From the IMG/VR virus record IMGVR_UViG_3300012927_000093, positions 1-62,268 of that record: 62,268 bases of DNA; one strand, given 5' to 3'. Numbering within the stretch: the first letter of the stretch is position 1; each line of letters begins with the position of its first letter. The notes under the pieces were generated by a model. It was not told the DNA's origin. It saw only the letters and a list, made by a program, of their open reading frames with translations, and did no database searches. Shown piece after piece: positions 1 through 62,268 of the stretch. The translations under genes and the position numbers were made by a program. The DNA is from a virus (lineage: Duplodnaviria > Caudoviricetes).

Positions 1-124
1 GACCGCGCGCGGAACTCGCCACCAGGCAGCCAGCGCCAAACCCGGGTGCAGCCGTAGCGCATGAACTGGCAGATCAGGTAGCTACCGGTCTGCTCCGGGT
101 CGTTGCTGGTCATGGGGCCTCCCC

Positions 125-895
125 TCACATGAAGAACGGCATGAACTGCGCCGTCGGGTTGGTCGCGGTGATCAGGGCGCCGATCACCGCCGACGTCGCC
201 GAGCCGGACTGCTGACTGGTCGGCGTCTGGGCGCTGTTGGCCACGCTCGGGTTGTACAGATACGGGTTCGTACCCGGGTCGAGCTCGACCGTGGTGCCCG
301 TCGGAGTGGAACCCGTAGTCAGCCCGGTGCCGTTGAAGCCGAACCCCACGTACAAGCGGTTGATGCCGGTCGGCGTCAGGGTCGGGAACGTGACGGTCGT
401 GGACGCGGTGTTGGTGATGGAGCCCCCGGCTCCGTCCTGGGCCCACACCGTGCCGATGCCGCCCCCGGAGTCAAACTCTTTGCAGTTGAGCCGGATGGTG
501 TTCGTCGTGTCCGTGTTCGTGATGGTGATCGTGCTGGACCCGGCAGTGATCACCTTGCCCATCCACATTTCAGTCTTTGCGGGCGATGCACTGCTGAACG
601 GCCCGGCGATGCGCTGCCAGGCGCCGTCTAGCCCTGACCCGCTGGCGTTGCACCCACCGCCGGACACAGCCGTAGTGGTGATGTCGTTCGCGTCGGTCGT
701 GGTCAGGACGAGCAGCGCCCCGACAACGCTAGGCACTACCGACAGCGTCTTGAGACCAGTCCCGGTGGCCTTCCAAAGCGCGGTGGCGTTCGCCGTGATC
801 GGATTGGTAGTCCGAGCGGCCGCAACGAACGCGGGCGCCCTGGTAGGCCGCAGCCACAGGGCATGCGCTGGGAACGCCCTGCCAGTACGGGCCAC
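125..895 (-). CDS. Putative virion accessory/decoration protein (Thr/Gly/Ser-rich beta protein)
   Basis: 256 aa, beta-rich composition, translationally coupled to upstream structural-like genes. Confidence 0.55.
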   Translation of the reverse strand: MARTGRAFPAHALWLRPTRAPAFVAAARTTNPITANATALWKATGTGLKTLSVVPSVVGALLVLTTTDANDITTTAVSGGGCNASGSGLDGAWQRIAGPFSSASPAKTEMWMGKVITAGSSTITITNTDTTNTIRLNCKEFDSGGGIGTVWAQDGAGGSITNTASTTVTFPTLTPTGINRLYVGFGFNGTGLTTGSTPTGTTVELDPGTNPYLYNPSVANSAQTPTSQQSGSATSAVIGALITATNPTAQFMPFFM

Positions 896-1384
896 CTACT
901 CCGACCAGACCAGGTAGCTCGAGACAGCAACCACGGCCGGCGCCACGCACTGAATGGCCAGCCCGGACGCCGCCGGAGTCGAAGGACTATCCGGCTCCTG
1001 ACCCAACGGGAACTGCACGACAAGCCCAGACGTAGGCGACACGTACCAGGTGCGCAGCGTGACCCCGACCGTCGGCGCCGTGGTCGCGTACACCCCCGGT
1101 GAGGCGGTGGTGGGCATGTACGCGGTGCACAACGACGCTGGGGACGCCGAGTCCATGGGCGTTGCCGCCTGGGTGATGGTGCCACCGCCGACCGGCGCGA
1201 CGGTAGTGCGCACCAGGCGCACGATCACCGGTACGGCCGCTGCGGTGGTGCCGTTGAACGACACTCCGATCTCGTTGACCGCGATTCGGCGGGTGGTGCC
1301 GGTGATGGCCACATCGAGGGTGACCAGCGCGGTTGCCGCACCAAGGTTGATCGCTTCGGACGCGGCAAAATACTGGTCAGCCAC
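896..1384 (-). CDS. Putative virion accessory protein
   Basis: 162 aa, Ala/Thr/Val-rich, in a tightly packed minus-strand run. Confidence 0.55.
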   Translation of the reverse strand: MADQYFAASEAINLGAATALVTLDVAITGTTRRIAVNEIGVSFNGTTAAAVPVIVRLVRTTVAPVGGGTITQAATPMDSASPASLCTAYMPTTASPGVYATTAPTVGVTLRTWYVSPTSGLVVQFPLGQEPDSPSTPAASGLAIQCVAPAVVAVSSYLVWSE

Positions 1385-1396
1385 AGGAGGTGCCTT

Positions 1397-2062
1397 TCAT
1401 CGGAGAGAGGCGCGCATAACGGCCTGCGAGCGGATGGCGATGGGACGCGGGGGCATGCCCAAGATTTCGACCGCGACCATTCCCCACCAGTCGGAGGTGA
1501 CGGTGTAGCCCATGGTCACGGTGCCGCCAGCGGCTACGGCTGAACCCGCGCCGTTACCAGCAGCGGTGTCCACGTTGTTGTTCAGCAACCACTTCTGCGT
1601 ACCCGACGTGATCGCCGATCCGTTGCAAACCACGTCCGCGACCATGTTTCCGGCATGAGTTCCGGTCACCGCGCAGCTAGGCGCCGCGCTGTTGCCGAAC
1701 GATGTGACCGCGGTGCCGAACCCGATGGCGTTGGTGAACGACATCGAGCCGCCGGTGATGGACGCGAGCGTTGTCGAGATGGCTACGGTGTTCGCGCCGG
1801 TTGCGGGATTCACCAGGCCGAATAGCTGCGCGTATCCCGCCGTTTGGTTATCTGAGTTGATCACGCCGAGCGACTGCATCGCCACGCCGTTGTACGTCGC
1901 GGTGGTTGTGCCCGCGCCGGTTAGACCGATCGCCACCCCAACGATCAAGGCAAGGTTCGACCCCGTGCAGGTGTGCGACCAAGAGCCGGAGGTTGCCGTA
2001 GCCGAACCAGCGGTGCCGCCGCCACTGGAGGAAGGACCGACCGCGTCGAAAGTGACGGCCAC
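1397..2062 (-). CDS. Putative virion accessory protein (beta-sandwich repeats)
   Basis: 221 aa; MAVTFDAVG...SWSHTCTGSNLALIVGV pattern typical of phage minor structural/adhesin proteins. Confidence 0.6.
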   Translation of the reverse strand: MAVTFDAVGPSSSGGGTAGSATATSGSWSHTCTGSNLALIVGVAIGLTGAGTTTATYNGVAMQSLGVINSDNQTAGYAQLFGLVNPATGANTVAISTTLASITGGSMSFTNAIGFGTAVTSFGNSAAPSCAVTGTHAGNMVADVVCNGSAITSGTQKWLLNNNVDTAAGNGAGSAVAAGGTVTMGYTVTSDWWGMVAVEILGMPPRPIAIRSQAVMRASLR

Positions 2063-2063
2063 T

Positions 2064-2543
2064 CTAGTAACCCGGGGCGAATGCTAGAAGTCTCCACTTA
2101 CCCGCGGTCGAGTTGTACATGAACCCCAAGAAATCGGTCTTGCTCGCGGTCGTGGTCAACACCGGCGACGTCACCAAGGATCCGAACGCGTAGTTCGTGC
2201 CGTAGGTCAGCAACCGCGACCCGGTCACGTCCTGAATCACCTCGATGAGGATCATCTGACCGTCGGTCGCGTTGGTCGGGTTACCCAGCGCCCGGGTGCT
2301 GCCGACGCCGGAGGTCATCGTCAGCCGGAACGTGTTACCCAGGTTGGCGTCGATGGCGACCGTGGCTGCGTCGGTCAGCGTGACCGGGGTGTTCACCTGC
2401 TTGACGAACGTTGCGGTCCCGGTGAACGTGGGACTCGCCAGGGGTGCCTTCAGGTCGCAATACTGCTTTGTCGTGCTCTGGAGCGCCAGAGTCGGATCAG
2501 CTGGCAGCAGAATGGGTGCGGTGAATACCCGCTGAACTGTCAT
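2064..2543 (-). CDS. Putative tail/head fibre-associated protein
   Basis: KAPLASPTFTGT fibre motif and TLTDAATVAIDA...QDVTGSRLLTYG domain common in phage fibre tips. Confidence 0.65.
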   Translation of the reverse strand: MTVQRVFTAPILLPADPTLALQSTTKQYCDLKAPLASPTFTGTATFVKQVNTPVTLTDAATVAIDANLGNTFRLTMTSGVGSTRALGNPTNATDGQMILIEVIQDVTGSRLLTYGTNYAFGSLVTSPVLTTTASKTDFLGFMYNSTAGKWRLLAFAPGY

Positions 2544-2572
2544 TCAGGCCACCACCCACGTAGTATGTAGAT

Positions 2573-3250
2573 ATGCATCCACCAGCTACTCCAACCAACT
2601 GTCTCGGCTGCGGCGTTGACTCACGCGAACTGTCGCGCTGGTACGGCCGTGGTTACTGTCCGCGATGTGGAGTGAGACGCAATCGGCTTGGACTCCCGAT
2701 GAGCCCTTCGTTAAAAATCCCGTTATCCGAAAGGGTGCGGATTTCGACTGAAGGAAAGCACCCGGCCGCGTGCTGGCCTTGGTTCGGGTACGTAGATGCT
2801 AAGGGGTACGCCAACACGGGGAAGGGCCCCGCTCCGCGTTTCGTGTGGCTTCGGCTGGTTGGGCCGATCCCTCCGGGATTGGAGATCGATCATCTGTGCC
2901 ATACGGAAGATCTAGACTGCGAGGGTGGAGTGACGTGCCAGCACAGGCAATGCGTGAACCCGGCTCACCTGCGTCTAGTTACCAAGCCAGTGAACCTTGC
3001 TCGCCGGAAGCGCGTCACGCGCCCCACCTGCAGCACCGGAAAGCACCCCAAAACCGACCAGTTCGGGTATCGAAACAGCCGCAACGTTTGGCATTGCAGC
3101 CCCTGTAAGAACCGTCAGTCCCGGGATTCAAAGCGTCGCAAGGCAGCCGAGCGCAGGAGCAGCGCAGGTCAGGCCCAGCTACCCAGCGACACCACCTGTG
3201 CGTACCGAGTCCCGATAGCCCAGTCCTCTTCGACGATGTTGCATGAGTAG
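2573..3250 (+). CDS. HNH homing endonuclease (antisense insertion)
   Basis: CWPW...EIDHLC...CVNPAHL...N motif; N- and C-terminal CxxC; own TAGTAT -10 box 6 nt before the ATG. Confidence 0.88.
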   Translation: MHPPATPTNCLGCGVDSRELSRWYGRGYCPRCGVRRNRLGLPMSPSLKIPLSERVRISTEGKHPAACWPWFGYVDAKGYANTGKGPAPRFVWLRLVGPIPPGLEIDHLCHTEDLDCEGGVTCQHRQCVNPAHLRLVTKPVNLARRKRVTRPTCSTGKHPKTDQFGYRNSRNVWHCSPCKNRQSRDSKRRKAAERRSSAGQAQLPSDTTCAYRVPIAQSSSTMLHE

Positions 3251-3615
3251 TACATCGCGTACTCAGTCGTTTCCGAGACGGTGATCACGCCTGCCATGTT
3301 GACGACGTCCAGGCCGCCGGCGACTGGGCGCCCCATGTGCCCCATCACGTCGCTGCCAGCATCAGGGCCTACTGCCGTAGGCGCGAACGCGAATGTCAAC
3401 TCGGTATCCGCTACAGACGAAAACATCCGCATGGACGTGGTGAATAGCCACATTCCGGCAGGGAAAGAGAACAAAGTTCTGTATCCATGCACGTTATTGC
3501 TGATGGACGGAGCGCCAGTTCCGCTGGAGTGCGCAGTGTAGTCATACGGTAGCTGCAGACTTGTGTTCTCTTGCGCTACGCTCGCGCCACCGTAGACTTC
3601 GAGGTTCAGAGTCAT
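3169..3615 (-). CDS. Hypothetical virion-associated protein (C1q/TNF-like beta composition)
   Basis: 148 aa, RBS GAAGGTG, within the accessory structural block. Confidence 0.5.
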   Translation of the reverse strand: MTLNLEVYGGASVAQENTSLQLPYDYTAHSSGTGAPSISNNVHGYRTLFSFPAGMWLFTTSMRMFSSVADTELTFAFAPTAVGPDAGSDVMGHMGRPVAGGLDVVNMAGVITVSETTEYAMYYSCNIVEEDWAIGTRYAQVVSLGSWA

Positions 3616-3630
3616 GTCACCTTCTCGTTT

Positions 3631-4761
3631 CTAGCCGACGACCTGGATGACCCAGTTGTTCGAAGCTGGAGCAGCCGGGAATGTGATCTGCACGTTGTTG
3701 GCGTCGGTGGCCACGTTGTACATCTCGATCTCATCGCCCTGCGTATACCCTGAGGCAGGCGACGTGTAAGCGCGGATAGTGACTGCTACGGCTGAGTTGC
3801 TCAGCCCGTGGTTGTACGTGCCTACGGCCGAGGCGATCGTCCAAAGGCCCGTGGTCGCGGTAGGAACGACCGACACCAGCTTCTTGGGCACAACCGAGAA
3901 GTCAGCGCCAATGCCGGAACCACCGATGGTCACACCGGTGTTGGCGATCGCGGTGATGACGCTGCCCGAGATGGTGATGCCACCGTTACCGGAGGTGTAG
4001 CTCGTAGCCGTGAACGGTTGAATCCACGTCATCGAGTCGGCACCGATGGTGATCGTGCCGTTCGTGCCGGTACCGACGACCGTCTGCATCCACACGGTGT
4101 CAGGCGACGTTGTACCGGCGTTCCCGACGGCCACCATCGTGCCGGAGAAGATAGATCCCGTGGAGTTCGCGTCAGCGGTACGGGTCGCGGTGGAACTCGC
4201 GCCGTTCCAGTTGTACATTCCGTTCTGGCTGGCCGTGGTCTGACCGGTCAGCAGCATCGTGTCACCGGCGGCCATGGTGTGCCCGGAGAGGGTCGCACCC
4301 GGAGCGGTCAGGCTGATGTTGCTAGTCACCACGACAGTCATCTGCGTGGACTTGAAGTCCAGGCCCGACTTGAGGTTCGCCAACGCGGTGTTGAACTGGG
4401 CGTACTCGACGGCTTGACCGGAACTGGATGCAGTGGCCAGGGATGAGAACTGCTGGGAGTTCATGTTGACCGCCGCGTTCGGCGCGGTCATCGTCTCCCA
4501 TTTGATCGCCTGCACGGCCGTGGTGAAGTCGGAAATCTTCGATGCGGTAGTCGTGCCCGTAGCGGTTCCAAGATCCTTGACGTCGATTGCCGTAGTGCCG
4601 TTCCAGAACTTGAGAGTCGGAATGTCCGAGCGGAACCAGGTCCGGCCAGCATCTGAGGAGCCCAGTCCAGTGGGATCGACAGTGATCGGGTCCAGCATGG
4701 CCCGCACCAGGGCGAACCCGAGGATGTCGAGGTTTGAGGCGAACCTGCGTGCGACAGTCAT
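3631..4761 (-). CDS. Putative fibre/head-decoration protein
   Basis: 376 aa; NISLTAPGATLSG...LLTGQTTASQNGMY...TRTADA motif and HGLS C-terminal domain seen in phage fibres. Confidence 0.65.
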   Translation of the reverse strand: MTVARRFASNLDILGFALVRAMLDPITVDPTGLGSSDAGRTWFRSDIPTLKFWNGTTAIDVKDLGTATGTTTASKISDFTTAVQAIKWETMTAPNAAVNMNSQQFSSLATASSSGQAVEYAQFNTALANLKSGLDFKSTQMTVVVTSNISLTAPGATLSGHTMAAGDTMLLTGQTTASQNGMYNWNGASSTATRTADANSTGSIFSGTMVAVGNAGTTSPDTVWMQTVVGTGTNGTITIGADSMTWIQPFTATSYTSGNGGITISGSVITAIANTGVTIGGSGIGADFSVVPKKLVSVVPTATTGLWTIASAVGTYNHGLSNSAVAVTIRAYTSPASGYTQGDEIEMYNVATDANNVQITFPAAPASNNWVIQVVG

Positions 4762-4772
4762 CTGCTAGTCCC

Positions 4773-5129
4773 TCAGCTCAAGAAGATTTGGCCAGTAAAC
4801 GGGAACCCGAAAGTTATCTCGGTGATCCCGGCGGATGGGTGACTCACTGTCGCGTATTCGACCGTCAATGCCGGCGTGTTGGTGTCCAGGCACAAGATTC
4901 CAGCTGGCTTGAATGGAAGGTTGTGGATCATCTGCACCAAGCTTTGATTCGTAACCGAAGTTGCGAACCCCAGCGCTGAGCCGGTGTCGCCCGGTGGCCC
5001 CTGGGGCCCCTGTGGACCTGGAGGCCCCTGCACCGGCACAACCACTACGCCGGAGCTGGGGGGCGCCATGGCGATGCTCGGCGTCACGGGGGGCCCGATG
5101 GTGATAGAGCCGGGCAGGTTAATTGGCAT
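4773..5129 (-). CDS. Short collagen-like virion protein
   Basis: GPPGPQGPQGPPG repeats; IHNLPFKP domain. Confidence 0.65.
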   Translation of the reverse strand: MPINLPGSITIGPPVTPSIAMAPPSSGVVVVPVQGPPGPQGPQGPPGDTGSALGFATSVTNQSLVQMIHNLPFKPAGILCLDTNTPALTVEYATVSHPSAGITEITFGFPFTGQIFLS

Positions 5130-5439
5130 TGACCCTCCCCTTGCCCCAGAGCAGGTCTTCGGCGGCGGCGTCGATGTAGTGCAGCCGCGCGTAGCTCACT
5201 CCGGCCGCCAAGGCGGTAGCGACCGACGACTTGTTGACCTCCCACGAGGCGTTGGCCCCGGTGATGGTCGCCGGCCACACCGTCGGCGTGCTGCCGCTGC
5301 TGGACGCCGACAGCCGTAGCTCGATCACCGTGCCAACCGCCCAATTGCCGACGTTGTTGGTGATGGTCGAGGCGAAGTCGGCATCGGCGGCGAGCTCAAC
5401 GTTCAGGTCGAACGGCACCAGGCCGAGGGTGACCGCCAT
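5119..5439 (-). CDS. Minor tail/baseplate beta-sandwich protein (LtfC-like)
   Basis: 106 aa; WPATITGANASW...LLWGKGRV resembles actinophage minor tail adaptors. Confidence 0.55.
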   Translation of the reverse strand: MAVTLGLVPFDLNVELAADADFASTITNNVGNWAVGTVIELRLSASSSGSTPTVWPATITGANASWEVNKSSVATALAAGVSYARLHYIDAAAEDLLWGKGRVNAN

Positions 5440-5560
5440 CAGCTGCCTTTCTTTGGGAGTCGGGGCACAACACGATGTGACGCTCGCGGGCTATCTCCGC
5501 GGTGCGCTCCGACCAGTTCGAGTACCGCCACCCGCAGCGATACGGGCAGGTCACCACGGG

Positions 5561-6121
5561 CTATAGCCCCAACTTGGCTTGCGCGGTGGTCCGCGCTCGA
5601 CGAGAGCGGTGTGCGTACAACCGAGCGCGTTCACGATCACATGTACGACACTGCCGCGTACCGTTCTTGCGTATCATCGTGTTCTCTGGAGTAAATTCGT
5701 GATTATGGATGCACGCAGTCTGCCGTGATCTACGACCGGTAAAGCCTTCTCCGCGAATCAAGTTCTCTCGCAGGGTTACCGGCTCCAGATGTGCTGGGTT
5801 GCAGCATCGACGCACCCGACATAGGTGATCCAGCTGCAGGTCTAGCGGGATCGGTTCGACGAATAGCGTCCAAGCTAAACGATGTGCCAGATGCTTACCG
5901 CCGAAGGTGCCATACCCATCTTCACGGACCATGCTGATCGGAGTGAGCCAGCACCCATTGTCACCAATGTCAATAAGCGCCATGATGCGACTAGCGGTCC
6001 ACGCGTTACGCTGGCGTATCAGCTCCGATTTGCACGTGATGCTGCAAGTTTTACGTTTGGCGGCGTTATAACCAGCAAACTCGATACCGCACATCTCGCA
6101 GAAGATCGTAGCCAAGGTCAT
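5561..6121 (-). CDS. HNH homing endonuclease
   Basis: GCWL...AHRLAW...LDHLCRVRRCCNPAHLEPVT..EN; C-terminal C..H..CRTC Zn domain. Confidence 0.92.
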   Translation of the reverse strand: MTLATIFCEMCGIEFAGYNAAKRKTCSITCKSELIRQRNAWTASRIMALIDIGDNGCWLTPISMVREDGYGTFGGKHLAHRLAWTLFVEPIPLDLQLDHLCRVRRCCNPAHLEPVTLRENLIRGEGFTGRRSRQTACIHNHEFTPENTMIRKNGTRQCRTCDRERARLYAHRSRRARTTAQAKLGL

Positions 6122-6726
6122 TTAATCCCCAGGACATGCTCCGCTGTCGTCCAATTGGAAGCGATGGCGATCTGCGCCGCCGACAGCGTCACTTTCCCTG
6201 AGCATACCGCTGCGTGTAGGTCATTTTCGACAGTGTCTTTGCTATTCCGGAAGCCCTGACCTGGAAGGTCGGATGGCTGCGCCCAAAGGTTAGAAGTATC
6301 TGATGATCCACTTAATTCCAATGGAACTAGGTGATCATACTCGGTCGTTCCGCTACTCGCCGAGGCTTCGCCATACGCCCGCATCGAAGCTTTCTTCGCG
6401 GGACCAGTCTCGCTCACTGGCGGCCGGATGGTCGTGGCATACCCAGAAACGCAGATAGTGGTCTTAATATTCGCCTGCGTAACCGCGCTCGAGATAGATC
6501 CGGGCGTGCACACCGGGTCAGGCAACGGCTTGCCCGTAGCGCTCTTGCCAACCTTGCACGGCGACGCCCCCGGCAGGCCGGTGACGTGAGGGCTACCCGG
6601 CAGAACCTTCAGCGCGTCCGTCACCGGCGACGGGGCTTCGACGGCCGGAGCCGCGGCTGGTGGCGGCGCCGCGGGGTGGCACGCGGCGAGCAGGGCTACG
6701 CCAGCGAGCGCAACGAGGATCTTCAC
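6118..6726 (-). CDS. Lipoprotein with HNH/His-Me-finger nuclease-like domain
   Basis: Lipobox LLAAC, Pro/Ala linker, EYDHLVPLELSGS...SNLW motif, several Cys. Confidence 0.75.
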   Translation of the reverse strand: MKILVALAGVALLAACHPAAPPPAAAPAVEAPSPVTDALKVLPGSPHVTGLPGASPCKVGKSATGKPLPDPVCTPGSISSAVTQANIKTTICVSGYATTIRPPVSETGPAKKASMRAYGEASASSGTTEYDHLVPLELSGSSDTSNLWAQPSDLPGQGFRNSKDTVENDLHAAVCSGKVTLSAAQIAIASNWTTAEHVLGIK

Positions 6727-7817
6727 GGCTTCTCCCCCACCAGCGACGGACTACCCGGCGTACCGATCTGCGCCGACGCCAGAGACATCAGCACCGACGC
6801 CAGGGCGGCGCCGGCGGACAGACTCAACGTGGTGGTCCACGCGATGTGCAGGACGTCGATGGGACCCGCGCCGAGCAGGGTCAGGGCCGCCCCGACGAAC
6901 GCCTTCACCGCGCGCTCACCGGTCGCCTTCCAGAACGACACGGTGCCCATGTCGTCAGCGGGCGCCAGGGCTTGGATCGCGGGGTGGGCGGCGAGGTTGT
7001 TGGCCAGCTTGTCCACGTCGAGGCGCAGCTGCGGGGCTGGCGGCTTGGGCGCGTTCAGCAGCTGCTCGACCATCAGCGCCGTCTGGTACGTGGTCACGTT
7101 GTTGCGCTTGACGAACTCGAACAGGTCGTACTGCTCACCGTTGACCGGGTCGGGGATGTCGGTAATGCCGCCGCCCCACGGGCCTTCCCTGCGGTCCCAC
7201 ACCGACGCCATGCCATCTCCACTCGGTTCGGGTGTTCCCAGGCGGGTTTTCCACACGAGGTAGCGTGCGACCGCGTCGTCCGCGTACGCCTCGGCCGCCG
7301 GGCCGGAGCCGTTGTAGTCCCGGAACCCGCCGCGCATGCCGCTGTTACGAATGTGCGCGGCCAGGGCGGCGAAGCCGACGGTGACGTTGGCTTCCCACAG
7401 CCAGCACCCACCGGCCGCATCAGCCTGCGATTGATACCCCGACCAGGTAAGTTGGAGCGGCCCGCAGCCCTGGCGACCGGCCCTGCCAGCAAGCACCGCC
7501 TGCTTGTACGCGAGGTACGCAGGCTTGGTCACGATCGCGCCGGGGGCATACGTGTTCGGGGCGATGACCACGTGATCGTGGCCCCACACGTTGTTGCCGC
7601 CGCCGGATTCCTTGAGTAGAACGACAGCGGCGGCGGCCAGGTCCAGCCCAGCCGCCGCCGCGAGCTCGATCACCTCAGGCGCCCGCAGGATCCCGCCGGC
7701 GGTGAGGATGTCCGCTGGCGTAGCGGCGGCCAGCAGCGTCGTCTCCGGCTCCGGTGCGCCGAGCTCGACCCACCGATCACCTTCGGGCCGCTCCGGATGC
7801 CACTCCCAGTCGGACAC
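6723..7817 (-). CDS. Endolysin (lysozyme/SLT-like) fused in frame to an r1t-type holin domain
   Basis: KESGGG, GPLQLT and YNGSG lysozyme-fold motifs; C-terminal FWKATGERAVKAF...W...LS...AALASVLMSLAS...GSPSLV holin signature. Confidence 0.75.
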   Translation of the reverse strand: MSDWEWHPERPEGDRWVELGAPEPETTLLAAATPADILTAGGILRAPEVIELAAAAGLDLAAAAVVLLKESGGGNNVWGHDHVVIAPNTYAPGAIVTKPAYLAYKQAVLAGRAGRQGCGPLQLTWSGYQSQADAAGGCWLWEANVTVGFAALAAHIRNSGMRGGFRDYNGSGPAAEAYADDAVARYLVWKTRLGTPEPSGDGMASVWDRREGPWGGGITDIPDPVNGEQYDLFEFVKRNNVTTYQTALMVEQLLNAPKPPAPQLRLDVDKLANNLAAHPAIQALAPADDMGTVSFWKATGERAVKAFVGAALTLLGAGPIDVLHIAWTTTLSLSAGAALASVLMSLASAQIGTPGSPSLVGEKP

Positions 7818-7819
7818 GG

Positions 7820-8746
7820 TCAGTGCCCGACGTGCGGCGCCTTCGCCGCTTCATACGCCGCGATCTGCGCCTGGATGCTGAGCAGCAGCGCGTCAGCGGT
7901 CGTGGACGGTACCGGGGTAGGAACCGGGACTGGAGTGGGCACTGGAACCGGCACCGGGACAGGCGTGGGGCCAGTGGAGACGAACGGACCTGGCTGCCCG
8001 GTGACCTGCAAGAACGCCGCGTTGGCCGCGTTCACGTCCAGGCCTTCGGGGGTGAGGTTGTTCTTCACCCACTCCTGCGACACCGCGGCATAGGGCTCAT
8101 CCACGTAGGCGGTCCACGCGGCCGGGGTCATCTCGAAGTAGCCGCCCCAGGTGCTGCCCTTGATGTTGCCGCCCTTGGTGATTTTGTGGACGGCCACTGC
8201 GTGCCCGCCGAGGACGCGGTCCCGCTTCACGACGTCGAACACGGTGCCGTTGTTGAACGCGTTCTCGAAGCCCTGGGTGGCGGTGAACCCGATGTAGAGA
8301 TTCCCGAACAGATACAGCGCGGCGCGCATCTCTTCGAAGTCCTTGGGGTCGATAGCGAAGTAGGCGGCGAGCTTGTGCCCGGCAATGCCGGTCTGCTGCC
8401 AGTACTTGAGGACGGTCTGCATGTCGCCGCCCTGGTCGGTACTCGGGTTGCCCGGCACGTAGCCAGTGGACCCTGAGTAGAACTTGATGACGTCGGCGTT
8501 CGAGGGCACGATCGGCGCGCCCTGACCGAACTGGGAGAACGCGGTCTCAACGTGCGCGGCGGCGGCGGCGGTGCAGTCGCCGAGGCTGTCGTTGGAGTCC
8601 ATGGGGAGGTTCGCGGCGGCCGGTACGTAGGCCACCACGTCGGGCACCGTTCCGGCGTAACCGGCCTTCAGAACGCTCTTGAGCGGGATGCTCCGCACCA
8701 GGTCCCGGGGGGCACTGGGGAGCCTGCCCAACTTGTGCTTAGCCAC
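7820..8746 (-). CDS. Papain-like cysteine peptidase with a Pro-Val/Thr linker
   Basis: NDSLGDCTAAA (Cys), GGHAV (His), STWG; C-terminal (PV/PT)n linker. Confidence 0.75.
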   Translation of the reverse strand: MAKHKLGRLPSAPRDLVRSIPLKSVLKAGYAGTVPDVVAYVPAAANLPMDSNDSLGDCTAAAAAHVETAFSQFGQGAPIVPSNADVIKFYSGSTGYVPGNPSTDQGGDMQTVLKYWQQTGIAGHKLAAYFAIDPKDFEEMRAALYLFGNLYIGFTATQGFENAFNNGTVFDVVKRDRVLGGHAVAVHKITKGGNIKGSTWGGYFEMTPAAWTAYVDEPYAAVSQEWVKNNLTPEGLDVNAANAAFLQVTGQPGPFVSTGPTPVPVPVPVPTPVPVPTPVPSTTADALLLSIQAQIAAYEAAKAPHVGH

Positions 8747-8767
8747 GTGAGTCTCCTGTAAATAGGG

Positions 8768-8814
8768 CCAGCCACAACCCGCGCCCAGGAGACGGAAACG
8801 CGGGTTGTGGCTGG
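8768..8814 (-). terminator. Stem-loop, probable terminator
   Basis: Perfect 16-bp inverted repeat CCAGCCACAACCCGCG/CGCGGGTTGTGGCTGG, intergenic. Confidence 0.6.
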
Positions 8815-8836
8815 GGTAACGGGGTGAAGAGGCAGA

Positions 8837-9166
8837 TCAGCCGGCGGGCGGCGGGGTGGCGGTCACGTCGAGGGACGCAACAGCCGCCTGCAGACCACTG
8901 AGGTCGAGGGCGGGGTTAGCCTGCTGAAGGGCCGCGATTTCAGCGTTGATCGCGGCAACGTCGCTGGACACAGACGCGGCGAGGGCGTCCAGGTCGGCCT
9001 GAGTGACAGCCATTTTCTCTCCTAATTGAGTGATGATTCCCGTCTGGCCAAGGACGTAAGACCAGAGGTCATTGAGACGTCGATCGAATTCGACGTGGGT
9101 GACGTAACGACTGGACGGCGGCGGTCCGGGTTGGGGTCCGGGCGGCGGCCCTGGATGTGGGCTCAT
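8837..9166 (-). CDS. Small coiled-coil protein; strong internal in-frame start at 9013
   Basis: ATGA overlap with upstream gene; AGGAG RBS precedes the internal ATG (MAVTQADLDAL...). Confidence 0.6.
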   Translation of the reverse strand: MSPHPGPPPGPQPGPPPSSRYVTHVEFDRRLNDLWSYVLGQTGIITQLGEKMAVTQADLDALAASVSSDVAAINAEIAALQQANPALDLSGLQAAVASLDVTATPPPAG

Positions 9167-9384
9167 GGCGATGCCCTTCGTTGAAGCGGTATCTGGCGCG
9201 CTACGCACTCGTCCGCCAACCGGCGCACGATGCAGGGAAATTCGGTGGCCGCCATCTGGGTGCAGCAGCCGTTGCAGCTGCCGTCGGCGGCCTGGATGTG
9301 CTTCTGCTGCAGGTAGATGGCCCTGCCGAGGTCACGACTCAGGAAGTTCAAGACAGCCGACTGTGCCCGTTCCCCCGGCGTCAC
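9163..9384 (-). CDS. Small Zn-binding hypothetical protein
   Basis: H...CxxC...PC pattern; coupled to neighbours. Confidence 0.55.
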   Translation of the reverse strand: MTPGERAQSAVLNFLSRDLGRAIYLQQKHIQAADGSCNGCCTQMAATEFPCIVRRLADECVARQIPLQRRASP

Positions 9385-9387
9385 GGT

Positions 9388-10005
9388 TTAGGGGCCGGTC
9401 GGCTTGAGACTGATGAGCTTGGCGAAGACGATGGTCTGCTGCAGGTAGTTGTGCTGCGCGGTGTCCAGATCCCCCGGGCCGCAGGTGATGGCCACGAGTT
9501 CCGCGCCGTCCGCGTCGCCGTACACGGCTTTAGTGGGGAACGCCGACTTGGCGATGATCAGAACTTTGGACACCTTGAACGTCGCTGTCTGCGCATCGGA
9601 GCGCAGCACGGAGAGTTCGGCGCCCACCTTCACCTTCGCCAGGTCGGCGAAAGCGCCCTGCACGTGGTTGGCGTTGATGTGCCCGACGATCACCGCACGT
9701 TCTACTGCCTGCGGGTATTTTCCGACAGCACTGTCGCCGGGCACCGGACTTTGCCGGAACCAACCGATCATCCGGGGCGACGACAGCGGTGGCACACCGA
9801 GTGTGTGATCGGGGTTGAGATCGACCTGCATGGTCAGGTTGTCGTCCAACTCCAGGGACGGGATCTTGACCGAGGTGATCGTCACGCTCGACGTCACCGG
9901 CGGCGGCGCGGTTCCCGGCGAGGTCTCGTTCGGCGGCGCACTCGGCGCCGCTGGATGCGAACAGGCCGCCAGGATCAGGACGAAGACGACCAGTCCGGTC
10001 CGCAG
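9388..10005 (-). CDS. Class F sortase, lipoprotein-anchored (likely CTG start)
   Basis: IPSL, GWF...PG, VIVGH (His), F..L..VKVG, FPT..VYG, LVAITCG (Cys), NYL; signal (M)RTGLVVFVLILAAC. Confidence 0.88.
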   Translation of the reverse strand: MRTGLVVFVLILAACSHPAAPSAPPNETSPGTAPPPVTSSVTITSVKIPSLELDDNLTMQVDLNPDHTLGVPPLSSPRMIGWFRQSPVPGDSAVGKYPQAVERAVIVGHINANHVQGAFADLAKVKVGAELSVLRSDAQTATFKVSKVLIIAKSAFPTKAVYGDADGAELVAITCGPGDLDTAQHNYLQQTIVFAKLISLKPTGP

Positions 10006-10172
10006 GCCTCGGCTCTTGCTTTCACGAGGGCGGCGATGAGTTCTTGGACGGACTCCGCCGACAACAAGACTGAAGGGCCGTCCGTGCGGTTGGGTCCGCG
10101 CATGGTCACGAGAACGAGACCACCCACGGACCCAACCAGCACCGAACCGTTGCCGCCGTCGCGGGCCGGCAT
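9975..10172 (-). CDS. Hypothetical protein overlapping the sortase 5' end
   Basis: 65 aa ORF between the substrate and sortase genes. Confidence 0.5.
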   Translation of the reverse strand: MPARDGGNGSVLVGSVGGLVLVTMRGPNRTDGPSVLLSAESVQELIAALVKARAEACGPDWSSSS

Positions 10173-10183
10173 TGGTCACTAGC

Positions 10184-11215
10184 TCAGACGGCTCGGTTGT
10201 GCGCCAGCACGAACGCCGCGCTGTCGCCACCGGTCTGCACCGGACCCGACGGAACCGGACCACTGGCCACCGGAGCCGGCGACGCCAGCGGAGCCGGGTT
10301 GGCCGCCGCGTCGTTGCCACTCGGAGCCGGGGCCGGGTCCGCGTAGGCCACCGGCGCTTGCACGATGACGACGGGCGGGTTGGGGTCGTTGCAGATGGTG
10401 CGCAGCTGCCCCAGGGTCCGGTTCCAGTCACCGAAACGCTGACCGTCCAGGTTGCGTAGCCGCAGCCAGTCGTTGCGCTCCGACAAGCTCAGCAGGTCCA
10501 GGTTGGTGCCGTTGAAGCCCTGGTGCAGCTGGCCCAGGCGCAAACGCAGGCCGCCCCAGTCGCGGCGAACACCGTTCAGCTCGTCGCCGAAACGCTGTGC
10601 GTCGGCGCGGAAGGTGACGCACTGACCATCGTTGCTGACGCTGACGCCGCCGTTGCTACAGCCCTGGTGCAGCGCAAACCAACGGGCCTGCGGGTCTCCA
10701 CCAAGCAGGCGGAGAATCCCATCACGGTGTACGCCGTTGCGGAGCAGGAACGTGTTGTAGTCACCGTAACCGCAGGTATCCAAGGACAGGTTCTGGTCCA
10801 GCCACAACTGGTGGCCGAAGGTGCGCGGTCCACCCCACGGTCCACCCCACGGGAATCCCGGGTTGCCGCAACGGACGTTGTTTCCAGAGCAACCCACAAT
10901 CGGGCCAGGTGCGCAGTGGTCACCAACACGGTGAGTGCCAAGCGGGCAGAAGATCTGCGGGTCGTTGAGGTTGCCGCCAATGCCCAGGTGCACGCCAAGG
11001 TCGATCGAGTCAGAGCACGAGGTAGCCGCCGCGAGGATGGTGCACGGTGCCAGCTGGTGTCCGTTCGGCAGGGTCGGAATGCACGTGGCACCAGCGATAC
11101 CGGTGCATGAAACATCGTGACCCCTACTCGGAGCGGCCGAAGCCACCCCCGCAGTTACAACGAGACCGAGCACTACCGCCAGGGCGGCAAAGCCGGCGAC
11201 CAGCAGTCGTCGCAT
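10184..11215 (-). CDS. Secreted Cys-rich protein, candidate sortase F substrate
   Basis: Strong RBS AGGAGG, Sec signal (…VASA/AP), many Cys, Pro/Ala linker ending PVPSGPVQTGG. Confidence 0.75.
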   Translation of the reverse strand: MRRLLVAGFAALAVVLGLVVTAGVASAAPSRGHDVSCTGIAGATCIPTLPNGHQLAPCTILAAATSCSDSIDLGVHLGIGGNLNDPQIFCPLGTHRVGDHCAPGPIVGCSGNNVRCGNPGFPWGGPWGGPRTFGHQLWLDQNLSLDTCGYGDYNTFLLRNGVHRDGILRLLGGDPQARWFALHQGCSNGGVSVSNDGQCVTFRADAQRFGDELNGVRRDWGGLRLRLGQLHQGFNGTNLDLLSLSERNDWLRLRNLDGQRFGDWNRTLGQLRTICNDPNPPVVIVQAPVAYADPAPAPSGNDAAANPAPLASPAPVASGPVPSGPVQTGGDSAAFVLAHNRAV

Positions 11216-11328
11216 GATCTTTTAACCTCCTGTGTTGAACACACCCAGCCAGGGAGCGTTCAGGGCCCACCTCCAGGTATGGAGGCGGGAGTTCTAGGCC
11301 CTTAGCGGGCATTTAGGGGCGCGCTGTA

Positions 11329-11928
11329 TCAGCGCGGAGCGCGTGGACCACCGCGTGGCCAGGGTTGGGGCCACACCTCGCCGGGCGCGCCGGAGAAGCC
11401 GCCTAGGCCGGGCATGTCGTACTGCGGGTAGACCGGCACTGACTGCTGGATCGGGTGCGTGCGCAGATACGCCGCGACCGCGGCCTGGATCTGGGCCTGG
11501 GTCGGCGCCGGGGCTTTGAACATGTCCGGGTTGGCCGCGATGAACGCCTGGACCGCGGCCGCGATCTGGGCCTGGGTCGGGCCGACCGGCGCGGGGGTCG
11601 GCCGCTTCGCCAGCTCCTGCCGCACTAGCGCTTGCACTTGATCCTGGGTCACCGCATCCGGCGGCGGCCCATACGGAGTGGCCTTTACTCCCGCCGCCGC
11701 TTCGCACAGCCCAGCGGCGGCCAGCCGGGCGCCGACGTCGCCGCCTTGATTGCACAGCGCCAGGATCGGATCCGCGATGCCGTTGGCCTGGGCAACCGCG
11801 GCGTGCTTCTCGTCGTCCTGGTGGCGGCTGACGGAGATGGAGATCCAGGTGGTAGCCGCTACGGCGATAGCAACGAGGACGACGAATACACCACTCCGCG
11901 CGGGCCGCCGCGGCCGGTGCTGCCCCAT
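11329..11928 (-). CDS. Membrane-anchored Pro/Gln-rich protein
   Basis: N-terminal TM; repeated PTQAQIxAAVxA motif. Confidence 0.7.
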   Translation of the reverse strand: MGQHRPRRPARSGVFVVLVAIAVAATTWISISVSRHQDDEKHAAVAQANGIADPILALCNQGGDVGARLAAAGLCEAAAGVKATPYGPPPDAVTQDQVQALVRQELAKRPTPAPVGPTQAQIAAAVQAFIAANPDMFKAPAPTQAQIQAAVAAYLRTHPIQQSVPVYPQYDMPGLGGFSGAPGEVWPQPWPRGGPRAPR

Positions 11929-12353
11929 TACTTAGATGGGGGCGGTTGTTGCGTGGTGGGTGTCGGCTTCGGCACCAGCGGCGTCGTGCACGCCAGATGC
12001 GTGTAGCTGGCCCGGAACTGGGAGAAAATCTGCTCGTAGGTCTGGCGGTCCACCCCGGGCGCCCGAGTGATCGGGTTGTAGGAGCCGAGGAACGCACTGT
12101 AGAGCGGGCACAGCACTTCCGCACGGGTGTCATCCAACGCCGCCGAGGTCTGAGCTTGGCTGTTCCACAGAAACAGCAGCCCTACGGTGAGGGACACGTC
12201 CAGGATGACGGCCAGCACGATGCCGAAGGTGCGCCGCTCCGACTTCTCGGCCCGAGTGACTAGCGCGGCCACGGAGTCGCGTAGGCCGTTGACTACCTCG
12301 GTGAGCGACGTGGCGACCGCCAGTAGTTCACGGTTGCTGTCTGATTCGCTCAC
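11928..12353 (-). CDS. Membrane protein (coiled coil + TM + extracellular Cys pair)
   Basis: GTGA overlap start; a single TM FGIVLAVILDVSLTVGLLFLW. Confidence 0.65.
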   Translation of the reverse strand: MSESDSNRELLAVATSLTEVVNGLRDSVAALVTRAEKSERRTFGIVLAVILDVSLTVGLLFLWNSQAQTSAALDDTRAEVLCPLYSAFLGSYNPITRAPGVDRQTYEQIFSQFRASYTHLACTTPLVPKPTPTTQQPPPSK

Positions 12354-12520
12354 TCCGACTCCCCCGCTTCCTGCTCGTGTTCGATCTGCTTGGTTCGTTC
12401 GTTGAGCAGAACCGCGTACCGCTCGAGCTTTTTCACCGCCGCGTCCAACTCTTGAATTACGTCCTTGGACTCGACCAGCAGGCGGTCCATCTTCGGGGTG
12501 GGGCGCCACAGCGGACTCAC
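12350..12520 (-). CDS. Small coiled-coil protein (not in ORF track)
   Basis: MSPLWRPTPKMDRLLVESKDVIQELDAAV..., 56 aa, GTGA overlaps at both ends. Confidence 0.6.
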   Translation of the reverse strand: MSPLWRPTPKMDRLLVESKDVIQELDAAVKKLERYAVLLNERTKQIEHEQEAGESE

Positions 12521-12792
12521 GGGTCATCACCGCCGCGACGGGTGGCACGCAGGAACGACGCCAGCGCATCGGTCATTCGAGTCATGACCGGGATGACCTG
12601 CTGCTGGAACATCTCGTTCTGCTTACGTAGCTCGCCCTCAAGGGTGTCGTTGCGTTCGCGTTCGCGCTTGAGGTTGTCGCGGGCGTCCTTGTACATCACC
12701 CACGCCCACCACAGCGCGATCGCCGCCAGAGCGCCGCCGGGCCCGTACTGCAGCAGCACCGAAGACGGGTCGGTGGCGTCGGCGAGGGTCAC
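12517..12792 (-). CDS. Small membrane protein (holin/lysis-accessory-like)
   Basis: QYGPGGALAAIALWWAWVMY TM followed by a coiled coil. Confidence 0.6.
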   Translation of the reverse strand: MTLADATDPSSVLLQYGPGGALAAIALWWAWVMYKDARDNLKRERERNDTLEGELRKQNEMFQQQVIPVMTRMTDALASFLRATRRGGDDP

Positions 12793-13094
12793 GGAAGGAC
12801 GATGGGAGGGCTAGGCGTGTTGTGCTTGGCCATCACCAGCACGGTGTTGCCAGACACGAACGCCCACGCGGTGTCGCCGGCCTTGGGCACGTAGTGCGGT
12901 GCGTAGGTGGCATCGGGCACTACGCCGGTGGGCAGGTTGATAGAGCAGGTGTTCGCTGATGGAGTGACCGAGTTGACGGTGATTTGGCGCATTTCGACCT
13001 TGGGCTGCGGAGGCACCCGGGTCACCATCTGCCGGCCCTGGGAAATGTAGGTTCGGGCCAGGTCGGCAACCGACGGGTCTTCGATCGGGGGCAT
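12789..13094 (-). CDS. Minor tail protein
   Basis: YVPKAGDTAWAFVSGNTVLVM OB-like motif downstream of the tail hub gene. Confidence 0.6.
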   Translation of the reverse strand: MPPIEDPSVADLARTYISQGRQMVTRVPPQPKVEMRQITVNSVTPSANTCSINLPTGVVPDATYAPHYVPKAGDTAWAFVSGNTVLVMAKHNTPSPPIVLP

Positions 13095-13102
13095 CGTGGC
13101 TC

Positions 13103-15109
13103 CTATCCCTGTGCGGCGGACTGGCGGTAGCAGACCAGCACTTGGGCCTGCGCCTGGCCGATCGGCGTCGACATCGAGTTAATCTTGAATGTGCCCTGGA
13201 TGATCTGCTGGCCGTTGTAGGTACGAGTCACGGTGATCACGTCGCCGGGCTCCAGGGCCGGGTTCGGCACCATCGTGATCTGCACGGTCTCCGAGGCGCC
13301 CTTGACCACCAGCAGCAACGCATCGGCCGCTTGCTGCGCCTGCGCCGTCGTGGTGATCATGGCGCTGATGAATGTCGTGGTCACGATGTTGTACGGACCG
13401 AGGTAGTACGTCGGCGAGCTCGGGTCCGCATCGAACGCGACCGCCGAAACGGGCACCGTGTTCGACGTCGACTCGCCGCTGACGATCACATAGTTGTAGG
13501 TCGTCGAGTCCGAGATCGACCGGGTATAGGACACCATCACCGGGTTAGCCGCGTCACTGACCGTCCACACCGACGGGGTCAGCGCCGGGTCGGCGACGGG
13601 CTTGACCTTGAACGTGCCGAGGGGGTCGAAGTACGCCCGGGACCCGATCGCGGTGCCCATGTCCTGGATGTCCTGCCATGGGTCCGCGCCCTGGCTGGTG
13701 CCGAACAGTAGCCGCTCCGCTGTCACCTCAGTGGATGCCACGTCCGAGGTGATGCCCGGTAGTCGGTTCTGCGCGATCTCCAACATCGCGGTGGCGTAGT
13801 TCGTGTTCGTCGGAACGTAGAAGATGCTGGTCCAGGTGTTCCGAGAGATCGCGTAAGACAGGTCGATCCCGGACACCACCAGCGACAACCCGCCACCGGT
13901 GGAGCTGCCACCGGAACCGGTGACACCGTTGCCTCCGCCACCACCGCCTGAGCTGCCGGTGCCGGATGGGCCGCCGGTCTCGGTGATGTCCACCTGTGTA
14001 ATCAGGAAGGTGCCGAGGGCGACCAGCTCGTTATAGGAAGTGTCCTCGGCGACGTCGGTTCGCAGCGTCATGAAGAACGGGCTCGTGTCGGTCGCCAGAA
14101 GCCGCGTCATGGTGGCCCTGGTCAGCACAACTGGGGTGGTCGCATCTCCGCGCAGCAGACCGGGCACAGCTCCGCCGTTGATAGCGGTCTGCCAGCTCAC
14201 GCCGCCGTCCAGGCTCGTCTCGACCAGCACCGCCGAGCCGGCGGCGGGTGTGGAGGCCGACCAGCTGACCCGCGAAGCGCTGACCGGGTTGTTGGTGAGG
14301 TACACCGGCGGCCGGATCGATACCGCCAGCAGCGGGTTGTAGACCTCGAGCGCGGTGTCGGTCTCAAGCGCTGGCGTGATGATGTTGGTCATGCTCGGCA
14401 GCAGCGCCGAGGTGACCGCGACGCCGGCGTCAGTCTCTAGCGCGGGGGTCAGTGTCGATGCAATGTCCGGAGCCTGCTGGATGGACATTGAGCAGGCCAC
14501 CCAGCCGGATGCTGAGACAGATTCCGGGGTGGGGATCGTCCCAGAGGAGCCCGAAGAGGTGAAGCTCTTGCCGGAAAACCCGAGCGCCCAAGTGTTGGTG
14601 CCCGTTGTTCCGACCGCGCTCCCTAGCGACAGGTAGCCGGGAGCGGTGCCCACCGACTGATTCACTGAAGTGAAAGACCCTGTGGTGTAGACCAGGACCG
14701 CGCCGCCGGCTGTCACGGTAACGCTTGGGGCGGTCGCGGTCACCCCTGAGCCGTTGCCAGTAGAGATGGCGATGGTCTGGCCCAGGTTGGCATTGCGAAT
14801 GGTGATAGCCCAGTACCAGGCCACGGGCGGAGCGCCAGCGAGCGTCAGCGTGCCGTCGACCGAGGTTGAGGTCAGTACCTGCCGGAACACGCCTATCCGC
14901 GTGGTCTGCGCGGTGATGTCGCTATCTACGGGCTTGGTCCACCCAGGGAACGAGCTGAACGAGTTGGTGTCGGCGATCATGACCATGACGATGCGCAGGT
15001 CACCCGGCTCAAAATTGGAGCCAACTGTCAGCGGAACCGTCACGGCAGTGTTGCCCGTGTCGGCCGTCATGACCGTTTCTATATCAAGGAACTGAAGCGG
15101 GCTAGCCAC
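13103..15109 (-). CDS. Minor tail protein: adhesin-like N half + C-terminal part of a DUF5047-type tail hub
   Basis: ELVALGTFLIT...SGIDLS...DPWQDIQ...YFDPLG...YNYVIVSGE...PNPALEPGDVI. Confidence 0.75.
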   Translation of the reverse strand: MASPLQFLDIETVMTADTGNTAVTVPLTVGSNFEPGDLRIVMVMIADTNSFSSFPGWTKPVDSDITAQTTRIGVFRQVLTSTSVDGTLTLAGAPPVAWYWAITIRNANLGQTIAISTGNGSGVTATAPSVTVTAGGAVLVYTTGSFTSVNQSVGTAPGYLSLGSAVGTTGTNTWALGFSGKSFTSSGSSGTIPTPESVSASGWVACSMSIQQAPDIASTLTPALETDAGVAVTSALLPSMTNIITPALETDTALEVYNPLLAVSIRPPVYLTNNPVSASRVSWSASTPAAGSAVLVETSLDGGVSWQTAINGGAVPGLLRGDATTPVVLTRATMTRLLATDTSPFFMTLRTDVAEDTSYNELVALGTFLITQVDITETGGPSGTGSSGGGGGGNGVTGSGGSSTGGGLSLVVSGIDLSYAISRNTWTSIFYVPTNTNYATAMLEIAQNRLPGITSDVASTEVTAERLLFGTSQGADPWQDIQDMGTAIGSRAYFDPLGTFKVKPVADPALTPSVWTVSDAANPVMVSYTRSISDSTTYNYVIVSGESTSNTVPVSAVAFDADPSSPTYYLGPYNIVTTTFISAMITTTAQAQQAADALLLVVKGASETVQITMVPNPALEPGDVITVTRTYNGQQIIQGTFKINSMSTPIGQAQAQVLVCYRQSAAQG

Positions 15110-15112
15110 AAT

Positions 15113-15574
15113 CTAGCTCGCGGTGGCGACGGCGATGCCGGTACTGATGGTGACGTTATAGTCCTGCCCGTTAGTGGTCACCGATACGTCACAGTTGAAC
15201 AGCGGAATGGTCTGGGAGTCGGTAGCCCCCGACGTGGGCTGGTAGCAGATCAGGAACTTCGCCAGCGTGTTGTTCGTGGCCCCGCCCGCGGACAGCCAGC
15301 TCACATTGGCGATAGACACGGTGTTCTTGTGGTTCGTCGTGTCCGGAGTGACGGTGATGCCCGACGTGATGATCTTCCGGGCGTAGTTGGTAAACGTCGC
15401 CTCAAGGCTGCCGCCAGCCAGCAGCGACGACAACGATGTGTAGTTTCGCAAGGTCGCGTCGGCCTGCAAGCTCGCCGACTGCAGCAGCACAATGGCGAGT
15501 CGATCCGTGCCCAGGGCTAGATCGCAGTACCGGACGCCTCGACCAGTAGCGCCGGTGAACCAGAAGTTCGCCAT
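15113..15574 (-). CDS. Minor tail protein
   Basis: EATFTNYARK...W.SAGG..NNTL motif common in actinophage tail modules. Confidence 0.65.
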   Translation of the reverse strand: MANFWFTGATGRGVRYCDLALGTDRLAIVLLQSASLQADATLRNYTSLSSLLAGGSLEATFTNYARKIITSGITVTPDTTNHKNTVSIANVSWLSAGGATNNTLAKFLICYQPTSGATDSQTIPLFNCDVSVTTNGQDYNVTISTGIAVATAS

Positions 15575-15577
15575 CGG

Positions 15578-15958
15578 TCAGGGTCCAATCCGGAGATAGC
15601 CAGTAGTTCCGTCAGCAACCGCGCCGATATTCGTGCCCTGCGCGAAACCACCGTTCGCCCCGGTGTCGAGTTGCGTGATGGTCTGTGAACCGGGGATGCG
15701 CACCCCGCGCTTGACCTGCATGCGCGTGCCGAACGGGGCCAGGACCGAAGCCATGTCGACCGGGGTCAGCGTGCCGGTCGGGTCAGCAACCGAAATGGTG
15801 CACGACGACATCTGCGCGGCCGTGGCGTCCGAGGTGACTTGGCCGTCGAAGCCCTCAAGCTGCAGTACGACTTTGCCGTTCTGGATGATGTCGACTTCCG
15901 AGACAGACTCGTGCGTGGTCTGCACGAGCTGCTGGAATGCGTCGGAGGTGCCTTGCAC
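15578..15958 (-). CDS. N-terminal part of the DUF5047-type tail hub protein
   Basis: RBS AGGAGG + GTG; DGQVTSDATAA...CTISVADP...LAPFGTRMQVKRGV. Confidence 0.7.
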   Translation of the reverse strand: MQGTSDAFQQLVQTTHESVSEVDIIQNGKVVLQLEGFDGQVTSDATAAQMSSCTISVADPTGTLTPVDMASVLAPFGTRMQVKRGVRIPGSQTITQLDTGANGGFAQGTNIGAVADGTTGYLRIGP

Positions 15959-15966
15959 AATGCCTC

Positions 15967-17628
15967 CTAGGAAGTGATCGGGGGAGCGTCCACTTCCGTG
16001 TAAGAAATAGTCATGATCCGGTACTTGGTTTTCGTTCCCGACGGATGGAGATCCCATGTGTAAGCGGCATCCGAGCCGATCGCCCCAGGGCCGAACGAGA
16101 CGTAGTGCTGCCTGCCGGTCGGGTACATGAACAGCAGAATCTGGTTCGCTCCGTCGATGGCCTCGAACGCGTTGAACGCGCCAGCGAAGCGGCCCTCGTC
16201 GAACACCAGCGTCAAAGTGCCGTTGCGCCCGTAGTACGGGCCCATCACCTTGACCTGGTTCACGTGGTTCTGCCCGACCGGCGGCTGCGCGATTACGTCG
16301 AACGTGCCCTCTGACCGCCGCTTGACCACCTGGTCACCGAGGTAGGCGACGGGCAGCTTGCAGTTCATCAGCGGGTTGAGCGGGTTGACCAGGAAGAACC
16401 CGTTGCGGGTCGGCGTGACGTCGATGGTGTTCGACCACGCCGACGCTGGCACCGCAACCCCGGAGACCGTGTCGTAGGCCAGCACCCGGTAACGGGATGC
16501 GATGTTCGACGGCGCCTCGTAGTCGTAGGCGGTGATCGTCGACATGCCGGACGCCGCGACCTGCGCGTAGCCCCGCACTGGACCCCATGCCAGGTGAGCC
16601 GGGTCGCGGGACACCTGAAGTGCAAATGACGTCGTCACCGGCGAGCTAGAAGACGGGGCGAAGGTGGTGATCACCCAGTTGTTGACCGAGTCGAACACCG
16701 CCGTGAGCAGCGACGCGACCGGAGCGCCAGACATGCCCTGAGTCCACGTGGTCGAGGCCGCCGCCGAGGTGAACGTGCCGAGACCGGCCCAGGACTGCTG
16801 CACCTGCACGTACGCCGACCACGACCCGTTGGTGAGATCGACATCGGCGGTCCACTGCTGGATCTCCGAAAAGATCCAGCCCTGCGTCGAGTCCGTCGGG
16901 GTGGACACGAACGGCGCGAACCCGACCGCCGCGACCTGAGCGGCGGAATAGATCGCCACCTGGAACGCCTGCTGCGCATCGGACTGGGTGTTGGAATACA
17001 CCCAGGTCACCGTCGGGCGCGCGGTCGTGGTGATGGTGCCGGTCGGGCCGGTAACGCTCAGCGTCGACTGCACGGAATACGTCACGGTGACGTACAGCTC
17101 GGAGATCCGCGACGGGTTGCCGGCCAGGTCATCACGCCCGACGGGCAGCGTGAAGTTCGTGAATGACGCCGTCGTCCAGGGGTTGCCGAAAGGGTCGGTG
17201 ACCTGGGTCGGCAGGTTCTGGATCGTGTAGGTCGCCGTCACCGGCTGCTGCGGCACGGTCCAGCCGAACAGGAACTCCAGGAACCCCAGCACGATCGTCG
17301 TGATGATGTTCTGGGGCCTCGAGCAGCGGAACCAGCCACAGTGCACCGGCTGCGGAGCCGGGGACACCGTCTGCAGCACCCGCACCTGCGCGCCGACGGA
17401 GAAGATCTGCGCCCCCGCCGGGATCGACGGGGCGGCGAACCCCACCTCCACCCGAGACGATGGAGTGCGGCACCGGCTGGTGAACTGCACATAGCTGGTG
17501 TCGACGTTGTCCGACCACGCCGTGTGCACCGCACCCGCGCCAACCAGCGTGATGCCGCCGCTGACGCCCTGCACCGTCGAGTTCGGGCGCATCACGATCG
17601 TCTGATAGCTGGGGGGCGGTGAGGTCAT
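15967..17628 (-). CDS. Distal tail/minor tail protein
   Basis: Immediately follows the tape measure; DYEAP...YRV FN3-like motif and Dit-like C-terminus. Confidence 0.75.
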   Translation of the reverse strand: MTSPPPSYQTIVMRPNSTVQGVSGGITLVGAGAVHTAWSDNVDTSYVQFTSRCRTPSSRVEVGFAAPSIPAGAQIFSVGAQVRVLQTVSPAPQPVHCGWFRCSRPQNIITTIVLGFLEFLFGWTVPQQPVTATYTIQNLPTQVTDPFGNPWTTASFTNFTLPVGRDDLAGNPSRISELYVTVTYSVQSTLSVTGPTGTITTTARPTVTWVYSNTQSDAQQAFQVAIYSAAQVAAVGFAPFVSTPTDSTQGWIFSEIQQWTADVDLTNGSWSAYVQVQQSWAGLGTFTSAAASTTWTQGMSGAPVASLLTAVFDSVNNWVITTFAPSSSSPVTTSFALQVSRDPAHLAWGPVRGYAQVAASGMSTITAYDYEAPSNIASRYRVLAYDTVSGVAVPASAWSNTIDVTPTRNGFFLVNPLNPLMNCKLPVAYLGDQVVKRRSEGTFDVIAQPPVGQNHVNQVKVMGPYYGRNGTLTLVFDEGRFAGAFNAFEAIDGANQILLFMYPTGRQHYVSFGPGAIGSDAAYTWDLHPSGTKTKYRIMTISYTEVDAPPITS

Positions 17629-20600
17629 CGCTTCTGCCGCCCGATCGCCGCCGTGAGCTGCTGGTTGTTCTTCTTGATCTCGTAGCGGATCTTCTGCTCG
17701 ACGCCGTCGATGTAGCAGTGCACGTGGGTGTCACCACCACCACCGCCCGCGCTGCCCTGGGCCGACGCGGCCGGCAATGTGATCGGTGCGGTGCCGGCGT
17801 TGAACGACGCGCCGGATCCGGCCTGCCCGAGCAGCCCCATCTTCCCGAGCATCGCCGTGGCCTCGGCGTTCGCCGCCGACGCCAAGCCGGCCGAGGTGAG
17901 GCTGGTGATGTTCAGCGCCGACTTGATCCCGTTGGCCAGGTTGGTGCCGTACACCGTTCCGGCCGCCGTTCCGGCCGTGGCCATGGTGCCGGTCACGGCG
18001 CTGGCCACCGTGCTGGCGTTGCTCTGCGCGGACTTCACGGTGCTGCCCAGGAAGTTCGAGAAACCGACCCCGAAGCCCTCCATCAGCCCCTCGCCGGCCT
18101 CGATACCGAACAGCGACGGAGACGCGACCTTGGCGCCCTTCTTGACCGCCTTGCCGACCGCCTCGCCGGCCTTCTCTCCCGCGTCGACCGCGGCCGGGGT
18201 GCCCTTGCCGATGCCGCCAGCGACACCCTTCATCAGGTCCGCGCCGGCAGGCGGGCCGGCCGACGATGCCGTCTTGTGGGCTGCCTGACCCGCCTGCTGG
18301 GCGGCCGACGAGGCAGCGCCGGCGGCTGCTGGCGCGCCCTGGCCAATACCGCTGGCCATGCCTTTCATCAGCGCCGCGCCGCCCGCGGAGAACGCCGGGG
18401 CTCCCGCCTTGACCGCGTTCGACGCCTGGGAGACGCCTTGTGTCACAGCGGCGACGACGCCGCCCATGCCGCCCTTGACGGCGCCCTGCATGCCGGTCAT
18501 GCCTGACTTCATGGCGCCGGTCATCTTGCTGGCACCCTGGGTCACCCCGGCCGCCGCGCCGGCCATGCCGCTGCGCACCGAGCCCTGGATGCCCGACATC
18601 GATGACTTCATCGACTGGTTCATCTGGCTGGCGGCCTTGGAGACGTTGTTCGCCGCCTGACCGATCTGCCCGGTGCTCTTCAGCACGTCGCCGAAACCCT
18701 TGGTGGCGTCCATGCCCAGTTGCTTCAGCCCGGCACCGGCGTTGTGCAGCGCCGTCCCCAGGGTCTTCCCCAGGGCCTGGGCCACGGAGCCGACGGCGGA
18801 CCCGGCACTCTTCGCCAGCGCGCCGAAACCGGCCGCCCCCTGCTGGGCCATCTGGCCGAACATCTTGCCGACCGACTTGATCGAGTCGCCCATGTGGTTG
18901 AACGCGGACTCGACCTTGCCGACGTCCTTGCCGACCTCGGAGGCAACCTTGCCCATCGCCGAGACGATGGCGCCGGCGGTGCCGCCCATGGCCTTACCCA
19001 GGGCCTGCGCCTTCTCCCCCAGCGACTGCAGCGCGTTACCCGCCGCGCCGGCGGCCTTCGGGGTTTGAGACATCGTGTTGTTGTTGGACTGGTTCTCCCG
19101 GTCCGCCTCGGCGATGGACTTTGCGTCCTGCTCGGCGGCCTTCGCCTGCGCGAGAATCCCAGCGGCGGCCTTTTGCGCCTCGACGGAGCCGGACGCCATC
19201 GCCTTGTTCAGGTCATGCTGAGCCTGAGCGACCTGGTCTTCACGCGTCTTGAGCTGCCCCAAATCCTTCTCTAGGCCCTGGGCGGAGTTGCCGAACTGGT
19301 CGATGCCCTTGGCGCCCTGCTGCGCGCCTTGGCCGGCCTGCCCCAAGCCCTTGCCGGCGTCGGCGCCCTGCTTGCCGACGTCGCCCAGGCCCTTCGCCAC
19401 CTGCGGCAACTGCTGACCGAGCTGCTGGACCGACTTGGACAGATCCTCGGTGCTACGGCTCAGCCCGTCGAGGCTCTTCATCAGGCCCTGCGCGGCGGTG
19501 CCCTCGCCCGCCATCGCGCCGCCGGCGCCGCCACCTCCGCCGCCAGAGGACGAGGAGAGACCCGCGTTGGCGCCCGCGGCGGACGCGGCTGCCTGCGCCA
19601 CCTTCGCCAGCGCGGCGGCCAGGTCGTTCGCCGCCTTCGCCGCCAGGATCATGTCCGCGGTCAGGATCTTGATGTCCGCGTCGAGGATCTTGATCGCGGC
19701 ATCGAGATTGTTGGTGTCGGTGAGGAGATCCTTGAAGTCCTTGTCAACCGTGGTGGTTGCCTTGTCGAGCAGGCCGAACTCGGCCACCAGATCCTTCAGA
19801 TCCTTGAGCAACGCCTTGACGTCGTCATCGATCTTGAGGAAGTCCTTGTCGAGCTGCTGCAAGTCCCTGTCGAGGATCTTGGCGGCGTCGTCGAGGTTCT
19901 TGAAGGCGGTGATCAGAATGTTGACCGCATCGCTGAGCGTCTTGACGTCGGCGGCCAGCTTGGTCACGTCGTCGTGCACGGCCATCAGCGCCGTGTTCGC
20001 GTCCTGCGCCGCCTGCTTGAGCGTGCCCAGCTGCGCCGCGGTAGCCGAGCTGTTGTCGCCCAGGGACTGAACCGGCGGGGACACGTCTTGGGCGCCCTGC
20101 TGCAACGACTTCAGGTTCGGGGCGGCGTCCTGCGCGTTCGAGCCCAGCGTCTTAACGTGCGGGTGCGCGCCCTGGGCGGTCTTGCCCAAGTTCTGCACCG
20201 GCGGGGTGGCTTGCTTCGCTGCGTCACCCAAGTCCTTCACCGGTGGCGCGGCCGCGGCGGCGGCGGCTCCCGCGTCCTGCAGCGCCTTGGCCGCATTGTC
20301 CGCAGGCGGCGTGACGCCAGTCATGGAGTCGGCCATGTCCTGGGCGTTGCCGCCCAAGGTCTTGACCGATGACGCGGCGGCGTCGGCCGGCTTGCTGACC
20401 AGACCAAGAGCTGAGCCGATGGCGTCCAGCAACGGCTTCAGGGGCGTCAGCACGGGGCCAAGGAGCCCCAGGGTCTTGACGAACCCGCCGATGATGTCGG
20501 CAAGAACGGCGATAGCTTTGCCGATGGCGACAAAGCCGGTGACCATCCAGGAGAACACCTCACCGAGGAACGTGAAGACCTGGATCACGGCCTTGATCGC

Positions 20601-22580
20601 CGAGGTAATCTCCGGGCCATCAGCCTTGATCGTGTCGGCCAAGCTCTGGAACGCCGGCCCGCACTCCGCGAGCGCGTTCATGAAGTCGGTACCCAGCTCG
20701 GTGACGATTGTGATGACCGACTTGAGCTCGCTCCCGACCGCCGACGATGCCCCAGCCACCGACCCGGAGAACTTGTTGATCTCGGCGGTGCTGTCGCCGA
20801 CGGCCTTCATGACCGCTACGCCGAGATCGGTGAAGGCACTGATCGCGGGGCGCATGGCCGGCTCGACGTCCGAGGCCATGACCCGGAAGGCGTCGGTCAA
20901 CCGGCCCATGTCCTGGATCAGCGGGGTGATCTGGCGGGCGCCGATGCTGATCAGCTCCGCGCCCAGGGCGCCCAGCTTGCCGATCAGCGCTTCGGCCGCC
21001 GGTACCGCCGCGTCCCACGCACCGGAGACCTGGTGGAACGCGGTCGCCATCTGCTGGACCGCGCCGAGGCCCGCGCCGATCAGCCCGGGGAGGGCTTTGA
21101 AGAACTGGGCGAACTGCGGCGCGAGCGTCTGGGTGATCGAGTTGAACCCGGTCGCCAGTTCCTTCAGCGACGCGACAACCGCGGGGATGGCCTGGTGTGC
21201 TACACCGGCGATCGTCTGGAACGCCTGCTTGAGCGGCACCTCGATCTGCGGGATCGCGGCCTTGACCGCGTTGGCCATGTCGACGAGCACCTGCTCGAAC
21301 GGCTTCGACACGTCGTTGATCAGCCCGCGAGCGGCCTTCGCCAGGTCGGTAAACGACGTCTGGACCTTCTTGGACCCGGTTTCCGCCGCGACCACCAGCC
21401 CGGTGATGGCGGCACCCGCCAGCAGCATCGCCCCGCCGAACCCAGCAAAGGCCGCGACCGCCACGACGCCCAGGGCCGCTACGGCGGCCATCAGCACGCC
21501 GGCCGCGATCGCGGCGATACCGGCCGCAACGGCCATGGCGACGAACGACACCGCCACAGCGGCGGCGGCGGCACCACCGGCCTGTAGCGCAGCAGCCACA
21601 CCGGCGCCGACCGCTTGCGCCGCTGTCTCTAGGGCCGCAAAACCGTTCTCAATGTCCTGGATGGCACCTGCCATGACGCTGAATCCCTGCTCAGCGTCGT
21701 CGAGTCCCTGCACGAACGCCTTGAACGACTCCTCGGCGGTCGTGAATCCTTGGGCCAGGGTGGTGACCGACGTTTCGGCGGCGTTGACCCCATCTTCGAG
21801 GGTGGTGAGGCCAGCGCTGGCGGCCCCGGCATACTGCATCACCGAGTCGAGGCCTTGCACTAGCGTGGTAGCACCGACCTCCAGGCCGGTAAGGCCGGCG
21901 CTGACCGCGGCCGCGGATTGCTCCATGGCGTTGAAACCGCCCACCACAGTGGACGTCTCCTGAGCCAGCGCCTGAACGCTGACCTCGGCCGCGTCGAATC
22001 CTGAAGCGACACCTTCGGCTGCTTTCGCGGCTGCGTCGAGGCCGTTAGGGATGGAGTCGAACACCGATACGACGCCCTCGGCCGACTTGGCGGCGGCATC
22101 CAGCCCGTTCGGGATGGCGTCAAACGCGGACGCTGCACCGTCAGCCGATTTGGCCGCGGCATCCAGCCCGTTGGGAATGGAGTCGAACGCCGAAGATGCC
22201 CCTTCGGCATCCTGAGCAACTGAGTCAATACTGGCCGCGGCGCCGTCGAACGAATCACCCGCGCCGTTGGCGGCCTTCGATACAGCGTCGAAGTCCTGAG
22301 ATACGGCATCGAGGTCGTTCGCCGTTGTGTCCGCGACTTTGCCAGCATCCGCAAGCTGGCTCGAGTCGACGTTCAGCTTGATGTCGTCGCCACTGACGGC
22401 GTCGGCCTCGGCCTTAAGGGCGGCAAGCTCCGTTTCGGCCGCGGCCACGCCATCGGTGTTGACATTCAGGGTGACGGTCTCATTGGAGAGACTTGCTATG
22501 GCGGCCTTGACTTCCGCGATGGCGTCAAGGGCCTGCTGAGCCTCCGCCAAGATCCGGATAGTCAAGTCCGATGACGCCAT
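17625..22580 (-). CDS. Tape measure protein
   Basis: 1651 aa Ala/Gly-rich helical protein after the chaperone pair; C-terminal ASPS...G..LMEGF motif. Confidence 0.93.
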   Translation of the reverse strand: MASSDLTIRILAEAQQALDAIAEVKAAIASLSNETVTLNVNTDGVAAAETELAALKAEADAVSGDDIKLNVDSSQLADAGKVADTTANDLDAVSQDFDAVSKAANGAGDSFDGAAASIDSVAQDAEGASSAFDSIPNGLDAAAKSADGAASAFDAIPNGLDAAAKSAEGVVSVFDSIPNGLDAAAKAAEGVASGFDAAEVSVQALAQETSTVVGGFNAMEQSAAAVSAGLTGLEVGATTLVQGLDSVMQYAGAASAGLTTLEDGVNAAETSVTTLAQGFTTAEESFKAFVQGLDDAEQGFSVMAGAIQDIENGFAALETAAQAVGAGVAAALQAGGAAAAAVAVSFVAMAVAAGIAAIAAGVLMAAVAALGVVAVAAFAGFGGAMLLAGAAITGLVVAAETGSKKVQTSFTDLAKAARGLINDVSKPFEQVLVDMANAVKAAIPQIEVPLKQAFQTIAGVAHQAIPAVVASLKELATGFNSITQTLAPQFAQFFKALPGLIGAGLGAVQQMATAFHQVSGAWDAAVPAAEALIGKLGALGAELISIGARQITPLIQDMGRLTDAFRVMASDVEPAMRPAISAFTDLGVAVMKAVGDSTAEINKFSGSVAGASSAVGSELKSVITIVTELGTDFMNALAECGPAFQSLADTIKADGPEITSAIKAVIQVFTFLGEVFSWMVTGFVAIGKAIAVLADIIGGFVKTLGLLGPVLTPLKPLLDAIGSALGLVSKPADAAASSVKTLGGNAQDMADSMTGVTPPADNAAKALQDAGAAAAAAAPPVKDLGDAAKQATPPVQNLGKTAQGAHPHVKTLGSNAQDAAPNLKSLQQGAQDVSPPVQSLGDNSSATAAQLGTLKQAAQDANTALMAVHDDVTKLAADVKTLSDAVNILITAFKNLDDAAKILDRDLQQLDKDFLKIDDDVKALLKDLKDLVAEFGLLDKATTTVDKDFKDLLTDTNNLDAAIKILDADIKILTADMILAAKAANDLAAALAKVAQAAASAAGANAGLSSSSGGGGGGAGGAMAGEGTAAQGLMKSLDGLSRSTEDLSKSVQQLGQQLPQVAKGLGDVGKQGADAGKGLGQAGQGAQQGAKGIDQFGNSAQGLEKDLGQLKTREDQVAQAQHDLNKAMASGSVEAQKAAAGILAQAKAAEQDAKSIAEADRENQSNNNTMSQTPKAAGAAGNALQSLGEKAQALGKAMGGTAGAIVSAMGKVASEVGKDVGKVESAFNHMGDSIKSVGKMFGQMAQQGAAGFGALAKSAGSAVGSVAQALGKTLGTALHNAGAGLKQLGMDATKGFGDVLKSTGQIGQAANNVSKAASQMNQSMKSSMSGIQGSVRSGMAGAAAGVTQGASKMTGAMKSGMTGMQGAVKGGMGGVVAAVTQGVSQASNAVKAGAPAFSAGGAALMKGMASGIGQGAPAAAGAASSAAQQAGQAAHKTASSAGPPAGADLMKGVAGGIGKGTPAAVDAGEKAGEAVGKAVKKGAKVASPSLFGIEAGEGLMEGFGVGFSNFLGSTVKSAQSNASTVASAVTGTMATAGTAAGTVYGTNLANGIKSALNITSLTSAGLASAANAEATAMLGKMGLLGQAGSGASFNAGTAPITLPAASAQGSAGGGGGDTHVHCYIDGVEQKIRYEIKKNNQQLTAAIGRQKR

Positions 22581-22583
22581 CGT

Positions 22584-23338
22584 TCACCCCAATTCCGAGC
22601 TCGAATGAATCTGGTCAGGCGAGAAGTTGCTGAAGAACGACTGGTCGAGCCAGACCTCGGCCTCGCCGATCTCGCCCTCTACCAGCTCCTCGTCCGGCTG
22701 CTCGCCGTACTTGATCAGGAACTGATCCAGCTTGAGATCCGTGCCCTTCTCGACGTGCGGAGCAACGGCGTTCAGCGCGATCAGGGCGGAGTTGTAGTCG
22801 TCACGCTTCGCCCCGATCGGGCCTTCGATCCGCTCGAAGGCGTAGAGCAAGCGGAGCTCCTTGGCCCCTACTCGCCGCCCGAACTCACTGGGGAGGCAAC
22901 CGAAAGCGATGGCGAGTCGGATGAAAGCTCGGAGGTCCGCTCGCCCTCGGAGTTTCCCTCAACGGTGGCGTCGTCCTCGTTCTCGCCGTTGAGCTCGCGC
23001 ATGTGCTGGGCCAGGAACTCGATGATGCTCGCCGGCCACTTCTTGAGCATCTTGATGCCGCTGTCGGTGTTCGGATACCTGCGGCTGCCGTCCCTGTTCC
23101 GCATTCCGATGGCGAGCAGGCGGAGGTTGACCTCTTCCATCGACAGCTCGATCTTTGTGCCATTGATCTTGTACATCGGCTTACGGTGCTCGTTCAGCTC
23201 GCCGCCGTCGAACTCGCGTAGCAGAACGGTGCGCTTCAGCTTCGGCACCGGTACGGCCCGCTCCTCGAGCTCCGGCGTCGGCACGTCGTGCGAGTCGAGA
23301 ACTGGATAGTCTTCGGTTTCAGAGCTCACAACGATCAT
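22584..23338 (-). CDS. Tail assembly chaperone pair (gpG 22868-23338 and -1 frameshifted gpGT ending at 22584)
   Basis: Slippery G GGA AAC at 22952-22958; the -1 frame is open and reads KLRGRADLRAFIRLAIAFGCLPSEF...LYAFERIEGP. Confidence 0.88.
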
Positions 23339-23358
23339 CTCCTGTTTTGTGGTGCGGA

Positions 23359-23790
23359 TCAGCCTTCAATAGCTGCATTGATGGCTTGTTCAACTGCCTC
23401 CGCGGCCATGTCGTGGCCGAGTTCGAAGGCGTCGCTCATGTAGTGCGAACCGACGATGTGCACATGGGTGAGGGAAATCCAGCCGTCCCGGCCCATGAAC
23501 GTCATTAGCGGATTGCCGTAGTTGTCCCCGCCGGTGTTCTGGATATTGGCGTAGGGCACATCTCCGGGGCTGATCACCCAGCCGTCGCCGTCGGGCTCCT
23601 TGTGCATCGACCCGGCCAACCGGCCGGTCAATTTCGGGGCCGCGTCGAACGCCGACTGGACAAACACGTCGGCACCGATACCGAGGCTTGCGGTGAGCCG
23701 CGGGGGCTCAATAGCGTTTTGGACACGATCGAGATCGTTCTTGACGCTATCGAGCCCCTCGAACACCACATCAATGCGGAGTTCGGCCAT
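23359..23790 (-). CDS. HK97 gp10-like tail completion protein
   Basis: APKLTGRLAGS...VPYA...HYMSDAF; true start at MAELRID. Confidence 0.75.
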   Translation of the reverse strand: MAELRIDVVFEGLDSVKNDLDRVQNAIEPPRLTASLGIGADVFVQSAFDAAPKLTGRLAGSMHKEPDGDGWVISPGDVPYANIQNTGGDNYGNPLMTFMGRDGWISLTHVHIVGSHYMSDAFELGHDMAAEAVEQAINAAIEG

Positions 23791-23798
23791 CAGCTGGA

Positions 23799-24578
23799 TC
23801 AGACGTAGACGACGGTCCGGGAAACGGCGACCATCGCGTTGAACGACGGGGTCGTACCCGAGATCGTGCAGACCGCGCGCACCTGGGCCGGCAGCGTGAC
23901 ACCGTTGGGCTGGGTGAGCCGCTGCGCCTGGTTCGACGTGGTGACCGCGACGAACGTGGAGCCCGCGATGTCGGTCCAGGTGGTGCCGTCCGGGGAGCCC
24001 TGCAGCTTCGCGGTCAGCGACGGGGTCGTGCCCGACACCGCGCCGACGTGCAGCTGAGCGGCCCAACCACCGGTGGTCGCGCCACCGTTGGCGGTGTTGT
24101 CCAGCGCGAGGGACGTGTTGGTCGCGGTGAGCGCGGCGATGGGGCTGGTCAGGATGAACCCGGAGTCGATCGCGCCACGGGCGTCGAACTCGGCGTCGAT
24201 GTCGACGGCGCCCTTGAGCTTGACGTCGATGTCGTACTTGGTCAGCACCGACGGCATCAGGATCGCAGGCTGGAACACCGAGCCCACCGGGGCGGCCAGT
24301 CCCGCCGGGGCGGTCAGGGTCTGGACGTCGGCGGTCTGGCCGAACCGAGCGTTGACGATCTGGTCCAGGAAGTTGTAACCGGCGGCGTAGAAACCCTTGA
24401 ACTCCAGGGACGCCTTCTGAATGCCGGCCAGGTCGTAGGAGAAGTGGTCCCCGAACACCGTGGCGTCGATCTTCGCGGCATCCCGCTTGATCTTGACCTC
24501 GTTGCCGTTGCCGGAGATGTCATATCCGTCGGCCCAGATGGCCAAGTTCCGGCCAACAAGAACGTTGCGCGTAGCCAT
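23799..24578 (-). CDS. Major tail tube protein with a C-terminal accessory domain
   Basis: DGYDISG...IDATVFGD...LAG motif, upstream of the chaperones. Confidence 0.8.
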   Translation of the reverse strand: MATRNVLVGRNLAIWADGYDISGNGNEVKIKRDAAKIDATVFGDHFSYDLAGIQKASLEFKGFYAAGYNFLDQIVNARFGQTADVQTLTAPAGLAAPVGSVFQPAILMPSVLTKYDIDVKLKGAVDIDAEFDARGAIDSGFILTSPIAALTATNTSLALDNTANGGATTGGWAAQLHVGAVSGTTPSLTAKLQGSPDGTTWTDIAGSTFVAVTTSNQAQRLTQPNGVTLPAQVRAVCTISGTTPSFNAMVAVSRTVVYV

Positions 24579-24787
24579 TATTCGGCCCCTTCATCAGTTT
24601 TGCCAGGTTGGCTAGACCCGGCGGGAGCCGGGACGATGAGCTGCCACTCGAGGTATTTCTCGGTGTCAGGGTGATCAGCCGGCCAATCGTCGCCCGGCTC
24701 GAAATGAACGTCCCGTCCCGTACGTTCATCAGTGCGGTCGAACGGCTGATTTACGACATACTTCGGCGCCGTGGCCTTGCTAGCCAT
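24578..24787 (-). CDS. Small hypothetical neck-region protein
   Basis: 69 aa, RBS AGGAG. Confidence 0.6.
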   Translation of the reverse strand: MASKATAPKYVVNQPFDRTDERTGRDVHFEPGDDWPADHPDTEKYLEWQLIVPAPAGSSQPGKTDEGAE

Positions 24788-24795
24788 GAGTTCTC

Positions 24796-25218
24796 CTAAG
24801 CGAACAGCTGGATAGCCAGCTGGAAACCCAAATACACCGTTCCGCCGACCTTGTAATTGCCGTAGCGGCTCGCGGTCAGGACTTCGATGTTGTTGCCGAT
24901 CAGATCCGACAACGCGTCGCCGACGTCCATGGCCTGTAGGCGCTGAAAGAACGGGCCATCTGGGCTGACGTAGTCATCGAGGATGTCCTGCGCCGACTCG
25001 ATGTCCTGGCGGTTGGTGATGATCTCGACCAGGAAGTTGTATTGCGTGAAACCAGGCTGGAACGACTGCTGGTAGTCGGCGTAGTTCTTGCCCTTGTCCG
25101 GCGCGATCCAGGCACACGGCACGTTCGCCGAGTCCGGAATCTTCGGGTAGATCGTCAGGTCGTCGATATTGCCGAGGCGATCCGCCAACGCTTGGCGGAT
25201 CGCCCTGACTTCGCGCAT
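24796..25218 (-). CDS. Tail terminator protein
   Basis: IRQALADRL...AQDILDDY pattern and position. Confidence 0.7.
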   Translation of the reverse strand: MREVRAIRQALADRLGNIDDLTIYPKIPDSANVPCAWIAPDKGKNYADYQQSFQPGFTQYNFLVEIITNRQDIESAQDILDDYVSPDGPFFQRLQAMDVGDALSDLIGNNIEVLTASRYGNYKVGGTVYLGFQLAIQLFA

Positions 25219-25949
25219 CAGGCCACAACCACGTCACGCAGGCCGCGCAGCAGCGCACACGCCATCGGCGAGAGTGAATGCACCACCAGGGAGCTGCGCA
25301 CGCTGCCGTACGCGCCGGTGGCCAGGCCGGTCGTGCCGGCGCTGCCGTTGGTGAAGTCCTTCGACTTGTAGTTGTCGATGGCGATGATCTGACAGGCCTG
25401 CGTGACCTGCGCCGGAACCGACGGCCAACCCCAGTTCGCGGTGATGCGGACCCGAGCACGGGGCATGCGCCCGTACAAGGTCTGCCCGTAGCCACCGCCG
25501 GGATAGCCGAAATAGCCGTTCGCGTAGCCGTATCCGTAGCCGTTGTACGGATAGCTCAGGAACGGGTGCTTACGAGCACCGGGAAAGAACTTCTGCCCGA
25601 CCGCGACCACCCGGTTGAACGGGTAGCCAGCCTGCGGTACCAGCGGCTCCGCCTGCCAATCCGACGCCGACCACAGGGTTTCGAACACCCCGTCGTTGTC
25701 GTCGTCCGTCTCGACCGTCAGCCCGACCGTGGAGGCGTACGCACCGGTCCAGACGTCGCCTGGGTAGTCCGGTGCCAGCACTCGCGCGCTCGGCATGCCC
25801 GACGACCAGAACTGGTCACGGCAATGCGTGTCGATCTGCCGCGACGCTGAAGTGATCGCCAGTTGCAGCAGATCGTCTTTCACGTCGTTCGTGATCTGCA
25901 GAGCGGACTTGAGCTGCGCGACGGTCAGATAGTCCGTGACCGTGGTCAT
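25218..25949 (-). CDS. Head-to-tail adaptor
   Basis: YLTVAQLK...AITSASRQID..C...VRITANWGWPSVP..V.QAC. Confidence 0.85.
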   Translation of the reverse strand: MTTVTDYLTVAQLKSALQITNDVKDDLLQLAITSASRQIDTHCRDQFWSSGMPSARVLAPDYPGDVWTGAYASTVGLTVETDDDNDGVFETLWSASDWQAEPLVPQAGYPFNRVVAVGQKFFPGARKHPFLSYPYNGYGYGYANGYFGYPGGGYGQTLYGRMPRARVRITANWGWPSVPAQVTQACQIIAIDNYKSKDFTNGSAGTTGLATGAYGSVRSSLVVHSLSPMACALLRGLRDVVVA

Positions 25950-25952
25950 GCG

Positions 25953-26312
25953 TTAGACCAGGTCGCCAGAAGCGACGATCGTGAAGGTCGGGGTGGTGCC
26001 TGTGACCGTCCAGGACAGCCGCGTGTACCGCTCGAGCGGGCTGAACGTCTTGGTCTGCGAGCCGTTCGCGGTGATCGCCGTGTAGCTGGCCTGCGTGGTC
26101 CAGGTGCTGTTGTCCGGGCTCGTCTGGAAGTTGATCGTGATCGACGGAGTGGTGCCGCCCACCGCCGAAGCGGTCACGGTCAGGGCGCGGCAGATTGTCG
26201 CCGAGCCGACATCTACACCGGCGGCCATGTTGCCGGTCGCGGTGATGACGGTGGACGGCAGCTTGAGCGCCTCGGTGTAGACGTAACGGCCGTCCGCACG
26301 CTGGTAAGACAT
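25953..26312 (-). CDS. Putative capsid decoration protein, paralogous to the tail tube C-terminal domain
   Basis: GGTTPSITINFQTSPDNSTW...YTRLSWTVTGTTPTF. Confidence 0.6.
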   Translation of the reverse strand: MSYQRADGRYVYTEALKLPSTVITATGNMAAGVDVGSATICRALTVTASAVGGTTPSITINFQTSPDNSTWTTQASYTAITANGSQTKTFSPLERYTRLSWTVTGTTPTFTIVASGDLV

Positions 26313-26320
26313 GGGAGCTC

Positions 26321-26536
26321 CTAAACGGGGTTCTTGCGGGGACGACCGGGGCGCCGACGCACCTCGGGGGTTTGCATGCGGCGCTCCGGGGTGAGAACCG
26401 TTTCCTGGGTGACGTATTCAGCGATGCCGGCCGACACCCACATTTGCGCCAGCTCGGCCGGCACGTCAGCTTCAGCGCCGTCCGGCAGCATGAAATTGCG
26501 GTTGGAGATCGCGGTCAGCATCCGGACGCGCGGCAC
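26321..26536 (-). CDS. Small head-region protein with a basic C-terminal RRPGRPRK motif
   Basis: Position after the capsid gene; AT-hook-like tail. Confidence 0.6.
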   Translation of the reverse strand: MPRVRMLTAISNRNFMLPDGAEADVPAELAQMWVSAGIAEYVTQETVLTPERRMQTPEVRRRPGRPRKNPV

Positions 26537-26537
26537 G

Positions 26538-26780
26538 TCAGACCTGCGGCTTCGGGATGTAGACGATGATTTCCTCAGGCGGCAACTCGCCCCTGAGGTT
26601 CCACGCGGCCGCCTTGTCGGCGTCCGTGGCGCCTTCCTGGACGAGCAGCCGGAATCCTGGGACCTCGGTGCAGTTGCCCTCAAAGTCGCGGTTCACTGAC
26701 ACGAGGCGAGCCCCGTTGTCCTCATCGAACTCGACCTTGGGCGCGGGAGCGGCCTTGGCCGCCGATTTGCGAACAGCCAT
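26538..26780 (-). CDS. Hypothetical protein
   Basis: 80 aa, RBS AAGGAG. Confidence 0.6.
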   Translation of the reverse strand: MAVRKSAAKAAPAPKVEFDEDNGARLVSVNRDFEGNCTEVPGFRLLVQEGATDADKAAAWNLRGELPPEEIIVYIPKPQV

Positions 26781-26806
26781 GACAGCTCCTTATTCAGGTG
26801 GAAACC

Positions 26807-26843
26807 ACGAACACCCCCGCCGGGGAGCAACGGGGGTGTTCGT
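26807..26843 (-). terminator. Terminator after the major capsid gene
   Basis: 13-bp inverted repeat ACGAACACCCCCG/CGGGGGTGTTCGT. Confidence 0.7.
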
Positions 26844-26861
26844 AGGTCAAGCGGGAATCGA

Positions 26862-28148
26862 TCAGCTGTGGTGCTGGAACGCGGCAACCGCGTTGGAGTC
26901 CTGCACGGTCGCGTCCAGGCGGGTGAAGCCCAGGAAGCCGACCTGCAGACTGTCCATGTAGCGCTCGCCGAACCGGACCATGTTCATGTCCAGCACCTGG
27001 CGAACCACGTACGCCCGACGGAAGTCGCCGAACAGGATCGACTTGGCGGACGCGCCCGGAACGGCCATGCCCTGGTCGATGAAGTAGGGCTGGCCGTTGA
27101 TCGTCGGCGCCATGCCCGGCACCGGCACCGGCACCCACAGGGGGTGGCCCTGCGAGTCCTTGATCTTCCGGATGACGGCCAAGGCGGCATCCGCGAACAT
27201 GAACCTGCAGTTCTGCCGGTAAGCCGGGTCCAGGCTGTGCTCGAGGTCGATCAGGTTGTCGTAGGTGATCGACGTCTGGTCGGCACCCGTGACGGCAACG
27301 GTGGCGTTGGTGGCAATACCCAGCGGCTCCGTGGTGCCCGCACCAGTGACCAGCACCGCCGCGACCTTGCGGCCGATGCGGGTGCCCAGGTGATCCGGCA
27401 GCCAGTTGTTCAGGTCGAACACCGAGTCCTGCAGCAGCTGCACAGACACCTTGGCGACGCCGGAGGCGTACAGCCACGCGCCCAGGGTCGCGGTGCCGAA
27501 CGTGAAGTCGGTCATCGTCGGCGCGGTGGCCTCGGGGAGGATCGCACCCAGGTTGCTGGTGTCATCGTTGGTCGGCCACTGCAGCGGGTTGCCGGTCGAG
27601 GTGTTGATGACGTCGGCGTAGGCCAGCAGCCCACCGAAAGCTTTCATCCTCTCGATGATGATCTGCCTATACCCCGGCGGAATCAGGTAACCACCAGCAG
27701 AGCTCGGCGACGTGTTCTGCCCCGCACGTGCTTCCTGGCCGGCGTTCACGTAGTTCGCGGCCAGGAGCTGGCGCTGCTCGGAACGCATGTCCTCCAGGCC
27801 GCCGCGGGCGTACGCCTCGAACGCCCGGGTGTACTCGACGTCGTGCGCGGCCTTGCGCTCCTCGGAGGACTGCTCCGGGGTCTCTGCGGCGCTGCCACCA
27901 CGGGTCTGCACGACCTGGCCGTAGTCCACGGCCTCCACGCTCTGCGCGCGAGCTGCGCGCTTGGCGTCGGCCTCAAGCTCGGTGACCTTCGCTTCGAGCT
28001 CGTCGGCCCGCGCGCTGGCGGTGTCGAAGTTGGTGCGCTGCTCAGCGGACCACTCGCCGGCCTTGTCGGTGTCGGCGATGATCTCGTTCATGCGGTGCGA
28101 GAGCCCCATGAGCTCCTCGCGGTACCGCTTGTTCTGCTCGTTACTCAT
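26862..28148 (-). CDS. Major capsid protein, HK97 fold, with N-terminal delta/scaffold domain
   Basis: AGGYLIP, VSVQLLQDS.FDL, G.GT.EPLGI, KIKDSQG.PLW, FGDF, VGFLGFTRLD. Confidence 0.96.
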   Translation of the reverse strand: MSNEQNKRYREELMGLSHRMNEIIADTDKAGEWSAEQRTNFDTASARADELEAKVTELEADAKRAARAQSVEAVDYGQVVQTRGGSAAETPEQSSEERKAAHDVEYTRAFEAYARGGLEDMRSEQRQLLAANYVNAGQEARAGQNTSPSSAGGYLIPPGYRQIIIERMKAFGGLLAYADVINTSTGNPLQWPTNDDTSNLGAILPEATAPTMTDFTFGTATLGAWLYASGVAKVSVQLLQDSVFDLNNWLPDHLGTRIGRKVAAVLVTGAGTTEPLGIATNATVAVTGADQTSITYDNLIDLEHSLDPAYRQNCRFMFADAALAVIRKIKDSQGHPLWVPVPVPGMAPTINGQPYFIDQGMAVPGASAKSILFGDFRRAYVVRQVLDMNMVRFGERYMDSLQVGFLGFTRLDATVQDSNAVAAFQHHS

Positions 28149-28223
28149 GTTGGATCGCGTCCTTTCCGGCACGCCAACAACCCCCGTACGCAGCGCGCAG
28201 GAGGGTCGAAAGGGTTTGGTGGG

Positions 28224-29450
28224 TTAGGCAGCCAGGGTCAGGCGGACCGCGAGAGAGCGGGCCTTCGCCATGGCGGTGTACTGCTCAGCATCAAAGTCCC
28301 GAGTGGACGCGGCCGGCTCGGTGGTCTGCGCTGCTACTTCCAGGTCAAGCGGCTGAGTGGTCTCTCCCGGCTCATCGCTCGACTTGCTCTCATCACTGGA
28401 GATGTCAATACCGAACTTCTTTGCCGCTGCCTGGATCTTCGACTTGATCGAGGCCAGCTGCTCGGAGGTGTACTCGGCGGCGTTCTTCGGCATGTTGATG
28501 TACGACCACGCCGCACGGCAATGGGCCGCACTGTCGAGGGGGTACCGCTTCTTGCCGTCCGCCTGATAGCCCGGGTCGGCGTAGGTGACGTCGCCATAGG
28601 GCTTCTTGGGGTCGCGCTCCTCGAACGGCTCCATCGCGCCGGCATCGGCAACGATCGGGGTGTCCGTGCCGAGCACCTCGCCGGGCATCTTGTTGATCTT
28701 GTCGATGGTGCTCTGCACGATGTGCTGGACGCGCTTCCCGTCCAGGTGCAAATCGACGTGCACCGGCGCCAGCTCCGGGTCATAGCCCAGTAGTGGCCCC
28801 AACTCCGGACGGTGGTGCACCGCGCGGGCGATCGCGTCCACGTCGCCGCGCCGGCGCAGCGCCGGTACCAGCGAGAACCTCAGCCCGGCGTCGGTCTCCT
28901 CGTAGGCGGGGAACGTAACCGCGCTGACCTCGATCAGCTTCACCTCGCGGATGGTGCGCACCTCGACAGCGACCGGATCGCCGCTCGCGGAACGCTCCTC
29001 TTCCTCGGCCCAGTCGTCTTTCATGACCTGGAAGCCGAAGCTCATGCCCCGAATGTTGCCGTTGTCCAAGTTGGCGACCAGGTCGTTGACGTAGGACAGC
29101 CGCTGATCCAGCACCGAATCGGTGTAGAGCCCGCGAGTGTTCTGCGACAAGGTGAGCGTGCCGGCGCTGGCCCGGGACACCACGTGGTAACTGGAGTGGT
29201 CGATCAGGAACCGGGCGTCGGTCTCGCCGAGGGTCTTGGTGAAGGCGCCCGGGGCCACCGACTCGTAAAAACCCACGGTGCGGGGGTTGCCGATCGCGGT
29301 GCGCACGTTGAACAGCGCCGCGTGACCGCCGAACCGCCGCGCATCGGTCCCCGAGGGGTCCGCAACGGTCACACCGGCGTCGGAAAGGACCAGATCACGA
29401 CGCTCTTCACCAGTCGGCAGGCTAGAAAGCATCGCCGATCCTTCCTTCAT
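28224..29450 (-). CDS. HK97-family prohead protease with a C-terminal DUF6582-like domain
   Basis: GHAALFN, ESVAPGAF, DH, GMSFGF, EVSAVTFPAY; extra KPYGDVTYADPGYQ.DGKKRYPLD domain. Confidence 0.92.
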   Translation of the reverse strand: MKEGSAMLSSLPTGEERRDLVLSDAGVTVADPSGTDARRFGGHAALFNVRTAIGNPRTVGFYESVAPGAFTKTLGETDARFLIDHSSYHVVSRASAGTLTLSQNTRGLYTDSVLDQRLSYVNDLVANLDNGNIRGMSFGFQVMKDDWAEEEERSASGDPVAVEVRTIREVKLIEVSAVTFPAYEETDAGLRFSLVPALRRRGDVDAIARAVHHRPELGPLLGYDPELAPVHVDLHLDGKRVQHIVQSTIDKINKMPGEVLGTDTPIVADAGAMEPFEERDPKKPYGDVTYADPGYQADGKKRYPLDSAAHCRAAWSYINMPKNAAEYTSEQLASIKSKIQAAAKKFGIDISSDESKSSDEPGETTQPLDLEVAAQTTEPAASTRDFDAEQYTAMAKARSLAVRLTLAA

Positions 29451-29453
29451 CTG

Positions 29454-30704
29454 TTATCCACCGTCTGACGGGCCGAGAGACGAGCCGCCGATGACCGGGT
29501 CGGTGCCCATCGGCGCGTTCAGCGGAGTCGGATTGGTGGGCTGCATGTATTCCTGGCCGGCGCCGTTCGGCAGCGGCGGCAGATCCTCATAGGCCCGGAT
29601 CTCGTCCACGTTGAACGCGCCCATTTCCCGCATCACCCGGTAGAACTCGGCACGGGCGATCGAGTCGCCGCGTAGCAGGCTGTCCAGGTCGTAACGGGCC
29701 TTCTGACCAGCGGGTAATAGTTCCTTGGAGATCCGCTGCTCGGCCGGGTTCAGCCAGTTCGGGCCGAGATCGAACTGGTTGAAGCCGCGGGCCTGCTGTT
29801 CAAGACCGCTACCCCACGACGTGGTCTTGTCCGTCTGGTACATCAGGTACGGCGGGATGCCGAAGAACCGCGCGGCCTCTGTGACCTGGAAGTCCCGGGA
29901 CTCGAGCAGCTGCGCATCGTCGGCCGGCATCGTCAAGCTCTGGAACTTTGCGCCCGAGTCGATCACAGCGATCTTGTGCGCGCCGTCGATGCCTGCGAAC
30001 TTCTCCGCCCAGCGGGCCTGCAATGTTTCGGCCTGGGATTGGTCCAGCTCGGCCTCGGTGGACAGCAGGCCGTTGAGCATGTTGCCGGACTTGAACAGTC
30101 GCGCGGCGGTAGCTTCCGCTGCTTGCGACATGCCGATCGCCTGGGCGGCCATCCGGACCGGGGAGATCCCGGCGATGCCGTTGTAGCCGATGCCTGGGAT
30201 GTGCATGACCTCGTTCGGGGTCAGCACGGTCATCGTGCCGTCCAGCTGGGTGATCTTGAAGATCTTCCCGGACGGGTTCTGCGGGATCGCCTTCACCGGC
30301 AGCACCACCACCCGGTCTGGCTGGATCGGGTTCAGGTGATCCAGCTTGCCGCCGCGCTTGTAGACCTTCTGCGAGAAGCAATTGCCCCACAGGCAGCGGT
30401 GCGCGGCCATCAGGCGCCAGTATTCGAGCGGCGTCATGTCCGGGTGCGGGTCGTCCAGGATGGTTCCAGTGACCGGCTTCTTGGTGGTCATGTCGATGGC
30501 GTTCAACGGCAGCGACCCGGCGAGCCCGGAGATGAGGCTGACGGCCCGGTAGACCGCTGACATGTTCATCGCGGTGTACTCGGTGACCGGAACGCCCGAA
30601 TCGGTCGGCTGACCGCCGAACAGGCCCAGAATCGACAGTGAGTTCAGCGGGACGAGCGGGTTTTCCAGGTTCGCCCGACGTTCGCGGAGCTTAAAGAGGC
30701 CCAT
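29454..30704 (-). CDS. Portal protein, HK97 family
   Basis: SAVYRAV, LWGN, EVMHI, GISP, DAQLLESR.FQV.E.AR.FGIPP, DEIR..EDLPP. Confidence 0.96.
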   Translation of the reverse strand: MGLFKLRERRANLENPLVPLNSLSILGLFGGQPTDSGVPVTEYTAMNMSAVYRAVSLISGLAGSLPLNAIDMTTKKPVTGTILDDPHPDMTPLEYWRLMAAHRCLWGNCFSQKVYKRGGKLDHLNPIQPDRVVVLPVKAIPQNPSGKIFKITQLDGTMTVLTPNEVMHIPGIGYNGIAGISPVRMAAQAIGMSQAAEATAARLFKSGNMLNGLLSTEAELDQSQAETLQARWAEKFAGIDGAHKIAVIDSGAKFQSLTMPADDAQLLESRDFQVTEAARFFGIPPYLMYQTDKTTSWGSGLEQQARGFNQFDLGPNWLNPAEQRISKELLPAGQKARYDLDSLLRGDSIARAEFYRVMREMGAFNVDEIRAYEDLPPLPNGAGQEYMQPTNPTPLNAPMGTDPVIGGSSLGPSDGG

Positions 30705-30874
30705 CAGCGTTGCGCCTGCCGGCGGCCGGTCTCCGCGATCGACCAGCGCTCACAGGCCACCACGACGGCCGCTCCGGCGACCAGGAACGCCGCCGGCACG
30801 TAAATCAGCGCCACACCGGCCACGAACAGGGCCAATCCACCGATTTCGAGGGTCAAAAGGAGCCATTGCGGCAT
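30704..30874 (-). CDS. Small two-TM protein between TerL and portal
   Basis: GLALFVAGVALIYVPAAFLVAG, a common gene at this position. Confidence 0.7.
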   Translation of the reverse strand: MPQWLLLTLEIGGLALFVAGVALIYVPAAFLVAGAAVVVACERWSIAETGRRQAQR

Positions 30875-30888
30875 GCCAGAGGCTCCCT

Positions 30889-32481
30889 TCACCACAAGTT
30901 GGGCACTTTTCGCTTCGCCAGCGACCCGTGTTCGATGGCCCAACCGCGGGCTTCGTAGGCCAAAAGCGCGGCCATGAAGGCCGAAATTGACTGTGCGTGA
31001 GACTTCTTGACGATGCGTTGGTAGTGCTCAGGCTGCCCAGGGACCCGTTCCTCAGCCGTGGAACGCCGCTTTCCGTTGGCCAAAGCGGCCCCAGCGGCGT
31101 GCATAGTGAGGATTTCGGTGCCGTCATGGGTCAGTTCGTCGCCCCGATGGGCGGTTTGGAACCGCTCCACCAGCTGATCCATGCGCAACTCGGAGTTGGT
31201 CCACAGTTCGTAGACCTTTTTCGGGTACTGGCCGTCCCAGCCGTTGACCTCGGTCTGCCAGCCGCTCGGCGTGCAGAAAAACGCCTCAACCTCGTACGCC
31301 TTGAACACGTCCCGGACGACTTGGTCGACCTCGTCGCGCGGAACGGTCCATTCGTCCTCGCCCGGGGCCCGTTCCCACGACCGGAGGTGGAAAATGTGCC
31401 CGTCGGAGAGCCTGGAGGCGCACAAACTGGTCGCATCCCGGTTCTGGGAGCCGTGGAAGCCCAGCGCGATCTTGTCTCGGGGCCGCAACCGCTCCCCGGG
31501 GCGGGCTTGGGCGTCCCACAGGATCATGTCGACGGCGTCGCGCGAGCCGACTGACACTTCGTTGAGGTAGTAGCGGCGAACTTCGCCCTCGGAGTGCGCC
31601 GGGTTCTGCACTTCCTTGGCGATACGGCTCAACCGGACCCAGCCGCCGCGTTCGGTAGCGCTGTCGCCGTATACGTAGGCCAGTTCAGCCATCAGTTCGG
31701 CGTCGTCCATCAGGTTCACGCGCCGACGAGGCGGCCGATAGTCCACATAGACATACCGATCGGCCGCTTCGTAGGTCCGCTGCGCCACCGAGCGCTCACT
31801 CGGGTCGTATGCGTTGCTGATCTCGATCCAGCGACCATCCATGCCGCCCAAGTTCCGCTTGAGCGTGCGTGCAAGCTTGAGTCCGCCACTGGTTTCGGTC
31901 ATCAGCTGGGTCTCGGTCATGCTCACGAACGTCACCCGGGCGCCCTGGCGAGCTCGTGAGGACGCCGTAACCGGCTCAATCCGCCCGTTGCCCGGCAGGT
32001 TGATGCGGGTCTCCCCTGGATCCAGGCCCGGAGTGCTCTGCAGTGGGCCCTCGCGCAGCATCGTGAGCAGCGGCCGGAACGTGTTGCCGGTCTGCTCCTC
32101 AGCGTTACCCGCGCACTGGATCCACGGGGTGGGCCACGGACGCCCTACCGGCTCGCCAGCGGCGTCCCAACCGGCGAAGCGCACCGGTCCGAGCGCCTCG
32201 GCGCAGATGATCGCCGCCGCGAACGGGTCCTTTCCCCATTTCTGCGGCCTGACCAGCAACGCACCGGAGAACCGGAACGCGTCCGACCCCTCGCCGTCGC
32301 GTGCATTCGGTACCAGCCGGTAGGCGTGCAGCAGGTGCATGTACTGCTCGTCGGTCAGGATGTACGGCTCGCCCATCCGCTCACCGTCGGGGATGATCAC
32401 GTTATCTTCGATAAAGGCTGCGACAGCGTGCCCCAAAGACGGCCAGCGGTCGCCGTCCGGGTCTGGCCCACGCCACGGCAT
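30889..32481 (-). CDS. terL: Terminase large subunit 1 (ATPase motifs present; nuclease acidic triad substituted)
   Basis: LTDEQ, RPQKWGKDP Walker A, EEQT.N, SNAYDP; nuclease motifs read GFHGS, FCTPS, SISA. Confidence 0.92.
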   Translation of the reverse strand: MPWRGPDPDGDRWPSLGHAVAAFIEDNVIIPDGERMGEPYILTDEQYMHLLHAYRLVPNARDGEGSDAFRFSGALLVRPQKWGKDPFAAAIICAEALGPVRFAGWDAAGEPVGRPWPTPWIQCAGNAEEQTGNTFRPLLTMLREGPLQSTPGLDPGETRINLPGNGRIEPVTASSRARQGARVTFVSMTETQLMTETSGGLKLARTLKRNLGGMDGRWIEISNAYDPSERSVAQRTYEAADRYVYVDYRPPRRRVNLMDDAELMAELAYVYGDSATERGGWVRLSRIAKEVQNPAHSEGEVRRYYLNEVSVGSRDAVDMILWDAQARPGERLRPRDKIALGFHGSQNRDATSLCASRLSDGHIFHLRSWERAPGEDEWTVPRDEVDQVVRDVFKAYEVEAFFCTPSGWQTEVNGWDGQYPKKVYELWTNSELRMDQLVERFQTAHRGDELTHDGTEILTMHAAGAALANGKRRSTAEERVPGQPEHYQRIVKKSHAQSISAFMAALLAYEARGWAIEHGSLAKRKVPNLW

Positions 32482-32484
32482 GGC

Positions 32485-32766
32485 TTATGGGTAGACCGTG
32501 AAGGTGCTGGCTAGCTTCGCGGCCGTGTACTGCGCCCACTGGCCGTTGTTGTAGCCGACGTAGCTGCCGGTCGGGACCGTGAACACGGTGCTGTTGTTCG
32601 AGATCACCACCGCGTTGGTGGTCTCGCCGGACAGCGTGTCGGCGACGACCTGGATGTTGAGCGCCGGGTACGCCGCGATCAGCGCGGTCTGCAGGGCGCT
32701 GACCGTGCTGGAGTACTGCGTGAAGGTCAGCAGCGGGGACAGGTTGACGGTAGGCAGATACGTCAC
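32485..32766 (-). CDS. Hypothetical protein
   Basis: 93 aa, RBS AGGAG. Confidence 0.6.
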   Translation of the reverse strand: MTYLPTVNLSPLLTFTQYSSTVSALQTALIAAYPALNIQVVADTLSGETTNAVVISNNSTVFTVPTGSYVGYNNGQWAQYTAAKLASTFTVYP

Positions 32767-32774
32767 AACAACTC

Positions 32775-33128
32775 CTACGGGACGGGAAACGGATCGGGCA
32801 CACGAGAACCCAGGTTGATCTCACGGTGGACGGTGATCTGCTCCCCGTCGCGTTCGCCGTACTCAAGCCATATGATCTTGTTGACGATGTCGGTGCCAGC
32901 TTCGCCTTGGCGCTCCACCCAGTGCGTCAGCAGCACTTCGGCCGGGTCGATGCCGTGCGCGGAGAACCAGTCCTGCCAGAGCTGCACATGCCCGGCTGAC
33001 TCGTGGTTGATGTCCTCGCGGAAGTAGTCCCGCACGTGGTAGTGGCCGTCTTCGGTGCAACCGTGGTCGGGACCACGGGCGCTCTGCGGGCAGCGGCGTA
33101 GCTGGGAACCACGCTTACGGTGTTCCAT
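32775..33128 (-). CDS. Hypothetical protein (N-terminal C..H.C..H)
   Basis: 117 aa, overlaps the upstream gene. Confidence 0.55.
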   Translation of the reverse strand: MEHRKRGSQLRRCPQSARGPDHGCTEDGHYHVRDYFREDINHESAGHVQLWQDWFSAHGIDPAEVLLTHWVERQGEAGTDIVNKIIWLEYGERDGEQITVHREINLGSRVPDPFPVP

Positions 33129-35049
33129 AGAACGCCTTCTGGTTCGCTTCGGCGGTCATCCGATCCAAGGTCGGCAGCACCGACGCCCAGAACACCGCCT
33201 CACTGAAATTCATGGCCAGCGGGGCGAGGGACCCGCTGCGGACCACGCCGCCAATGGCGAAACGGTCCCTCGTGGGCTCACCAACACCCCGGACGTAGGC
33301 GACCGGTGCTAGGTCGACCGCCGCGTCCAGCCACTGGGCCATCACCGTGCCGGTGTCTGTCCCTGACATTTGGTGGATGGAGCCGTTGAACGCGTTGCCG
33401 GCGCCCTGGTAGGTGGCGTCACTGGACACGATCTGAATGGAGACCAGCGGGCGGGCCCTGGACAGTCCGCCACCGGCGACGTTGTCCGGTTGGTTTAGCC
33501 CGTACTGGAAGTTGGTTTGGGCGATGACCGCCTCGGCCCACCAGCGTTTCTGCGCGACCGGGGTAGCGGCAGTCAGCACCCCGCACACCGACGCTGAACC
33601 AGCGGCAAACAGGTTCGGCGTCGTCGAGAACACCACGTCGTCGACACCGTCGAACGTGGCCGCGGGCTTCCCACCGGAGGTGATCACCGCGCCGGATGAG
33701 ACGAGCTTCGGCTGTGTGGTGGTGGTGGCCTGAGTGAGGTGCCTCGTGTTACCGGACTGGTCGTACCAGGTGTCTACGAAACCGTCACCGGCCCCGCAGA
33801 AGGTCAACAAGCTCGCGGTGTCCAGGGCGCCGGAGACGAACCCGATGTCCTGGGTGGTGCTGTCGGAGCTGCGGCGCACCTTGACCGCGCTACCGGCATA
33901 ACCAGGCACGACGAGGCGCAGCGAGTAGGCGCGGGCGGGAACGACGGACTGCCCGAGCCCGTGGTCAACCGGCGTTGCGGACACCGTGGCGGACACCGTT
34001 CCCGGCCCGGCAGTGGACACCGGGATCACCCGGAAGTCATAGCTCGTGCCGGTAGTCAGCCCCGTCGCGTTTGCGGTGAGGCCGGCCGTTGTGGTGGCGA
34101 TGGAAACCCACGTGCTGCCAGCGGTGGTTTTCTGCTGAAGGTTGTAGGCCCCGGCCCCGGACAAGGCGCTCCAGGTCAGGGTGAGCGCGGTGGCGCCGAC
34201 GCTGCTGGTCGCCAACCCCGTGACCTGACCCGGTACGGCTGGCGGGGTGGGGTCGGACGCGCCGGTGAGAACACGCTGGTAGGCGTCGAACATGCTCCGA
34301 CCCATGACCCGCTGCGCGACGGCGTTGTAGTGGTTACCGTCGCCGAGGTTCTGGCCGTATACCCCCGCCGCGATCCGACACCGGGTGTTCCTTCCGGGAG
34401 TCCCCAAATGCACCGTGTTGACCGCCGCCCTGGTGCCGGTGGCCAGGTACTCCGGGACCATCTGCCCCATCACGAACGGCAGGCTGGGCAAACCCAGGTC
34501 GGTGCGGGCGCCGGTGATCAGCGCATCCAGGTCGGTTTGATGCGTTGCGCCGCTGATCCCGTTGTCGCCGTCGGTTTCGCCCTGAATCCAGAGGATTGCC
34601 GCGATCCGCGCGTTCGTTCCCGCCGCCGCGAGTGCTGCTTGTGCCTGCGCGACGGCTTGGGCGTAGAGACCACCCGCCACGCCTCGGCGCCACCCAGTTG
34701 CCGATGCGGTTGACAGCTGAGTGCCGCCGAGCGCGGACGGCACCAGCAGAACCCTGCGGTTCACTGGGGACGAATGCAGGTACCAGCGGGCGAACACCAG
34801 GCCAGGGCCGATTCCGGACGGCACGTCCAGCATGGCCAGCGGCTCAATAGCTTGGGAGATGACGCCGGCGTAAGTGCCCGACGCGCCCCACTGCTGAATG
34901 CGCGGATCGGACGGGTCGTAGCGGGTCGTGTCGTAGGGGGTGCCCCTGCCGCTCATGTTCGACTGACCCCACAACAGGATCAGGTCATAGCCGACATCGG
35001 CGGTGCTCAGGGCAGCACTGGCGGACGACGAGACATTTAGCTTCGACAC
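33115..35049 (-). CDS. SGNH/SASA carbohydrate acetylesterase + FN3 + lectin-like domain
   Basis: GQSNM (Ser), WIQGETD, DGNH (Asp-His); FN3 PGQVTGL...LTW...GLTTGTSYDFRV; AYSLR...WYDQSGN...FDGVDD. Confidence 0.85.
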   Translation of the reverse strand: MSKLNVSSSASAALSTADVGYDLILLWGQSNMSGRGTPYDTTRYDPSDPRIQQWGASGTYAGVISQAIEPLAMLDVPSGIGPGLVFARWYLHSSPVNRRVLLVPSALGGTQLSTASATGWRRGVAGGLYAQAVAQAQAALAAAGTNARIAAILWIQGETDGDNGISGATHQTDLDALITGARTDLGLPSLPFVMGQMVPEYLATGTRAAVNTVHLGTPGRNTRCRIAAGVYGQNLGDGNHYNAVAQRVMGRSMFDAYQRVLTGASDPTPPAVPGQVTGLATSSVGATALTLTWSALSGAGAYNLQQKTTAGSTWVSIATTTAGLTANATGLTTGTSYDFRVIPVSTAGPGTVSATVSATPVDHGLGQSVVPARAYSLRLVVPGYAGSAVKVRRSSDSTTQDIGFVSGALDTASLLTFCGAGDGFVDTWYDQSGNTRHLTQATTTTQPKLVSSGAVITSGGKPAATFDGVDDVVFSTTPNLFAAGSASVCGVLTAATPVAQKRWWAEAVIAQTNFQYGLNQPDNVAGGGLSRARPLVSIQIVSSDATYQGAGNAFNGSIHQMSGTDTGTVMAQWLDAAVDLAPVAYVRGVGEPTRDRFAIGGVVRSGSLAPLAMNFSEAVFWASVLPTLDRMTAEANQKAFYGTP

Positions 35050-35051
35050 AA

Positions 35052-35330
35052 CTACATGCCCGTTTCGAGGGTCTGCACGGTCTGGGTGCCGGTGGCGACA
35101 ATGCCGTACAGCACCTCACCGGGTTGAAGATCAGCCTGGAACGTGGCCCCAGAGATCAGCGTCAACCCGGTGCTCGTGGTCACCGTGGCGTTACCGATCA
35201 CCACGGCGGTCGGGCCCGGGTTGTAGAACGCCACCGAACCGCCGGCCTGGTTGTCGGCCATGGTCGAGTGCATCGGGCCGATCAAGGTCGCGGTGGTGCC
35301 GACACTCGTCTGGGATGTGTAGATCGCCAC
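35052..35330 (-). CDS. Small beta-rich virion-like protein
   Basis: YNPGPTAVVIG...VTTSTG...LYGI. Confidence 0.55.
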   Translation of the reverse strand: MAIYTSQTSVGTTATLIGPMHSTMADNQAGGSVAFYNPGPTAVVIGNATVTTSTGLTLISGATFQADLQPGEVLYGIVATGTQTVQTLETGM

Positions 35331-35771
35331 TTAGCCCGCCTCCGGGTCCACTGCCTTGAGCCGGCGGCGTGCCGGGGCTGCCTCGCGCTGCTCCTCGACC
35401 TCGTCCGCGACGATCTCCCACTCCAGGCGCTTGAGGGCCTGCGGGTTGAGTCCAAGTCGGTCCTGCATCGCGGTCATCGAGTTCAGCGTCTGCGCGGTGG
35501 CCACGTTGTTCTTGGCCTCGTTCTCCACGGCGAGCGAGACCCGCACGTACAGGGCGATCGTCATGTCGATGTGCATCCGCACCCACGCGTGGGCCTGCGC
35601 GGTGTGCCAGAGCGCGTCCCAGCGGTGCAGCTCGAAGTCCGTGGCTTCCATCAGGGGCCACTCCGGGATCGGGCCTGAGTAGCCCTCCATCGGCAGCTGA
35701 ACCTTGGAGCTACGTGGGAGGTTGCGCCGGATCGCGTTGGGGTTGCTCAGTGGTCCGCGGCTACCGCTCAT
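35331..35771 (-). CDS. terS: Terminase small subunit 1
   Basis: SRGP..NPNAIRRN, PEWPL, W..LW.T.QA.AW, DRLGL.P..L.RL.W; RBS AGGAGG. Confidence 0.88.
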   Translation of the reverse strand: MSGSRGPLSNPNAIRRNLPRSSKVQLPMEGYSGPIPEWPLMEATDFELHRWDALWHTAQAHAWVRMHIDMTIALYVRVSLAVENEAKNNVATAQTLNSMTAMQDRLGLNPQALKRLEWEIVADEVEEQREAAPARRRLKAVDPEAG

Positions 35772-35811
35772 CGGTCACCTCCTGGGTGGTTGATCTGGGA
35801 GAATGCGGTGC

Positions 35812-36300
35812 ATGCCCTGCTATAGCGCCGAGTGCGAGGAATGCGACGGCAGTGGGTTCGTCGTGACGTACGACGACGAGGACAATTGCCGGTGCCACTA
35901 CCCGACGAACGAGCTCTGTGACGCGTGCCGGGCGGAAATCGAACGCTGCAAGGCATACGTCGAGGAACGTCGCCGGCCGCGTCTGGAAATGATGCGCTCC
36001 ATGAAGGCGGCCATTGCCGAGATGCCCGGGAGGGCCGACATGGTGTTCGAAGTGTTGGTCGGGATGAACTACCCCGGCCCAGACGGCGTGGAGCGACGGT
36101 CCGAGGCCAACGCGATCGTGACGTACCTGCCGCCGGAGTCGCTCTCCTGGTTGATCAAGGACGGCCACGTCAAGCCGCTGTGCACCACCGGTGAGTCCCA
36201 CGACGAGTGCCCGTGCGAATGGCACCGGTTAGCCGCGCTAACCAAGGACGATCAAGAGTGGCTGTCGCTCTACGGCTGGACCAATCCGTTCAATGCCTGA
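35812..36300 (+). CDS. Cys-rich hypothetical protein (leaderless start)
   Basis: GAGAAT-7nt-ATG; several CxxC motifs. Confidence 0.6.
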   Translation: MPCYSAECEECDGSGFVVTYDDEDNCRCHYPTNELCDACRAEIERCKAYVEERRRPRLEMMRSMKAAIAEMPGRADMVFEVLVGMNYPGPDGVERRSEANAIVTYLPPESLSWLIKDGHVKPLCTTGESHDECPCEWHRLAALTKDDQEWLSLYGWTNPFNA

Positions 36301-36493
36301 GTGGTCGTTCGACGCCACGGTCAGCACGCATGATCTTCTCAAGCGCGGCGTGACCGAAGCCCGGTTGCCCGGTTCTCCGCACCACCACCACCGGGTCGTA
36401 GTGGCCGCTGAGACCCGCGACGAGGCCGCGTTGCTGGCCGCGCAGATGGTCTCCTGCACCGCGATCTGCACGGGGCTCTACGACCGCATCTGA
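36293..36493 (+). CDS. Hypothetical protein
   Basis: HRVVVAAET..EAALLAAQM; coupled to the upstream gene. Confidence 0.6.
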   Translation: MPEWSFDATVSTHDLLKRGVTEARLPGSPHHHHRVVVAAETRDEAALLAAQMVSCTAICTGLYDRI

Positions 36494-36499
36494 TACCCG

Positions 36500-36930
36500 T
36501 ACGCGCATGATCAGCGCCGGCTCAAAATCCGTACAGACCGCGAAAAACCGGGAGGAAGGGCCTGCGTCTTGATCGATTGACCTTTCGATGCGCGACGCGT
36601 GTAAGGTCTGCGCAGGTCAGGGGCTTGCGAGCTCGAGCCTGGCCGCCGGCGTGGAGCTCTGCCCTGGCCTGGTTCGGTTTGAGAAGAAGATCATTTAGAT
36701 TGTGTGTGATGGGTATGCACTCACACATACACACACGCCTGGGCGGGCACGTGCACATGGACAGTGGGTGGGTGCACGTGGTGCCTCGAGCATGGAGCTC
36801 ATAGGTGGTTGCACCCATGCATGGAGCTCATGGGGATGGGCAGTGCGGGTTGAGGGTGCGGCTGCCTCGCCGGCGCACGGGAGGGAGGGGTGCGGAGGGT
36901 GACCGGCCCGTGCCCTACAGGTAGGGCGTG
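36500..36930. other. Non-coding region, putative genome-end (cos/pac) region
   Basis: Long gap between the HNH side and terS; biased composition, repeated GCATGGAGCTCAT, GTGCAC and CA runs. Confidence 0.45.
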
Positions 36931-36936
36931 TAGGCG

Positions 36937-36975
36937 TTGTGCACAGCAAGCAATGCGAGTAAGCTACTGTGCATG
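36937..36975 (+). promoter_or_regulatory. Leaderless sigA-type promoter, copy 1
   Basis: TTGTGC-17-TAAGCT-ACTGTGC-ATG. Confidence 0.7.
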
Positions 36976-37356
36976 ACCATCATCCGCGCTGCAGCACTGC
37001 TCATAGCTGGTGTGGCAGCTGGTGCCCTCATCACGCACTACAGCATGAGCACTGAGCAGCACAGCGTTGAGGCAGTGCATGTGATCGAGGTGCAGGCGCC
37101 CGATGCAATGCCGCCGTCCACCTACCTGGGCGAGAACGACCCGATCGTGCCCCTGGTGTGTGGTGTGAACCTGAATTGCTCCCAGGTGGACCGGCAGATT
37201 GCTGCCCAGAAGGCCCCGAAAACTCTCAAGGCGAAATCCGCCGCTAACTCTGCGCCCACCACCACCAACACCACGACCAAGTCGGTGCGCACCTCGACCT
37301 CGAAGTCTGGCGCGCACAGCACAACCGTGACGACAACCCACACGACCAAGCATTGA
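36973..37356 (+). CDS. Membrane-anchored/secreted protein with a Thr/Lys-rich tail
   Basis: N-terminal hydrophobic helix; low-complexity C-terminus. Confidence 0.6.
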   Translation: MTIIRAAALLIAGVAAGALITHYSMSTEQHSVEAVHVIEVQAPDAMPPSTYLGENDPIVPLVCGVNLNCSQVDRQIAAQKAPKTLKAKSAANSAPTTTNTTTKSVRTSTSKSGAHSTTVTTTHTTKH

Positions 37357-37421
37357 GCCCAGCGCTCCTGGGTCGCCCGCTCAACCAGTGGTTGGGCGGG
37401 CGATTCTCTGTGCCAAGCTCA

Positions 37422-37459
37422 TTGACATCGTGCCGCTTGAGAGTAAGCTGCTGTGCATG
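37422..37459 (+). promoter_or_regulatory. Leaderless sigA-type promoter, copy 2
   Basis: TTGACA-16-TAAGCT-GCTGTGC-ATG. Confidence 0.75.
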
Positions 37460-37696
37460 ACCACCGCATACGACCCGCACGCTGACTGGGCTCATGAAGA
37501 CCGCGCGATCAGCACCTGCGCGCTACAGCCCGTCCTCGGCCCCATGGTGTACGGCGATGCGTGCGACATCCGCGTTGGCCGGCGCCAGTGCGGTAGCGAG
37601 CTCGGTGTCCGTGAAGCACACGACGCTGACGGCCGCACCCGCATCATCTGCGCCCTGCATGCCCGCAAGCTGTTCCCGAATGGAGAGCAGCGATGA
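37457..37696 (+). CDS. Small Zn-finger protein A
   Basis: CDIRVGRRQCGS...CALH. Confidence 0.65.
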   Translation: MTTAYDPHADWAHEDRAISTCALQPVLGPMVYGDACDIRVGRRQCGSELGVREAHDADGRTRIICALHARKLFPNGEQR

Positions 37697-37902
37697 CATC
37701 CGCTGGATGCGACATCAAGATAGATCGTCAGCTATGCGGTAGCCAACTCAGTCTCCGGCAGGTCGTGGACTTCGATGACCTAGGAGTCACCCACACCCGC
37801 ACGTTGTGCGCGTTGCACCAGGCGCGCTACTTCGATGCACGCTACGTACGAGAGCCGGCATTCGTGCAGACGCTGTCGTTCCGGCACGTACCCGTCGAAT
37901 GA
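37693..37902 (+). CDS. Small Zn-finger protein B (paralog of A)
   Basis: CDIKIDRQLCGS...CALH. Confidence 0.65.
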   Translation: MTSAGCDIKIDRQLCGSQLSLRQVVDFDDLGVTHTRTLCALHQARYFDARYVREPAFVQTLSFRHVPVE

Positions 37903-39134
37903 CCGTCTTCGTCGATGGCGGACTGGCCGGTGAGGACGTGCATCTCCTCGTCGGTCAGTCCGTCGTCACCGTGCCTGGCATTGGCCGCTACCGCATCAAC
38001 GACAACGGCACGTCCACGCTCATGACCGGCTCGAGAGGAAAACCGAAGGTGACCGATTTCAGCGAGTTTGCCGCCCGCATGGGCATCAAGGTGAAGGAGC
38101 CGAAGCCCGTTGTGGTGCGCGAAGCCGCATCGGCGGCTTCGAGGTCCAAGGCAGTGCGACCGACCGACATCATCACGATGATCGGTCAGGAGAAACTGCG
38201 CGTGCGGCTGACAGCCCATATGCGGGCCTCGAAGCTGCTCGGCAAGCCGGTGGGTCACATCCTGCTGCAAGGCCCTCCAGGTCTCGGCAAGACCAGCATT
38301 GCGATGCTCATTGCCGACATGGCGGGTGGCGATCTCGTCATCGCATCCGGTGATGCGCTCAAGACGCCCGAGACGCTGGTCAACGAGCTCGGAGAGCTCA
38401 AGGACGGCGACGTGTACTTCATCGAGGAGATGCACGGTCTGCCCGAGAAGCCCAAGCGCACGTTGTTGACCGCGATGGAGGACGGTCGCGTGGACATCGC
38501 GGTCGGCTCCGGTTCGCGCAGCGTCGTCGAGTCCAAGATGCTGAACGACTTCATCCTGGTCGGCGCCACCACCGAACCGGGCAAGCTCCCGCAGCCGCTA
38601 CTCGACCGATTCGCCATCCGTGGGTCGCTGGACTACTACGACGCTGACGAGATCGCCGAAATCATCACCCAAGCCGCTAAGCGCGACCGCATCAAGATCG
38701 AAGAGGAAGCGGCTACCGAACTAGCGCACCGCAGCCGGCGCACGCCCCGGATTGCGCTCAACCTGCTGGCAATGGCCCATGAGTACGCGGTGGCGTCCGC
38801 TGACTCGACCGATGTACCGGTCACCGTGCTGGACGTCAACCGGGCCCTGGAGATGGAGGACATCGACCACAACGGGCTGACCAAGGCAGACCGCTCGGTG
38901 CTGTGGGACCTGTGCAAGGTGCACAAGGGCGGTCCGGTGGGCCTGACCAACCTGGCCACCGGCGCGGACACCGACAACCGCACGCTTGAGTCCATCGAGT
39001 CGTACCTGATCCGGGCCAAGTACATCATCCGCACCGGTCAGGGCCGGGTGGCGACGAACTGGGGATTCGAGGCTGTCGGGCTCGAGCCGCCGGTGACCGC
39101 GCCGCACGCGGAGGACATGGAGATGGAGGACTAG
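37899..39134 (+). CDS. ruvB: RuvB-like Holliday junction branch-migration AAA+ ATPase with N-terminal extension
   Basis: VRP...IGQEK, HILL.GPPGLGKT, FIEEMH, AMED, LVGATT, PLLDRF, SRRTPRIA, GGPVGL, E.YLI...RT.QGR. Confidence 0.88.
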   Translation: MTVFVDGGLAGEDVHLLVGQSVVTVPGIGRYRINDNGTSTLMTGSRGKPKVTDFSEFAARMGIKVKEPKPVVVREAASAASRSKAVRPTDIITMIGQEKLRVRLTAHMRASKLLGKPVGHILLQGPPGLGKTSIAMLIADMAGGDLVIASGDALKTPETLVNELGELKDGDVYFIEEMHGLPEKPKRTLLTAMEDGRVDIAVGSGSRSVVESKMLNDFILVGATTEPGKLPQPLLDRFAIRGSLDYYDADEIAEIITQAAKRDRIKIEEEAATELAHRSRRTPRIALNLLAMAHEYAVASADSTDVPVTVLDVNRALEMEDIDHNGLTKADRSVLWDLCKVHKGGPVGLTNLATGADTDNRTLESIESYLIRAKYIIRTGQGRVATNWGFEAVGLEPPVTAPHAEDMEMED

Positions 39135-39481
39135 ACCCGGTCGTTCTTGTGCGAGTTGCAACCCCTGCACAGCACGGCGTAGTTGCTCGACTCGTGCATG
39201 AGGTCGGGGCGCACGGTGCGAGGAATGATGTGGTCAGCCGTGAGCTGCTGCGTTCCCGTCGCGTTCGGCACCACCGGATGCGGCGGGAAATCGTTCCACC
39301 CCGGACACACCCACCCGTAGCGAGCGACCCAGTCTGAGATCAGCTGGTGCGCGATGCGCTGGTGTTGCCGCCCGAGCCCCTTGGACGTGGCGCTGGCCCG
39401 GTAGCTGGCGGTTCCGCACTTGCCCCCGCACCGTGAGCCGCGGGTGGGTTGTCCGCAGGCAAGGCACGGTTTGAGCGCCAT
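39131..39481 (-). CDS. Packaging-type HNH endonuclease
   Basis: KPCLACG; LTADHIIP...N..VLCRGCNSHK; position upstream of the end region and terS. Confidence 0.85.
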   Translation of the reverse strand: MALKPCLACGQPTRGSRCGGKCGTASYRASATSKGLGRQHQRIAHQLISDWVARYGWVCPGWNDFPPHPVVPNATGTQQLTADHIIPRTVRPDLMHESSNYAVLCRGCNSHKNDRV

Positions 39482-39546
39482 CGCCGGCGTCCCTTCAGCA
39501 CGTCACGTCTTAGCTGGCATCCGGCGCATTCGCATCGCACAAACAC

Positions 39547-39585
39547 TTGGCATCCATATCATGTTGCTGTAAGCTTCTGTGCATG
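39547..39585 (+). promoter_or_regulatory. Leaderless sigA-type promoter, copy 3
   Basis: TTGGCA-17-TAAGCT-TCTGTGC-ATG. Confidence 0.7.
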
Positions 39586-39843
39586 ACGACGACGAGCTCG
39601 GTGGAGATGACGATCAGCACCTTCGGCCCCGACGGTGCCGTGTTCCTGGCTCCGACCACCAGCACTTGCCCCGACACGTGGCGCGAGGAGCTCGCCAAGA
39701 AGCGGCGCAACCGGAACCTGGCCGAGATCGCCGGCGGCTTCGAGTTCGACTCTTACTGCCCCGGCTACTGGGACCACCAGGAGGACGCCGAGTACATGCA
39801 GGCGATCCGCACTCGGGTCACGTTCACCTCGAAGGAGATCTGA
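39583..39843 (+). CDS. Hypothetical protein
   Basis: 86 aa leaderless ORF upstream of ku. Confidence 0.6.
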   Translation: MTTTSSVEMTISTFGPDGAVFLAPTTSTCPDTWREELAKKRRNRNLAEIAGGFEFDSYCPGYWDHQEDAEYMQAIRTRVTFTSKEI

Positions 39844-39844
39844 C

Positions 39845-40636
39845 ATGTTCTCGAAAGCCACCTGGACCGGCACCATCTCGTTCGGCCTGGTCTCCGTGCC
39901 GGTCAAGCTGTACGGCGCGACCGAAGAGCACGGAATCGAAACGCATGAAGTCCACCCGGTCGACGGGGGTCGGGTGGGCCACAAGCGCGTGTGCAAGGAC
40001 TGCGACAAGGAGATCGCGTATGGCGATCTAGGCCGCAGCGTGGTCGATGTCGATGGCCACACGCACGTGTTCACCAAGTCCGAGCTCGACGCGCTGTCCG
40101 ACGCAAAAGACCACTCGATCACCCTGGACAGTTTCTGCGATCCGGACCAGATCGACCCGCTGTATCTGAGCAAGACGTATTACGTGCGGCCGGACTACAT
40201 GATCCGCAAGCGGGGCGATGCGCCCCGCGCGAACAAGCCGTTCGCGGTGTTCGCCGCTTCGTTGGCCAGCTCAGGCAAAGCGGCCATCGGTCGCGTCGTG
40301 ATGCGGTCGCGGGAATCCCTGGTGGCCATCACCATGCGCGAGGACGTGATGGTGCTGCGCGTGGTGCTGTGGGCCGATGAGATCCGTCAGCCGGTGTTCC
40401 AGGAGCCCGAGGTGCCAGTGGTGGACGTTCCCACTCAGCACGCCATGGAGGCGCTGCAGCTCATCGACGCGCTGACCATCAAGTTCGACATCAACTCGCA
40501 CGTGGACCGGCGCGAGCTCGCGCTGTCGGACCTGATCGCATCGCGGCGCGAGCCGGTCGAGAGCACGGACAGCGACGCCCAGGTGATCGAGCTGTTCAAC
40601 CGGCTGCCCAAGCCCGCCGTCACGCACGCCGTGTGA
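39845..40636 (+). CDS. ku: Ku DNA end-binding protein (NHEJ)
   Basis: WTGTISFGLVSVPVKLYGATE, GRVG.KRVC, IDPLYL.K.YY, AIGRVVMR.RE.L, LWADEIR; RBS AAGGAG. Confidence 0.93.
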   Translation: MFSKATWTGTISFGLVSVPVKLYGATEEHGIETHEVHPVDGGRVGHKRVCKDCDKEIAYGDLGRSVVDVDGHTHVFTKSELDALSDAKDHSITLDSFCDPDQIDPLYLSKTYYVRPDYMIRKRGDAPRANKPFAVFAASLASSGKAAIGRVVMRSRESLVAITMREDVMVLRVVLWADEIRQPVFQEPEVPVVDVPTQHAMEALQLIDALTIKFDINSHVDRRELALSDLIASRREPVESTDSDAQVIELFNRLPKPAVTHAV

Positions 40637-40652
40637 CGCCCAACAACTGGAC

Positions 40653-40979
40653 GTGACCACCACGGGAGGTGTAGAAACTGTGCGTAGCAATCTACGGACG
40701 GGGTGTGTGGTGGCGCGAGCATCAGCGGCGAGGCTGGCCAGCAAGATCGAGGAGCTGCAGGCCGAGTACGAACAGGCCGTCGCCCACCAACATGATGATC
40801 TACTCGGTGCGATCTCGAACGTTGCCGCTGTGCTGCGCAACGCTACCGAGCTGAAGATCAAGCTGGTGCGCGAGGCGCTAGCCCAGCACCAGGCGGGCAA
40901 CGGACCGGAGCGGCAGCAGATCGCCGCAGCGGCTGAGATGTCGCGCAACGCCCTGTACTACCCGCCGTACAAGGACTAG
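40653..40979 (+). CDS. Hypothetical helical protein, possible C-terminal HTH (start uncertain)
   Basis: RQQIAAAAEMSRNALY. Confidence 0.5.
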   Translation: MTTTGGVETVRSNLRTGCVVARASAARLASKIEELQAEYEQAVAHQHDDLLGAISNVAAVLRNATELKIKLVREALAQHQAGNGPERQQIAAAAEMSRNALYYPPYKD

Positions 40980-41260
40980 CGCACCAACCCACGGTCCGTG
41001 TCCGGCGCCGTGCCCATGTCCGCGACTGGGGGCAGCATCATCAGATACATGCGCCGCTCGAGCAGCAGATCACGGTCGGCGGTCAGCGTGGCGATCAGGT
41101 CCGGGAACTTGTCGTCGCGTCGATAATTGCCGACTCGGCGGGTCAGATCGGTGATCTCGGAGTCGACGCGGGCCAGAGTCGGAACGAAGTACTTCTTGTT
41201 GGCGTTGCCGACCACATACTCGGCGCCTACCTGGTCATCGGGAGTGTTCAAGCGACCCAT
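40976..41260 (-). CDS. Hypothetical protein
   Basis: 94 aa; D.D.LLERR motif. Confidence 0.55.
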   Translation of the reverse strand: MGRLNTPDDQVGAEYVVGNANKKYFVPTLARVDSEITDLTRRVGNYRRDDKFPDLIATLTADRDLLLERRMYLMMLPPVADMGTAPDTDRGLVR

Positions 41261-41275
41261 GATCGGCCCCCAAAG

Positions 41276-41533
41276 CTACTCAGCAGGTGGAGTCCATCCG
41301 TGCTTGATCAGGAGTTCGCGGGTGCCGGCTGCGGGGAAGATGAGCTTGGCAGGCCGGTCGAACCGCCTCTGCTCGGCGATGCACATGTCGAGCTCGACCT
41401 GTACGACAGAGTTGATGTCGGCGGTAATGCGCAGGTCGCTGAACAGGCCCGACACGTCCTCGTCGTCGATCTCGACGTGCGTGTTCCGGCCGGCGTTGCT
41501 GTCGTTCCAGATCTTGAACTTCATATCCGACAT
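41276..41533 (-). CDS. Hypothetical protein
   Basis: 85 aa; ELLIKHGWTPP C-terminus frequent in phages. Confidence 0.6.
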   Translation of the reverse strand: MSDMKFKIWNDSNAGRNTHVEIDDEDVSGLFSDLRITADINSVVQVELDMCIAEQRRFDRPAKLIFPAAGTRELLIKHGWTPPAE

Positions 41534-42198
41534 CCGTTGCTCCCCGTAAGCGGCCCGACCGTGACCGGTTCACCGGCCGGCGGGTTGACGATGATCTGCG
41601 CGGACCCGGTGTAAGAGTTCATGCACGCGTCCGAGGCGGACTTCGAGAAGCCCTGGCCGTCGACCCACAGATCGAAGTGCTTACTCGACGCGGACGACGC
41701 GCCAGTGTCTTCGACGATGAAGTAGCGCTTGAGCTTCGCCACGTAGAGGCGGGTGCCCTTGGCCGTCTCCGGACTGCCCGCGCTACCGGGTACCGCTGTG
41801 GTGATGGGGTCAGCGAACGTGCCCGTGCCGCCAGCCTTGGAGTGCAGTACCGGCATGGAGATGTCGGCGCTACCGGGTGGGGTGTTGTCCTGGAACGAGT
41901 AGCCAGTGATCTCAGCCGTGATCGTTTGTTGCGTACCAGACTGAACCGTTCCCCCGGTCACGCCCGTCGCTGTGTTTGCAGTGTTGTCGGTCGACGGGAT
42001 TACGGTGTCTGGCTGATCTGAGCTCGAGGAGTCATCACCCGAGTCATCGGAGCTGTCATCGCTCGAGTAGCTGTCGCGCTGCTGCCCGAACAGGCTGTGC
42101 CCATGCCCGTGGTGGTGCCCGGGGCTCGCGTACGCGGCGGGCACGGTGGTGAGCAGGGCCAGGGTTGCGGCGGCGCAGACGAGCAGGGTCTTTCCCAT
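41521..42198 (-). CDS. Secreted protein: His-rich/acidic linker + 3D/RlpA-like double-psi-barrel domain
   Basis: Signal peptide …AYA/SP; TGYSFQDNTPPGS...GTRLYV...FIVEDTG...HFDLWV. Confidence 0.65.
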   Translation of the reverse strand: MGKTLLVCAAATLALLTTVPAAYASPGHHHGHGHSLFGQQRDSYSSDDSSDDSGDDSSSSDQPDTVIPSTDNTANTATGVTGGTVQSGTQQTITAEITGYSFQDNTPPGSADISMPVLHSKAGGTGTFADPITTAVPGSAGSPETAKGTRLYVAKLKRYFIVEDTGASSASSKHFDLWVDGQGFSKSASDACMNSYTGSAQIIVNPPAGEPVTVGPLTGSNGCRI

Positions 42199-42220
42199 GG
42201 GTGCCCCCGGGGTTGGGCAA

Positions 42221-42256
42221 GAAAAAGCCCCACCTGACTGGAATCCAGGTGGGGCT
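42221..42256 (-). terminator. Intrinsic terminator downstream of the putative late promoter
   Basis: 11-bp stem AGCCCCACCTG/CAGGTGGGGCT followed by TTTTCTT on the minus strand. Confidence 0.8.
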
Positions 42257-42365
42257 CTCCAACAGCTGCGCGATTTGCTCAGCGGCGAACTGTGGATTGG
42301 AGCAGAGACTACCGGGCGTTGATCTACCTCGTCAACTATCACCATGTCACGCGTCGGTCAACCCC

Positions 42366-43181
42366 CTACGACGCGATCTTTCGGGGACGCCGCTCGGCCT
42401 CTTCCTGGGCGATGTCGTGGTACATGCGGATGATGTCCCCCACTCGATAAAGGGGCGGCCCGTTGCGCCTGAGTGGCGGATGCTGAGTGACGCTGTCGCG
42501 GCGACGGCGCAGCAGTCCCTTGAGCTTGTCCACGTCCACCGCGCGGCCGAGCAGGCCGGGCAACGCCCTAGAGATCTCCGGCGCCGTCAACAGGTGGTCC
42601 TCCGCTTTTCCCAGCAACCACCGCCGACGCGCCTCGATCGGGTACACCGCGCCGCAGTCCGGGGTCTTGCACTCCACCTCGGCTGCGCTCGGGTGCGCGT
42701 ACAGGTCGTGGTCACAGTCCTCGCACGGGCCTACATAGACGCGTGGCACCGGCTTGTCGATCGCGCGGACGCACACCCCCTTGGCGTACCCGATCTCGTC
42801 CGCGATCTGCCCGGCGGCCGGGTCGGTGAGGATGGTGGCCACGTGATCCAGCAGGTAGTTCGCAAGGCGCAGCTCATCCCACCCGCCGCCGGAGAGACCC
42901 TCGAGCCGGCCCGCGATATGCATGGTCCACGACGCGAGGGTGACGTTGAGGTCACGGCGCGCTTCCATGGCGTGCAACCGGATCGGCAGCGGGCGTTCGT
43001 CGCCGCTGCGCCCGTCCGGATCGGAGATGCGGTCCTGGCGGGTGGTGGTGACCTCGAGGTCTTCGAGAAGCCACGGAATGGCCCCCAGGTCACGCTTGAG
43101 GGTGTCGGTGCAGTTGCGGCAGAGGAAACCGTTCAAAGCAGGGAACGAGCAGTGGGGCGCACTACAGAGGGTGCTGGTCAC
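42366..43181 (-). CDS. Putative late-gene regulator (Zn fingers + C-terminal HTH)
   Basis: LCRNC, GPCEDC...C.TPDCG, LLTAPEI...PLYRVGDI; last early gene. Confidence 0.65.
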   Translation of the reverse strand: MTSTLCSAPHCSFPALNGFLCRNCTDTLKRDLGAIPWLLEDLEVTTTRQDRISDPDGRSGDERPLPIRLHAMEARRDLNVTLASWTMHIAGRLEGLSGGGWDELRLANYLLDHVATILTDPAAGQIADEIGYAKGVCVRAIDKPVPRVYVGPCEDCDHDLYAHPSAAEVECKTPDCGAVYPIEARRRWLLGKAEDHLLTAPEISRALPGLLGRAVDVDKLKGLLRRRRDSVTQHPPLRRNGPPLYRVGDIIRMYHDIAQEEAERRPRKIAS

Positions 43182-43263
43182 CGACGGCCAACCTTCCGTT
43201 AGTCTTCGCGGTGCCCGCCACCCCCGGAACACGTGGTGGTTGCTGTCAGTACGGGAGAGTTCG

Positions 43264-43297
43264 GTGTTGCCCCCACTTCCTCGGGTGGGGGCAACAC
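43264..43297. terminator. Stem-loop
   Basis: Perfect 13-bp inverted repeat GTGTTGCCCCCAC/GTGGGGGCAACAC just after a stop codon. Confidence 0.55.
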
Positions 43298-44167
43298 TTA
43301 TGTGCGGGGCATCGCGTCCAACAGAAGCTGCTGGGCTCGCTCAAAGCGCTCGAGCCGGAACTCCATCTTGTTCATCTGAATCAGGTAGTCGGTGAGGCGC
43401 TTCTCAAGGGCGGCGATCCGGCGCGGCAGGTCCGAAACCTCGCTGTTCACGCGCCGCACACTGACCGAGTGCTCGGGCTCTTCCTGGAAGTGATCCATGA
43501 CGGTGTCGCCCAGCGCGTCAGTGGAGACCACGGTCGACCACTTGCACTGATAGCACTCGAATACGACCTTCACGCCACTTCCCTCTCCACGCAGTTCTCT
43601 CGGTGCAGCAGGTCGACCGCGACCAGGTCCAGCGGGTCGGCCCCGGCCAGTACGACGCCGCAGCACGGCGTCTTGTAGATGGCGCGGCGGTTCATGCTCG
43701 GGTGCCGGTTGATCGCGGCCAGCAGTTCGGGGCTTCGGTGCAACGTGCGGCGGTCACGCAGGCGCACCACGATGCAGCCGATGGCCGTGAGCGCGACCGG
43801 GACCAGGCCGAGGGCGAGTTTGGCGAGGTTGGTCATCGCTTCACCTGGAATCCGAAGCTGCCGTGCGACCGCAGATGCTCTAACAACGCGGTGAGCGCGG
43901 CGTCGCGGGTCGGGAATCCCTTAGCTCCTCGAGCGCAGGTCTGGCGGCATTCCCAGATCCATCGGCTATCGCGCTTCGCTACGACCGGGCGCGTCACGCC
44001 TCCTCCTCGGGCCCGAACCGCAGCACCGGCTGACCCGGCGACCAGCGGAACCGCTCGCTGGTGTTAGTGATGGGCGCGACGAGCCGGCACCAGCACCTGT
44101 CGTCGCACTGCTCGACGGACAGGGTGTCGATGGCGCGGATCATGTCCGCGGTGTCGGAGACGCTCAC
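43298..44167 (-). other. Run of four small coupled ORFs (43298-43573, 43570-43836, ~43833-43997, 43994-44167), several with Cys/His Zn motifs
   Basis: GTGA/ATGA overlaps. Confidence 0.55.
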
Positions 44168-44730
44168 CACGTCACCCCGAACTGTCGCAACGTAGCCCAA
44201 GCCTGTTTGATTCTGTCGCAGGATTTGCACACCCGGCCCCCGTCACGGCGCACCCGGACGTTGTCCCCGGCCTTGACGTGGATGCGGCGCGAGCACCGGA
44301 CGATCGGGGCACCGGCGAGGTCGGCCGAGGGCAGCTCCGGGGCGGCCCGCATCTCGTCGATGATGTGTTTCGCGTTGGCGATCGCGTCGGCGCGGCGCTT
44401 CTCGTGGGCCCACATCGGTGCGCCCTGGCGGTGCGCGGGTAGGTGCGGGTAGCGCAGCGGGGCCGAAACGGGGGCTGTGCGGGCCGCTGAGGGCTTGGGA
44501 ACCAGTCGCAGGGGTTCCGGGGTGGGCGGCACGTAGCCGAGCGCTACGCGGCGGCTCAGGAGCATTGCGTCGGCTACCGCTTCGAGGCCGAGCACCGCCA
44601 GCATCTCGGCTAGGTCCGGGCCGCGGAACCGACGCATCACGGTAAGTACCGCGCTGTGCGACTCATCGGTGACCACGTGTGAGTTCAGGGTCTCCGTGCT
44701 GCCGCCGTTAAACGGGTCGATCGCGCTCAT
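44164..44730 (-). CDS. Hypothetical protein with an HNH-type C-terminal Zn domain
   Basis: CSRRIH...NVRVRRDGGRVCKSCDR. Confidence 0.55.
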   Translation of the reverse strand: MSAIDPFNGGSTETLNSHVVTDESHSAVLTVMRRFRGPDLAEMLAVLGLEAVADAMLLSRRVALGYVPPTPEPLRLVPKPSAARTAPVSAPLRYPHLPAHRQGAPMWAHEKRRADAIANAKHIIDEMRAAPELPSADLAGAPIVRCSRRIHVKAGDNVRVRRDGGRVCKSCDRIKQAWATLRQFGVTW

Positions 44731-45278
44731 GCGGCTCCCTCCAGTTCGGTGGTGCGCTCTGGCCACTCGGCCTTGACGGTCTTGTGCCGCTCGAGCGTCG
44801 GCACGTCCATGCCCAGCCACACCGCGCCCAGGTGGGCGAGGCCCGCGGCGTCCGCCATGTCCGCGTTGCCGTCGAAGTCGGGCCACAGCCGCTGCACCGC
44901 CAGGGCGAGCTGAACCTTGTCCGCCTTGCCCGACCCGAAGATGGCCAGCTTCAGCGAGGTCGGCGGCACGATCGCCACCGGCACTTCCCGGCGGATCAGC
45001 CCGCCCGCAACGAACCAGAACAGCGCGGCCCGGTCGATCAGGCTGCCGGCCTTCGGCCCGGTGAACAGCCCCTCGATCACGGCCAGGTCACACACACCGG
45101 CGTGGTGCAGGATGCCGTTGCCCAGCTCGGTCAGCCTCGCGTGCCGCTCGACCAGCGACGCGGCTCGCTTGCCCTTGGACGTGATCGTGTCGGTGACCAT
45201 CTTGGTGCCGCGGCTGGTTTCGAGGCAGATGGCGATGCCGGTGCAGGTGAGGGAAAGGTCCAACCCGGCGCATTTCAC
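44727..45278 (-). CDS. RuvC-like Holliday junction resolvase
   Basis: GLDLSLTCTG, VIEG, VPPTSLK...GSGKADK, DMADA. Confidence 0.9.
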   Translation of the reverse strand: MKCAGLDLSLTCTGIAICLETSRGTKMVTDTITSKGKRAASLVERHARLTELGNGILHHAGVCDLAVIEGLFTGPKAGSLIDRAALFWFVAGGLIRREVPVAIVPPTSLKLAIFGSGKADKVQLALAVQRLWPDFDGNADMADAAGLAHLGAVWLGMDVPTLERHKTVKAEWPERTTELEGAA

Positions 45279-46387
45279 TTCGCCACCTGCTCGTCGGCCG
45301 ACTCGAGCTCGCGGCGGCGCTTACCGAACCGCGCCTTGAGCACCTCGTTCCAGGCACCGGCCGCCTTAGCTCGCTCGTAGGCCATCGTCAGGTCGAACAC
45401 CGTGCTCACGTACTCGCAGGTCACCGTGAAGTCTTCGACCACGCTGCCCGCCACGATCGAGTTCTTGCCCCGGGCGTTGCGCCACTCGTAGCAAGCCCGC
45501 GCCACCTCGGCGGCCAGGGCGTACTCGGCGAGGTCGACCCAGTGCAGCCGAGCTTGCCCCGACCCTGACGCGACGTGGAAGATGACCGCCCAGTCCTGGC
45601 GCGGCGGCTCGTGCTCCCACGGCGTGCGGAGCTTCTGGATCGGGTCGTACGGAGTGCCAGTCGCGTACGCCCAGCACTGAACCCCGAACTTGGACCCGGC
45701 GAAGTCCATCGACCCGGACGTCTTCACGTCCCCGATCAACACCGAGCCCGGCTCGATGACCGCGACCGTGTTGCCGCCCTTGTCCGTGACCGGCAGCGGA
45801 ACCAGCACCTCGACCGCCCGGTCCAACGTGCCGGCGACGCGGTGGTCGTCCTGCACCACGAACAGCTCCGAACTCAGTACGCGGAAGCCCTCGGTCAGCT
45901 TTCGGTACGCGGCCAGGTCGGGGCGCCACTGCTCCGGCAGGTGCCCGGGGTCGCGTCCGAGGTCGACCATCTCGAACACGTCGTGCAGGCTCGTGCCGAT
46001 TGAGGCCTTCGCGCCGGACTCGACGACCTCCATCGCGTCCTCGCACAACTGGTCGAGTTTCCTCTTGGCCGCCTTCGCCTCGGCGGCCTCGCCCTCGAGC
46101 CCGACCTCGGCCCGAGTCACCGCAAGGCCAAGGTCGGACCGACGGGCGATGCCGCGAGCGACTTGGCGCAATTTCCATAGGTCGAGGAGCTTGCTGCTCT
46201 CGAGCGGAGAGCCGTAGGAGGACGCTCGGCGATAGCCGACCTCCTTCGAGCCATCCGGGAGCATGATCTTTGGCCGCTTCCATTGGTCGCGGTTGTTGTC
46301 GATCGCTTGCGCGAACGCGAACTTGCGCGCGGCGACTGGGTCGGTGGGTGCGGGTGTTGATGTTGACTGGCTAGCGCCCTTGATCAT
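45275..46387 (-). CDS. PD-(D/E)XK exonuclease (recombination)
   Basis: GTSLH, SELFVV, AGTLDR, IGDVKTS, Q.WAYA. Confidence 0.8.
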   Translation of the reverse strand: MIKGASQSTSTPAPTDPVAARKFAFAQAIDNNRDQWKRPKIMLPDGSKEVGYRRASSYGSPLESSKLLDLWKLRQVARGIARRSDLGLAVTRAEVGLEGEAAEAKAAKRKLDQLCEDAMEVVESGAKASIGTSLHDVFEMVDLGRDPGHLPEQWRPDLAAYRKLTEGFRVLSSELFVVQDDHRVAGTLDRAVEVLVPLPVTDKGGNTVAVIEPGSVLIGDVKTSGSMDFAGSKFGVQCWAYATGTPYDPIQKLRTPWEHEPPRQDWAVIFHVASGSGQARLHWVDLAEYALAAEVARACYEWRNARGKNSIVAGSVVEDFTVTCEYVSTVFDLTMAYERAKAAGAWNEVLKARFGKRRRELESADEQVAK

Positions 46388-46472
46388 TTACTGGCTCCTC
46401 GGCTTGATCTTGAAATTGATCGGTGCGGGTTGCTGCGGCCCGTGCGCCCCTCCCTTAAGGTCGGGGCGCCCG

Positions 46473-46685
46473 CCGCACGGGGTGGCCCAGCGATCACCGC
46501 ACGAACCCGCACGGACCCGCACGTGCAGGTCAGAGGCACCGCACGAACCCGCACGGACCCGCACGGCCGTGCGGAATTGGCACCCGCACGATCTTCATTC
46601 GATCTTGGATTCACCCGCACGTGCAGGTCAGAGGCACCGCACGGACCCGCACGAAATGATCTTGCGACATAACCGCAGGTCAGGG
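46473..46685. repeat. Iteron array, probable replication origin
   Basis: About 11 direct copies of CCGCACG, often at 10-bp spacing; a duplicated ACCCGCACGTGCAGGTCAGAGGCACCGCACG unit; GATCTT repeats; directly downstream of the primase-helicase. Confidence 0.75.
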
Positions 46686-46724
46686 CGTTGCGAAGTGGAT
46701 CACTGTTGGATCTTGAAACAGGGG

Positions 46725-48938
46725 TCATTCGGGGTCCCCTTCACGCTGTTCCCAGACGTGATTTCCGGTCTTGCTCGCGCCCTTCACTGGGTGCAGTCGG
46801 TCCAGGTCGATGAGCGATTGCCAGGCCCGCTGGACGGTGTCCTCGGACCACCGCGGGTCGCCCTTCTCGTCCGTGTAGAGACGGAAGACCGCCTTGCGCG
46901 CTTGGGTCAGGCTGAACCCGACGGACCCCCTCGCCGAGTACCGCATGAACCGGGCGAGGGGCTTGATTGCGTTCGCGCCCTTCCCGCTGAACACCTGGAT
47001 GTCGTCCGGCAAGATCGGCTGCAGCGGGTCGTTCCAGTTGTCGTCACGCTCGAAGTCCGGTGCGACGGCCCTGATCTCGTCCTCCTCCAGGGGGACGCAC
47101 ACGGCCGGGGGGTCCACGTCCGGGCCGTGCAGCACGGATGGGACCTGGACCAACTTGAAGGCCCACTGCGTGCCCTCCGAGCCCGACTTGTCCCGGGTGA
47201 CCTCGACGTAGCGGATCCCGTTCTCGTTCGTGACGCGAACCTCGGTCTCGACCCCGCCCTTCTGCGCGTTCGAGCCACGTACGCGAGAGTCATCGGTCAG
47301 TCCGGAGTGATCGATCAGCACGACGGCGGCGCCCTTGGCCGTGTCGCGGATGCGGTGCAGCACGCGCAGCATCTGCCCGTAGTCGTCGCCCTGGCTCTCC
47401 TTGCCGGCGAACATCAGGTTCTTTGTGTCGAGCACGATCAGGTCGGGCTGGTCGCGCTCGACCAGATGCATGTACTGGCTCGCGCCCGCGTCGGTCAGCA
47501 GGATCGGCGTCGGCAGGACCGAGAACCACTCGTCCAGCTCCGCGACGTCCACGTCGTGGTACTTGAGCCATGCCTGCGTGCGCAGCATGTTGGTGGCCTG
47601 GCCCTCGGCCATGATGTAGTGCACCTTGCGCCGACCGAGCGAGCGGCCGCGCCAGTGTTTGCCGGTGGCCAGGCACAGCGCGATGTCGAGCACCAGGAAG
47701 CTCTTGGCCGCCCCGGGCGCGCCGAACACCACGCTCAGCCCGTCGCGGTAGAACATCCTGGGCACCAGGTACTCCGGCGCCGGCGAATCCAGGAACTCCG
47801 ACGCGGACAGCAGCCGCAGCGGCTCGCGCCCCTCCAGGTCGAGCTCGGCCCTGACTTCCCGCCGAAGCCGCTCCTTGCGCTTCTCGGCCGCCTTCTCGCG
47901 CTGGTAGGCGGCCTCGAGCACGTCCGTGTCAGACGGGTCGTCCGGGTCGAGAACGACCCACGGAGAGTCATTGGCCTGCGTACGGGCCTCGTCGTAGACG
48001 ATCGTTCGGTCGTCGTCGTTCGGATTGGCCCGCCACACTTCGCGCACCGCCTGTTTGACCTGGCGCAGCATGGTGACCTCGTCGATCAGCTCGCAGTCCA
48101 CCAGGCGCCAGCCGTCCAGCGCGGCGAGGTAGAGCGAGTGCCGGAATGCCTCCCCGTTGGGCTTCAGTCCTTCCGGAACGGCCAGGGTGGAGACGGCGGC
48201 CAAGTGGCGCTCGTACTGCGCGCGCAGCACGTCCTCCGTGCCGTAGCGCGGATCGTTGTTCCAGTCGCCTGACCGAGAGGACGTCGCGCCGCCGGCCGAA
48301 ACCAGATCCAGCTTCCGCTTCGGCGACGTACGTAACTGCACTTTGATCCAGTCGGGCAGCGGCGCCGGCATGGCGAACGCATCCTCGGCCTCATAGACGT
48401 GCCCGGACCAGTGCACCGAGCCAGCGGCCATGACGTAGCCGCCGCTGCCCTTGCCGCCGCGTACGTCGATGTGCCAGTCCTCGAGGGCGCCGGCCGAGTT
48501 GCCGAACTCGTTCCGAGGGTCTTCGAAGTAGTAGTGCCAGCCCCGCGAGGTGCGCACTCGGTAGGTCAGGGGCACCCCCTCGCCGATGGATGCCGCGAGC
48601 TTCTCTAGCGCGCCGAGCGTGTCCTCATCCAGTACGAGCAGGCCGGATGGTCCGCAGGCCAGCCCGACGTTGCGGAGCTGGCTGCCGAACCAGAGGTTCA
48701 ACATCCCGTCGGTTGGCTCGGACGCGGTCATCGTGCCCCAACCGCCGACGGGGTGCTTGCCCCGCTTGTCCGACGGACAGTCTCCGAACTTCTCCCGGTT
48801 CTCCTGGCACTTCTTCCCAGTGCCGGCGCAGACCGGGATGAGGGGATGGTCCGCCGGGAACGGGCGCCAACCCCGGGTGGCGACCATGTCCGCGACTCCG
48901 CGCGCATGTACAGGTAGGTGCTCCACGGCCGCGCTCAC
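46725..48938 (-). CDS. Bifunctional primase-polymerase fused to a RecA-type (AAA_25) helicase
   Basis: GKHP, NVGLACG..GLLVLDED, RTSRGWHYYF, IDVRG..GYV; GAPGAAKSF, LIVLDT, LIDHSG, RGSNA. Confidence 0.9.
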   Translation of the reverse strand: MSAAVEHLPVHARGVADMVATRGWRPFPADHPLIPVCAGTGKKCQENREKFGDCPSDKRGKHPVGGWGTMTASEPTDGMLNLWFGSQLRNVGLACGPSGLLVLDEDTLGALEKLAASIGEGVPLTYRVRTSRGWHYYFEDPRNEFGNSAGALEDWHIDVRGGKGSGGYVMAAGSVHWSGHVYEAEDAFAMPAPLPDWIKVQLRTSPKRKLDLVSAGGATSSRSGDWNNDPRYGTEDVLRAQYERHLAAVSTLAVPEGLKPNGEAFRHSLYLAALDGWRLVDCELIDEVTMLRQVKQAVREVWRANPNDDDRTIVYDEARTQANDSPWVVLDPDDPSDTDVLEAAYQREKAAEKRKERLRREVRAELDLEGREPLRLLSASEFLDSPAPEYLVPRMFYRDGLSVVFGAPGAAKSFLVLDIALCLATGKHWRGRSLGRRKVHYIMAEGQATNMLRTQAWLKYHDVDVAELDEWFSVLPTPILLTDAGASQYMHLVERDQPDLIVLDTKNLMFAGKESQGDDYGQMLRVLHRIRDTAKGAAVVLIDHSGLTDDSRVRGSNAQKGGVETEVRVTNENGIRYVEVTRDKSGSEGTQWAFKLVQVPSVLHGPDVDPPAVCVPLEEDEIRAVAPDFERDDNWNDPLQPILPDDIQVFSGKGANAIKPLARFMRYSARGSVGFSLTQARKAVFRLYTDEKGDPRWSEDTVQRAWQSLIDLDRLHPVKGASKTGNHVWEQREGDPE

Positions 48939-49555
48939 GTCCCGAACCGCTCGGATCGTGCAGCCCTGTACGCCGCGTCGATGTGACGCCCCTCGAATGG
49001 TGCGTACGTCTTGTAGCCCGCGCCGTACTCGCTGCCCTCGTGTGCGCCGTACAGCGCCAAGTGGCACTTAGCTGTGCCCATCAGGGTGTGAGCCATGTTT
49101 TCCTGGCACCAGTGGCGCTGGCTACCCAGGGAGCAGTAGGACTCGTCTCCCCACGGGTCCGCCGAGTCGCAGAACGCAACTGGCCACGTGCGCGGCTCGA
49201 TCCCGTACGCCATCAACGGGGATTCCCAGGTGCGCATCTGGTCCGCGTAGCTGCGAGGCATCCCTCGGGCCACAATCAGGGGTGTATGAGACTCGGCCGC
49301 GAGCGCTGCGTGGCGCGCGTCGATCGGCGAGTTCGGCGGCTTCACCTCGAACCACTGGTGATAGCCGTAGTTCTTGATCTGAGGGATGGAGATTCGGAAG
49401 TCCGGCAGGTACTTCCCGGCGGACGTCTCGAACCCCTCCGGTTCGTGTTCCCATTCGACGCCCATGCGGTCAAAGAAAACCGCCCAGCGAGCTTCGCTTC
49501 GAGACCGGAACAGGCAGCCCGCGTACTCGGTCTCGATAGCCTTGATCCCGTTCAC
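48935..49555 (-). CDS. PD-(D/E)XK nuclease-like protein
   Basis: IETEYAG..FRSR.EARWA.FFD...W.HEPEG...YLPDF...EVKP. Confidence 0.8.
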   Translation of the reverse strand: MNGIKAIETEYAGCLFRSRSEARWAVFFDRMGVEWEHEPEGFETSAGKYLPDFRISIPQIKNYGYHQWFEVKPPNSPIDARHAALAAESHTPLIVARGMPRSYADQMRTWESPLMAYGIEPRTWPVAFCDSADPWGDESYCSLGSQRHWCQENMAHTLMGTAKCHLALYGAHEGSEYGAGYKTYAPFEGRHIDAAYRAARSERFGT

Positions 49556-50004
49556 GCCGCACGCTCCCGCTCGGCCGCCGGCGCCACGTACGCAGCCAGC
49601 TCACGACTGTTGATGGGCCTGGGTGCGTACTCGTCCGCGTGCCGGTCGCGTAGCGCGAAGTCGAACTTCCAACCGCTCCCCGGCCGCCGGAGCCAGAACA
49701 CAATCACCGCCCGGCGGTCCGCGTGCATTGCCCGCAGCAGCACGCCGTCCACCGTCTCGACGGTGGTGATGCGCTTGCGTTTGCCGTTGCCGTCCGGCTC
49801 CGGCGACAAGCCCCCGAACGGACACGCAAAGGTGTCGAACTGCAGATCGGTCCGCCAGCCCTCGAGCTTGCGCAGGAGCGACCGGGCGGCGGGCGGCAGC
49901 TCTCCCTCGGCGCGCGTGTTTGTACCAGCGTCGGGGTGCTGGTCAGATAGCGGTGGCACGGGAGGTCCGCCTTCGGTGTCGGTCGTCTCCCGGTGTTGGC
50001 GCAC
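49552..50004 (-). CDS. Hypothetical protein
   Basis: 150 aa; start uncertain. Confidence 0.55.
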   Translation of the reverse strand: MRQHRETTDTEGGPPVPPLSDQHPDAGTNTRAEGELPPAARSLLRKLEGWRTDLQFDTFACPFGGLSPEPDGNGKRKRITTVETVDGVLLRAMHADRRAVIVFWLRRPGSGWKFDFALRDRHADEYAPRPINSRELAAYVAPAAERERAA

Positions 50005-50086
50005 TAGGAGGCTGATCAGTTAGGAAGGGAGGCGAGCCGGTGGGGTCTCGTGGGTTGCGGTTCCCCACCGGCCTGCCGCGTCGTGC

Positions 50087-50323
50087 CTAGTCGATCCGAA
50101 ACACTTGCTTGATCTTTCGAACATCGCTCGGCTCAGCGCTGTGCAACATCGCGTGGAGCTGTAGCAAGATGAGCCCAATCCACTCCGGAGCTGGGACTTG
50201 GCCCTTTACCTCAGGCAGAGCCATCTCGCGCAATCGCGCTTCGATCTCCTGGGCCAGGAAGAACCGGGCGCCGACGGGAGTGTCCCGCCACGTCCGGACC
50301 TCGCTAGCCTTTTTGATCGACAT
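50087..50323 (-). CDS. Hypothetical protein
   Basis: 78 aa, coupled to the SSB-like gene. Confidence 0.5.
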   Translation of the reverse strand: MSIKKASEVRTWRDTPVGARFFLAQEIEARLREMALPEVKGQVPAPEWIGLILLQLHAMLHSAEPSDVRKIKQVFRID

Positions 50324-50324
50324 C

Positions 50325-50738
50325 TCAGAACGGGGCCTCGTCCGAGTCGACCGGCGAGTCCACCGGCACTACCTTGAACCCGTTCGCCTTAGCCAGCGCC
50401 GCCTCGGCCAGCGCCACGTCCCCGGCGTGCTCGGCCTGCAGACCCACGGCCTTGCGGGTGCCGTACACGTCCAGGCGGCCCACCACGTCGTCGCCGACCT
50501 CCTGCAGCTTGTTCCGGATCCCCGCCTTCAAGATCCGCTCGTCCTCGTACACCGTGCCGGCCATCGAACCGGTCAGCACGATGACGCGGGCCCGGACAGC
50601 GGCCACCTCACCGTTGCCGAAGTCCTTGGGCGGCTCGATCGCCTTGACGGTGCAGACGACGGCCGCGTTCTCCGCCGCCAGTCCCGCCCAGTCGATGTAG
50701 TCCGAGTCGACCGTGGTTGAAGCACCCTTGAGGGCCAT
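50325..50738 (-). CDS. Putative single-stranded DNA-binding protein
   Basis: Beta-rich core with acidic C-terminal DSDEAPF tail; RBS AGGAG. Confidence 0.65.
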   Translation of the reverse strand: MALKGASTTVDSDYIDWAGLAAENAAVVCTVKAIEPPKDFGNGEVAAVRARVIVLTGSMAGTVYEDERILKAGIRNKLQEVGDDVVGRLDVYGTRKAVGLQAEHAGDVALAEAALAKANGFKVVPVDSPVDSDEAPF

Positions 50739-50756
50739 CTTGATCTCCTGTTTCTC

Positions 50757-51044
50757 TCACTGCCCGCGTCCGGCGGATGCCGGCCGGGGTGCCTGTTGAC
50801 GGGCCCGTGTGCAGGCCCGTTCGAATGCCGACAACGTCATGCCGAGCTGATCCGCTGCCTCGCGGCGGACGCAGCCCCGGGCCCGCAAGATCTGCCACTC
50901 GGCCAGCACGTCGCTGCTGCGCCGGATCTGCCGCTCGAAGTCGAAGTGCGACCCGCGCCAGTGGTGTTTGCCGTAGCAGGAGGTGCACAGCCCCCGCGCC
51001 GCGTGCCGGTCGAGCACCCGCCCGCACTCGTCCGCGCACATCAC
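50757..51044 (-). CDS. Zn-finger + HTH protein
   Basis: ARGLCTSCY; REAADQLGMTLSAFERA. Confidence 0.6.
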   Translation of the reverse strand: MMCADECGRVLDRHAARGLCTSCYGKHHWRGSHFDFERQIRRSSDVLAEWQILRARGCVRREAADQLGMTLSAFERACTRARQQAPRPASAGRGQ

Positions 51045-51225
51045 GCCGCACCGTCCACGTCCGCGACCGGCAACATCCGCCGCACCTCCGTGGGCGGTAC
51101 CCGCCACTGCTCGCTCACCGACCCGTCCGCCCCGATGAGCAGCGCCGGCCCGGACGCCGAGAACTGGATCAGCACCTTGCCGGCGTCCGGCCCGTGCCGA
51201 AGAACCCAGGTGCGCGGGAACGTGC

Positions 51226-51426
51226 TCACCGCAACACCCCCGCCCGCAGCGCCAGCAGCACCGCGTGCGCCCGGTCGTTCGCACCGATCAGCCGGTACAG
51301 CAACTTCAGCTCGCGGGTGACGATGGACGTGGACACCTTCATTCGCTCACCGATCTGCGCGTTGGTCATGCCCTCGGCGACGAGTTCGAGGATCCGCACC
51401 TGGCGTGCGGTCGCGGTGACGCTCAC
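51226..51426 (-). CDS. Stand-alone LuxR-type HTH regulator
   Basis: TARQVRILELVAEGMTNAQIG...S..IV...LYRLIGANDRAHAV..A.RAG. Confidence 0.85.
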   Translation of the reverse strand: MSVTATARQVRILELVAEGMTNAQIGERMKVSTSIVTRELKLLYRLIGANDRAHAVLLALRAGVLR

Positions 51427-51764
51427 GCCGCCATCTCCACTTCCGCCGCCAGCAACTCCGCCAGCTCGCGCCCAGCTCCCGTGAGCTGCCAGAAGATCGC
51501 CGGCCGGCCGCCGCCCTGGTTGCCGATGCCCGGCACCTCTTCGACCACATCGACCAGACCGTAAAGACGCAGCTTCACGAGCCAGCGCGCCGTGTTGCCC
51601 TGATCCTGTTTGGTACGCTGCGCGATTTCGCCCCCGTAGCTGCTGCCGTCGCACCAGAGCGCGCCGAGCACGGCCGCGATGCCGGGCGATGGACGGCGTC
51701 GGTCACCGAACTGGCCATGGGTATTGCGGGCGGTGATCCAGAGGCGTTCGATGTCTGCGGTCAC
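51423..51764 (-). CDS. Winged-helix (PadR-like) protein
   Basis: SYGGEIAQRT...L..L...GLV...GRP..FWQLT.AG. Confidence 0.7.
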   Translation of the reverse strand: MTADIERLWITARNTHGQFGDRRRPSPGIAAVLGALWCDGSSYGGEIAQRTKQDQGNTARWLVKLRLYGLVDVVEEVPGIGNQGGGRPAIFWQLTGAGRELAELLAAEVEMAA

Positions 51765-54700
51765 GCCGCCACCTCGCCGTCACCGAGGAACCGCGCGTAG
51801 ACATAGCCGTGCTGGGCATAGGCCTCGAAGTCACCGGCGGGCCGGAACGCGTACAGCGCACCGCGGTTGATCTGGCTGACTGTGCACCGAGCTCCGTCGC
51901 GGGTCTTGCGCACGACCAGCAGGCGCCACTCCCCGCGGTTCGCGCGCAGCTGCTCGGCTTCGGCAGCCCAGGACACCCGGTTGACTCCGCCGACCAGTAA
52001 CCCGGAGGTGTTGGGCGCCATCACGCCACCGGCCTTAGCCCGGTAGCCCACTCGAACCGCCGAGCGCGGTCGACGTCGTCCAGCGCCAGGTAGTAGTTCG
52101 TTCCCCTGATCTCGACGATGACGCCGTCGGTGGTGTAGTTCCCGTAGTAGCCCTGGATTACGCCGATGCCGAACTTGGTGAACACGACGTCGTTCTTGCT
52201 GAAGTCACGCATGACTCTCTCCTTGCGCAAATGCGTGTTCGAGCCACGCGGCTACCAGGTCGGCGTTACGCAGCGACACGGGAAAGCCAGTGCCCTCGAA
52301 CTCGCCAAAGGTCAACTTGACGGGGAAGGTCTCGTGGCAGAGCGGGCAGGGAAGCGTCGTCTCAGCCACGGTGAAAGCCCCCGTGGCTGTGCGCGCCCTG
52401 GTGGTGCTCGCCTACGTGATCGGATCCATGTCGTCCGGCGGGATCAGGGTGGTGTTGTGCTCCCCCGTCGGAGTGATGTCCGTCCAGGTGACGGTTCCGT
52501 CCGGATGTTCCTCGATGATCACCGTGTAGCCAGTGGCCGTCTCGTACGCGTCGATGACCGCCGTCAGGAGACGGCGCAGTCCAGCGCTCATGGCGTTGCC
52601 CTTCGTCGGGTCGAATGTGGTGTTGCCTTGAACTTCCCCCTTCGAAATTCAAGGCAACGGGCCGTTGTGTTGAACTCGGTAGCGCAAAGTCCACGACCGC
52701 GATCACCGGCTTGACCGGCGCCTGAAACAGCGGCGGTGCACTGGCCACCGGCTGCGCCGTCGACAGCTCTGGCGGCACCACGACCGCGATCGGGCCGCCG
52801 TAGAAGCTGGCCAGCACCGCGAGCCCGGCGATCGGAGCCACGGCGCCGACGAACGCGCCGAGGCCACGGTGCTCGTGCGTGGGCGCGTAGACGAGACGGT
52901 GGCGGCTCATCGGCTGATCGCCCAGAGGAACGTGCAGAGCACCGCTGTGGCACAGAGGAAGAACGTGATCCAGACGGCAGCTTGGGGCCAGGTCATGCCG
53001 CACCGTCCAGCATGTGATCGAATTCCCCGGACTTGATCCCATCCACCAACACGCGGAAGGCGTGGTTGGTGTCGGAGATCCACTCATCGGGTCGCTCGGA
53101 GTTGCGGATCACGATGTTCCCGGTGAGGTCTCGGATCACCTGGAAACATCCGCCGTTCCCTGACCCCGAACCTTTCTGCCACTTGCTCATGCCCCGTTCC
53201 CCCTAGCCGTCTTGACCTGCACCGCGAGGTCGATCAGGAACCTCGTCGAGAAGTACGCGCCGGTGGCCAGCGCCATGCCGACCAAGATCCCGCCGGTCAT
53301 CGCCAGCGCCCTCCACCCGAGCGGGTTCACCGGTTGCCCCTGCGCTTGAGGTAGCGCCCGGTCAGCGTGGCTACCCCGAGCAACCCGACCGTCGCGCCGA
53401 GCAGGAACGAGCCGGTGGCCACCGCGACGGTCTTCATGACTCGTCGCCCATCAACAGCAGCTGCCACTCCATGTCCAGCAGGACTTGGTCGTCCTTCGGG
53501 GGCGGCATGACCTTGATCGGAGAGGAGAACAACCGCCCGATCTTGATGCCCTTGCCGATAGCGATGCCCAGGGCCGCGCCGCCGACCAACCAGAACACGA
53601 TTCCTAGCAACATCACTGACCCTGCTCCCTGTCTTGACGGTCGCGCCGCGCCTGCTCTAGCGCCTGCCAACCGCGGACAGCGGTGTCCACGCCCATCCAG
53701 ATCACGACGCCCACGCCGGTGAGCAGCAGCAGCACGATCAGCCACGCGGCCACGATCACGACGACGTTCATGTCGTCGCCCCCTTCAGGACGGACCGCGC
53801 CATGGCCACTGCCGCTTCGGTGTTCGCGGTGAGGCGGCCCTCGTAAAGCTCGCGTAGGGCTACCGCGATCTGCTCGCGCTGCGCGGCCGCGATCTCGGAG
53901 CAATCGAAAGCGAGGTACTGCGCCGCGGCGTACAGGTCGGTTTTGTAGTCGCTCACGCTGCTGCCCCCGTCTCGAGCGCAGCGGCTGCCTTCGCGGCCAG
54001 CCGCACGTCACCGAGCACCTTGAGCAGCGCTTCAGCGATCTCTTCCATCAGCCGGGCGTCGTCCTCGACGTCGAACTCGAGCGACCGGTCACGGCCGAAC
54101 TCGAGCGCCACGACCCGGCGGTTGTTGTGAAAGGTGATCTGGTCGGTGAGCTGAACCCATTGGCCGCCCCGGGTGTGCTTGCCGACCAGGGAGACGGGCA
54201 TCCATCCGCTGCTCACGCGGCACCGCCGATGACCATTGCCGGGTAACCCTCGGGCGGATCAGGCACAAACATGAACCAGCCGTCGGGCAGCTCGCGGAAC
54301 GTAACGTCGGAGGTGTGCCCCTCGGTTGCCTTCCGCAGCGCACGCGCCGCGTTCTTGCTCGGGGCCAAGTAGCCCGCTGGGGCGTTGCGGTAGTCCAGCC
54401 TGACCGAGTACTTCCACTTGCCGGTGTCGGTGAAGACCTCGGCTGGCACCCTGGCCAGCCAGGAGCCGAGGAGTTGCTGGACGTCGCGCCCGTTAGCTAG
54501 CTCAGTGGCGATGGCGTCGGCGAGCTCGGCCCGGGTGCTCACGCCGCACCGTCCAGCAGGAACGTCTCCGCGTCGGCCAGCACGCCGAACACGTGCTCGT
54601 CGGTGTCGTGGCCGGTGCAGTAGTTGGCGAACACGTCCCAGCACTCACACTCCAGGACAGCGCCACCTGGACGGACATGCAGCTGGCTGGCTACCTCGAT

Positions 54701-55414
54701 GAGACGTAGATCGATCATCTTGCGGACCACCTGCTGCGCGTTCACGCGGAGATCCGCATCAGGTGCCCGAAGCACTTCGCGCAGCACGGCCCGGCCACGT
54801 ACCCGGACGAGAGTGGGGCCGGCCGACGCTCCGGCGACTCGAAGTCGAGGCCGCAGGCCACCCAGTAGTGCGTGTTGTCGTTGGCCAGGAACGCCCAACG
54901 CAGGGCCCGGTGTACCTCTGACCAGCTCGGGTCCGTATCGCGGACGGCCATCTCGGAGGTGTGCACGTAGCCGAGCTCGGTGACCCGGCGAATCACGGCG
55001 GTCACTCCGACACCGCCGGCGCCAGGTCCACGCCTGTCTTGCAGAACGTGGCGGCCTCGAACCCGATGGGCGTCTCGGCGCGCACGTAGGTCACGTCGTG
55101 GTGCGTGATCTGCGTCCGCGGCACGGCCGTCTTGTCCGCTACGCCAGTGAGGCGCTCGCTCGGCGACTTCTGGGTGACCGTGTTGTCGGACGCCGGCTTG
55201 GGGCGCGGGCGGGGACTCGGGGGCGTCACGCGGCACCGAGCCGGTGCTTGCCGCCGTTACGCTGGGCCTTTGGGGTAACCAGGAATGTGTTGCTGGTACC
55301 TACGTGGCCGGCGAGACGCGACTGGTGAGCGCCTCGGTGACGCAGGGCCACCAGACGGTTGATGTTCGTCACCAGGTGTAGCGCGGTCAGCGGCTGAGCT
55401 ATTAGGGTATGCAT
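51761..55414 (-). other. Dense array of small early-gene ORFs (many under 100 aa, some single-TM)
   Basis: Consecutive overlapping stop/start codons on the minus strand; no recognisable domains apart from DUF397. Confidence 0.6.
52993..53190 (-). CDS. DUF397 protein
   Basis: WQKGSGSGNGGCFQV...IRNSERP...F..LVDGIKSGEFD. Confidence 0.8.
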   Translation of the reverse strand: MSKWQKGSGSGNGGCFQVIRDLTGNIVIRNSERPDEWISDTNHAFRVLVDGIKSGEFDHMLDGAA

Positions 55415-55456
55415 AGCGGGCGGTCGTACCTTCCTGGTCGGTGTGCTCGTTACGAG

Positions 55457-55500
55457 GAAAAGAGAGCCGTTTCTGCTGCCTAGGCGGGCGGCTCTTTTTC
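55457..55500. terminator. Intrinsic terminator after xis (A/T tracts on both sides)
   Basis: GAAAAGAGAGCCG...CGGCTCTTTTTC. Confidence 0.75.
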
Positions 55501-55511
55501 GTGCGTGTAGG

Positions 55512-55718
55512 TCAGGCGGTCATCCGCTCACCGCGCATCCATGCGTTCACCGCATCCCGGTGAACGCGCCAGATTCGGCCTTTGCCGCGTTGGTGGCCCA
55601 GAAGATCACCGCTCTGCAGCGCGAGGTAGATCTCGGTGCGCGAGACGCCGGTCATGGACTGGACTTCGGCGGGTGAGAACCACACGCGGCCGATCACTGA
55701 GCTGTCACTGTCTGTCAT
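55512..55718 (-). CDS. xis: Excisionase/Cro-like HTH protein
   Basis: FSPAEVQSMTGVSRTEIY.ALQSGDL...WRVHRDAVNAWM; first leftward gene. Confidence 0.8.
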   Translation of the reverse strand: MTDSDSSVIGRVWFSPAEVQSMTGVSRTEIYLALQSGDLLGHQRGKGRIWRVHRDAVNAWMRGERMTA

Positions 55719-55774
55719 CTTCACCTGCCTCGGAGGGGGGCATTTTGAGGATCCTGAGGGGTCCTTAGATGTGC

Positions 55775-55919
55775 CAAACAGTATCGAGCTGTGTCGAGGA
55801 GTGTCAAGCGTTGATGTCAAGTTGTGTCGGTTGGACGCTAGCACTCCTTGACAAAGATCCGGACCTACCTAGACATAGGCGCCCTTGCGTTTGACATCTC
55901 CGCAGGTCAGCCTTGGTCA
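55775..55919. promoter_or_regulatory. Divergent lysis/lysogeny switch region
   Basis: TTGACA/TAGACA hexamers at 55802 and 55815 (minus strand) and 55848, 55870, 55891 (plus strand), between xis and the repressor. Confidence 0.7.
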
Positions 55920-56381
55920 ATGGGCAGCGACGGGGACCTTCTGAGGGCTGCGCGCGAGCGCCTACGCCTGACTCAGGGGGAGCTGGCATCCAAGGTCGGA
56001 GTTAGCCGGGCAACGGTGGGTAGCTGGGAAAAGGGCACCCCACCCCGAAGTAGCCTTGGCCTGATACGCGAGGTGCTAGGGCTCGACGAGCACCTTCAGC
56101 CGGCCGGCTCGGGGGAGACCATGAACTTCGCCGCGATGACCAACGGCGAGCTCGTGGCGCGCATGAACACCCTGGTCGCGCAGCTGAACGTGATGTCGGT
56201 CGAGGTGGCACGCCGGTTGAAGGATGGCGACTTCGACACAGTCGACCAGGCCGCTGCCAGCAAGGCTGGTTACTCACAGCGACTAATCAACGGCCGGTTC
56301 ATCATGGACGTCGAAGACATCGAGCTGGACCCGCCGGACGACGAGGCGGGCAGCGCCGAAGGATCTTCCGTTAGTCAGTGA
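55920..56381 (+). CDS. XRE-family immunity repressor
   Basis: LRAARERLRLTQGELASKVGVSRATVGSWEKG. Confidence 0.85.
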   Translation: MGSDGDLLRAARERLRLTQGELASKVGVSRATVGSWEKGTPPRSSLGLIREVLGLDEHLQPAGSGETMNFAAMTNGELVARMNTLVAQLNVMSVEVARRLKDGDFDTVDQAAASKAGYSQRLINGRFIMDVEDIELDPPDDEAGSAEGSSVSQ

Positions 56382-56514
56382 TGGAACTAAAGTCGCCGTG
56401 CCGTGGGTACGTTGTGATACTAAAGTGACTACCCATTCGGCCTATAGCGGTACCTCCGGGCGAGTGAGAAGTTAACGCTTCTATTACATCGCGCAACTAT
56501 CCGGAGCGCCAACA

Positions 56515-56838
56515 TTGTCCACTGATGCGTACTACCCCACCCTCCCAGCGCAGTGGCTCACCGAAGCCGTCCTGCGGAATACTGGATACACAGTCGAGGT
56601 AAACCCCTTCCTCGAAGCCACCGCTGCAGTCGACCGCGAACGCGGTCTCATCGAAGTTCGCCCGGGCCTTACCTTCCCCCGCTTCCACCTGTCCCTGTCC
56701 CGGGCGGCCCTGTTCACAGTCTTCGATGAGACCGTGGTCCCCGAGTTCCGGCCGGCCCACGAGTTGCCTGAGGGGGTGACGCGCCTACACTCCACCCTCA
56801 CTGGCGGCATCGATATGCGCTACTCCCTGACCAGCTAA
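56515..56838 (+). CDS. ImmA/IrrE-like protein lacking HExxH
   Basis: Between repressor and integrase; GLIEVRPGLT..R..LSL where LAHELxH is expected. Confidence 0.45.
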   Translation: MSTDAYYPTLPAQWLTEAVLRNTGYTVEVNPFLEATAAVDRERGLIEVRPGLTFPRFHLSLSRAALFTVFDETVVPEFRPAHELPEGVTRLHSTLTGGIDMRYSLTS

Positions 56839-56852
56839 CCGCCGAGGTTGCG

Positions 56853-58100
56853 ATGGCGTGGACTGAAGAGCTAGCGCCCAACTCGAGCGGCACAGTCCGG
56901 TTCCGGGGCGCCTATCGCAACTCCGACCAAGAGGTGCGACGCAAGACCTTTGATCACAAGAACGCCGCCCTGAGATGGGCGTACGCCGAAGAACAGAAAG
57001 TCGCAGAAGGCTCTCGCCGAGACCCCGCGAGAGGTCGCCTCACCTGGAGCGCCTGGTGCGCACGGTGGTGGCCGACCCGGCGAATGGAGTCAGGCACCGC
57101 GAACTCGCAGATGAGCATGCGTGATCTCTATGTGCTGCCCCGCTGGGGCGACGTCCCGCTGAACAAGATCGAGCACGACGACTTGCAGGTCTGGGTCAAC
57201 GAGCTGTCCAAGAAGTTATCCGCCTCATCGACCCGGCTGTGTTACTACCAGCTGTCCGCGTCGATGAAAGCCGCCGTGCCGCGGTTGCTGCCCTATACGC
57301 CGTGCATCGGGATAAAGCTGCCCACGTTGCCTTCGGCGCCCGAGCGCTACCTTACTTTTGATGAAGTCGATGCGCTGTTCTATCACCTTGATGGCGTGTA
57401 CCGGCTGTTAGTCGAAACGCTGATCGAGACAGGCATGCGGATCGGCGAGGCGGTTGCGCTGCATCGGCACCGGATCAACTTCGAACAGAAGACGATTGAT
57501 GTCGTGGAACGCTGGGACGGCTACGCCGGCGTAGTTAAGGCATACCCGAAAGGCAAACGTCGGCGCACCGTGCCGCTCACACCGAAGCTAGCGGGCCTGC
57601 TGCACGCCTGGTACCAGATGCGCCCCTCTGACGCCCGACGCTGCACCGTCGTCCACGACCGCGGATCGGTATGCCGTTCAGCGTTGGTGCACCCGTCACC
57701 GGGCAACGGGAAAGTCATCGACCCCAAGGACTTCTCGCTGCGGCCATGGCGCAACGCCCTGGAGCGATCCGAGATCGGGCACGCCCGGATCCACGATCTC
57801 AGGCACACCTACGCGTCACGCATTGTAACTGCCGGCGTCAGCCTGTCGGTACTGCAGGCGCTGCTCGGCCACAGCTCGATCAAGACCACGGAACGGTACG
57901 CCCATCTATTGACCGACAGCCATGATGAAGTACGGGCCGCGCTGGCCCTGCGACCCTCAAAGGGAGCAGATGAGGGAGCAAACCAGTTGACACGCCTCGA
58001 TACAGCTCGGCACAAAAAGATGCAGCGGAACCTATCCCGACCAGGCAAAACGGCGAGGAACGGCACTACCGGGCACGCCTCGCCACAGGCTGAAATCTAA
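56853..58100 (+). CDS. int: Tyrosine integrase
   Basis: TGMRIGE, YPKG, HDLRHTYAS, LLGHSSIKTTERYAH. Confidence 0.96.
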   Translation: MAWTEELAPNSSGTVRFRGAYRNSDQEVRRKTFDHKNAALRWAYAEEQKVAEGSRRDPARGRLTWSAWCARWWPTRRMESGTANSQMSMRDLYVLPRWGDVPLNKIEHDDLQVWVNELSKKLSASSTRLCYYQLSASMKAAVPRLLPYTPCIGIKLPTLPSAPERYLTFDEVDALFYHLDGVYRLLVETLIETGMRIGEAVALHRHRINFEQKTIDVVERWDGYAGVVKAYPKGKRRRTVPLTPKLAGLLHAWYQMRPSDARRCTVVHDRGSVCRSALVHPSPGNGKVIDPKDFSLRPWRNALERSEIGHARIHDLRHTYASRIVTAGVSLSVLQALLGHSSIKTTERYAHLLTDSHDEVRAALALRPSKGADEGANQLTRLDTARHKKMQRNLSRPGKTARNGTTGHASPQAEI

Positions 58101-58235
58101 TTTCCTATTAAGGGTGGTTCGAGCGCATCCGGGCCTGCTCCCTGAGTCCGGATGCCGCGTGACCTGCTGGGTTGCGATCTCGGACCGCCTCGCGGGAGGC
58201 GCTCCCCCGGACCCCGGGAGCAACGAGGGAGCAGG
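57961..58235. other. Putative attP site
   Basis: Arm-type (A/C)GGGAGCA repeats at 57961, 57973 (direct), 58134 (inverted), 58215, 58226 (direct), flanking AT-rich TGAAATCTAATTTCCTATTAAG. Confidence 0.7.
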
Positions 58236-58239
58236 GGTC

Positions 58240-58419
58240 TCAGCCACGGTTGCGCTCTTCGACCTGACGACGCAGGTCGTCTAGGTCCCAGCGGTAGTGC
58301 CCGCCGGCCGTGACCATTGCCGGCTTGAACTTGTACGTGGTGACCCAGCGCCGCAGCGTCGCCCGACCGACACCGAGGGCGTCAGCCGCCTGCCCAGTCG
58401 TCAAGTAACGCTCCGTCAC
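58240..58419 (-). CDS. BldC/MerR-like small HTH regulator (not in ORF track)
   Basis: MTERYLTTGQAADALGVGRATLRRW...TAGGHYRWDLDDL, 59 aa. Confidence 0.8.
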   Translation of the reverse strand: MTERYLTTGQAADALGVGRATLRRWVTTYKFKPAMVTAGGHYRWDLDDLRRQVEERNRG

Positions 58420-58471
58420 ATCGTCAGCTTCCCACAGGCACCGGCTCGGTCAACATCCACGACACACCACC

Positions 58472-58534
58472 TTGGCGTGGAACCGGTCTCGTGCGTATAG
58501 TCTCACGTGAGCGGATTGAGCGCATTGAGCCGAT
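58472..58534 (+). promoter_or_regulatory. Promoter of the terminase-2 operon with three tandem 9-bp repeats
   Basis: TTGGCG-18-TATAGT, then TGAGCGGAT-TGAGCGCAT-TGAGCCGAT. Confidence 0.7.
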
Positions 58535-58556
58535 CGCTATCCCGGGGAGCAAACCA

Positions 58557-58832
58557 ATGACCACCGCCTATGACGAGGCACCGACCATGAACGGCAACCA
58601 GCCCACCGAGCCCACCGACCGCAAGCGCGCCCTTCGCCGCATGCGCGATCTGCTCGAGCACACCGAGCTCGGCCCGCAGCTGGCCGACGAGATCCGCGAG
58701 ACGCACCTCGACCTGATCGACCAGGAGAACTCGGCCACCGGCATCAACAAGCGCCACCTGAGCAATCGGGCGCACCTGGTCGGTCTGCTGCTCGCCGCGC
58801 TGGACGAGTTCCACGGCATCGAGGCCGAGTGA
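58557..58832 (+). CDS. Hypothetical helical protein
   Basis: RBS GGGGAG; first gene of the operon. Confidence 0.65.
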   Translation: MTTAYDEAPTMNGNQPTEPTDRKRALRRMRDLLEHTELGPQLADEIRETHLDLIDQENSATGINKRHLSNRAHLVGLLLAALDEFHGIEAE

Positions 58833-59065
58833 TGGCCTGGGGAAGCAAGCGCGAGAGCCACGCATCCTTCACCGCCCCGTCGGCCGAGTTCCAGGCCCAC
58901 AAGCAGCGCAAGGCCGAGGCTGAGCGCCAGGCCAAGGCTGACGCCCGGGCCGCCGACGCCAAGAAGGCCGCCGCCGCACAGGCCAAGGCCGACCGCGACA
59001 ACGAGCGCGCCATGGAACGGGCCGCCCAGCAGATCGCCGAGCGCGTCCTTCGGCACATGCAATGA
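58829..59065 (+). CDS. Ala/Lys-rich coiled-coil protein
   Basis: Coupled; KAEAERQAKADARAADAKKAAAAQAK. Confidence 0.65.
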   Translation: MMAWGSKRESHASFTAPSAEFQAHKQRKAEAERQAKADARAADAKKAAAAQAKADRDNERAMERAAQQIAERVLRHMQ

Positions 59066-59322
59066 ACCTGGTCAACCCGGAGCAGTTCCGCCACGGGCTC
59101 ATGTGGGTGGCCTTCTGGGGCATGGTCGCTTCGGCCGCAACCCTGGTGCTCGGTGTTGGGCTGGACGCTGGTTGGCACGTCTGGGTACCGGCAATCATCG
59201 CGTTCCCGCTTTGCTACCTGATCCGCGAGGCGTGTCACGACATGTGGATGGACGTCAAGGCCCCACGGATCCCTTCCACGTACACCACGCCGCGTGACTC
59301 CGACTCGGACTGGGAGAAGTAA
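59062..59322 (+). CDS. Two-TM membrane protein
   Basis: Two hydrophobic helices; ATGA overlap. Confidence 0.7.
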   Translation: MNLVNPEQFRHGLMWVAFWGMVASAATLVLGVGLDAGWHVWVPAIIAFPLCYLIREACHDMWMDVKAPRIPSTYTTPRDSDSDWEK

Positions 59323-59475
59323 ATGGGTTTCTTCACGAAGACTCGTCACGCGTCCCGCAACCCGGAGAAGGTCCAGACCATCCAGACGCACAAGATGGGC
59401 AACTTCGGTGGCAAGGGCAAGCTCGTCACCGGGTCGAAGCTCTCGGGTGGAAAGTCCAAGAAGAACCCGCGTTAA
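59323..59475 (+). CDS. Small highly basic protein (not in ORF track)
   Basis: MGFFTKTRH...GGKSKKNPR, 50 aa, RBS GGGAG. Confidence 0.55.
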   Translation: MGFFTKTRHASRNPEKVQTIQTHKMGNFGGKGKLVTGSKLSGGKSKKNPR

Positions 59476-59507
59476 CCTGCGGGAACGTCCGAAACGGAGG
59501 GCCGGAG

Positions 59508-59939
59508 ATGGGTGACCACTCCGGCCCTTACGCGTCAACGGACCCGAACAAATCCCCCGAGGTCGTGGATGCCGAGGCTGCGTTGGCATATGCGCGGCTG
59601 CTGCGTCGTGAGGCGCCGAACGATATTGCCCGCGATCTTGGGATTTCGAGGGCGACTTTCTATCGCAGAATCGAAATGTTGATGTTGCGACATGACCGCC
59701 CTTCTCGATCTTTGATGCAGGTGATCGCGCACGACGAGCTTGATCAACTGACGCGGATGACGATGCAGCGGCTGCAGGAAGAGTGCTCGAACCAGGACTT
59801 TGTGAAGCTGGTGGGCGAGCTGCGCCAGCAGAACACGGCGCGACTCAAGCTGTACGAAGACGCGCCGGCGAACACCGATGAGGGTGAGTCCACCGAAGAG
59901 GATTGGGACGACTGGGAGTCCGATGACCGCGCCAGTTAA
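59508..59939 (+). CDS. Terminase small subunit-like protein 2
   Basis: HTH NDIARDLGISRATFYRRI, DELDQL helix, acidic tail; overlaps TerL2. Confidence 0.65.
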   Translation: MGDHSGPYASTDPNKSPEVVDAEAALAYARLLRREAPNDIARDLGISRATFYRRIEMLMLRHDRPSRSLMQVIAHDELDQLTRMTMQRLQEECSNQDFVKLVGELRQQNTARLKLYEDAPANTDEGESTEEDWDDWESDDRAS

Positions 59940-61437
59940 GCGCCGGCTCGAAGGTCCGCCCGGCTTCCGTCCCGAGCTCTACACAGCGAAGCTGCGCCAC
60001 GGCGCGTTCCGCACGCACACCCAGGAGTGCATCAACAAGCGCCGGGATTGGTGCCGCACCTCCCCGATCCTGTTCGCGCTCTACTACCTGGCACCGCACG
60101 TGATGCTGCCCGGGATGCTGCACGCGTTGAGCGATCTGCACATAGCGCTGGCCATGTCGGCGAAGCGGTGGATGCGTACCGACGTCGGCCCAAAGGAGAT
60201 CCGCGACGCCTGGGTAGCGCCCCGGGACGCTGCCAAGACGACGTGGCTGTTCCTGATCTTGCCGCTGTGGAGCATGGCGTTCGGGCACCGCAAGTTCATC
60301 GTCGTCTACTCCGACACCGAGGATCAGGCGAAGCTGCACTTGGCCACGCTCAAGCTGCAGTTCGCGCAGAACGAGCGGCTGATGCGGGACTTTCCTGAGC
60401 TGTGCACGCCGATGAAGACTGGCGGCCGGGCGCTTAAGGACAACGACACGACGTACCTGGCAGCCAACGGCGCGATCATCATGGTGAAGGGGATGAACTC
60501 AGCGACGCTGGGCGTGAAGTGGGACAACCTGCGCCCGGACGCGCTGCTGTTCGATGAAGTCGAGCCCAAGAAGGGCCGCTACAACGTCGAGATGAAGCGC
60601 AAGCGGCTCGAGGATCTGATCGACGTGATCTTGCCGTGCAACTTCTCGGCGGTGGTCCAGATCGCGGGGACGACCGTGATGGCCGGCTCGATCATTCACA
60701 ATCTCGTCGAGGGCGACGCGTGGGTGGCCGAGGAGAACATCACGGTCCATCACTTCCGGGGCATCATCGAAGACCCTGAGACCGGAGACGAACGGTCGCT
60801 CTGGGAGCCGAAGTGGAGCCTGGAGTTCCAGCGCGAGGAGCGGCTGCGCAACCCGCGCGGCTACGCCAAGAACTTCGACAACGCCCCGGTCGACGAGAAC
60901 GGCACGTTCTGGGACGACGACGACATCACCTACGACACGCGCCTGCTCGAGCACATCACCGAGCGAATCCTGGTCGTGGACCCGGCATCGAAGTCCAAGA
61001 AGACGAACGACGAGACCGGCATCGCCATGGTGTCCTATGCCGGCAACGTGCGCCGTGTGATCGTCGAGCGGGTGATGGGTGTGCGGCTGAAGCCAGACAA
61101 GCTACGCGAGCTGGTGCACTCGATCGTCCGCAACAACGGCATCCGCCTCATCGTGGTGGACGTGACCAACGGCGGCGACCACGTGGAGAACACACTGTCG
61201 CCGCTGCCGCCTGGCGTGCGGGTGTTCCCGGTGTCGCTGCGCCGATCGAAGATCGATCGGATCACGGACTTGCATGACTGCTACCTGCGCAAGCCGCCGA
61301 TGGTGGTGCACGCCCGGCCGATTTCGACGCTTGAGGCGCAGATGAAGGCTTACCCCAAGACGCTCCACGATGACCAGATCGACGCTGTGGCGCTCGGCAA
61401 GGAGTACTTCCACGGCGAGCTGAAGGCCGCTAGCTGA
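59923..61437 (+). CDS. Terminase large subunit 2 (orphan, no adjacent portal)
   Basis: APRDAAKTT Walker A, RPDALLFDEVE Walker B, AGT coupling motif, VVDPA and HDDQIDA nuclease motifs; RBS GGGAG. Confidence 0.88.
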   Translation: MTAPVKRRLEGPPGFRPELYTAKLRHGAFRTHTQECINKRRDWCRTSPILFALYYLAPHVMLPGMLHALSDLHIALAMSAKRWMRTDVGPKEIRDAWVAPRDAAKTTWLFLILPLWSMAFGHRKFIVVYSDTEDQAKLHLATLKLQFAQNERLMRDFPELCTPMKTGGRALKDNDTTYLAANGAIIMVKGMNSATLGVKWDNLRPDALLFDEVEPKKGRYNVEMKRKRLEDLIDVILPCNFSAVVQIAGTTVMAGSIIHNLVEGDAWVAEENITVHHFRGIIEDPETGDERSLWEPKWSLEFQREERLRNPRGYAKNFDNAPVDENGTFWDDDDITYDTRLLEHITERILVVDPASKSKKTNDETGIAMVSYAGNVRRVIVERVMGVRLKPDKLRELVHSIVRNNGIRLIVVDVTNGGDHVENTLSPLPPGVRVFPVSLRRSKIDRITDLHDCYLRKPPMVVHARPISTLEAQMKAYPKTLHDDQIDAVALGKEYFHGELKAAS

Positions 61438-61484
61438 CCTGCACGGACTTGTGACCTTGTCCCGGATCAGGTACACTTGGAAAC

Positions 61485-61655
61485 ATGCAAGACCCCCTGA
61501 TGACCCTCCAGGAAGTCGCTGATTACCTCGGCATCAAGCCGGAGTCGGCTCGCAAGCTGCTGTACCGGCGCAAGCTGAAGCACGGTTACCTGCGATCTGA
61601 CGTCGTGGCCATCGAGCGCGCCAAGGGCCGACGTACCGATCTCGAAAAGGACTGA
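61485..61655 (+). CDS. Small excisionase-like HTH protein, leaderless (not in ORF track)
   Basis: TTGTGA-17-TACACT-7-ATG; LMTLQEVADYLGIKPESARK...GRRTDL. Confidence 0.75.
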   Translation: MQDPLMTLQEVADYLGIKPESARKLLYRRKLKHGYLRSDVVAIERAKGRRTDLEKD

Positions 61656-61657
61656 CC

Positions 61658-62268
61658 ATGGACAACCCCGAGGACGAGGCCCGTTACGCCCGAGAGCGAG
61701 CACGATTCGCCCAGAAGTTCTGCCACCACGGCAAGAGCCTGCTCGAACAGTGCACCGCCTGCGAGGACGAGGAGGACAACCGATGACCGCCTTCTGGATC
61801 GGCACCCTGACCGGCACGGCCGCAGGCGGGTTCATCGCCTGGCACCTGGCCATCATCTCCGTGCGAGCCGACCGGGCCCGCCGCGGCTGGAAGCGAAAGG
61901 TCTGACATGAAGATCCGCCCCGTAGAGCTGAAGACCCCGCCGGAGAAATGCGAACGCGGGTGCGGCCGTCTGGTGGCCGTGACCCGCCGGATCGACGACG
62001 GCGCCACCCGCCTGTCCACGGTCGACAAGGCCGGGAACGTGCAGCCGGGCCCTCACAATGCTATCCACCACTGAGGAGCGAGTCGTGATCGTGAGTGTGC
62101 GTGTCCTGACCACCTGCCCGCACGGCAACCCGGAAGACGTGGAGGCCACCGACGAGCATGGCCGAACCTCGGTGTCGCTGGCCGGGCACTGCCCCGACGA
62201 CTGCGAGAAGGACTAGCCATGGACGACGTCGACCGCTGTCCCGACTGCGACTACCCGCTGACGGGCAA
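61658..62268 (+). other. Run of five tiny ORFs (40-55 aa), mostly Cys/His-rich, one TM; the last runs off the window end
   Basis: Coupled starts at 61658, 61783, ~61907, ~62085 and 62219. Confidence 0.55.

Follow-up and report, generated by a model that had tools for sequence, protein, structure and literature searches.

The 62,268-nt stretch of DNA analysed here (the window) encodes a class-F-type sortase together with a predicted secreted protein that ends in the likely recognition tag of this enzyme. On balance, we favour the reading that the two form a dedicated sortase-substrate pair, kept as a fixed cassette in a temperate actinobacterial phage lineage, and we read this as a pair captured by that lineage. 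Because the sortase adjoins a protein ending in its likely recognition tag, it is probable that the phage attaches this protein of its own to the envelope of the host. The record is that of a phage, as the original prediction had assumed, and contains genes for terminase, portal, capsid, tape measure, tail, holin and integrase; the phage is temperate and comes from a lineage infecting soil actinobacteria. The sortase and its upstream substrate lie between the tail and lysis genes in ten phage-like contigs (the window and nine further ones), and the position directly upstream of the lysis genes is kept in all ten, in line with the late or lysis region to which the pair had been assigned.

The sortase gene (9388..10005, minus strand) encodes a putative lipoprotein precursor of 205 aa when counted from a CTG at 10005-10003. 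The protein matches the Pfam Sortase family PF04203 with 42 bits (cut-off 26.6, E 9.6e-11). By eye, an L-A-A-C lipobox with its Cys codon at 9963-9961 was recognized, and equivalent lipoboxes are found in the relatives. Both the catalytic His (VIVGH; His109, codon at 9681-9679) and the catalytic Cys (ITCG; Cys175, codon at 9483-9481) are invariant in an alignment of 28 sequences. An AlphaFold2 model of the sortase reached a mean pLDDT of 87.0, and a Foldseek search of the PDB with this model gave 115 matches at E ≤ 0.001. The top matches were all sortases, belonging to classes A, C, D and E, with a probability of 1.00 and TM-scores of up to 0.78 by target, so that model and matches together show the eight-stranded beta-barrel sortase fold. 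The prediction of a sortase with these two catalytic residues is confirmed, and the enzyme is a putative lipoprotein. A sequence search of the PDB returned only weak class C and class A matches (E 5e-4 or worse), and the BFVD structure library gave 0 matches at E ≤ 0.001.

Among NCBIfam families, the best match is class_F_sortase (NF033748) with an E-value of 9.2e-36 and 122.8-123.5 bits, which is under the curated cut-off of 166 bits; many bacterial class F matches, including DUF4397-linked sortases, likewise fall under this cut-off. The class F label is carried by the best family and by the placement in the sortase tree (see below), but not by the score. The search for class F sortases in phages and for their synteny, proposed at the outset, was productive in part: synteny was found in the ten contigs, whereas tblastn against 50,697 deposited phage records gave no match to the window sortase or to a bacterial class F sortase.

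The canonical catalytic Arg, expected on the strand that follows the Cys, is absent from the window sortase, where the alignment places a Gln. As this residue is missing, the chemistry of the enzyme may differ from that of the studied sortases. Gln is also found at the equivalent position in loci L002, L003, L012 and L013; L008-L010 have Asn and then Arg there. All 29 bacterial class F sortases examined have Asn at this position, from which the window differs. At the other end of the protein, homologues have short lipoprotein signal peptides, of which the window retains the hydrophobic core and the lipobox without a canonical start codon before them: no ATG, GTG or TTG was found at the signal peptide, and the CTG occupies this place. 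In the relatives, the corresponding codon is ATT, ATC or GTT, and it is ATG in only one of eight loci.

The CTG at the start of the signal peptide, the Gln at the Arg-equivalent residue and the HMM score below the cut-off would all fit a pair that is non-functional in the window phage, having lost the start codon and the Arg of its sortase, with the neighbours kept by linkage alone. We consider such a loss improbable. The reading frame, the signal-peptide core, the lipobox, His and Cys are intact in all eight loci despite identities of 40-83%, and the Arg is absent from the 29 bacterial class F enzymes too. Furthermore, separate sublineages repeatedly have near-cognate codons (CTG, ATT, ATC) at this very position, which resembles a state that is tolerated or in use rather than decay. 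A working enzyme with a dedicated substrate remains the preferred reading.

The positions of the two genes on the minus strand agree with the prediction of a sortase just downstream of a Cys-rich secreted protein, but a conserved ORF of 65 aa lies in between (9975..10172, minus strand). It uses a different frame, and its end overlaps the region encoding the signal peptide of the sortase. This ORF is present in all eight cassette loci, was called as a gene in three records and has no family match. Differences at its three codon positions number 648/487/717, and GC3 exceeds GC2 in 8/8 loci. The sole canonical in-frame start for the sortase is a GTG at 10179, which would give a 263-aa protein. 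This long form was rejected, as its first 58 codons overlap the 65-aa ORF, and both codon-position variability and GC3 favour the frame of the ORF. None of the 26 homologues covers more than 78% of the long form. Amino-acid identity does not separate the two overlapping frames (61% mean in both), and the long form may represent dual coding with the 65-aa ORF. A programmed -1 frameshift from this ORF into the sortase frame was also rejected, with no in-frame X-XXY-YYZ heptamer in the five loci examined.

The candidate substrate (10184..11215, minus strand) is a protein of 343 aa. A putative signal peptide (about aa 1-28) is followed by a Cys-rich hypervariable region (aa 31-120), the conserved core of the protein (aa 121-285) and then a Pro/Ala linker. 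Inspected by eye, its N-terminus has a basic start, a hydrophobic core and an Ala-x-Ala site and is nearly invariant in the relatives, suggesting Sec-type secretion. The protein contains 12 Cys, and the number of Cys is even in all 22 substrates checked, which is the expectation for disulfide-bonded exported proteins. It contains no Lys among 343 residues, compared with a background of 3.6% (P about 3e-6). The substrate family was assembled as 35 relatives for alignment, 57 representatives in a wider search and 88 members for counting the tag. No Pfam, NCBIfam or PHROG family matched the 343-aa protein, tblastn found no match to it in the 50,697 deposited phage records, and the ESM Atlas offered nothing usable. 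Structure prediction, as had been suggested, did yield a model, but a poor one (AF2, pLDDT 57), and the best Z of a VIA-align comparison with 48,161 chains was 3.4. Neither the AF2 model nor VIA-align revealed a pilin-like fold or motif.

These properties bear on the question of whether the sortase joins the substrate to another protein, either in a polymer, as in class C pili, or in a link to the phage membrane proteins encoded upstream. Three membrane proteins with outside domains are indeed encoded directly upstream (11329-11928, 11928-12569 and 12517-12792) and are conserved with the cassette, and a lysine-free substrate could not be linked to itself, which would leave a single defined acceptor elsewhere. 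However, the search for a pilin-like fold or motif was negative, and since the substrate is lysine-free, polymerisation through Lys, as in pilins, is impossible. We therefore regard protein-protein joining as quite unlikely, and attachment of the substrate to the host envelope is retained as the preferred reading.

The Pro/Ala linker ends in P-S-G-P-V-Q-T-G-G (10226..10252, minus strand), the presumed sortase recognition site, and a tail of 13 residues follows (10187..10225, minus strand). This tail is short and hydrophobic and has no membrane-spanning segment, as had been predicted, whereas the prediction that it was not basic has to be qualified by one His and one Arg. The membrane segment and basic end of a classical sorting signal are absent after the tag, and the tag is not a pentapeptide of the LPXTG type; T-G alone is common to LPXTG and P-x-G-x-V-x-T-G-G. 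In the model, a helix of low confidence covers aa 333-342. Among all six-frame open segments of at least 60 aa in the window, the tag occurs within the last 45 residues of one, namely the 343-aa protein. Both Gly residues of the tag are invariant in the alignment of 35 sequences. Of the 88 family members, 52 show a strict pattern of the P-x-G-x-V-x-T-G-G type, which includes Thr in 43 of these. The motif is thus conserved in the substrate homologues, a point on which the original prediction had been made to depend. Tails of 4-15 residues follow the strict pattern in 51 of these members; in the remaining one (P0088), the same tag precedes a complete membrane-spanning stretch with a basic end, as in classical sorting signals. 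Two of the ten contigs contain distant loci, whose upstream proteins are unrelated or beyond the reach of a profile search and carry the same end tag with just 1 or 3 residues after it.

The column identity of the 13-residue tail (0.63, compared with 0.42-0.49 for the linker) is higher than a discarded leaving group needs. Combined with the lack of a membrane retention segment in the substrate and of the canonical Arg in the enzyme, this could indicate that the sortase is only a processing protease, which removes the 15-residue end or hydrolyses the thioester and releases the passenger or the peptide free, for example as a phage or cell signal, without any attachment. In the wider family, however, the tails vary between 4 and 15 residues, with 1-3 residues beyond Gly-Gly in the distant loci, and such short variable tails argue against a conserved released peptide. 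Moreover, most bacterial relatives whose tag is of this kind have the classical retention segments typical of wall anchoring. Release alone thus appears unlikely to us, and we continue with covalent attachment by a dedicated pair.

A comparison of eight loci showed that the tag variant matches the sortase variant in every one of them. The T-G-G tag accompanies the Gln-type sortase in four loci, a Thr-less x-G-G tag accompanies the Asn-Arg type in three, and S-G-G occurs with another Gln type in one. The body of the substrate does not track the sortase variant: that of L008 is 56% identical to the window's, yet this locus has the other tag and sortase type. Together with the conserved motif, this match supports the neighbour as the candidate substrate, as proposed originally, but it could also reflect mere physical linkage, since about 250 nt separate the genes. 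As the residue before Gly-Gly varies in the second variant and is not Thr, the position of the scissile bond is uncertain.

Among actinobacteria, class F sortases are common, and 53 of the 61 genomes sampled contain one. For 46 bacterial class F loci, the partner was picked by a script, with four choices corrected by eye and six loci left without a clear partner. In at least 31 of these loci, the upstream partner combines a Gly-rich tag with a membrane segment and basic end. Nine loci have a partner with a tail-less T-G-[DG] end, and eight of the nine adjoin lipoprotein sortases. The statement that class F sortases adjoin tagged proteins thus holds for the bacterial loci; we found no paper describing such an upstream-partner pairing. 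In a sortase tree of 58 rows with a midpoint root only, the 11 phage-like rows lie on one side of a branch (support 92/80). They form a group of 25 rows (94/94) with 14 bacterial class F rows, consisting of eight lipoprotein sortases with tail-less partners and six others, and the DUF4397-linked sortases make up a separate clade of 18 rows (99/96). By this sequence tree, the phage sortases nest inside the bacterial class F radiation. Four features had been overlooked in the original prediction, namely the 65-aa ORF, the non-canonical start, the Gln in place of Arg and the tail-less signals of the nine bacterial loci.

The actinobacterial chromosomal lipoprotein class F sortases with an Ice-binding-like (PF11999) partner resemble the phage enzymes in their lipobox and in having the partner directly upstream. 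In the eight loci of this kind, the partner ends in P-x-G-P-V-x-T-G-D and about 22 further residues without a membrane segment or basic end, and the sortases fall into the same 25-row tree group as the phage enzymes. In contrast to the phage pair, these pairs are chromosomal, carry another passenger domain and have Asn instead of Gln at the Arg-equivalent position; they also lack an intervening small gene, and their two genes overlap by 4 nt. Our literature search found no paper describing class F/PF11999 pairs. The actinobacterial pairs of a class F sortase and a DUF4397 (PF14344) protein, as well as other class F pairs, likewise consist of an enzyme and a dedicated upstream partner with a Gly-rich tag, e.g. 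P-S-G-[VI]-P-G-G-T-G-G. These partners, however, keep the membrane segment and basic end, and their sortases belong to the separate clade.

Combined, these observations are consistent with the following mechanism. The 343-aa protein would be exported by the Sec route and fold outside the cell with disulfide bonds, and the sortase, lipid-anchored on the outer face of the membrane, would recognize the C-terminal P-x-G-x-V-x-T-G-G. It would then cut the tag, most likely after the Thr, to form a thioester with Cys175, and transfer the substrate to an envelope amine, for which the cross-bridge of the peptidoglycan or its lipid II precursor is the likeliest candidate. As a result, an infected or lysogenic cell would be decorated with a phage protein, the outer part of which varies from phage to phage. 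This decoration may serve receptor masking, conversion or lysis, the roles suggested originally. In a more far-reaching version, which we put forward tentatively as possible but doubtful, temperate actinophages use a lipid-anchored class F sortase to graft a lysine-free, disulfide-rich, hypervariable protein of their own covalently onto the host wall via a tail-less tag. The cell would thereby be given a new surface, on which, for example, the receptor of the phage itself is blocked, so that superinfection or the loss of progeny on debris is prevented. Re-initiation coupled to the small overlapping gene would keep the sortase scarce, and the pair would reveal the class F recognition signal.

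To our knowledge, the class F sortase of Propionibacterium (Cutibacterium) acnes is the only studied member of the class. It is reported to use LPXTG and to have a housekeeping role (PMC8225981, PMC13251363); it is assigned to the same class as the enzyme described here and is a Cys transpeptidase, but LPXTG is unlike the present tag. PMC13251363 describes the role of class F sortases as undefined, and a quadruple knockout in Actinoplanes gave no phenotype. We know of one earlier report of phage-borne sortases, a preprint on class B enzymes of huge gut phages with a putative substrate encoded immediately upstream (bioRxiv 10.64898/2026.10.24.761521). As described there, these belong to Bacillota phages of >200 kb, keep His, Cys and Arg and have putative substrates with full classical sorting signals. 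The present sortase, in contrast, is class-F-type and presumably lipid-anchored, and its candidate substrate is tail-less; the actinobacterial phage that encodes the two measures about 62-69 kb. Class E sortases, which anchor LAXTG proteins such as the Streptomyces chaplins, are wall-anchoring enzymes of actinobacteria, and the best matches to the fold include structures of this class; they differ in motif, in their transmembrane anchor, in keeping the Arg and in serving many substrates instead of one dedicated neighbour. With a single enzyme, a single substrate and a clear conserved tag, the compact pair offers a direct handle for defining the acceptor, the scissile bond and the signal that is recognized. 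Phages and hosts would be found to interact in a new way if a temperate phage of medium size remodelled the host wall covalently, and a sortase accepting a tail-less tag without the Arg could be of interest for protein ligation.

The surroundings of the pair were also checked for features of a moron-like independent unit with its own promoter and terminator, and structured spacers were found on both sides of the cassette. The upstream spacer of 113 nt (11216..11328, minus strand) contains conserved stem-loops and a strong ribosome-binding site. Its mean column identity across six aligned loci is 78%, with compensatory changes in 4 of 29 predicted pairs, and the computed folding energy of the copy in the window is -56.5 kcal/mol (z -4.54). 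A scan for sigma-70-like promoters upstream of the cassette gave 0 sites with a model that suits actinobacteria poorly, and an Rfam search of 8700-12700 gave no match. The downstream spacer of 90 nt (8747..8836, minus strand; -50.4 kcal/mol, z -3.77) holds a perfect 17-bp hairpin and a U-containing stretch, followed by the ribosome-binding site of the lysin gene, and by its sequence looks like a terminator.

Two further genes complete the cassette. A Cys-rich protein of 73 aa without a signal peptide (9163..9384, minus strand) begins 3 nt past the sortase stop and is conserved in L002, L010, L012 and L013. The final gene, whose ATG overlaps the stop of the 73-aa gene, encodes a protein of 109 aa that begins with a Pro-rich part and is predicted to form a coiled coil (8837..9166, minus strand). 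Neither protein has a family match or a tblastn match in the 50,697 deposited phage records, and no RNA runs covering 8800-12600 are listed. A metagenome scan with the substrate profile, based on an unspecific pattern, gave at least 598 stretches and one partial locus. When contigs of four sequencing runs were compared, the run marked as a possible source spanned the stretch with 0 differences, and the others contributed short conserved pieces.

Both genes lie where the original prediction had placed them, the sortase gene at 9388–10005 and the gene of its partner (hereafter the substrate) at 10184–11215, both on the minus strand. The product of the downstream gene matched the Pfam Sortase family above threshold, and its best NCBIfam match was the class F sortase model (122.8 bits versus a curated cut-off of 166). 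The proposed catalytic residues, His109 and Cys175 (counting from the signal peptide), do not vary among 28 aligned sequences. The AlphaFold2 model of the sortase has a pLDDT of 87.0, and the top matches in a PDB fold search were sortases only. In relatives of the enzyme, the N-terminus is a short lipoprotein signal peptide; the window sortase retains the equivalent hydrophobic core and lipobox. All 29 bacterial sequences have Asn at the position aligned with the classical catalytic Arg, and the window sortase has Gln there. The statement in a review that all sortases carry His-Cys-Arg (PMC8225981) thus does not describe class F as sampled here. In a 58-row tree, one branch (92/80) sets the 11 phage-like sortases apart from the other rows; a 25-row group (94/94) unites them with eight Ice-binding-linked and six other bacterial sortases, and 18 DUF4397-linked sortases fall apart from this group (99/96).

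The class F model matches 53 of 61 bacterial genomes sampled from the order around one binned genome. At least 31 of 46 bacterial loci have an upstream same-strand partner with a Gly-rich tag, a membrane segment and a basic end, and many such partners are DUF4397 proteins. At nine loci, the partner ends in T-G-[DG] without a membrane segment; eight of these nine are Ice-binding-like proteins adjoining lipoprotein sortases, while six loci were assigned to neither partner type. These 46 loci fit the earlier statement that class F sortases adjoin tagged partners. In our literature search, this neighbour pattern was not found stated, nor was any paper joining DUF4397 with a sortase. A tail-less tag outside the Ice-binding-linked group was seen at bacterial locus L049 (genome G041, contig 70), where a 144-aa protein upstream of a class F sortase ends in T-G-G-G-G plus three residues. 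For phage sortases, the sole report found was a 2026 preprint (bioRxiv 10.64898/2026.10.24.761521), which differs from the present case by describing class B sortases with classical substrates in huge gut phages.

The substrate comprises 343 residues, with a signal-peptide-like start, 12 Cys, a Pro/Ala linker and the tag P-S-G-P-V-Q-T-G-G (10252–10226, minus strand), followed by 13 residues. When open segments of 60 aa or longer were collected from all six frames of the window, only the substrate carried a near-end tag of this kind. The tag is conserved in homologues, as both Gly are invariant in a 35-sequence alignment. The strict pattern [VILTAP]-P-x-G-x-x-x-X-G-[GD] is matched by 52 of 88 family sequences (some of the 88 being fragments), with Thr at X in 43 of the 52. 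Only 4–15 residues follow the first Gly in 51 of these 52 members, which makes the tail-less state the norm for the family. In the remaining member, P0088, the tag is followed by a full hydrophobic segment and then a basic end, an arrangement that resembles a classical sorting signal and ties the tag to sortase-type sorting.

A word-based search returned 26 relatives for the sortase and 35 for the substrate; none of their contigs exceeds ~70 kb. The substrate family is small, since a full profile search across 1.84 billion representatives yielded just 57 relatives. DNA from seven viral and two binned contigs was compared with the window, and a common gene order was observed in eight loci, window included: minor tail protein, several small membrane proteins, secreted protein, 63–69-aa ORF, sortase, 73-aa Cys-rich protein, coiled-coil protein and lysis genes. 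At two distant viral loci (L004 and L005), the sortase directly follows a secreted protein missed by the substrate profile, which bears the same kind of tag at its end with one or three residues beyond Gly-Gly; these pairs, too, are immediately followed by an amidase or CHAP lysin.

Three loci (L008, L009 and L010) carry a second tag variant that lacks Thr ahead of Gly-Gly and is preceded by a Pro-rich run. The residue before Gly-Gly varies in this variant, and the cut site may therefore differ. The sortases of the same loci have Asn-Arg at the Arg-equivalent site, where the first type has Gln-Thr. Tag variant and sortase variant correspond at all eight loci, whereas the substrate body shows no such match. 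However, plain linkage could also explain this match, because tag and sortase are only ~250 nt apart.

Taken as a whole, sortase and substrate are best read as a dedicated class-F-type pair. The substrate would be exported by Sec, its tag captured by the lipid-anchored sortase, a thioester formed at Cys175 and the protein transferred to an envelope amine. The substrate has a hypervariable outer part between nearly invariant ends, an even Cys count (22 of 22 substrates) and no Lys among its 343 residues, compared with 3.6% in 24 other window proteins; 21 of 22 substrates contain 0–3 Lys. These traits fit a surface-exposed protein that is subject to diversifying pressure and must not serve as its own acceptor. 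Certain phage lipoproteins block their own receptor, and by analogy we favour receptor masking or exclusion of other phages as the putative role of the pair. A lysis-aid role is possible, because the cassette sits by the lysis genes.

Between substrate and sortase lies a 65-aa ORF (9975–10172, minus strand) in a frame different from that of the sortase, present in 8 of 8 loci. Inter-locus differences by codon position are 648/487/717, fewest at the second and most at the third; GC3 exceeds GC2 in 8 of 8 loci, and gene callers report the ORF in three records. Based on this codon-position pattern, GC3, conservation and gene calls, we consider it a genuine gene, although it belongs to no known family. 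Its stop falls within the sortase signal peptide, and it may couple sortase translation to its own. The codon at which the sortase begins in relatives is CTG in the window and ATT, ATC, GTT or CTG in other loci, with ATG in one locus. All eight loci preserve the signal peptide and lipobox, and thus both must be translated. Translation could proceed from a near-cognate start, by re-initiation after the small ORF, as described in work on translational re-initiation in bacteria, or by dual coding from GTG 10179. No slippery heptamer was found in the five loci examined. Contigs of one run, marked as a possible source and not independent evidence, match the window at every base; as far as can be told, assembly is not to blame for the missing canonical start.

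Upstream, a 113-nt spacer and the initial ~55 bases of the substrate gene (11160–11328, minus strand) are nearly invariant in 6–8 loci, synonymous sites included, while the mature substrates of loci sharing this spacer are 33–82% identical. The spacer contains stem-loops with compensatory changes. The invariant stretch may act as an RNA element, or it may mark a boundary at which recombination exchanges the variable part. The substrate signal peptide is rich in A/T-ending codons, with genome GC3 near 0.85. A perfect 17-bp hairpin follows the last cassette gene. With the structured spacer before and the hairpin after, the five genes look like a bounded unit between tail and lysis modules.

The window, an entire IMG/VR virus record of 62,268 bases, is linear and ~91% complete (CheckV). 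Its minus strand carries a siphovirus late module with large terminase, portal, protease, major capsid, major tail and minor tail proteins and a 1651-aa tape measure. A tyrosine integrase (56853–58100) and an HTH regulator (55848–56381) indicate a temperate phage. Its terminase shares no more than 38% identity with any from a cultured actinobacterial phage, and the window therefore represents an uncultured actinophage lineage. Two relatives sit on contigs assigned by binning to a Nocardioides and a Streptosporangiaceae genome, respectively, which is only a hint of the host. Proteins identical to the window sortase and small ORF occur in records from ~69.5 kb contigs, so the complete genome probably exceeds the window by some 7 kb. 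A 364-aa protein (6723–7817, minus strand) has a C-terminal r1t-type holin domain (Pfam, E 2e-19), and its first 290 residues match no family; this architecture recurs in the related locus L012, and the protein may represent a holin joined to a lysin or enzyme. A 644-aa protein encoded immediately upstream of the terminase region (33115–35049, minus strand) contains a SASA-type carbohydrate esterase, an fn3 domain and a weakly matching arabinofuranosidase-like part, and may be a virion-borne enzyme against host surface glycans. The regions 37806–40636 and 46725–49067 encode a RuvB-like ATPase, a Ku homologue and a primase-polymerase with an AAA domain.

What the first reader, a model, noticed from the sequence alone, without database searches (positions are those of the whole stretch)
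30889..31500. The main packaging terminase appears nuclease-dead: all three catalytic aspartates are replaced
Seen: TerL1 keeps its ATPase motifs (RPQKWGKDP, SNAYDP) and a full-length C-terminal domain. The positions that read GFDGS, (Y/F)CDP and KIDA in related actinophage terminases (recalled, not aligned) here read GFHGS (CAC, 31453-55), FCTPS (ACG, 31270-72) and SISA (TCG, 30982-84). Two of the three need multi-base changes from an Asp codon, so one sequencing error cannot explain it. Known: these acidic residues coordinate the metals of the RNase H-fold terminase nuclease. Inference: the motor translocates DNA but cannot cut it, so cleavage must come from another enzyme (TerL2, the HNH at 39131, or RuvC), or the substrate needs no cutting.
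Basis: partly seen in the sequence, partly recalled or inferred. Interest (0 to 1): 0.9.

Follow-up and report, generated by a model that had tools for sequence, protein, structure and literature searches.

The report
Phage packaging motor lacking its cutter
The DNA-packaging enzyme beside this soil phage's portal gene has lost all three residues it needs to cut DNA, as has a whole widespread group of related phages, which instead carry a separate small nuclease, a second complete packaging enzyme and a DNA-end-binding protein.

Summary
Observation confirmed; interpretation supported, in silico only. TerL1 (30889-32481, minus strand) is a full-length HK97-type large terminase. A profile alignment places H343, T404 and S500 on the HK97 catalytic D302, D388 and D471. 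Its model matches HK97 TerL best.

The loss is not an error. 73 of the 120 closest protein clusters have none of the three Asp, 47 have all three, and none has one or two. The Asp-less sequences form one nested clade.

The dead domain stays under purifying selection (dN/dS 0.06-0.30). It has also lost seven conserved basic positions and co-varies with the portal. The ATPase motifs are kept.

Among long records, Asp-less versus intact:
- Second complete TerS2-TerL2: 5 of 7 versus 0 of 22.
- Ku: 5 of 7 versus 0 of 22.
- The family's HNH nuclease: 6 of 7 versus 16 of 22.

Best reading: TerL1 is a motor only, and HNH and/or TerL2 cut in trans. Which one cuts is open. One apparently complete relative lacks TerL2.

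The scan has noted the same loss on other DNA (e1-6196267 and others).

The parts
30889..32481 (-). TerL1, an HK97-type large terminase of 530 aa. ATPase domain is about aa 1-320; RNase H-like C-domain is about aa 335-530.
   Evidence: PHROG phrog_9 (E 9.5e-47), phrog_19179 and phrog_21277; no Pfam hit. AF2 pLDDT 86.6; Foldseek top hit is 6z6d, HK97 TerL, E 3.9e-22. hhalign to HK97 gp2 gives Prob 91%.
31453..31455 (-). Codon CAC = H343, at the position of HK97 D302 (first catalytic Asp).
   Evidence: In the clade this position reads H 61, I 3, Y 2, F 2, T 2, R/Q/L 1 each, of 73. It is D in 47 of 47 intact relatives.
31270..31272 (-). Codon ACG = T404, at the position of HK97 D388 (second catalytic Asp).
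   Evidence: In the clade: S 43, T 25, A 2, N 2, F 1, of 73. D in 47 of 47 intact relatives.
30982..30984 (-). Codon TCG = S500, at the position of HK97 D471 (third catalytic Asp), at the N-terminus of the last helix.
   Evidence: In the clade: S 70 of 73. D in 47 of 47 intact relatives.
35331..35771 (-). TerS1, the small terminase of the TerL1 system. In this window it is separated from TerL1 by inserted genes.
   Evidence: A homolog lies directly upstream of TerL in 59 of 64 Asp-intact loci and in 12 of 16 Asp-less loci. Pfam PF25673 Terminase_7, E 1.1e-4, below cut-off. PHROG calls it 'minor tail protein'.
32775..33128 (-). orf117, a small gene between TerS1 and TerL1, found only in the Asp-less clade. 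Function unknown.
   Evidence: tblastn hits in 8 of 16 Asp-less loci and 0 of 64 intact loci. No family match.
32485..32766 (-). orf93, a small gene immediately upstream of TerL1, found only in the Asp-less clade. Function unknown.
   Evidence: Hits in 6 of 16 Asp-less loci and 0 of 64 intact loci. No family match.
29454..30704 (-). Portal protein, immediately downstream of TerL1.
   Evidence: Pfam PF04860, E 2.7e-79. Its identity to relatives tracks that of the TerL1 C-domain.
39131..39481 (-). HNH endonuclease, homolog of the HNH that sits upstream of TerS-TerL in Asp-intact relatives. Candidate cutter acting in trans.
   Evidence: Pfam PF01844, E 3.8e-6. Invariant C9, C18, H84, C105 and N109 in 15 sequences. 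Present in 6 of 7 Asp-less long records and 16 of 22 intact ones.
39635..40636 (+). Ku homolog (DNA-end binding).
   Evidence: Pfam PF02735, E 1.1e-33. Present in 5 of 7 Asp-less long records and 0 of 22 intact ones.
37806..39134 (+). RuvB-like AAA+ ATPase. It forms a conserved RuvB-HNH-Ku island.
   Evidence: Pfam RuvB_N, E 3.2e-38. Homologs lie beside HNH and Ku in G001, G003, G005 and the L187 contig.
59508..59939 (+). Candidate TerS2: an HTH protein directly upstream of TerL2 and overlapping it.
   Evidence: ORF. Only weak HTH hits. Conserved in the same position in G003 (77-82%) and G004 (35%); a gene in the same position stands in G002 and the L187 contig.
59878..61437 (+). TerL2, a second and complete large terminase of a T7-like family, with no portal gene beside it. 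The likely start is the Met at 59923.
   Evidence: PHROG phrog_38, E 3.1e-51. Invariant R116, K120, D226, T265, D368, D499 and D502 in 32 homologs. AF2 pLDDT 89.6; Foldseek top hit is the PhiV-1 terminase 8dgc_E, E 6.2e-18. The database gene call is 504 aa.

Best explanation
TerL1 is an HK97-type large terminase by descent. Its RNase H-like C-terminal domain lost the metal-binding Asp triad, and much of its basic surface, in one ancestral event.

The protein is still used. Its ATPase drives DNA into the prohead, and the dead C-domain is kept as the portal-side module (inferred).

Cutting of replicated phage DNA is done in trans by other enzymes of the same phage. There are two candidates:
- The HNH endonuclease, the ancestral partner of this terminase family. 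It is present in every Asp-less record that covers its locus.
- The second, catalytically complete TerS2-TerL2 pair. It is found only in this clade, and it is exchanged as a cassette.

My odds, given that TerL1 is dead: HNH is the main cutter about 0.45, TerL2 about 0.3, both or another enzyme about 0.25.

The clade-specific Ku gene suggests that virion DNA ends are blunt or have very short overhangs, so that end-joining is needed to circularise (inference by analogy).

Shown here: the residue loss, its mapping onto the catalytic site, its spread across a clade, selection on the domain, and the gene co-occurrences. Inferred: loss of activity, the motor role, and who cuts.
For: 1. Catalytic mapping. 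H343, T404 and S500 pair with HK97 D302, D388 and D471 (residues named in PMC9410871). The fold matches HK97 TerL over its full length.

2. Clade-wide and all-or-none. 73 of 120 clusters have none of the three Asp, 47 have all three, 0 are intermediate. In IMG/VR, 16 loci lack them and 64 keep them.

3. One origin. The 16 Asp-less rows form one clade (SH-aLRT 100). With Kromp as outgroup it nests next to an intact group (support 98) (quick tree).

4. The active site is dismantled beyond the triad. Basic residues conserved in intact relatives at 346, 379, 407, 436, 463, 469 and 476 are replaced by neutral ones.

5. The domain is still selected.
- NG86 dN/dS is 0.06-0.30 in the C-domain and 0.06-0.36 in the ATPase domain, over 10 pairs.
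- The ratio of C-domain to ATPase divergence is alike in the two clades: 0.86-1.79 versus 0.97-1.71.
- Domain-swap recombinants exist.
- Six Asp-less homologs carry inteins.

6. ATPase kept. R78, K81, K84 and T189-E190 are present in all full-length Asp-less clusters.

7. Canonical context. The order is TerS1 ... TerL1 - portal - protease - capsid.

8. C-domain identity tracks portal identity across six relatives: 64/60, 64/60, 92/82, 61/55, 58/55, 97/85 %. ATPase-domain identity does not track it: 86, 80, 65, 58, 62, 93 %.

9. Candidate cutters.
- HNH: 6 of 7 Asp-less long records. The seventh ends about 1.9 kb upstream of TerL1. L014 and L015 keep the ancestral HNH-TerS-TerL order.
- TerL2-like: 5 of 7 versus 0 of 22. 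All five have intact ATPase and nuclease motifs.
- Ku: 5 of 7 versus 0 of 22.

10. HK97 gp74 (HNH) binds TerL, stimulates cos cleavage and is essential in vivo (PMC13595911, passages seen).
Against: - No activity was measured. A model and an alignment cannot prove inactivity.
- The Asp-less clade has new, nearly invariant residues in the C-domain: H365 73/73, H445 73/73, E411 70/73, R479 64/73, H518 64/73. I could not place these in 3D, so a rebuilt site or a new function is not excluded.
- The Walker B Asp is Thr in this whole family. That is unusual, although the Asp-intact clade shares it.
- TerL2 keeps a full ATPase, which a mere cutter might not need.
- TerL2 is the most conserved protein between this phage and G003 (91%).
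- In cultured relatives, TerL2's family is the sole terminase and sits next to the portal. It could therefore be the real motor.
- G001 is rated 100% complete, but its contig is not closed. It covers the integrase-to-tail interval and has no TerL2. TerL2 therefore cannot be a universal partner.
- All co-occurrence counts come from one clade. They are phylogenetically one event, not 7 independent ones.
- C-domain and portal are adjacent genes, so their co-variation may be plain linkage.
Confidence: 0.7

Rival explanations
1. TerS2-TerL2 is the phage's real, self-sufficient terminase, doing both motor and cutting. TerL1 is an accessory ATPase, an assembly factor or a relic on its way out.
For: - TerL2 has every ATPase and nuclease motif and a confident full terminase fold.
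- Its family is the only terminase in other phages. 0 of 16 records with a distant TerL2-like gene have a TerL1-family gene. Rooney and Mulchroom have it next to the portal.
- It is 91% identical between G000 and G003, more than any other protein compared.
Against: - TerL1 is under purifying selection in both domains.
- TerL1 keeps its ATPase residues in all full-length Asp-less clusters.
- TerL1 keeps TerS1 and the position upstream of the portal.
- TerL2 alleles do not track the portal. The L187 contig has a portal 85% identical and TerL1 95% identical to the window's, but TerL2 only 36% identical.
- G001 has no TerL2.
Confidence: 0.15
2. The C-domain of TerL1 still cleaves DNA, using a rebuilt active site made from the new clade-invariant His and Glu residues, or it has gained another catalytic function.
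For: H365 and H445 are invariant (73 of 73), E411 is in 70 of 73 and H343 in 61 of 73. These positions read differently in the Asp-intact clade. The domain is under purifying selection.
Against: - The positions of the old triad vary within the clade (H/I/Y/F/T/R/Q/L at 343; S/T/A/N/F at 404).
- Seven conserved basic positions were lost.
- By strand topology, H365 lies at the end of strand 363-370 that is distal from position 343. This is my inference; no coordinates were available.
- I know of no precedent for a His-based site in this fold (recalled).
Confidence: 0.07
3. No cutting is needed. The genome is replicated as unit-length molecules (protein-primed or hairpin-ended) and packaged whole, as in phi29.
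For: phi29 gp16 is the known case of a packaging ATPase with a vestigial, inactive nuclease domain (passages in PMC9410871 and PMC13595956).
Against: - TerS1 is retained.
- An integrase is present.
- Two relatives (G003 and the L187 contig) assemble as circles with a 127-base overlap.
- No protein-primed polymerase PF03175 in 0 of 3 records.
- The replication module is PrimPol-helicase, exonuclease and RuvC.
Not every gene of the window was scanned, and I did not search for a protelomerase.
Confidence: 0.04
4. Artefact: a sequencing error, a pseudogene or a decaying prophage.
For: None found.
Against: - Two of the three codons differ from Asp codons at all three bases.
- 73 distinct clusters from several sources share the state.
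- dN/dS is far below 1.
- The structural genes are intact and conserved.
Confidence: 0.01

Closest known systems
HK97 packaging system: large terminase gp2 (PDB 6Z6D), with TerS gp1 and HNH endonuclease gp74
   Same: - Best structural match over the full length and the only terminase hit in the PDB sequence search.
- Same domain order.
- Walker A with an Arg and two Lys: R78/K81/K84 pair with R56/K57/K60.
- Catalytic Glu: E190 pairs with E154.
- K492 sits at the place of K463.
- Same gene order TerS-TerL-portal-protease-capsid.
- Asp-intact relatives have HNH-TerS-TerL, as in HK97.
   Different: - The equivalents of D302, D388 and D471 are His, Thr and Ser.
- The Walker B Asp is Thr, family-wide.
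- Seven conserved basic positions of the nuclease domain are lost.
- In this window the HNH sits 6.6 kb away, between a RuvB-like gene and Ku.
- The phage also has a second terminase pair and Ku.
- No Pfam terminase model reaches threshold.
phi29 gp16 packaging ATPase, with a vestigial nuclease-like C-terminal domain (Mahler et al. 2020; cited in PMC13595956, itself not read)
   Same: An ATPase is retained, with a folded but catalytically inactive nuclease-derived domain (passages).
   Different: phi29 has no TerS. It uses a pRNA and packages protein-capped unit-length DNA. Here TerS1 is present, no PF03175 polymerase was found (0 of 3), relatives assemble as circles, and the protein descends from the HK97-type family, not the phi29 type.
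Ku-encoding mycobacteriophages of Cluster O (Corndog and relatives)
   Same: - Genomes of about 70 kb with a Ku-like gene.
- An HNH gene upstream of the terminase genes, and a displaced terminase gene.
- 4-base overhangs (PMC4351075, Table 1 and passages; Corndog annotation).
The use of NHEJ to circularise such genomes is recalled from Pitcher et al. 2006, which I saw only as a reference.
   Different: Corndog's TerL belongs to another family (hhalign against the TerL1 profile gives Prob 0.13%; Pfam Terminase_6N). Its nuclease residues were not resolved here (one search was uninformative). The ends of the present phages are unknown.
T7-like large terminases (PhiV-1 terminase, PDB 8dgc chain E) and their actinophage relatives (Streptomyces phage Rooney; satellites Mulchroom and MiniFlayer): comparison for TerL2
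   Same: - TerL2's model matches the PhiV-1 terminase best.
- It is 33-38% identical to these cultured phages' terminases.
- All ATPase and nuclease motifs are intact.
- It has a small HTH gene upstream.
   Different: In Rooney and Mulchroom the gene lies next to the portal and is the only terminase annotated in the stretch shown. Here it lies about 28 kb from the head genes, next to the integration module, in a phage that also has TerS1-TerL1.

Membership tests
HK97-type large terminase (PHROG phrog_9; Pfam Terminase_1/TerL nuclease type) | N-terminal ASCE ATPase with Walker A, a catalytic Glu and a coupling motif | tested here: met
   R78/K81/K84 and E190 align with HK97 R56/K57/K60 and E154. 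They are kept in all full-length clusters. The Walker B Asp is Thr across the whole family, so the motif is atypical.
HK97-type large terminase (PHROG phrog_9; Pfam Terminase_1/TerL nuclease type) | C-terminal RNase H-like nuclease fold | tested here: met
   AF2 pLDDT 86.6. Foldseek hits: 6z6d at E 3.9e-22; G20c nuclease 5m1f at TM (target) 0.73.
HK97-type large terminase (PHROG phrog_9; Pfam Terminase_1/TerL nuclease type) | Three metal-binding Asp (HK97 D302, D388, D471) | tested here: not met
   H343, T404 and S500 occupy these positions. The same holds in 73 of 120 clusters.
HK97-type large terminase (PHROG phrog_9; Pfam Terminase_1/TerL nuclease type) | Profile match and common descent | tested here: met
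   phrog_9 at E 9.5e-47. Nested among Asp-intact terminases in the tree. No Pfam or NCBIfam model reaches threshold. One intact homolog carries PF20441 in the precomputed column.
HK97-type large terminase (PHROG phrog_9; Pfam Terminase_1/TerL nuclease type) | Encoded with a TerS and upstream of the portal | tested here: met
   The portal starts 185 bases downstream. TerS1 is at 35331-35771, separated from TerL1 by inserted genes.
HNH-assisted cos packaging (HK97 gp74 type) | HNH gene adjacent to TerS-TerL | tested here: not met
   In this window the HNH lies 6.6 kb upstream, between the RuvB-like gene and Ku. It is adjacent in Asp-intact relatives and in the Asp-less loci L014 and L015.
HNH-assisted cos packaging (HK97 gp74 type) | Intact HNH catalytic motif | tested here: met
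   Pfam PF01844. Invariant H84 and N109, plus the Cys residues C9, C18 and C105, in 15 sequences.
HNH-assisted cos packaging (HK97 gp74 type) | HNH binds TerL and is needed for cos cleavage | not testable with these tools
   This needs biochemistry or genetics.
phi29-type packaging ATPase | Inactive, vestigial nuclease-derived C-domain | tested here: met
   The triad is absent and the basic surface reduced. Here, however, the domain is full-size.
phi29-type packaging ATPase | No TerS; protein-primed unit-length genome; pRNA | tested here: not met
   TerS1 is present. PF03175 is absent in 0 of 3 records. Relatives assemble as circles. I did not search for a pRNA.
T7-like/Terminase_6-type large terminase (for TerL2) | Complete ATPase and nuclease motifs and fold | tested here: met
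   phrog_38 at E 3.1e-51. The Pfam models do not reach threshold for this copy. PF17289 is on record for 14 of 86 homologs.
T7-like/Terminase_6-type large terminase (for TerL2) | Encoded beside the portal as the phage's only terminase | tested here: not met
   It lies about 28 kb from the portal, and TerL1 is present as well.

The most novel reading that the evidence does not exclude
These phages run a two-enzyme packaging system. A nuclease-dead HK97-type TerL1 sits on the portal as a pure motor. A separate cutter module makes the genome ends. That module is the swappable TerS2-TerL2 cassette, working with or without the HNH. The ends would be blunt or nearly blunt, which would explain why the lineage acquired Ku. 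The dead C-domain, with its new invariant His and Glu residues, would serve as the docking platform for portal and cutter.
Probability: 0.3. Interest if true: 0.9.

Novelty: new variant of a known kind. Interest (0 to 1): 0.8.

Why it matters
Textbook terminases of cos and pac phages combine motor and cutter in one protein. The only established exception I found in the papers searched is phi29, which needs no cutting.

Here a large natural clade of HK97-type terminases has shed the cutter but keeps TerS and an integrase, and its relatives assemble as circles. That gives a natural separation-of-function system. It could help answer three questions:
- What does the nuclease domain do apart from cutting (portal docking, DNA handling)?
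- What does the HNH partner really contribute in HK97-like phages?
- Can two terminases share the work?

It also matters for annotation. 'Terminase large subunit' calls, and predictions of packaging type made from TerL phylogeny, would be wrong for these phages.

Tried and rejected
1. Complex prediction of TerL1 (alignment A1) with the HNH (alignment A3) gave 'no answer' (score 0.02). It is no evidence either way.

2. Sequence search of P0001 alone against PDB found nothing useful. The family profile reached only the N-terminus of 6z6d (E 0.01). Residue mapping therefore came from hhalign against HK97 gp2 taken from NC_002167.

3. Corndog as a parallel case led nowhere. Its TerL is unrelated to the TerL1 profile. 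hhalign against the TerL2 profile was uninformative. The state of its nuclease residues stays open.

4. orf117 and orf93 had no family in PHROGs, Pfam or the ESM Atlas.

5. Matching 'longest contig' lengths between the TerL1 and TerL2 homolog lists, as a shortcut to co-occurrence, gave only the window's own 69,488-base contig. I dropped this approach.

6. Physical genome ends could not be read. All runs are held as contigs only.
- A 22,872-base contig of run X1, the possible source of this DNA, runs 7,217 bases past the window's right end. That end is therefore not a molecule end.
- An 11,770-base contig of run X2 keeps the TerS2-TerL2 operon while the integrase block is replaced.
- Parts of the stretch without cover in the other runs are not interpreted.

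7. The careful tree search did not finish. The quick IQ-TREE result is reported instead.

8. RuvC as the cutter was rejected. It is an ordinary junction-resolvase hit, and blastp against my ORF calls for G003 and G001 found no homolog. That check is limited by my crude gene calling.

9. Literature searches found no description of an HK97-type terminase without its catalytic Asp, or of a phage with a dead and a live terminase. The searches were (term sets: HK97, large terminase, nuclease domain, active site; terminase large subunit, two terminase, phage; large terminase, lacks the nuclease, HNH; HNH endonuclease, cos site, terminase, cleavage, required). I saw listings and abstracts only, apart from the passages cited. 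Kala et al. 2014 is not held. PMC7617512 has no HNH passage.
Full report
WHAT IS THERE

The window is a whole IMG/VR virus record: 62,268 bases, linear, and 91% complete by CheckV. It is GC-rich (0.65) and its label is soil metagenome.

A 69,366-base contig binned in a Nocardioides MAG (L187) carries a TerL1 that is 95% identical. That suggests the host group.

The ORF at 30889-32481 (-) encodes a 530-aa protein, P0001. It reaches no Pfam or NCBIfam model. It does match three PHROG large-terminase families, with phrog_9 at E 9.5e-47.

Directly downstream lie:
- the portal (PF04860);
- an S78 prohead protease fused to DUF6582;
- the major capsid protein.

The ATPase motifs are present.

In cultured Streptomyces phage Kromp, the best cultured hit at 38% identity, the aligned positions read GFDGS, YFDP and KIDL.

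THE THREE POSITIONS ARE THE CATALYTIC ONES

I aligned 33 homologs (A1) and compared that profile with HK97 gp2 from NC_002167. The result was hhalign probability 91% and E 1e-6, over 432 columns. The pairings are:

| TerL1 | HK97 gp2 |
|---|---|
| H343 | D302 |
| T404 | D388 |
| S500 | D471 |
| K492 | K463 |
| R78, K81, K84 | R56, K57, K60 |
| T189-E190 | D153-E154 |

The HK97 structure paper names D302, D388 and D471 as the catalytic centre. It names the other residues as Walker A and B (PMC9410871, passages seen).

The AF2 model has mean pLDDT 86.6. It puts H343 at the end of strand 337-343, T404 just after strand 397-403, and S500 at the start of helix 500-517.

Foldseek ranks HK97 TerL (6z6d) first at E 3.9e-22. 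T4, D6E and Sf6 terminases and the G20c and P74-26 nuclease domains follow.

THE LOSS IS A CLADE TRAIT AND IS ALL-OR-NONE

- Of the 120 best clusters returned, 73 have no Asp at any of the three positions, 47 have all three, and none has one or two. Three of the 73 are truncated at the third position.
- Of 80 IMG/VR loci, 16 lack all three and 64 keep all three.
- In a quick IQ-TREE tree of 81 rows, with Kromp as outgroup, the 16 Asp-less rows form one clade (SH-aLRT 100). That clade is sister (support 98) to a group of Asp-intact sequences. The careful search did not finish.

So the loss happened once and is derived.

THE DOMAIN IS REMODELLED BUT NOT DECAYING

Besides the triad, seven positions that are basic in the intact clade are neutral in the Asp-less clade: 346, 379, 407, 436, 463, 469 and 476.

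New, nearly invariant residues appear: H365 73/73, H445 73/73, E411 70/73, R479 64/73 and H518 64/73.

The old triad positions vary within the clade, apart from Ser at 500, which sits at the first residue of the final helix.

Selection persists:
- Pairwise NG86 dN/dS is 0.06-0.30 in the C-domain and 0.06-0.36 in the ATPase domain, over 10 pairs.
- The ratio of C-domain to ATPase divergence is the same in both clades.

P0001 is itself a recombinant. Its ATPase domain is 82-87% identical to L002, L003 and L005. Its C-domain is 91-94% identical to L006, L007 and L010.

Six Asp-less homologs carry inteins.

CONTEXT OF THE FAMILY

The 146-aa gene at 35331-35771 is labelled 'minor tail protein' by PHROGs. 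I read it as the family's small terminase:
- Its homolog lies immediately upstream of TerL in 59 of 64 intact loci and in 12 of 16 Asp-less loci.
- It gives a near-full-length, sub-threshold match to Pfam Terminase_7.

In intact relatives the order is HNH-TerS-TerL, as in HK97. The Asp-less loci L014 and L015 keep this order.

In the other Asp-less genomes:
- Two small clade-specific genes (orf117 and orf93) stand between TerS1 and TerL1 (8 and 6 of 16 loci, versus 0 of 64).
- The HNH sits between a RuvB-like gene and Ku.
- This window has, in addition, a SASA-esterase gene inserted between TerS1 and orf117.

A SECOND TERMINASE

TerL2 (59878-61437, likely start at 59923) matches phrog_38 at E 3.1e-51.

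In 32 homologs the invariant residues are the Walker A Arg and Lys, the Walker B Asp, the coupling Thr, and nuclease residues D368, D499 and D502. An acidic residue stands at 428.

Its model has pLDDT 89.6. It matches the T7-like PhiV-1 terminase best, at E 6.2e-18.

An HTH gene (59508-59939) overlaps its start. That gene is conserved in the same position in relatives.

Cultured relatives at 33-38% identity include Streptomyces phages such as Rooney and the satellites Mulchroom and MiniFlayer. In Rooney and Mulchroom the gene sits next to the portal.

CO-OCCURRENCE

I used records of 35 kb or more. The seven Asp-less records are the window (G000), G001-G005 and the L187 contig.

| Gene | Asp-less records | Asp-intact records |
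|---|---|---|
| TerL2-like | 5 of 7 | 0 of 22 |
| Ku | 5 of 7 | 0 of 22 |
| HNH | 6 of 7 | 16 of 22 |

Notes on the gaps:
- TerL2-like is absent from G001 and from G005. G005 is 52% complete.
- Ku was not found in G002 or G004, which are 61% and 71% complete.
- HNH is missing only from G002, whose contig ends about 1.9 kb upstream of TerL1.
- Both assemblies that close as circles have TerL2 (G003 and the L187 contig, 127-base overlap).

The reciprocal test agrees. 0 of 16 viral records with a distant TerL2-like gene carry a TerL1-family gene.

These counts all come from one clade. They are not independent events.

THE EXCEPTION

G001 is 69,151 bases and rated 100% complete, but its contig is not closed. 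It covers the interval from the integrase to the tail genes. There it has an operon with a membrane-anchored FtsK/SpoIIIE-like ATPase in place of TerS2-TerL2. It does keep HNH and Ku.

TerL2 IS A SWAPPABLE CASSETTE

Five TerL2 copies fall into two allele types. G000 and G003 are 91% identical to each other. G002, G004 and the L187 contig are 45-49% identical among themselves and 34-38% to the first type. All have intact motifs.

The flanking small genes are conserved across the two types. Allele type follows neither TerL1 nor the portal. The L187 contig has TerL1 95% and portal 85% identical to the window's, but TerL2 only 36%.

By contrast, C-domain identity tracks portal identity in all six relatives. 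These are adjacent genes, so this may be linkage.

In another soil run, an 11,770-base contig keeps the TerS2-TerL2 operon at about 92% nucleotide identity while the integrase block is replaced.

HOW IT MOST LIKELY WORKS

Shown:
- TerL1 cannot form the canonical two-metal site.
- It keeps its ATPase residues.
- It is under purifying selection.
- It stands in the canonical late operon with TerS1 and the portal.

Inferred:
- TerL1 is the portal-bound translocase.
- Its C-domain survives for portal docking or DNA guidance.
- Cutting is done in trans.

The HNH is the more universal candidate. It is the family's ancestral partner. HK97's gp74 binds TerL, stimulates cos cleavage and is essential in vivo (PMC13595911, passages).

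TerL2 is the more specific candidate, being found only in this clade. But it is absent from G001. It also keeps a full ATPase, so it may be a second, independent packaging enzyme or even the main one.

Ku points to ends that cannot anneal stably. This is by analogy with the Cluster O mycobacteriophages, which have 4-base overhangs, a Ku-like gene and an HNH upstream of the terminase (PMC4351075). The analogy was not tested here.

A cut-free, phi29-like route is unlikely:
- TerS1 and an integrase are present.
- Relatives assemble as circles.
- No protein-primed polymerase was found in 0 of 3 records.

WHAT IS KNOWN, AND NOVELTY

The papers I could search describe an inactive, vestigial nuclease domain only for phi29-type ATPases. 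I found no description of an HK97-type terminase without its Asp triad, or of a phage pairing a dead and a live terminase.

Within this scan, the same loss was noted on four other genomes. One follow-up (e1-6196267) reached the same reading, with the HNH as cutter. A first-reader note (e1-6208440) proposed division of labour with a second TerL. I did not test those reports' own claims.

I class the finding as a new variant of a known kind.

LIMITS

- Everything is computational.
- My gene calls in relatives are crude ORF/GC3 calls.
- Raw reads were not available.

Noticed in passing
window 31912-31917 (T189-E190 of TerL1): The Walker B Asp is Thr (or Ser) in nearly the whole family, in both the Asp-intact and the Asp-less clades. 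In one search's table only L071 reads D-E and L062 reads G-E. Kromp and HK97 have the usual D-E.
   Followed up: partly
window 30889-32481: TerL1 of this phage is a recombinant. Its ATPase domain is 82-87% identical to one subclade (L002, L003, L005). Its C-domain is 91-94% identical to another (L006, L007, L010). The breakpoint lies near residues 350-400.
   Followed up: partly
homologs P0037, P0040, P0045, P0051, P0054, P0059 (TerL1 family); P0126, P0136, P0158 (TerL2 family): Proteins of 848-916 aa with LAGLIDADG or Hom_end domains on record (PF14528, PF05204, PF14890). Inteins appear to be inserted in both terminase families.
   Followed up: no
window 33115-35049: A 644-aa SASA-type carbohydrate esterase with an fn3 domain is inserted between TerS1 and orf117, inside the packaging gene block. 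One search found no match among my ORF calls for G003 or G001.
   Followed up: no
G001 (L090) 3628-9811: In place of the TerS2-TerL2 module, this relative has a tyrosine integrase, a 710-aa FtsK/SpoIIIE-like ATPase with a probable membrane segment, and a hydrolase. This resembles an actinomycete conjugative-element module inside a phage-like contig.
   Followed up: partly
window 55363-58556: A contig of another soil run replaces this 3,192-base block (repressor-like gene, integrase) with 3,637 other bases. It keeps the early genes and the TerS2-TerL2 operon on either side. The integration module is therefore a swappable cassette.
   Followed up: no
G003:C1:16288-17157: The Ku homolog of this relative has one in-frame TGA inside the match.
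   Followed up: no
window 35803-40979: A block on the plus strand, running against the flanking genes, holds a RuvB-like ATPase (no RuvA seen), the HNH on the minus strand, and Ku. The arrangement is conserved in G001, G003, G005 and the L187 contig.
   Followed up: partly
L177 (Corndog) 13529-15037: By eye, the C-terminal part of Corndog's large terminase shows a possible first Asp but no obvious acidic helix motif near its end. It may be worth checking whether other Ku-encoding phages also have impaired terminase nucleases (unresolved).
   Followed up: partly

What the first reader, a model, noticed from the sequence alone, without database searches (positions are those of the whole stretch)
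58240..61437. A second, portal-less TerS/TerL pair in its own regulated operon: candidate two-terminase system
Seen: right of attP lies a six-gene operon (helical protein, coiled coil, 2-TM protein, basic peptide, HTH TerS-like protein, TerL) with its own promoter and a divergent BldC-like regulator. TerL2 is of a different family from TerL1 and has intact Walker A/B and nuclease motifs (VVDPA, HDDQID). No portal or capsid gene follows it. The attP architecture argues it is part of the same replicon. Inference, together with the nuclease-dead TerL1: TerS2/TerL2 could supply genome cutting for the TerL1 motor. Alternatively it could be a repurposed ATP-dependent nuclease for superinfection defence, for transduction of other DNA, or a membrane-linked DNA-transfer module.
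Basis: partly seen in the sequence, partly recalled or inferred. Interest (0 to 1): 0.88.

Follow-up and report, generated by a model that had tools for sequence, protein, structure and literature searches.

The report
Conserved second terminase cassette in actinophages
This soil phage carries, besides the DNA-packaging enzyme next to its portal gene, a second complete and well-conserved packaging-enzyme pair with no portal of its own; the pair belongs to a widespread group of such 'second terminases' whose job is unknown and which does not look like a repair kit for the first enzyme.

Summary
Window 58.5-61.7 kb encodes a small-gene/TerS/TerL operon with its own promoter. TerL2 (59878-61437) keeps every ATPase and nuclease catalytic residue and folds as a full large terminase. 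The join to the integrase is not an assembly artefact: two other contigs are colinear, and a syntenic 68.7-kb relative assembled as a circle carries both terminases.

The favoured interpretation, that TerL2 cuts DNA for a nuclease-dead TerL1, is not supported. I confirmed that TerL1 lacks three conserved Asp. However, a near-complete relative with the same Asp-less TerL1 has no TerL2, and six other phages with a TerL2-type gene have a primary TerL with all three Asp.

New here: all 15 portal-less TerL2-type genes with visible context fall on one side of a strongly supported split in the family tree. The 76 loci with a strong portal match downstream fall on the other side. Eleven records hold a different primary TerL as well. 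TerL2 is under strong purifying selection (dN/dS about 0.1). In the window's lineage it travels with cassette-specific genes: a 2-TM protein, a basic peptide, a helical protein and an HTH_17 protein.

Best reading: exchangeable accessory cargo, probably used in conflicts between mobile elements. The function is not shown.

The parts
58240..58419 (-). 59-aa HTH_17/MerR-type protein. Probably the excisionase of the tyrosine-integrase module; it flanks the cassette and is not a conserved part of it.
   Evidence: PF12728 E 3e-10; phrog_66 'excisionase and transcriptional regulator' E 2e-10. A homolog is present in L090, which has the same Tyr integrase, and absent from G001 and G045, which have a Ser integrase.
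58472..58501 (+). Sigma-70-type promoter-like site, TTGGCG-18-TATAGT.
   Evidence: 1 site found in 57900-62268 against 0.4 expected. The same hexamers are kept in L090.
58509..58535 (+). Three head-to-tail 9-bp repeats (GAGCGGATT, GAGCGCATT, GAGCCGATC) in the 5' leader.
   Evidence: No exact copy occurs elsewhere in the window. L090 has a diverged repeat array at the same place.
58557..58832 (+). 91-aa helical protein ('p113' in my notes; the ORF is open from 58491). Cassette-specific.
   Evidence: Homologs occur in L090, G001 and G045. My HMM finds it in none of the 78 loci other than L069 among L011-L089, nor in the two satellite records L002 and L003. No Pfam or PADLOC match.
58829..59065 (+). 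78-aa Ala/Lys-rich protein; not a conserved part of the cassette.
   Evidence: Found only in the window and L090.
59062..59322 (+). 86-aa protein with two hydrophobic segments and a conserved H-x-H-[DE]-x-[HW] tail. Cassette-specific.
   Evidence: Homologs occur upstream of TerS in G001, G003, G045 and L091. My HMM finds it in none of the 78 loci other than L069 among L011-L089, nor in L002 and L003.
59323..59475 (+). 50-aa basic peptide (MGFFTKT...GGKGKLVTGSKL...). Cassette-specific.
   Evidence: 96% identical in L090. Conserved in G001 and G045. GC3 0.86.
59508..59939 (+). TerS2: small-terminase-like protein with an N-terminal HTH, a helical middle and an acidic tail.
   Evidence: Weak HTH Pfam matches. 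Its end overlaps the TerL2 start. hhalign probability is 95.7% to the TerS-like family of G003 and G045, which has homologs upstream of portal-linked TerLs. dN/dS 0.11.
59878..61437 (+). TerL2: accessory large terminase, 519 aa. The alternative start at ATG 59923 gives the 504-aa form found in the protein database.
   Evidence: phrog_38 E 3e-51. All catalytic residues are kept. AF2 pLDDT 86.6. Foldseek top matches are PhiV-1 TerL, T4 gp17, Sf6 gp2 and D6E TerL. dN/dS 0.08-0.12.
61485..61655 (+). 56-aa HTH_17 protein directly after TerL2. Cassette-specific.
   Evidence: PF12728 E 2e-6, 28.3 bits against a cut-off of 27. Homologs follow TerL2 in L090, G001 and G045.
61658..61786 (+). 42-aa Cys-containing ORF.
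   Evidence: 82% identical over 22 residues downstream of TerL2 in L091.
56853..58100 (+). Tyrosine integrase (context). It is the phage's only integrase.
   Evidence: PF00589 E 2e-27. There is one PF00589 match in the whole record.
30889..32481 (-). TerL1 (context): the primary, portal-linked terminase. It lacks three conserved Asp.
   Evidence: phrog_9 and phrog_19179. LGFHGS, CTPSGWQ and SISAF stand where 18 of 24 aligned relatives have D. The portal at 29454-30704 matches PF04860 at E 3e-79.
39131..39481 (-). HNH endonuclease (context): a candidate cutter for the primary packaging machine.
   Evidence: PF01844. Also present in G001 and in G002, which lacks TerL2.

Best explanation
The region is a conserved accessory 'second terminase' cassette, not part of the phage's own head-filling machine.

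Its core is a TerS-like DNA-binding subunit plus a catalytically complete TerL, with an ATP-driven translocase domain and an RNase H-type nuclease domain. In the window's lineage the core is joined by a 2-TM protein, a basic peptide, a helical protein and a small HTH_17 protein. The cassette has its own host-type promoter. It sits in the variable cargo island between the integrase/attP and the end of the late operon.

Shown:
- It is exchangeable cargo, present or absent among close relatives.
- It always accompanies a different primary terminase.
- It is under strong purifying selection.
- Its presence is independent of whether the primary TerL has a nuclease.

Inferred mechanism (my most likely guess, about 0.4 on its own): TerS2 recognises a DNA site and TerL2 cuts or translocates that DNA without packaging it into a cognate capsid. 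This would serve conflicts with co-resident or incoming phages and satellites that use the sister terminase lineage, through exclusion or interference with their concatemers. The small membrane and basic proteins would act as localisers or self-immunity factors.
For: Same replicon, not a chimera:
- G001 is a 68,738-b circle-type assembly with a 127-b overlap, syntenic with the window along its whole length. It has TerL1 (74% identity), a portal, and TerL2 (90%).
- L090 is colinear over 55874-61651 at 87% nt identity.
- A 22.9-kb contig of run X1 covers 55500-62268 identically, though X1 may be the source sample.

The enzyme is intact:
- R116, K120, D226, D/E227, D368, D378, D498, D499 and D502 are kept in 52 of 52 rows on the accessory side.
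- They are also kept in all 8 later-found members.
- The predicted fold is that of a full TerL.

Selection (window against G001): dN/dS is 0.12 for TerL2 and 0.11 for TerS2, against 0.25 for TerL1 and 0.21 for the portal.

A distinct lineage:
- Among 79 IMG/VR relatives at 41% identity or less, 76 have a strong same-strand portal match downstream. The PHROG scan of 72 largest downstream ORFs phrog_104 portal, plus 1 phrog_776.
- In trees of 157 and 172 proteins, all 15 members with no portal after them lie on one side of a split with support 99-100.
- The loci with a strong portal match after TerL, including the satellites Mulchroom and MiniFlayer, lie on the other side.

Always a second terminase: 11 records hold another TerL of a different family.
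- phrog_9: window, G001, G003, G046/G047, G048, G049, G051, G052 and G054.
- phrog_2, beside a portal: G050 and G053.

Cargo behaviour:
- Only 2 of 44 records holding TerL1 relatives have the gene.
- G002 has unrelated genes at the syntenic place.
- The cassette is the most similar block between the window and G001, at 83% nt against 65-81% for the rest.
- In a soil run from another study, a contig shares 58556-61909 but differs immediately upstream of the first cassette gene.

Cassette-specific partners: my HMMs for the TM protein, p113, p50 and the HTH_17 protein hit, among L011-L089, L002, L003, G046 and G002, only L069 (the G045 locus) at 1e-30 or better. No locus with a strong portal match is hit.
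Against: - No function was tested. None of the cassette proteins matches a known defence family in PADLOC.
- dN/dS of 0.1 is lower than is usual for conflict genes.
- A complete, conserved packaging ATPase fits real packaging work at least as well as a pure nuclease role.
Portal-linked or sole-terminase members could be hidden there.
- In the more distant members (L199-L207) the neighbours differ. No integrase was seen among the few upstream ORFs I scanned, so the 'attP cargo island' setting is shown only for the window's wider lineage and the G046 provirus.
- The trees are FastTree with midpoint rooting and some long branches.
- The absence case, G002, is a single linear contig.
Confidence: 0.45

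Rival explanations
1. TerL1 has lost its nuclease, and TerS2/TerL2 makes the genome cuts for the TerL1 motor.
For: TerL1 of the window, G001 and G003 lacks all three conserved Asp, and all three carry an intact TerL2-type nuclease. An earlier follow-up in this scan (e1-6269067) linked the two.
Against: - G002 has the same H/S/S replacements in TerL1 (L096) but no TerL2 or TerS2 anywhere in its 69 kb. The syntenic island between the integrase and the late-operon end is fully assembled and holds other genes.
- Six of the nine assessed primary TerLs that co-occur with an accessory TerL keep all three Asp: G046, G048, G049, G051, G052 and G054.
- The three positive cases belong to one lineage, so they count as one event.
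- An HNH endonuclease is present in the window, G001 and G002.
- TerL2 belongs to a different terminase lineage, whose members are normally linked to a different portal type.
Confidence: 0.08
2. The pair is a working second packaging enzyme. It would package DNA into capsids, in one of two ways. It could put the phage's own genome into the procapsids of another phage or satellite that uses the sister terminase lineage (capsid piracy). Or it could put other DNA (host, plasmid or satellite) into this phage's heads (transduction).
For: - TerS and TerL are complete, with every ATPase and nuclease residue kept, under selection as strong as or stronger than on the primary terminase.
- The TerS-like partner in G003 and G045 is homologous to the TerS found upstream of portal-linked relatives.
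- Portal-linked relatives include Streptomyces phages of 68-69 kb, close to this phage's size.
Against: - None of the genomes examined holds a cognate portal.
- The accessory lineage is old and separate. It was not repeatedly recaptured from current competitors.
- The cassette is dispensable in a close relative (G002).
- No direct evidence exists of any docking partner.
Confidence: 0.25
3. The cassette is a remnant or passenger: the leftover of a satellite or second phage that recombined into this genome, with no present function, or a selfish hitch-hiking cassette.
For: - The closest named relatives include the Streptomyces satellites Mulchroom (38%) and MiniFlayer (33%).
- The boundaries are mosaic.
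- The distribution is patchy.
Against: - dN/dS is 0.08-0.12 and all catalytic residues are kept across members only 30-40% identical.
- The phage has a single integrase, and the region holds no capsid or replication genes.
- The satellites lie on the other side of the tree.
- Multi-gene synteny is kept between the window and G045 despite about 38% TerL identity.
Confidence: 0.07

Closest known systems
Portal-linked TerS/TerL of Streptomyces and Microbacterium phages (Rooney, Yara, Isperia) and of the Streptomyces satellites Mulchroom and MiniFlayer (GenBank OQ784832, OQ357865)
   Same: Same TerL family (phrog_38), 33-38% identity over about 90% of the length. Same catalytic motifs. A homologous TerS-like gene stands upstream.
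   Different: In those genomes the terminase is the only one, and the portal, scaffold and capsid genes follow it directly. Here no such portal exists in the genome, a different terminase sits by the portal, and the gene lies on the other side of the deepest split in the family tree.
Satellite-encoded terminase subunits (PICI/SaPI TerS; capsid-forming PICIs with TerS, TerL and portal). Recalled knowledge, not from a call.
   Same: These are also extra terminase genes that act alongside a resident phage's own terminase and redirect what gets packaged.
   Different: Those lie on separate integrated islands that lack tails or most virion genes. This cassette lies inside a complete phage that has one integrase and a full virion module.
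HK97-type packaging: TerL gp2 with TerS gp1 and HNH endonuclease gp74. Recalled, and named by the earlier finding e1-6269067.
   Same: The window's primary module (phrog_9-type TerL, PF04860 portal, protease, phrog_10 capsid, and an HNH gene elsewhere) is of this kind.
   Different: This concerns TerL1, not the cassette. It offers a cutter (HNH) that makes TerL2 unnecessary for end formation. This is not tested.
TERi, a Listeria prophage system that blocks DNA packaging of invading phages (bioRxiv 10.1101/2025.02.27.640495; abstract and outline seen)
   Same: It is a prophage-borne system aimed at the packaging step of competitors, with self-immunity proteins. That logic resembles the conflict reading proposed here.
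   Different: TerI is a small protein that targets the invader's terminase. It is not itself a terminase, and there is no sequence relation.
Capsid-less terminase islands noted earlier in this scan (e1-1034087, e1-1133231, e1-4256622, e1-5244077)
   Same: They are intact TerS/TerL pairs kept by selection without an adjacent portal or capsid.
   Different: Those sit in cellular chromosomes as separate islands or gene-transfer-agent-like modules of other phyla. This one is a second terminase inside a phage genome. I did not test those notes.

Membership tests
Large terminase subunit (TerL) | N-terminal ASCE ATPase with Walker A Lys and Walker B Asp plus a catalytic acidic residue | tested here: met
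   K120, D226 and E227 are present and invariant (D/E at 227) in 52 of 52 accessory rows and 104-105 of 105 other rows. One deviation: the Walker A Gly119 is Ala in 27 of 52 accessory rows, including the window.
Large terminase subunit (TerL) | C-terminal RNase H-like nuclease with conserved acidic residues | tested here: met
   D368, D378, D498, D499 and D502 are kept in 52 of 52 rows. Some homologs carry the PF17289 Terminase_6C label.
Large terminase subunit (TerL) | Two-domain fold like solved TerLs | tested here: met
   AF2 mean pLDDT 86.6, pTM 0.74. Foldseek matches: 8dgc_E PhiV-1 TerL at E 1e-17, then T4 gp17, Sf6 gp2, D6E and HK97 TerL.
Large terminase subunit (TerL) | Encoded beside the portal and head genes it serves | tested here: not met
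   No portal of the linked type occurs anywhere in G001 or G003 or in the window. By contrast, 76 of 79 more distant relatives have a strong match downstream.
Large terminase subunit (TerL) | Packages DNA into procapsids | not testable with these tools
   Needs biochemistry or genetics.
Small terminase subunit (TerS), for 59508-59939 | Small protein with an N-terminal HTH and a helical oligomerisation region, encoded directly upstream of TerL | tested here: inconclusive
   HTH matches are weak, E about 3e-3. Position and overlap with TerL2 fit. hhalign probability is 95.7% over 76 columns to a TerS-like family that also stands upstream of portal-linked TerLs. Ring formation and DNA binding were not tested.
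Phage satellite (capsid-forming type, as Mulchroom or MiniFlayer) | Separate small element with its own capsid and portal genes and (for Mulchroom) its own integrase, lacking tail genes | tested here: not met
   The region has no capsid or portal gene. The record holds one integrase and a complete head-tail module. The arrangement is kept in a circle-type 68.7-kb genome.
Known anti-phage defence systems (PADLOC-DB 2.0) | Match to a defence-system protein model | tested here: not met
   No family matched TerL2, p113, p78, the TM protein or p50. TerS2 gave only weak HTH-level matches, and the flanking xis-like gene matched mad1.
   The primary TerL is degenerate in 3 of 9 assessed two-terminase records (one lineage) and intact in 6 of 9. 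G002 has a degenerate TerL1 without TerL2.

The most novel reading that the evidence does not exclude
The accessory side of the tree is an old, exapted lineage of terminases that no longer fill their own capsids. Temperate actinophages would carry them as a weapon or piracy tool against other phages and satellites. In this reading a TerS-guided, ATP-driven nuclease/translocase, together with a membrane protein, a basic peptide and an HTH protein, cuts or hijacks the concatemers or procapsids of competitors that use the sister terminase lineage. That would be a new class of inter-virus conflict system built from a packaging motor.
Probability: 0.35. Interest if true: 0.9.

Novelty: new variant of a known kind. 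Interest (0 to 1): 0.7.

Why it matters
A terminase is normally treated as a single-copy hallmark gene that marks the start of a phage's head module. It is used as such for phage detection, for classification and for predicting the packaging mode.

The results show that at least 11 phage records carry a second complete terminase that is under purifying selection. These genes come from one side of a strongly supported split in the family tree. The finding has three consequences.

- Hallmark-based annotation can mislabel the packaging strategy of such genomes.
- TerL/TerS can be kept for a role other than filling the capsid encoded next to it.
- There is a concrete entry point for experiments. 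G046 and G047 are IMG/VR provirus-class records, which I take from their identifier form, not from any call, to come from sequenced isolates.

If the role is inter-virus conflict or capsid piracy, that would be a new mechanism in phage-phage and phage-satellite competition.

The work also removes a tempting but wrong link between the nuclease-less TerL1 and TerL2.

Tried and rejected
Searches and predictions that gave nothing usable:
- Near-identical DNA in the phage collection: no match.
- Sequence search of the PDB with TerL2 and TerL1: nothing meaningful.
- Genome-contig scans for the TerL2 group: 0 relatives in two scans. I therefore found no prophage copy in species-representative genomes. 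These were pattern-limited scans, so this is not proof of absence.
- PADLOC: no defence family.
- ESM Atlas for the helical and 2-TM proteins: every hit scored below 0.9, so no lead.
- Complex prediction with TerL2, TerS2 and the helical protein as partner: verdict 'no answer', score 0.00. This counts neither for nor against binding.
- Sequencing runs: no RNA holder is listed, so nothing can be said on expression. All four runs laid were contigs, so termini could not be read.
- The 9-bp repeat motif elsewhere in the window: 4 matches at up to 1 mismatch against 1.98 expected, with 13 of 100 shuffles reaching 4. It is not enriched outside the promoter. The repeat scan of 58000-62268 found only short, chance-level pairs.
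- Portal adjacency of the phrog_9 TerL: seen in G054 only. There was no phrog_2662 match in G048, G049, G051 or G052. tblastn with two portals gave one weak hit. I therefore do not claim adjacency for those four records.

Literature: four full-text searches found no paper describing a second or accessory terminase lineage in phage genomes.
- I read one passage of PMC5000459; it was irrelevant.
- I saw the abstract and outline of the TERi preprint.
- Supplementary files were not opened.

Ideas considered and rejected:
- A chimeric assembly, rejected because of L090, G001 and the X1 contig.
- A separate integrated satellite, rejected because there is a single integrase and no capsid genes.
- A homing-type cassette, rejected because the flanks are not conserved.

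Rows dropped:
- One search used 44 of the 80 TerL1 loci, those on contigs of about 10.9 kb or more.
- Alignment A3 used 23 of the 80 loci plus the window.
- The trees left out database proteins of 600 aa or more (intein-bearing forms) and exact duplicates.
- L196, L197, L198 and L208 were left out of the second tree. The first three duplicate records already in it, and L208 is a fragment.

Full report
**What the window is.** The window is a whole IMG/VR virus record: 62,268 b, linear, CheckV 91%. It has no tRNA and a GC content of 0.61-0.69.

Most genes run on the minus strand. From right to left there are early genes, then two tail-like genes, then TerL1 (30889-32481; phrog_9 and phrog_19179). 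After TerL1 come an HK97-type portal (29454-30704; PF04860, E 3e-79), a protease, a capsid protein (phrog_10), a 1651-aa tape measure, and tail and lysis genes.

On the plus strand at the right end lie a repressor-like HTH protein, a 107-aa ORF and a tyrosine integrase (56853-58100). The flagged region follows them.

**The observation.** All six plus-strand ORFs are there and have coding-type third-position GC.

TerL2 matches phrog_38 'terminase large subunit' at E 3e-51, but no Pfam model. Its predicted structure (mean pLDDT 86.6) is a full two-domain large terminase. The best structural matches are PhiV-1 TerL, T4 gp17, Sf6 gp2 and D6E TerL.

Walker A Lys and Walker B Asp-Glu are present. 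The Walker A Gly is Ala.

A promoter-like site TTGGCG-18-TATAGT (58472-58501) is followed by three 9-bp direct repeats. The first gene most likely starts at ATG 58557.

The divergent 59-aa gene is HTH_17/MerR-like and matches the PHROG 'excisionase and transcriptional regulator'.

**Same replicon, not a chimera.** Three lines of evidence agree.
- A viral contig, G001 (68,738 b, CheckV 100%), has identical 127-b ends, which indicates a circle-type assembly. It is syntenic with the window along its whole length. It carries a TerL1 homolog (74%) with a portal, and a TerL2 homolog (90%) with TerS2.
- A metagenome contig, L090, is colinear with the window from 55874 to 61651 at 87% nt identity. This stretch spans the integrase, the xis-like gene and the whole operon.
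- A 22.9-kb contig of run X1 covers 55500-62268 identically and continues 7.2 kb past the window end. X1 may be the source sample, so it is not independent.

Synteny with G001 and G003 shows that the window's right end continues, after a few kb that the record lacks, into its left end.

**Is a portal normally next to such a TerL?** Yes.
- In the satellites Mulchroom and MiniFlayer, the best named relatives at 38% and 33%, the order is TerS, TerL, portal, scaffold, capsid.
- Of 79 IMG/VR relatives at 41% identity or less, a local portal HMM found a strong same-strand match downstream in 76, mostly within 800 b.
  - The HMM was built from the downstream ORFs themselves. It was checked independently by PHROGs, which label 62 of 72 of these ORFs phrog_104 and 1 phrog_776, both portal families.
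  - Of the remaining three loci, one match was weak (L085), one locus had too little sequence (L064) and one had none within 10 kb (L069).
- No such portal exists anywhere in G001, G003 or the window.

**A distinct lineage of second terminases.** I built a tree of 157 family members. Six members with visible context had no portal following the gene: the window, L090, G001, L091, G003 and L069 (= G045). All six, plus L085 (= G046), lie on one side of the basal split, which holds 52 rows with support 99. All loci with a strong portal match, and both satellites, lie on the other side, which holds 105 rows.

A further scan seeded with the divergent members found eight more large contigs (L199-L205 and L207). 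They share the same layout: small genes, a TerS-sized gene of about 160 aa, TerL, one to three small genes, then genes on the opposite strand, with no portal. In the 172-row tree they join the same side, which then holds 60 rows with support 100. All 15 of its context-known members lack a portal.

Three caveats apply. The trees are FastTree with midpoint rooting. Some branches are long.

**Always accompanied by another terminase.** Eleven records with an accessory TerL also hold a TerL of a different family.
- phrog_9 type: the window, G001, G003, G046 (and its twin G047), G048, G049, G051, G052 and G054.
- phrog_2 type: G050 and G053. In G050 the next gene is a 941-aa phrog_2662 portal fusion. 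In G053 a 926-aa ORF that I did not annotate follows at the same relative position.

The records without a second TerL are only 53% and 57% complete (G045, G055) or are short contigs (L090, L091).

No phage isolate among 50,697 records has a closer relative than 41% to three different accessory queries. The listed hits sit at the left-end terminase position.

**Intact and selected.** Every catalytic residue is kept in 52 of 52 rows on the accessory side and in the eight later members. About half of the accessory rows have Ala in place of the Walker A Gly, against 3 of 105 on the other side.

| Gene | Window against G001 (dN/dS) | Window against L090 (dN/dS) |
|---|---|---|
| TerL2 | 0.12 | 0.08 |
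| TerS2 | 0.11 | 0.12 |
| TerL1 | 0.25 | not computed |
| Portal | 0.21 | not computed |

Three homologs carry intein-type domains.

**The cassette.** Across the window, L090, G001 and G045 the same set of genes recurs, even though the G045 TerL is only about 38% identical to the window's. The set comprises the helical protein, the basic peptide, the 2-TM protein, a TerS-like gene, TerL and an HTH_17 protein directly after TerL (PF12728, 28.3 bits). G003 and L091 keep the 2-TM protein, TerS and TerL.

HMMs of the four small families were searched against L011-L089, the two satellite records L002 and L003, G046 and G002. At 1e-30 or better they hit only L069, which is the G045 locus, and no locus with a strong portal match.

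The TerS-like family of G003 and G045 does have homologs upstream of portal-linked TerLs, with 17 hits. The window's TerS2 aligns to that family with hhalign probability 95.7%.

The 78-aa Ala/Lys-rich gene is not conserved beyond L090. The xis-like gene follows the tyrosine integrase and not the cassette. G001 and G045 have a serine integrase there instead. Each phage has a single integrase.

I confirmed that TerL1 of the window, G001 (L100), G002 (L096), G003 (L098), L101 and L105 reads LGFHGS, (C/A)(T/S)PxGWQ and SISAF. The other 18 of 24 aligned relatives read LGFDGS, (A/G)DPxxWQ and (I/V)D at those places. I infer that these three Asp are the catalytic ones from their pattern. I did not map them onto a solved structure.

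The association with TerL2 fails both ways.
- **G002.** It is 69,151 b, CheckV 100%, linear, and its TerL1 is 76% identical. It has no TerL2 or TerS2 by profile search or by tblastn. Its island between the integrase (3628-4530) and the late-operon end (about 15.4 kb) is fully assembled. It holds a 710-aa unknown protein, a YdjM-type membrane protein and a 406-aa HTH_31 protein instead.
- **Other two-terminase phages.** The primary TerLs of G046, G048, G049, G051, G052 and G054 keep all three Asp.

The primary TerL is therefore degenerate in 3 of 9 assessed two-terminase records, and those three form one lineage. It is intact in 6 of 9. The phrog_2 TerLs of G050 and G053 were not assessed.

Only 2 of 44 records holding TerL1 relatives have a TerL2-type gene, and only 1 of the 11 that are at least 90% complete. 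An HNH endonuclease is present in the window, G001 and G002, and the window has Ku. These offer another route to making and rejoining ends.

**What it most likely is.** It is an exchangeable accessory cassette, for four reasons.
- It is present or absent among close relatives.
- It is the best-conserved block between the window and G001, at 83% nt against 65-81% elsewhere.
- In another study's soil run, a contig shares 58556-61909 but differs immediately upstream of the first cassette gene. In that contig the HTH_17 gene is replaced by 380 other letters.
- In the G046/G047 provirus records the pair sits within about 1 kb of the left end of the record.

This is how cargo or 'moron' genes of temperate phages behave. 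Together with the host-type promoter and the cassette-specific small proteins, I read it as a terminase put to another use, most likely in conflicts between mobile elements. In that reading TerS2 selects DNA, and TerL2 cuts or translocates it without a cognate capsid.

That step is inference. PADLOC finds no known defence family. No expression data exist. The structure-based binding test gave no answer. A real packaging role, such as capsid piracy or transduction, remains a serious rival.

**Novelty.** Four full-text searches found no description of such a lineage. Earlier notes of this scan describe capsid-less terminase islands in cellular genomes of other phyla, and for this same genome the Asp-less TerL1. 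The earlier follow-up's statement that the whole Asp-less group carries a second packaging enzyme does not hold for G002.

Noticed in passing
window 30889-32481 and relatives L095-L174: The whole TerL1 family, including the members with all three Asp, has unusual ATPase motifs. Walker A reads QK(W/S/A)GKD, with Asp where Ser/Thr is usual. The Walker B region reads T(E)(S/T), with no Asp before the Glu.
   Followed up: partly
G046 29789-32356 (L187:9789-12356, -); database proteins P0005, P0015, P0037: The primary TerL of provirus G046 is 855 aa. Read from its sequence, it carries an intein-like insert right after the Walker A Lys. Three TerL2-type homologs of 848-893 aa carry homing-endonuclease (PF05204), LAGLIDADG (PF14528) or intein-splicing (PF14890) Pfam labels.
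   Followed up: partly
G002 4931-14970 (L177): At the place where the window has the terminase cassette, the relative G002 carries other cargo. This comprises a 710-aa protein with no family match except a faint HerA-like hit (E 4e-3), a YdjM-type membrane protein and a 406-aa HTH_31 protein.
   Followed up: partly
G001 about 63250-63400 and G045 about 23110-23290 (reverse strand): The 5' leader of the cassette in G001 and G045 is about 120 nt long and nearly identical between them. It has two short hairpin-forming stretches after a TATAGT/TATGCT box. It is unrelated to the window's leader with its 9-bp repeats.
   Followed up: no
window 59323-59475: The 50-aa basic peptide is very well conserved. 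It is 96% identical in L090, and the GGKGKLVTGS(K/R)L core is kept in G001 and G045. Its gene order relative to the 2-TM gene is swapped between the window and G001.
   Followed up: partly
L004 13951-17676 (-), that is G001 about 51063-54788 (+): A 1241-aa protein with an alginate-lyase domain (PF08787, E 3e-20) ends the late operon of G001, convergent with the cassette island. It may be a tail depolymerase.
   Followed up: no
window 33115-35771 (-): Two tail-type genes lie upstream of TerL1 on the same strand, before two small unassigned ORFs. One is a 644-aa protein matching phrog_25867 and phrog_10356, the other a 146-aa minor tail protein (phrog_226). This is an odd position for tail genes.
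   Followed up: no
window right end, 62268: A 22.9-kb contig of run X1 runs 7.2 kb beyond the window's last base. The identical TerL2 protein is recorded on a contig of 69,488 b. The record is therefore a truncated version of a longer assembly.
   Followed up: partly
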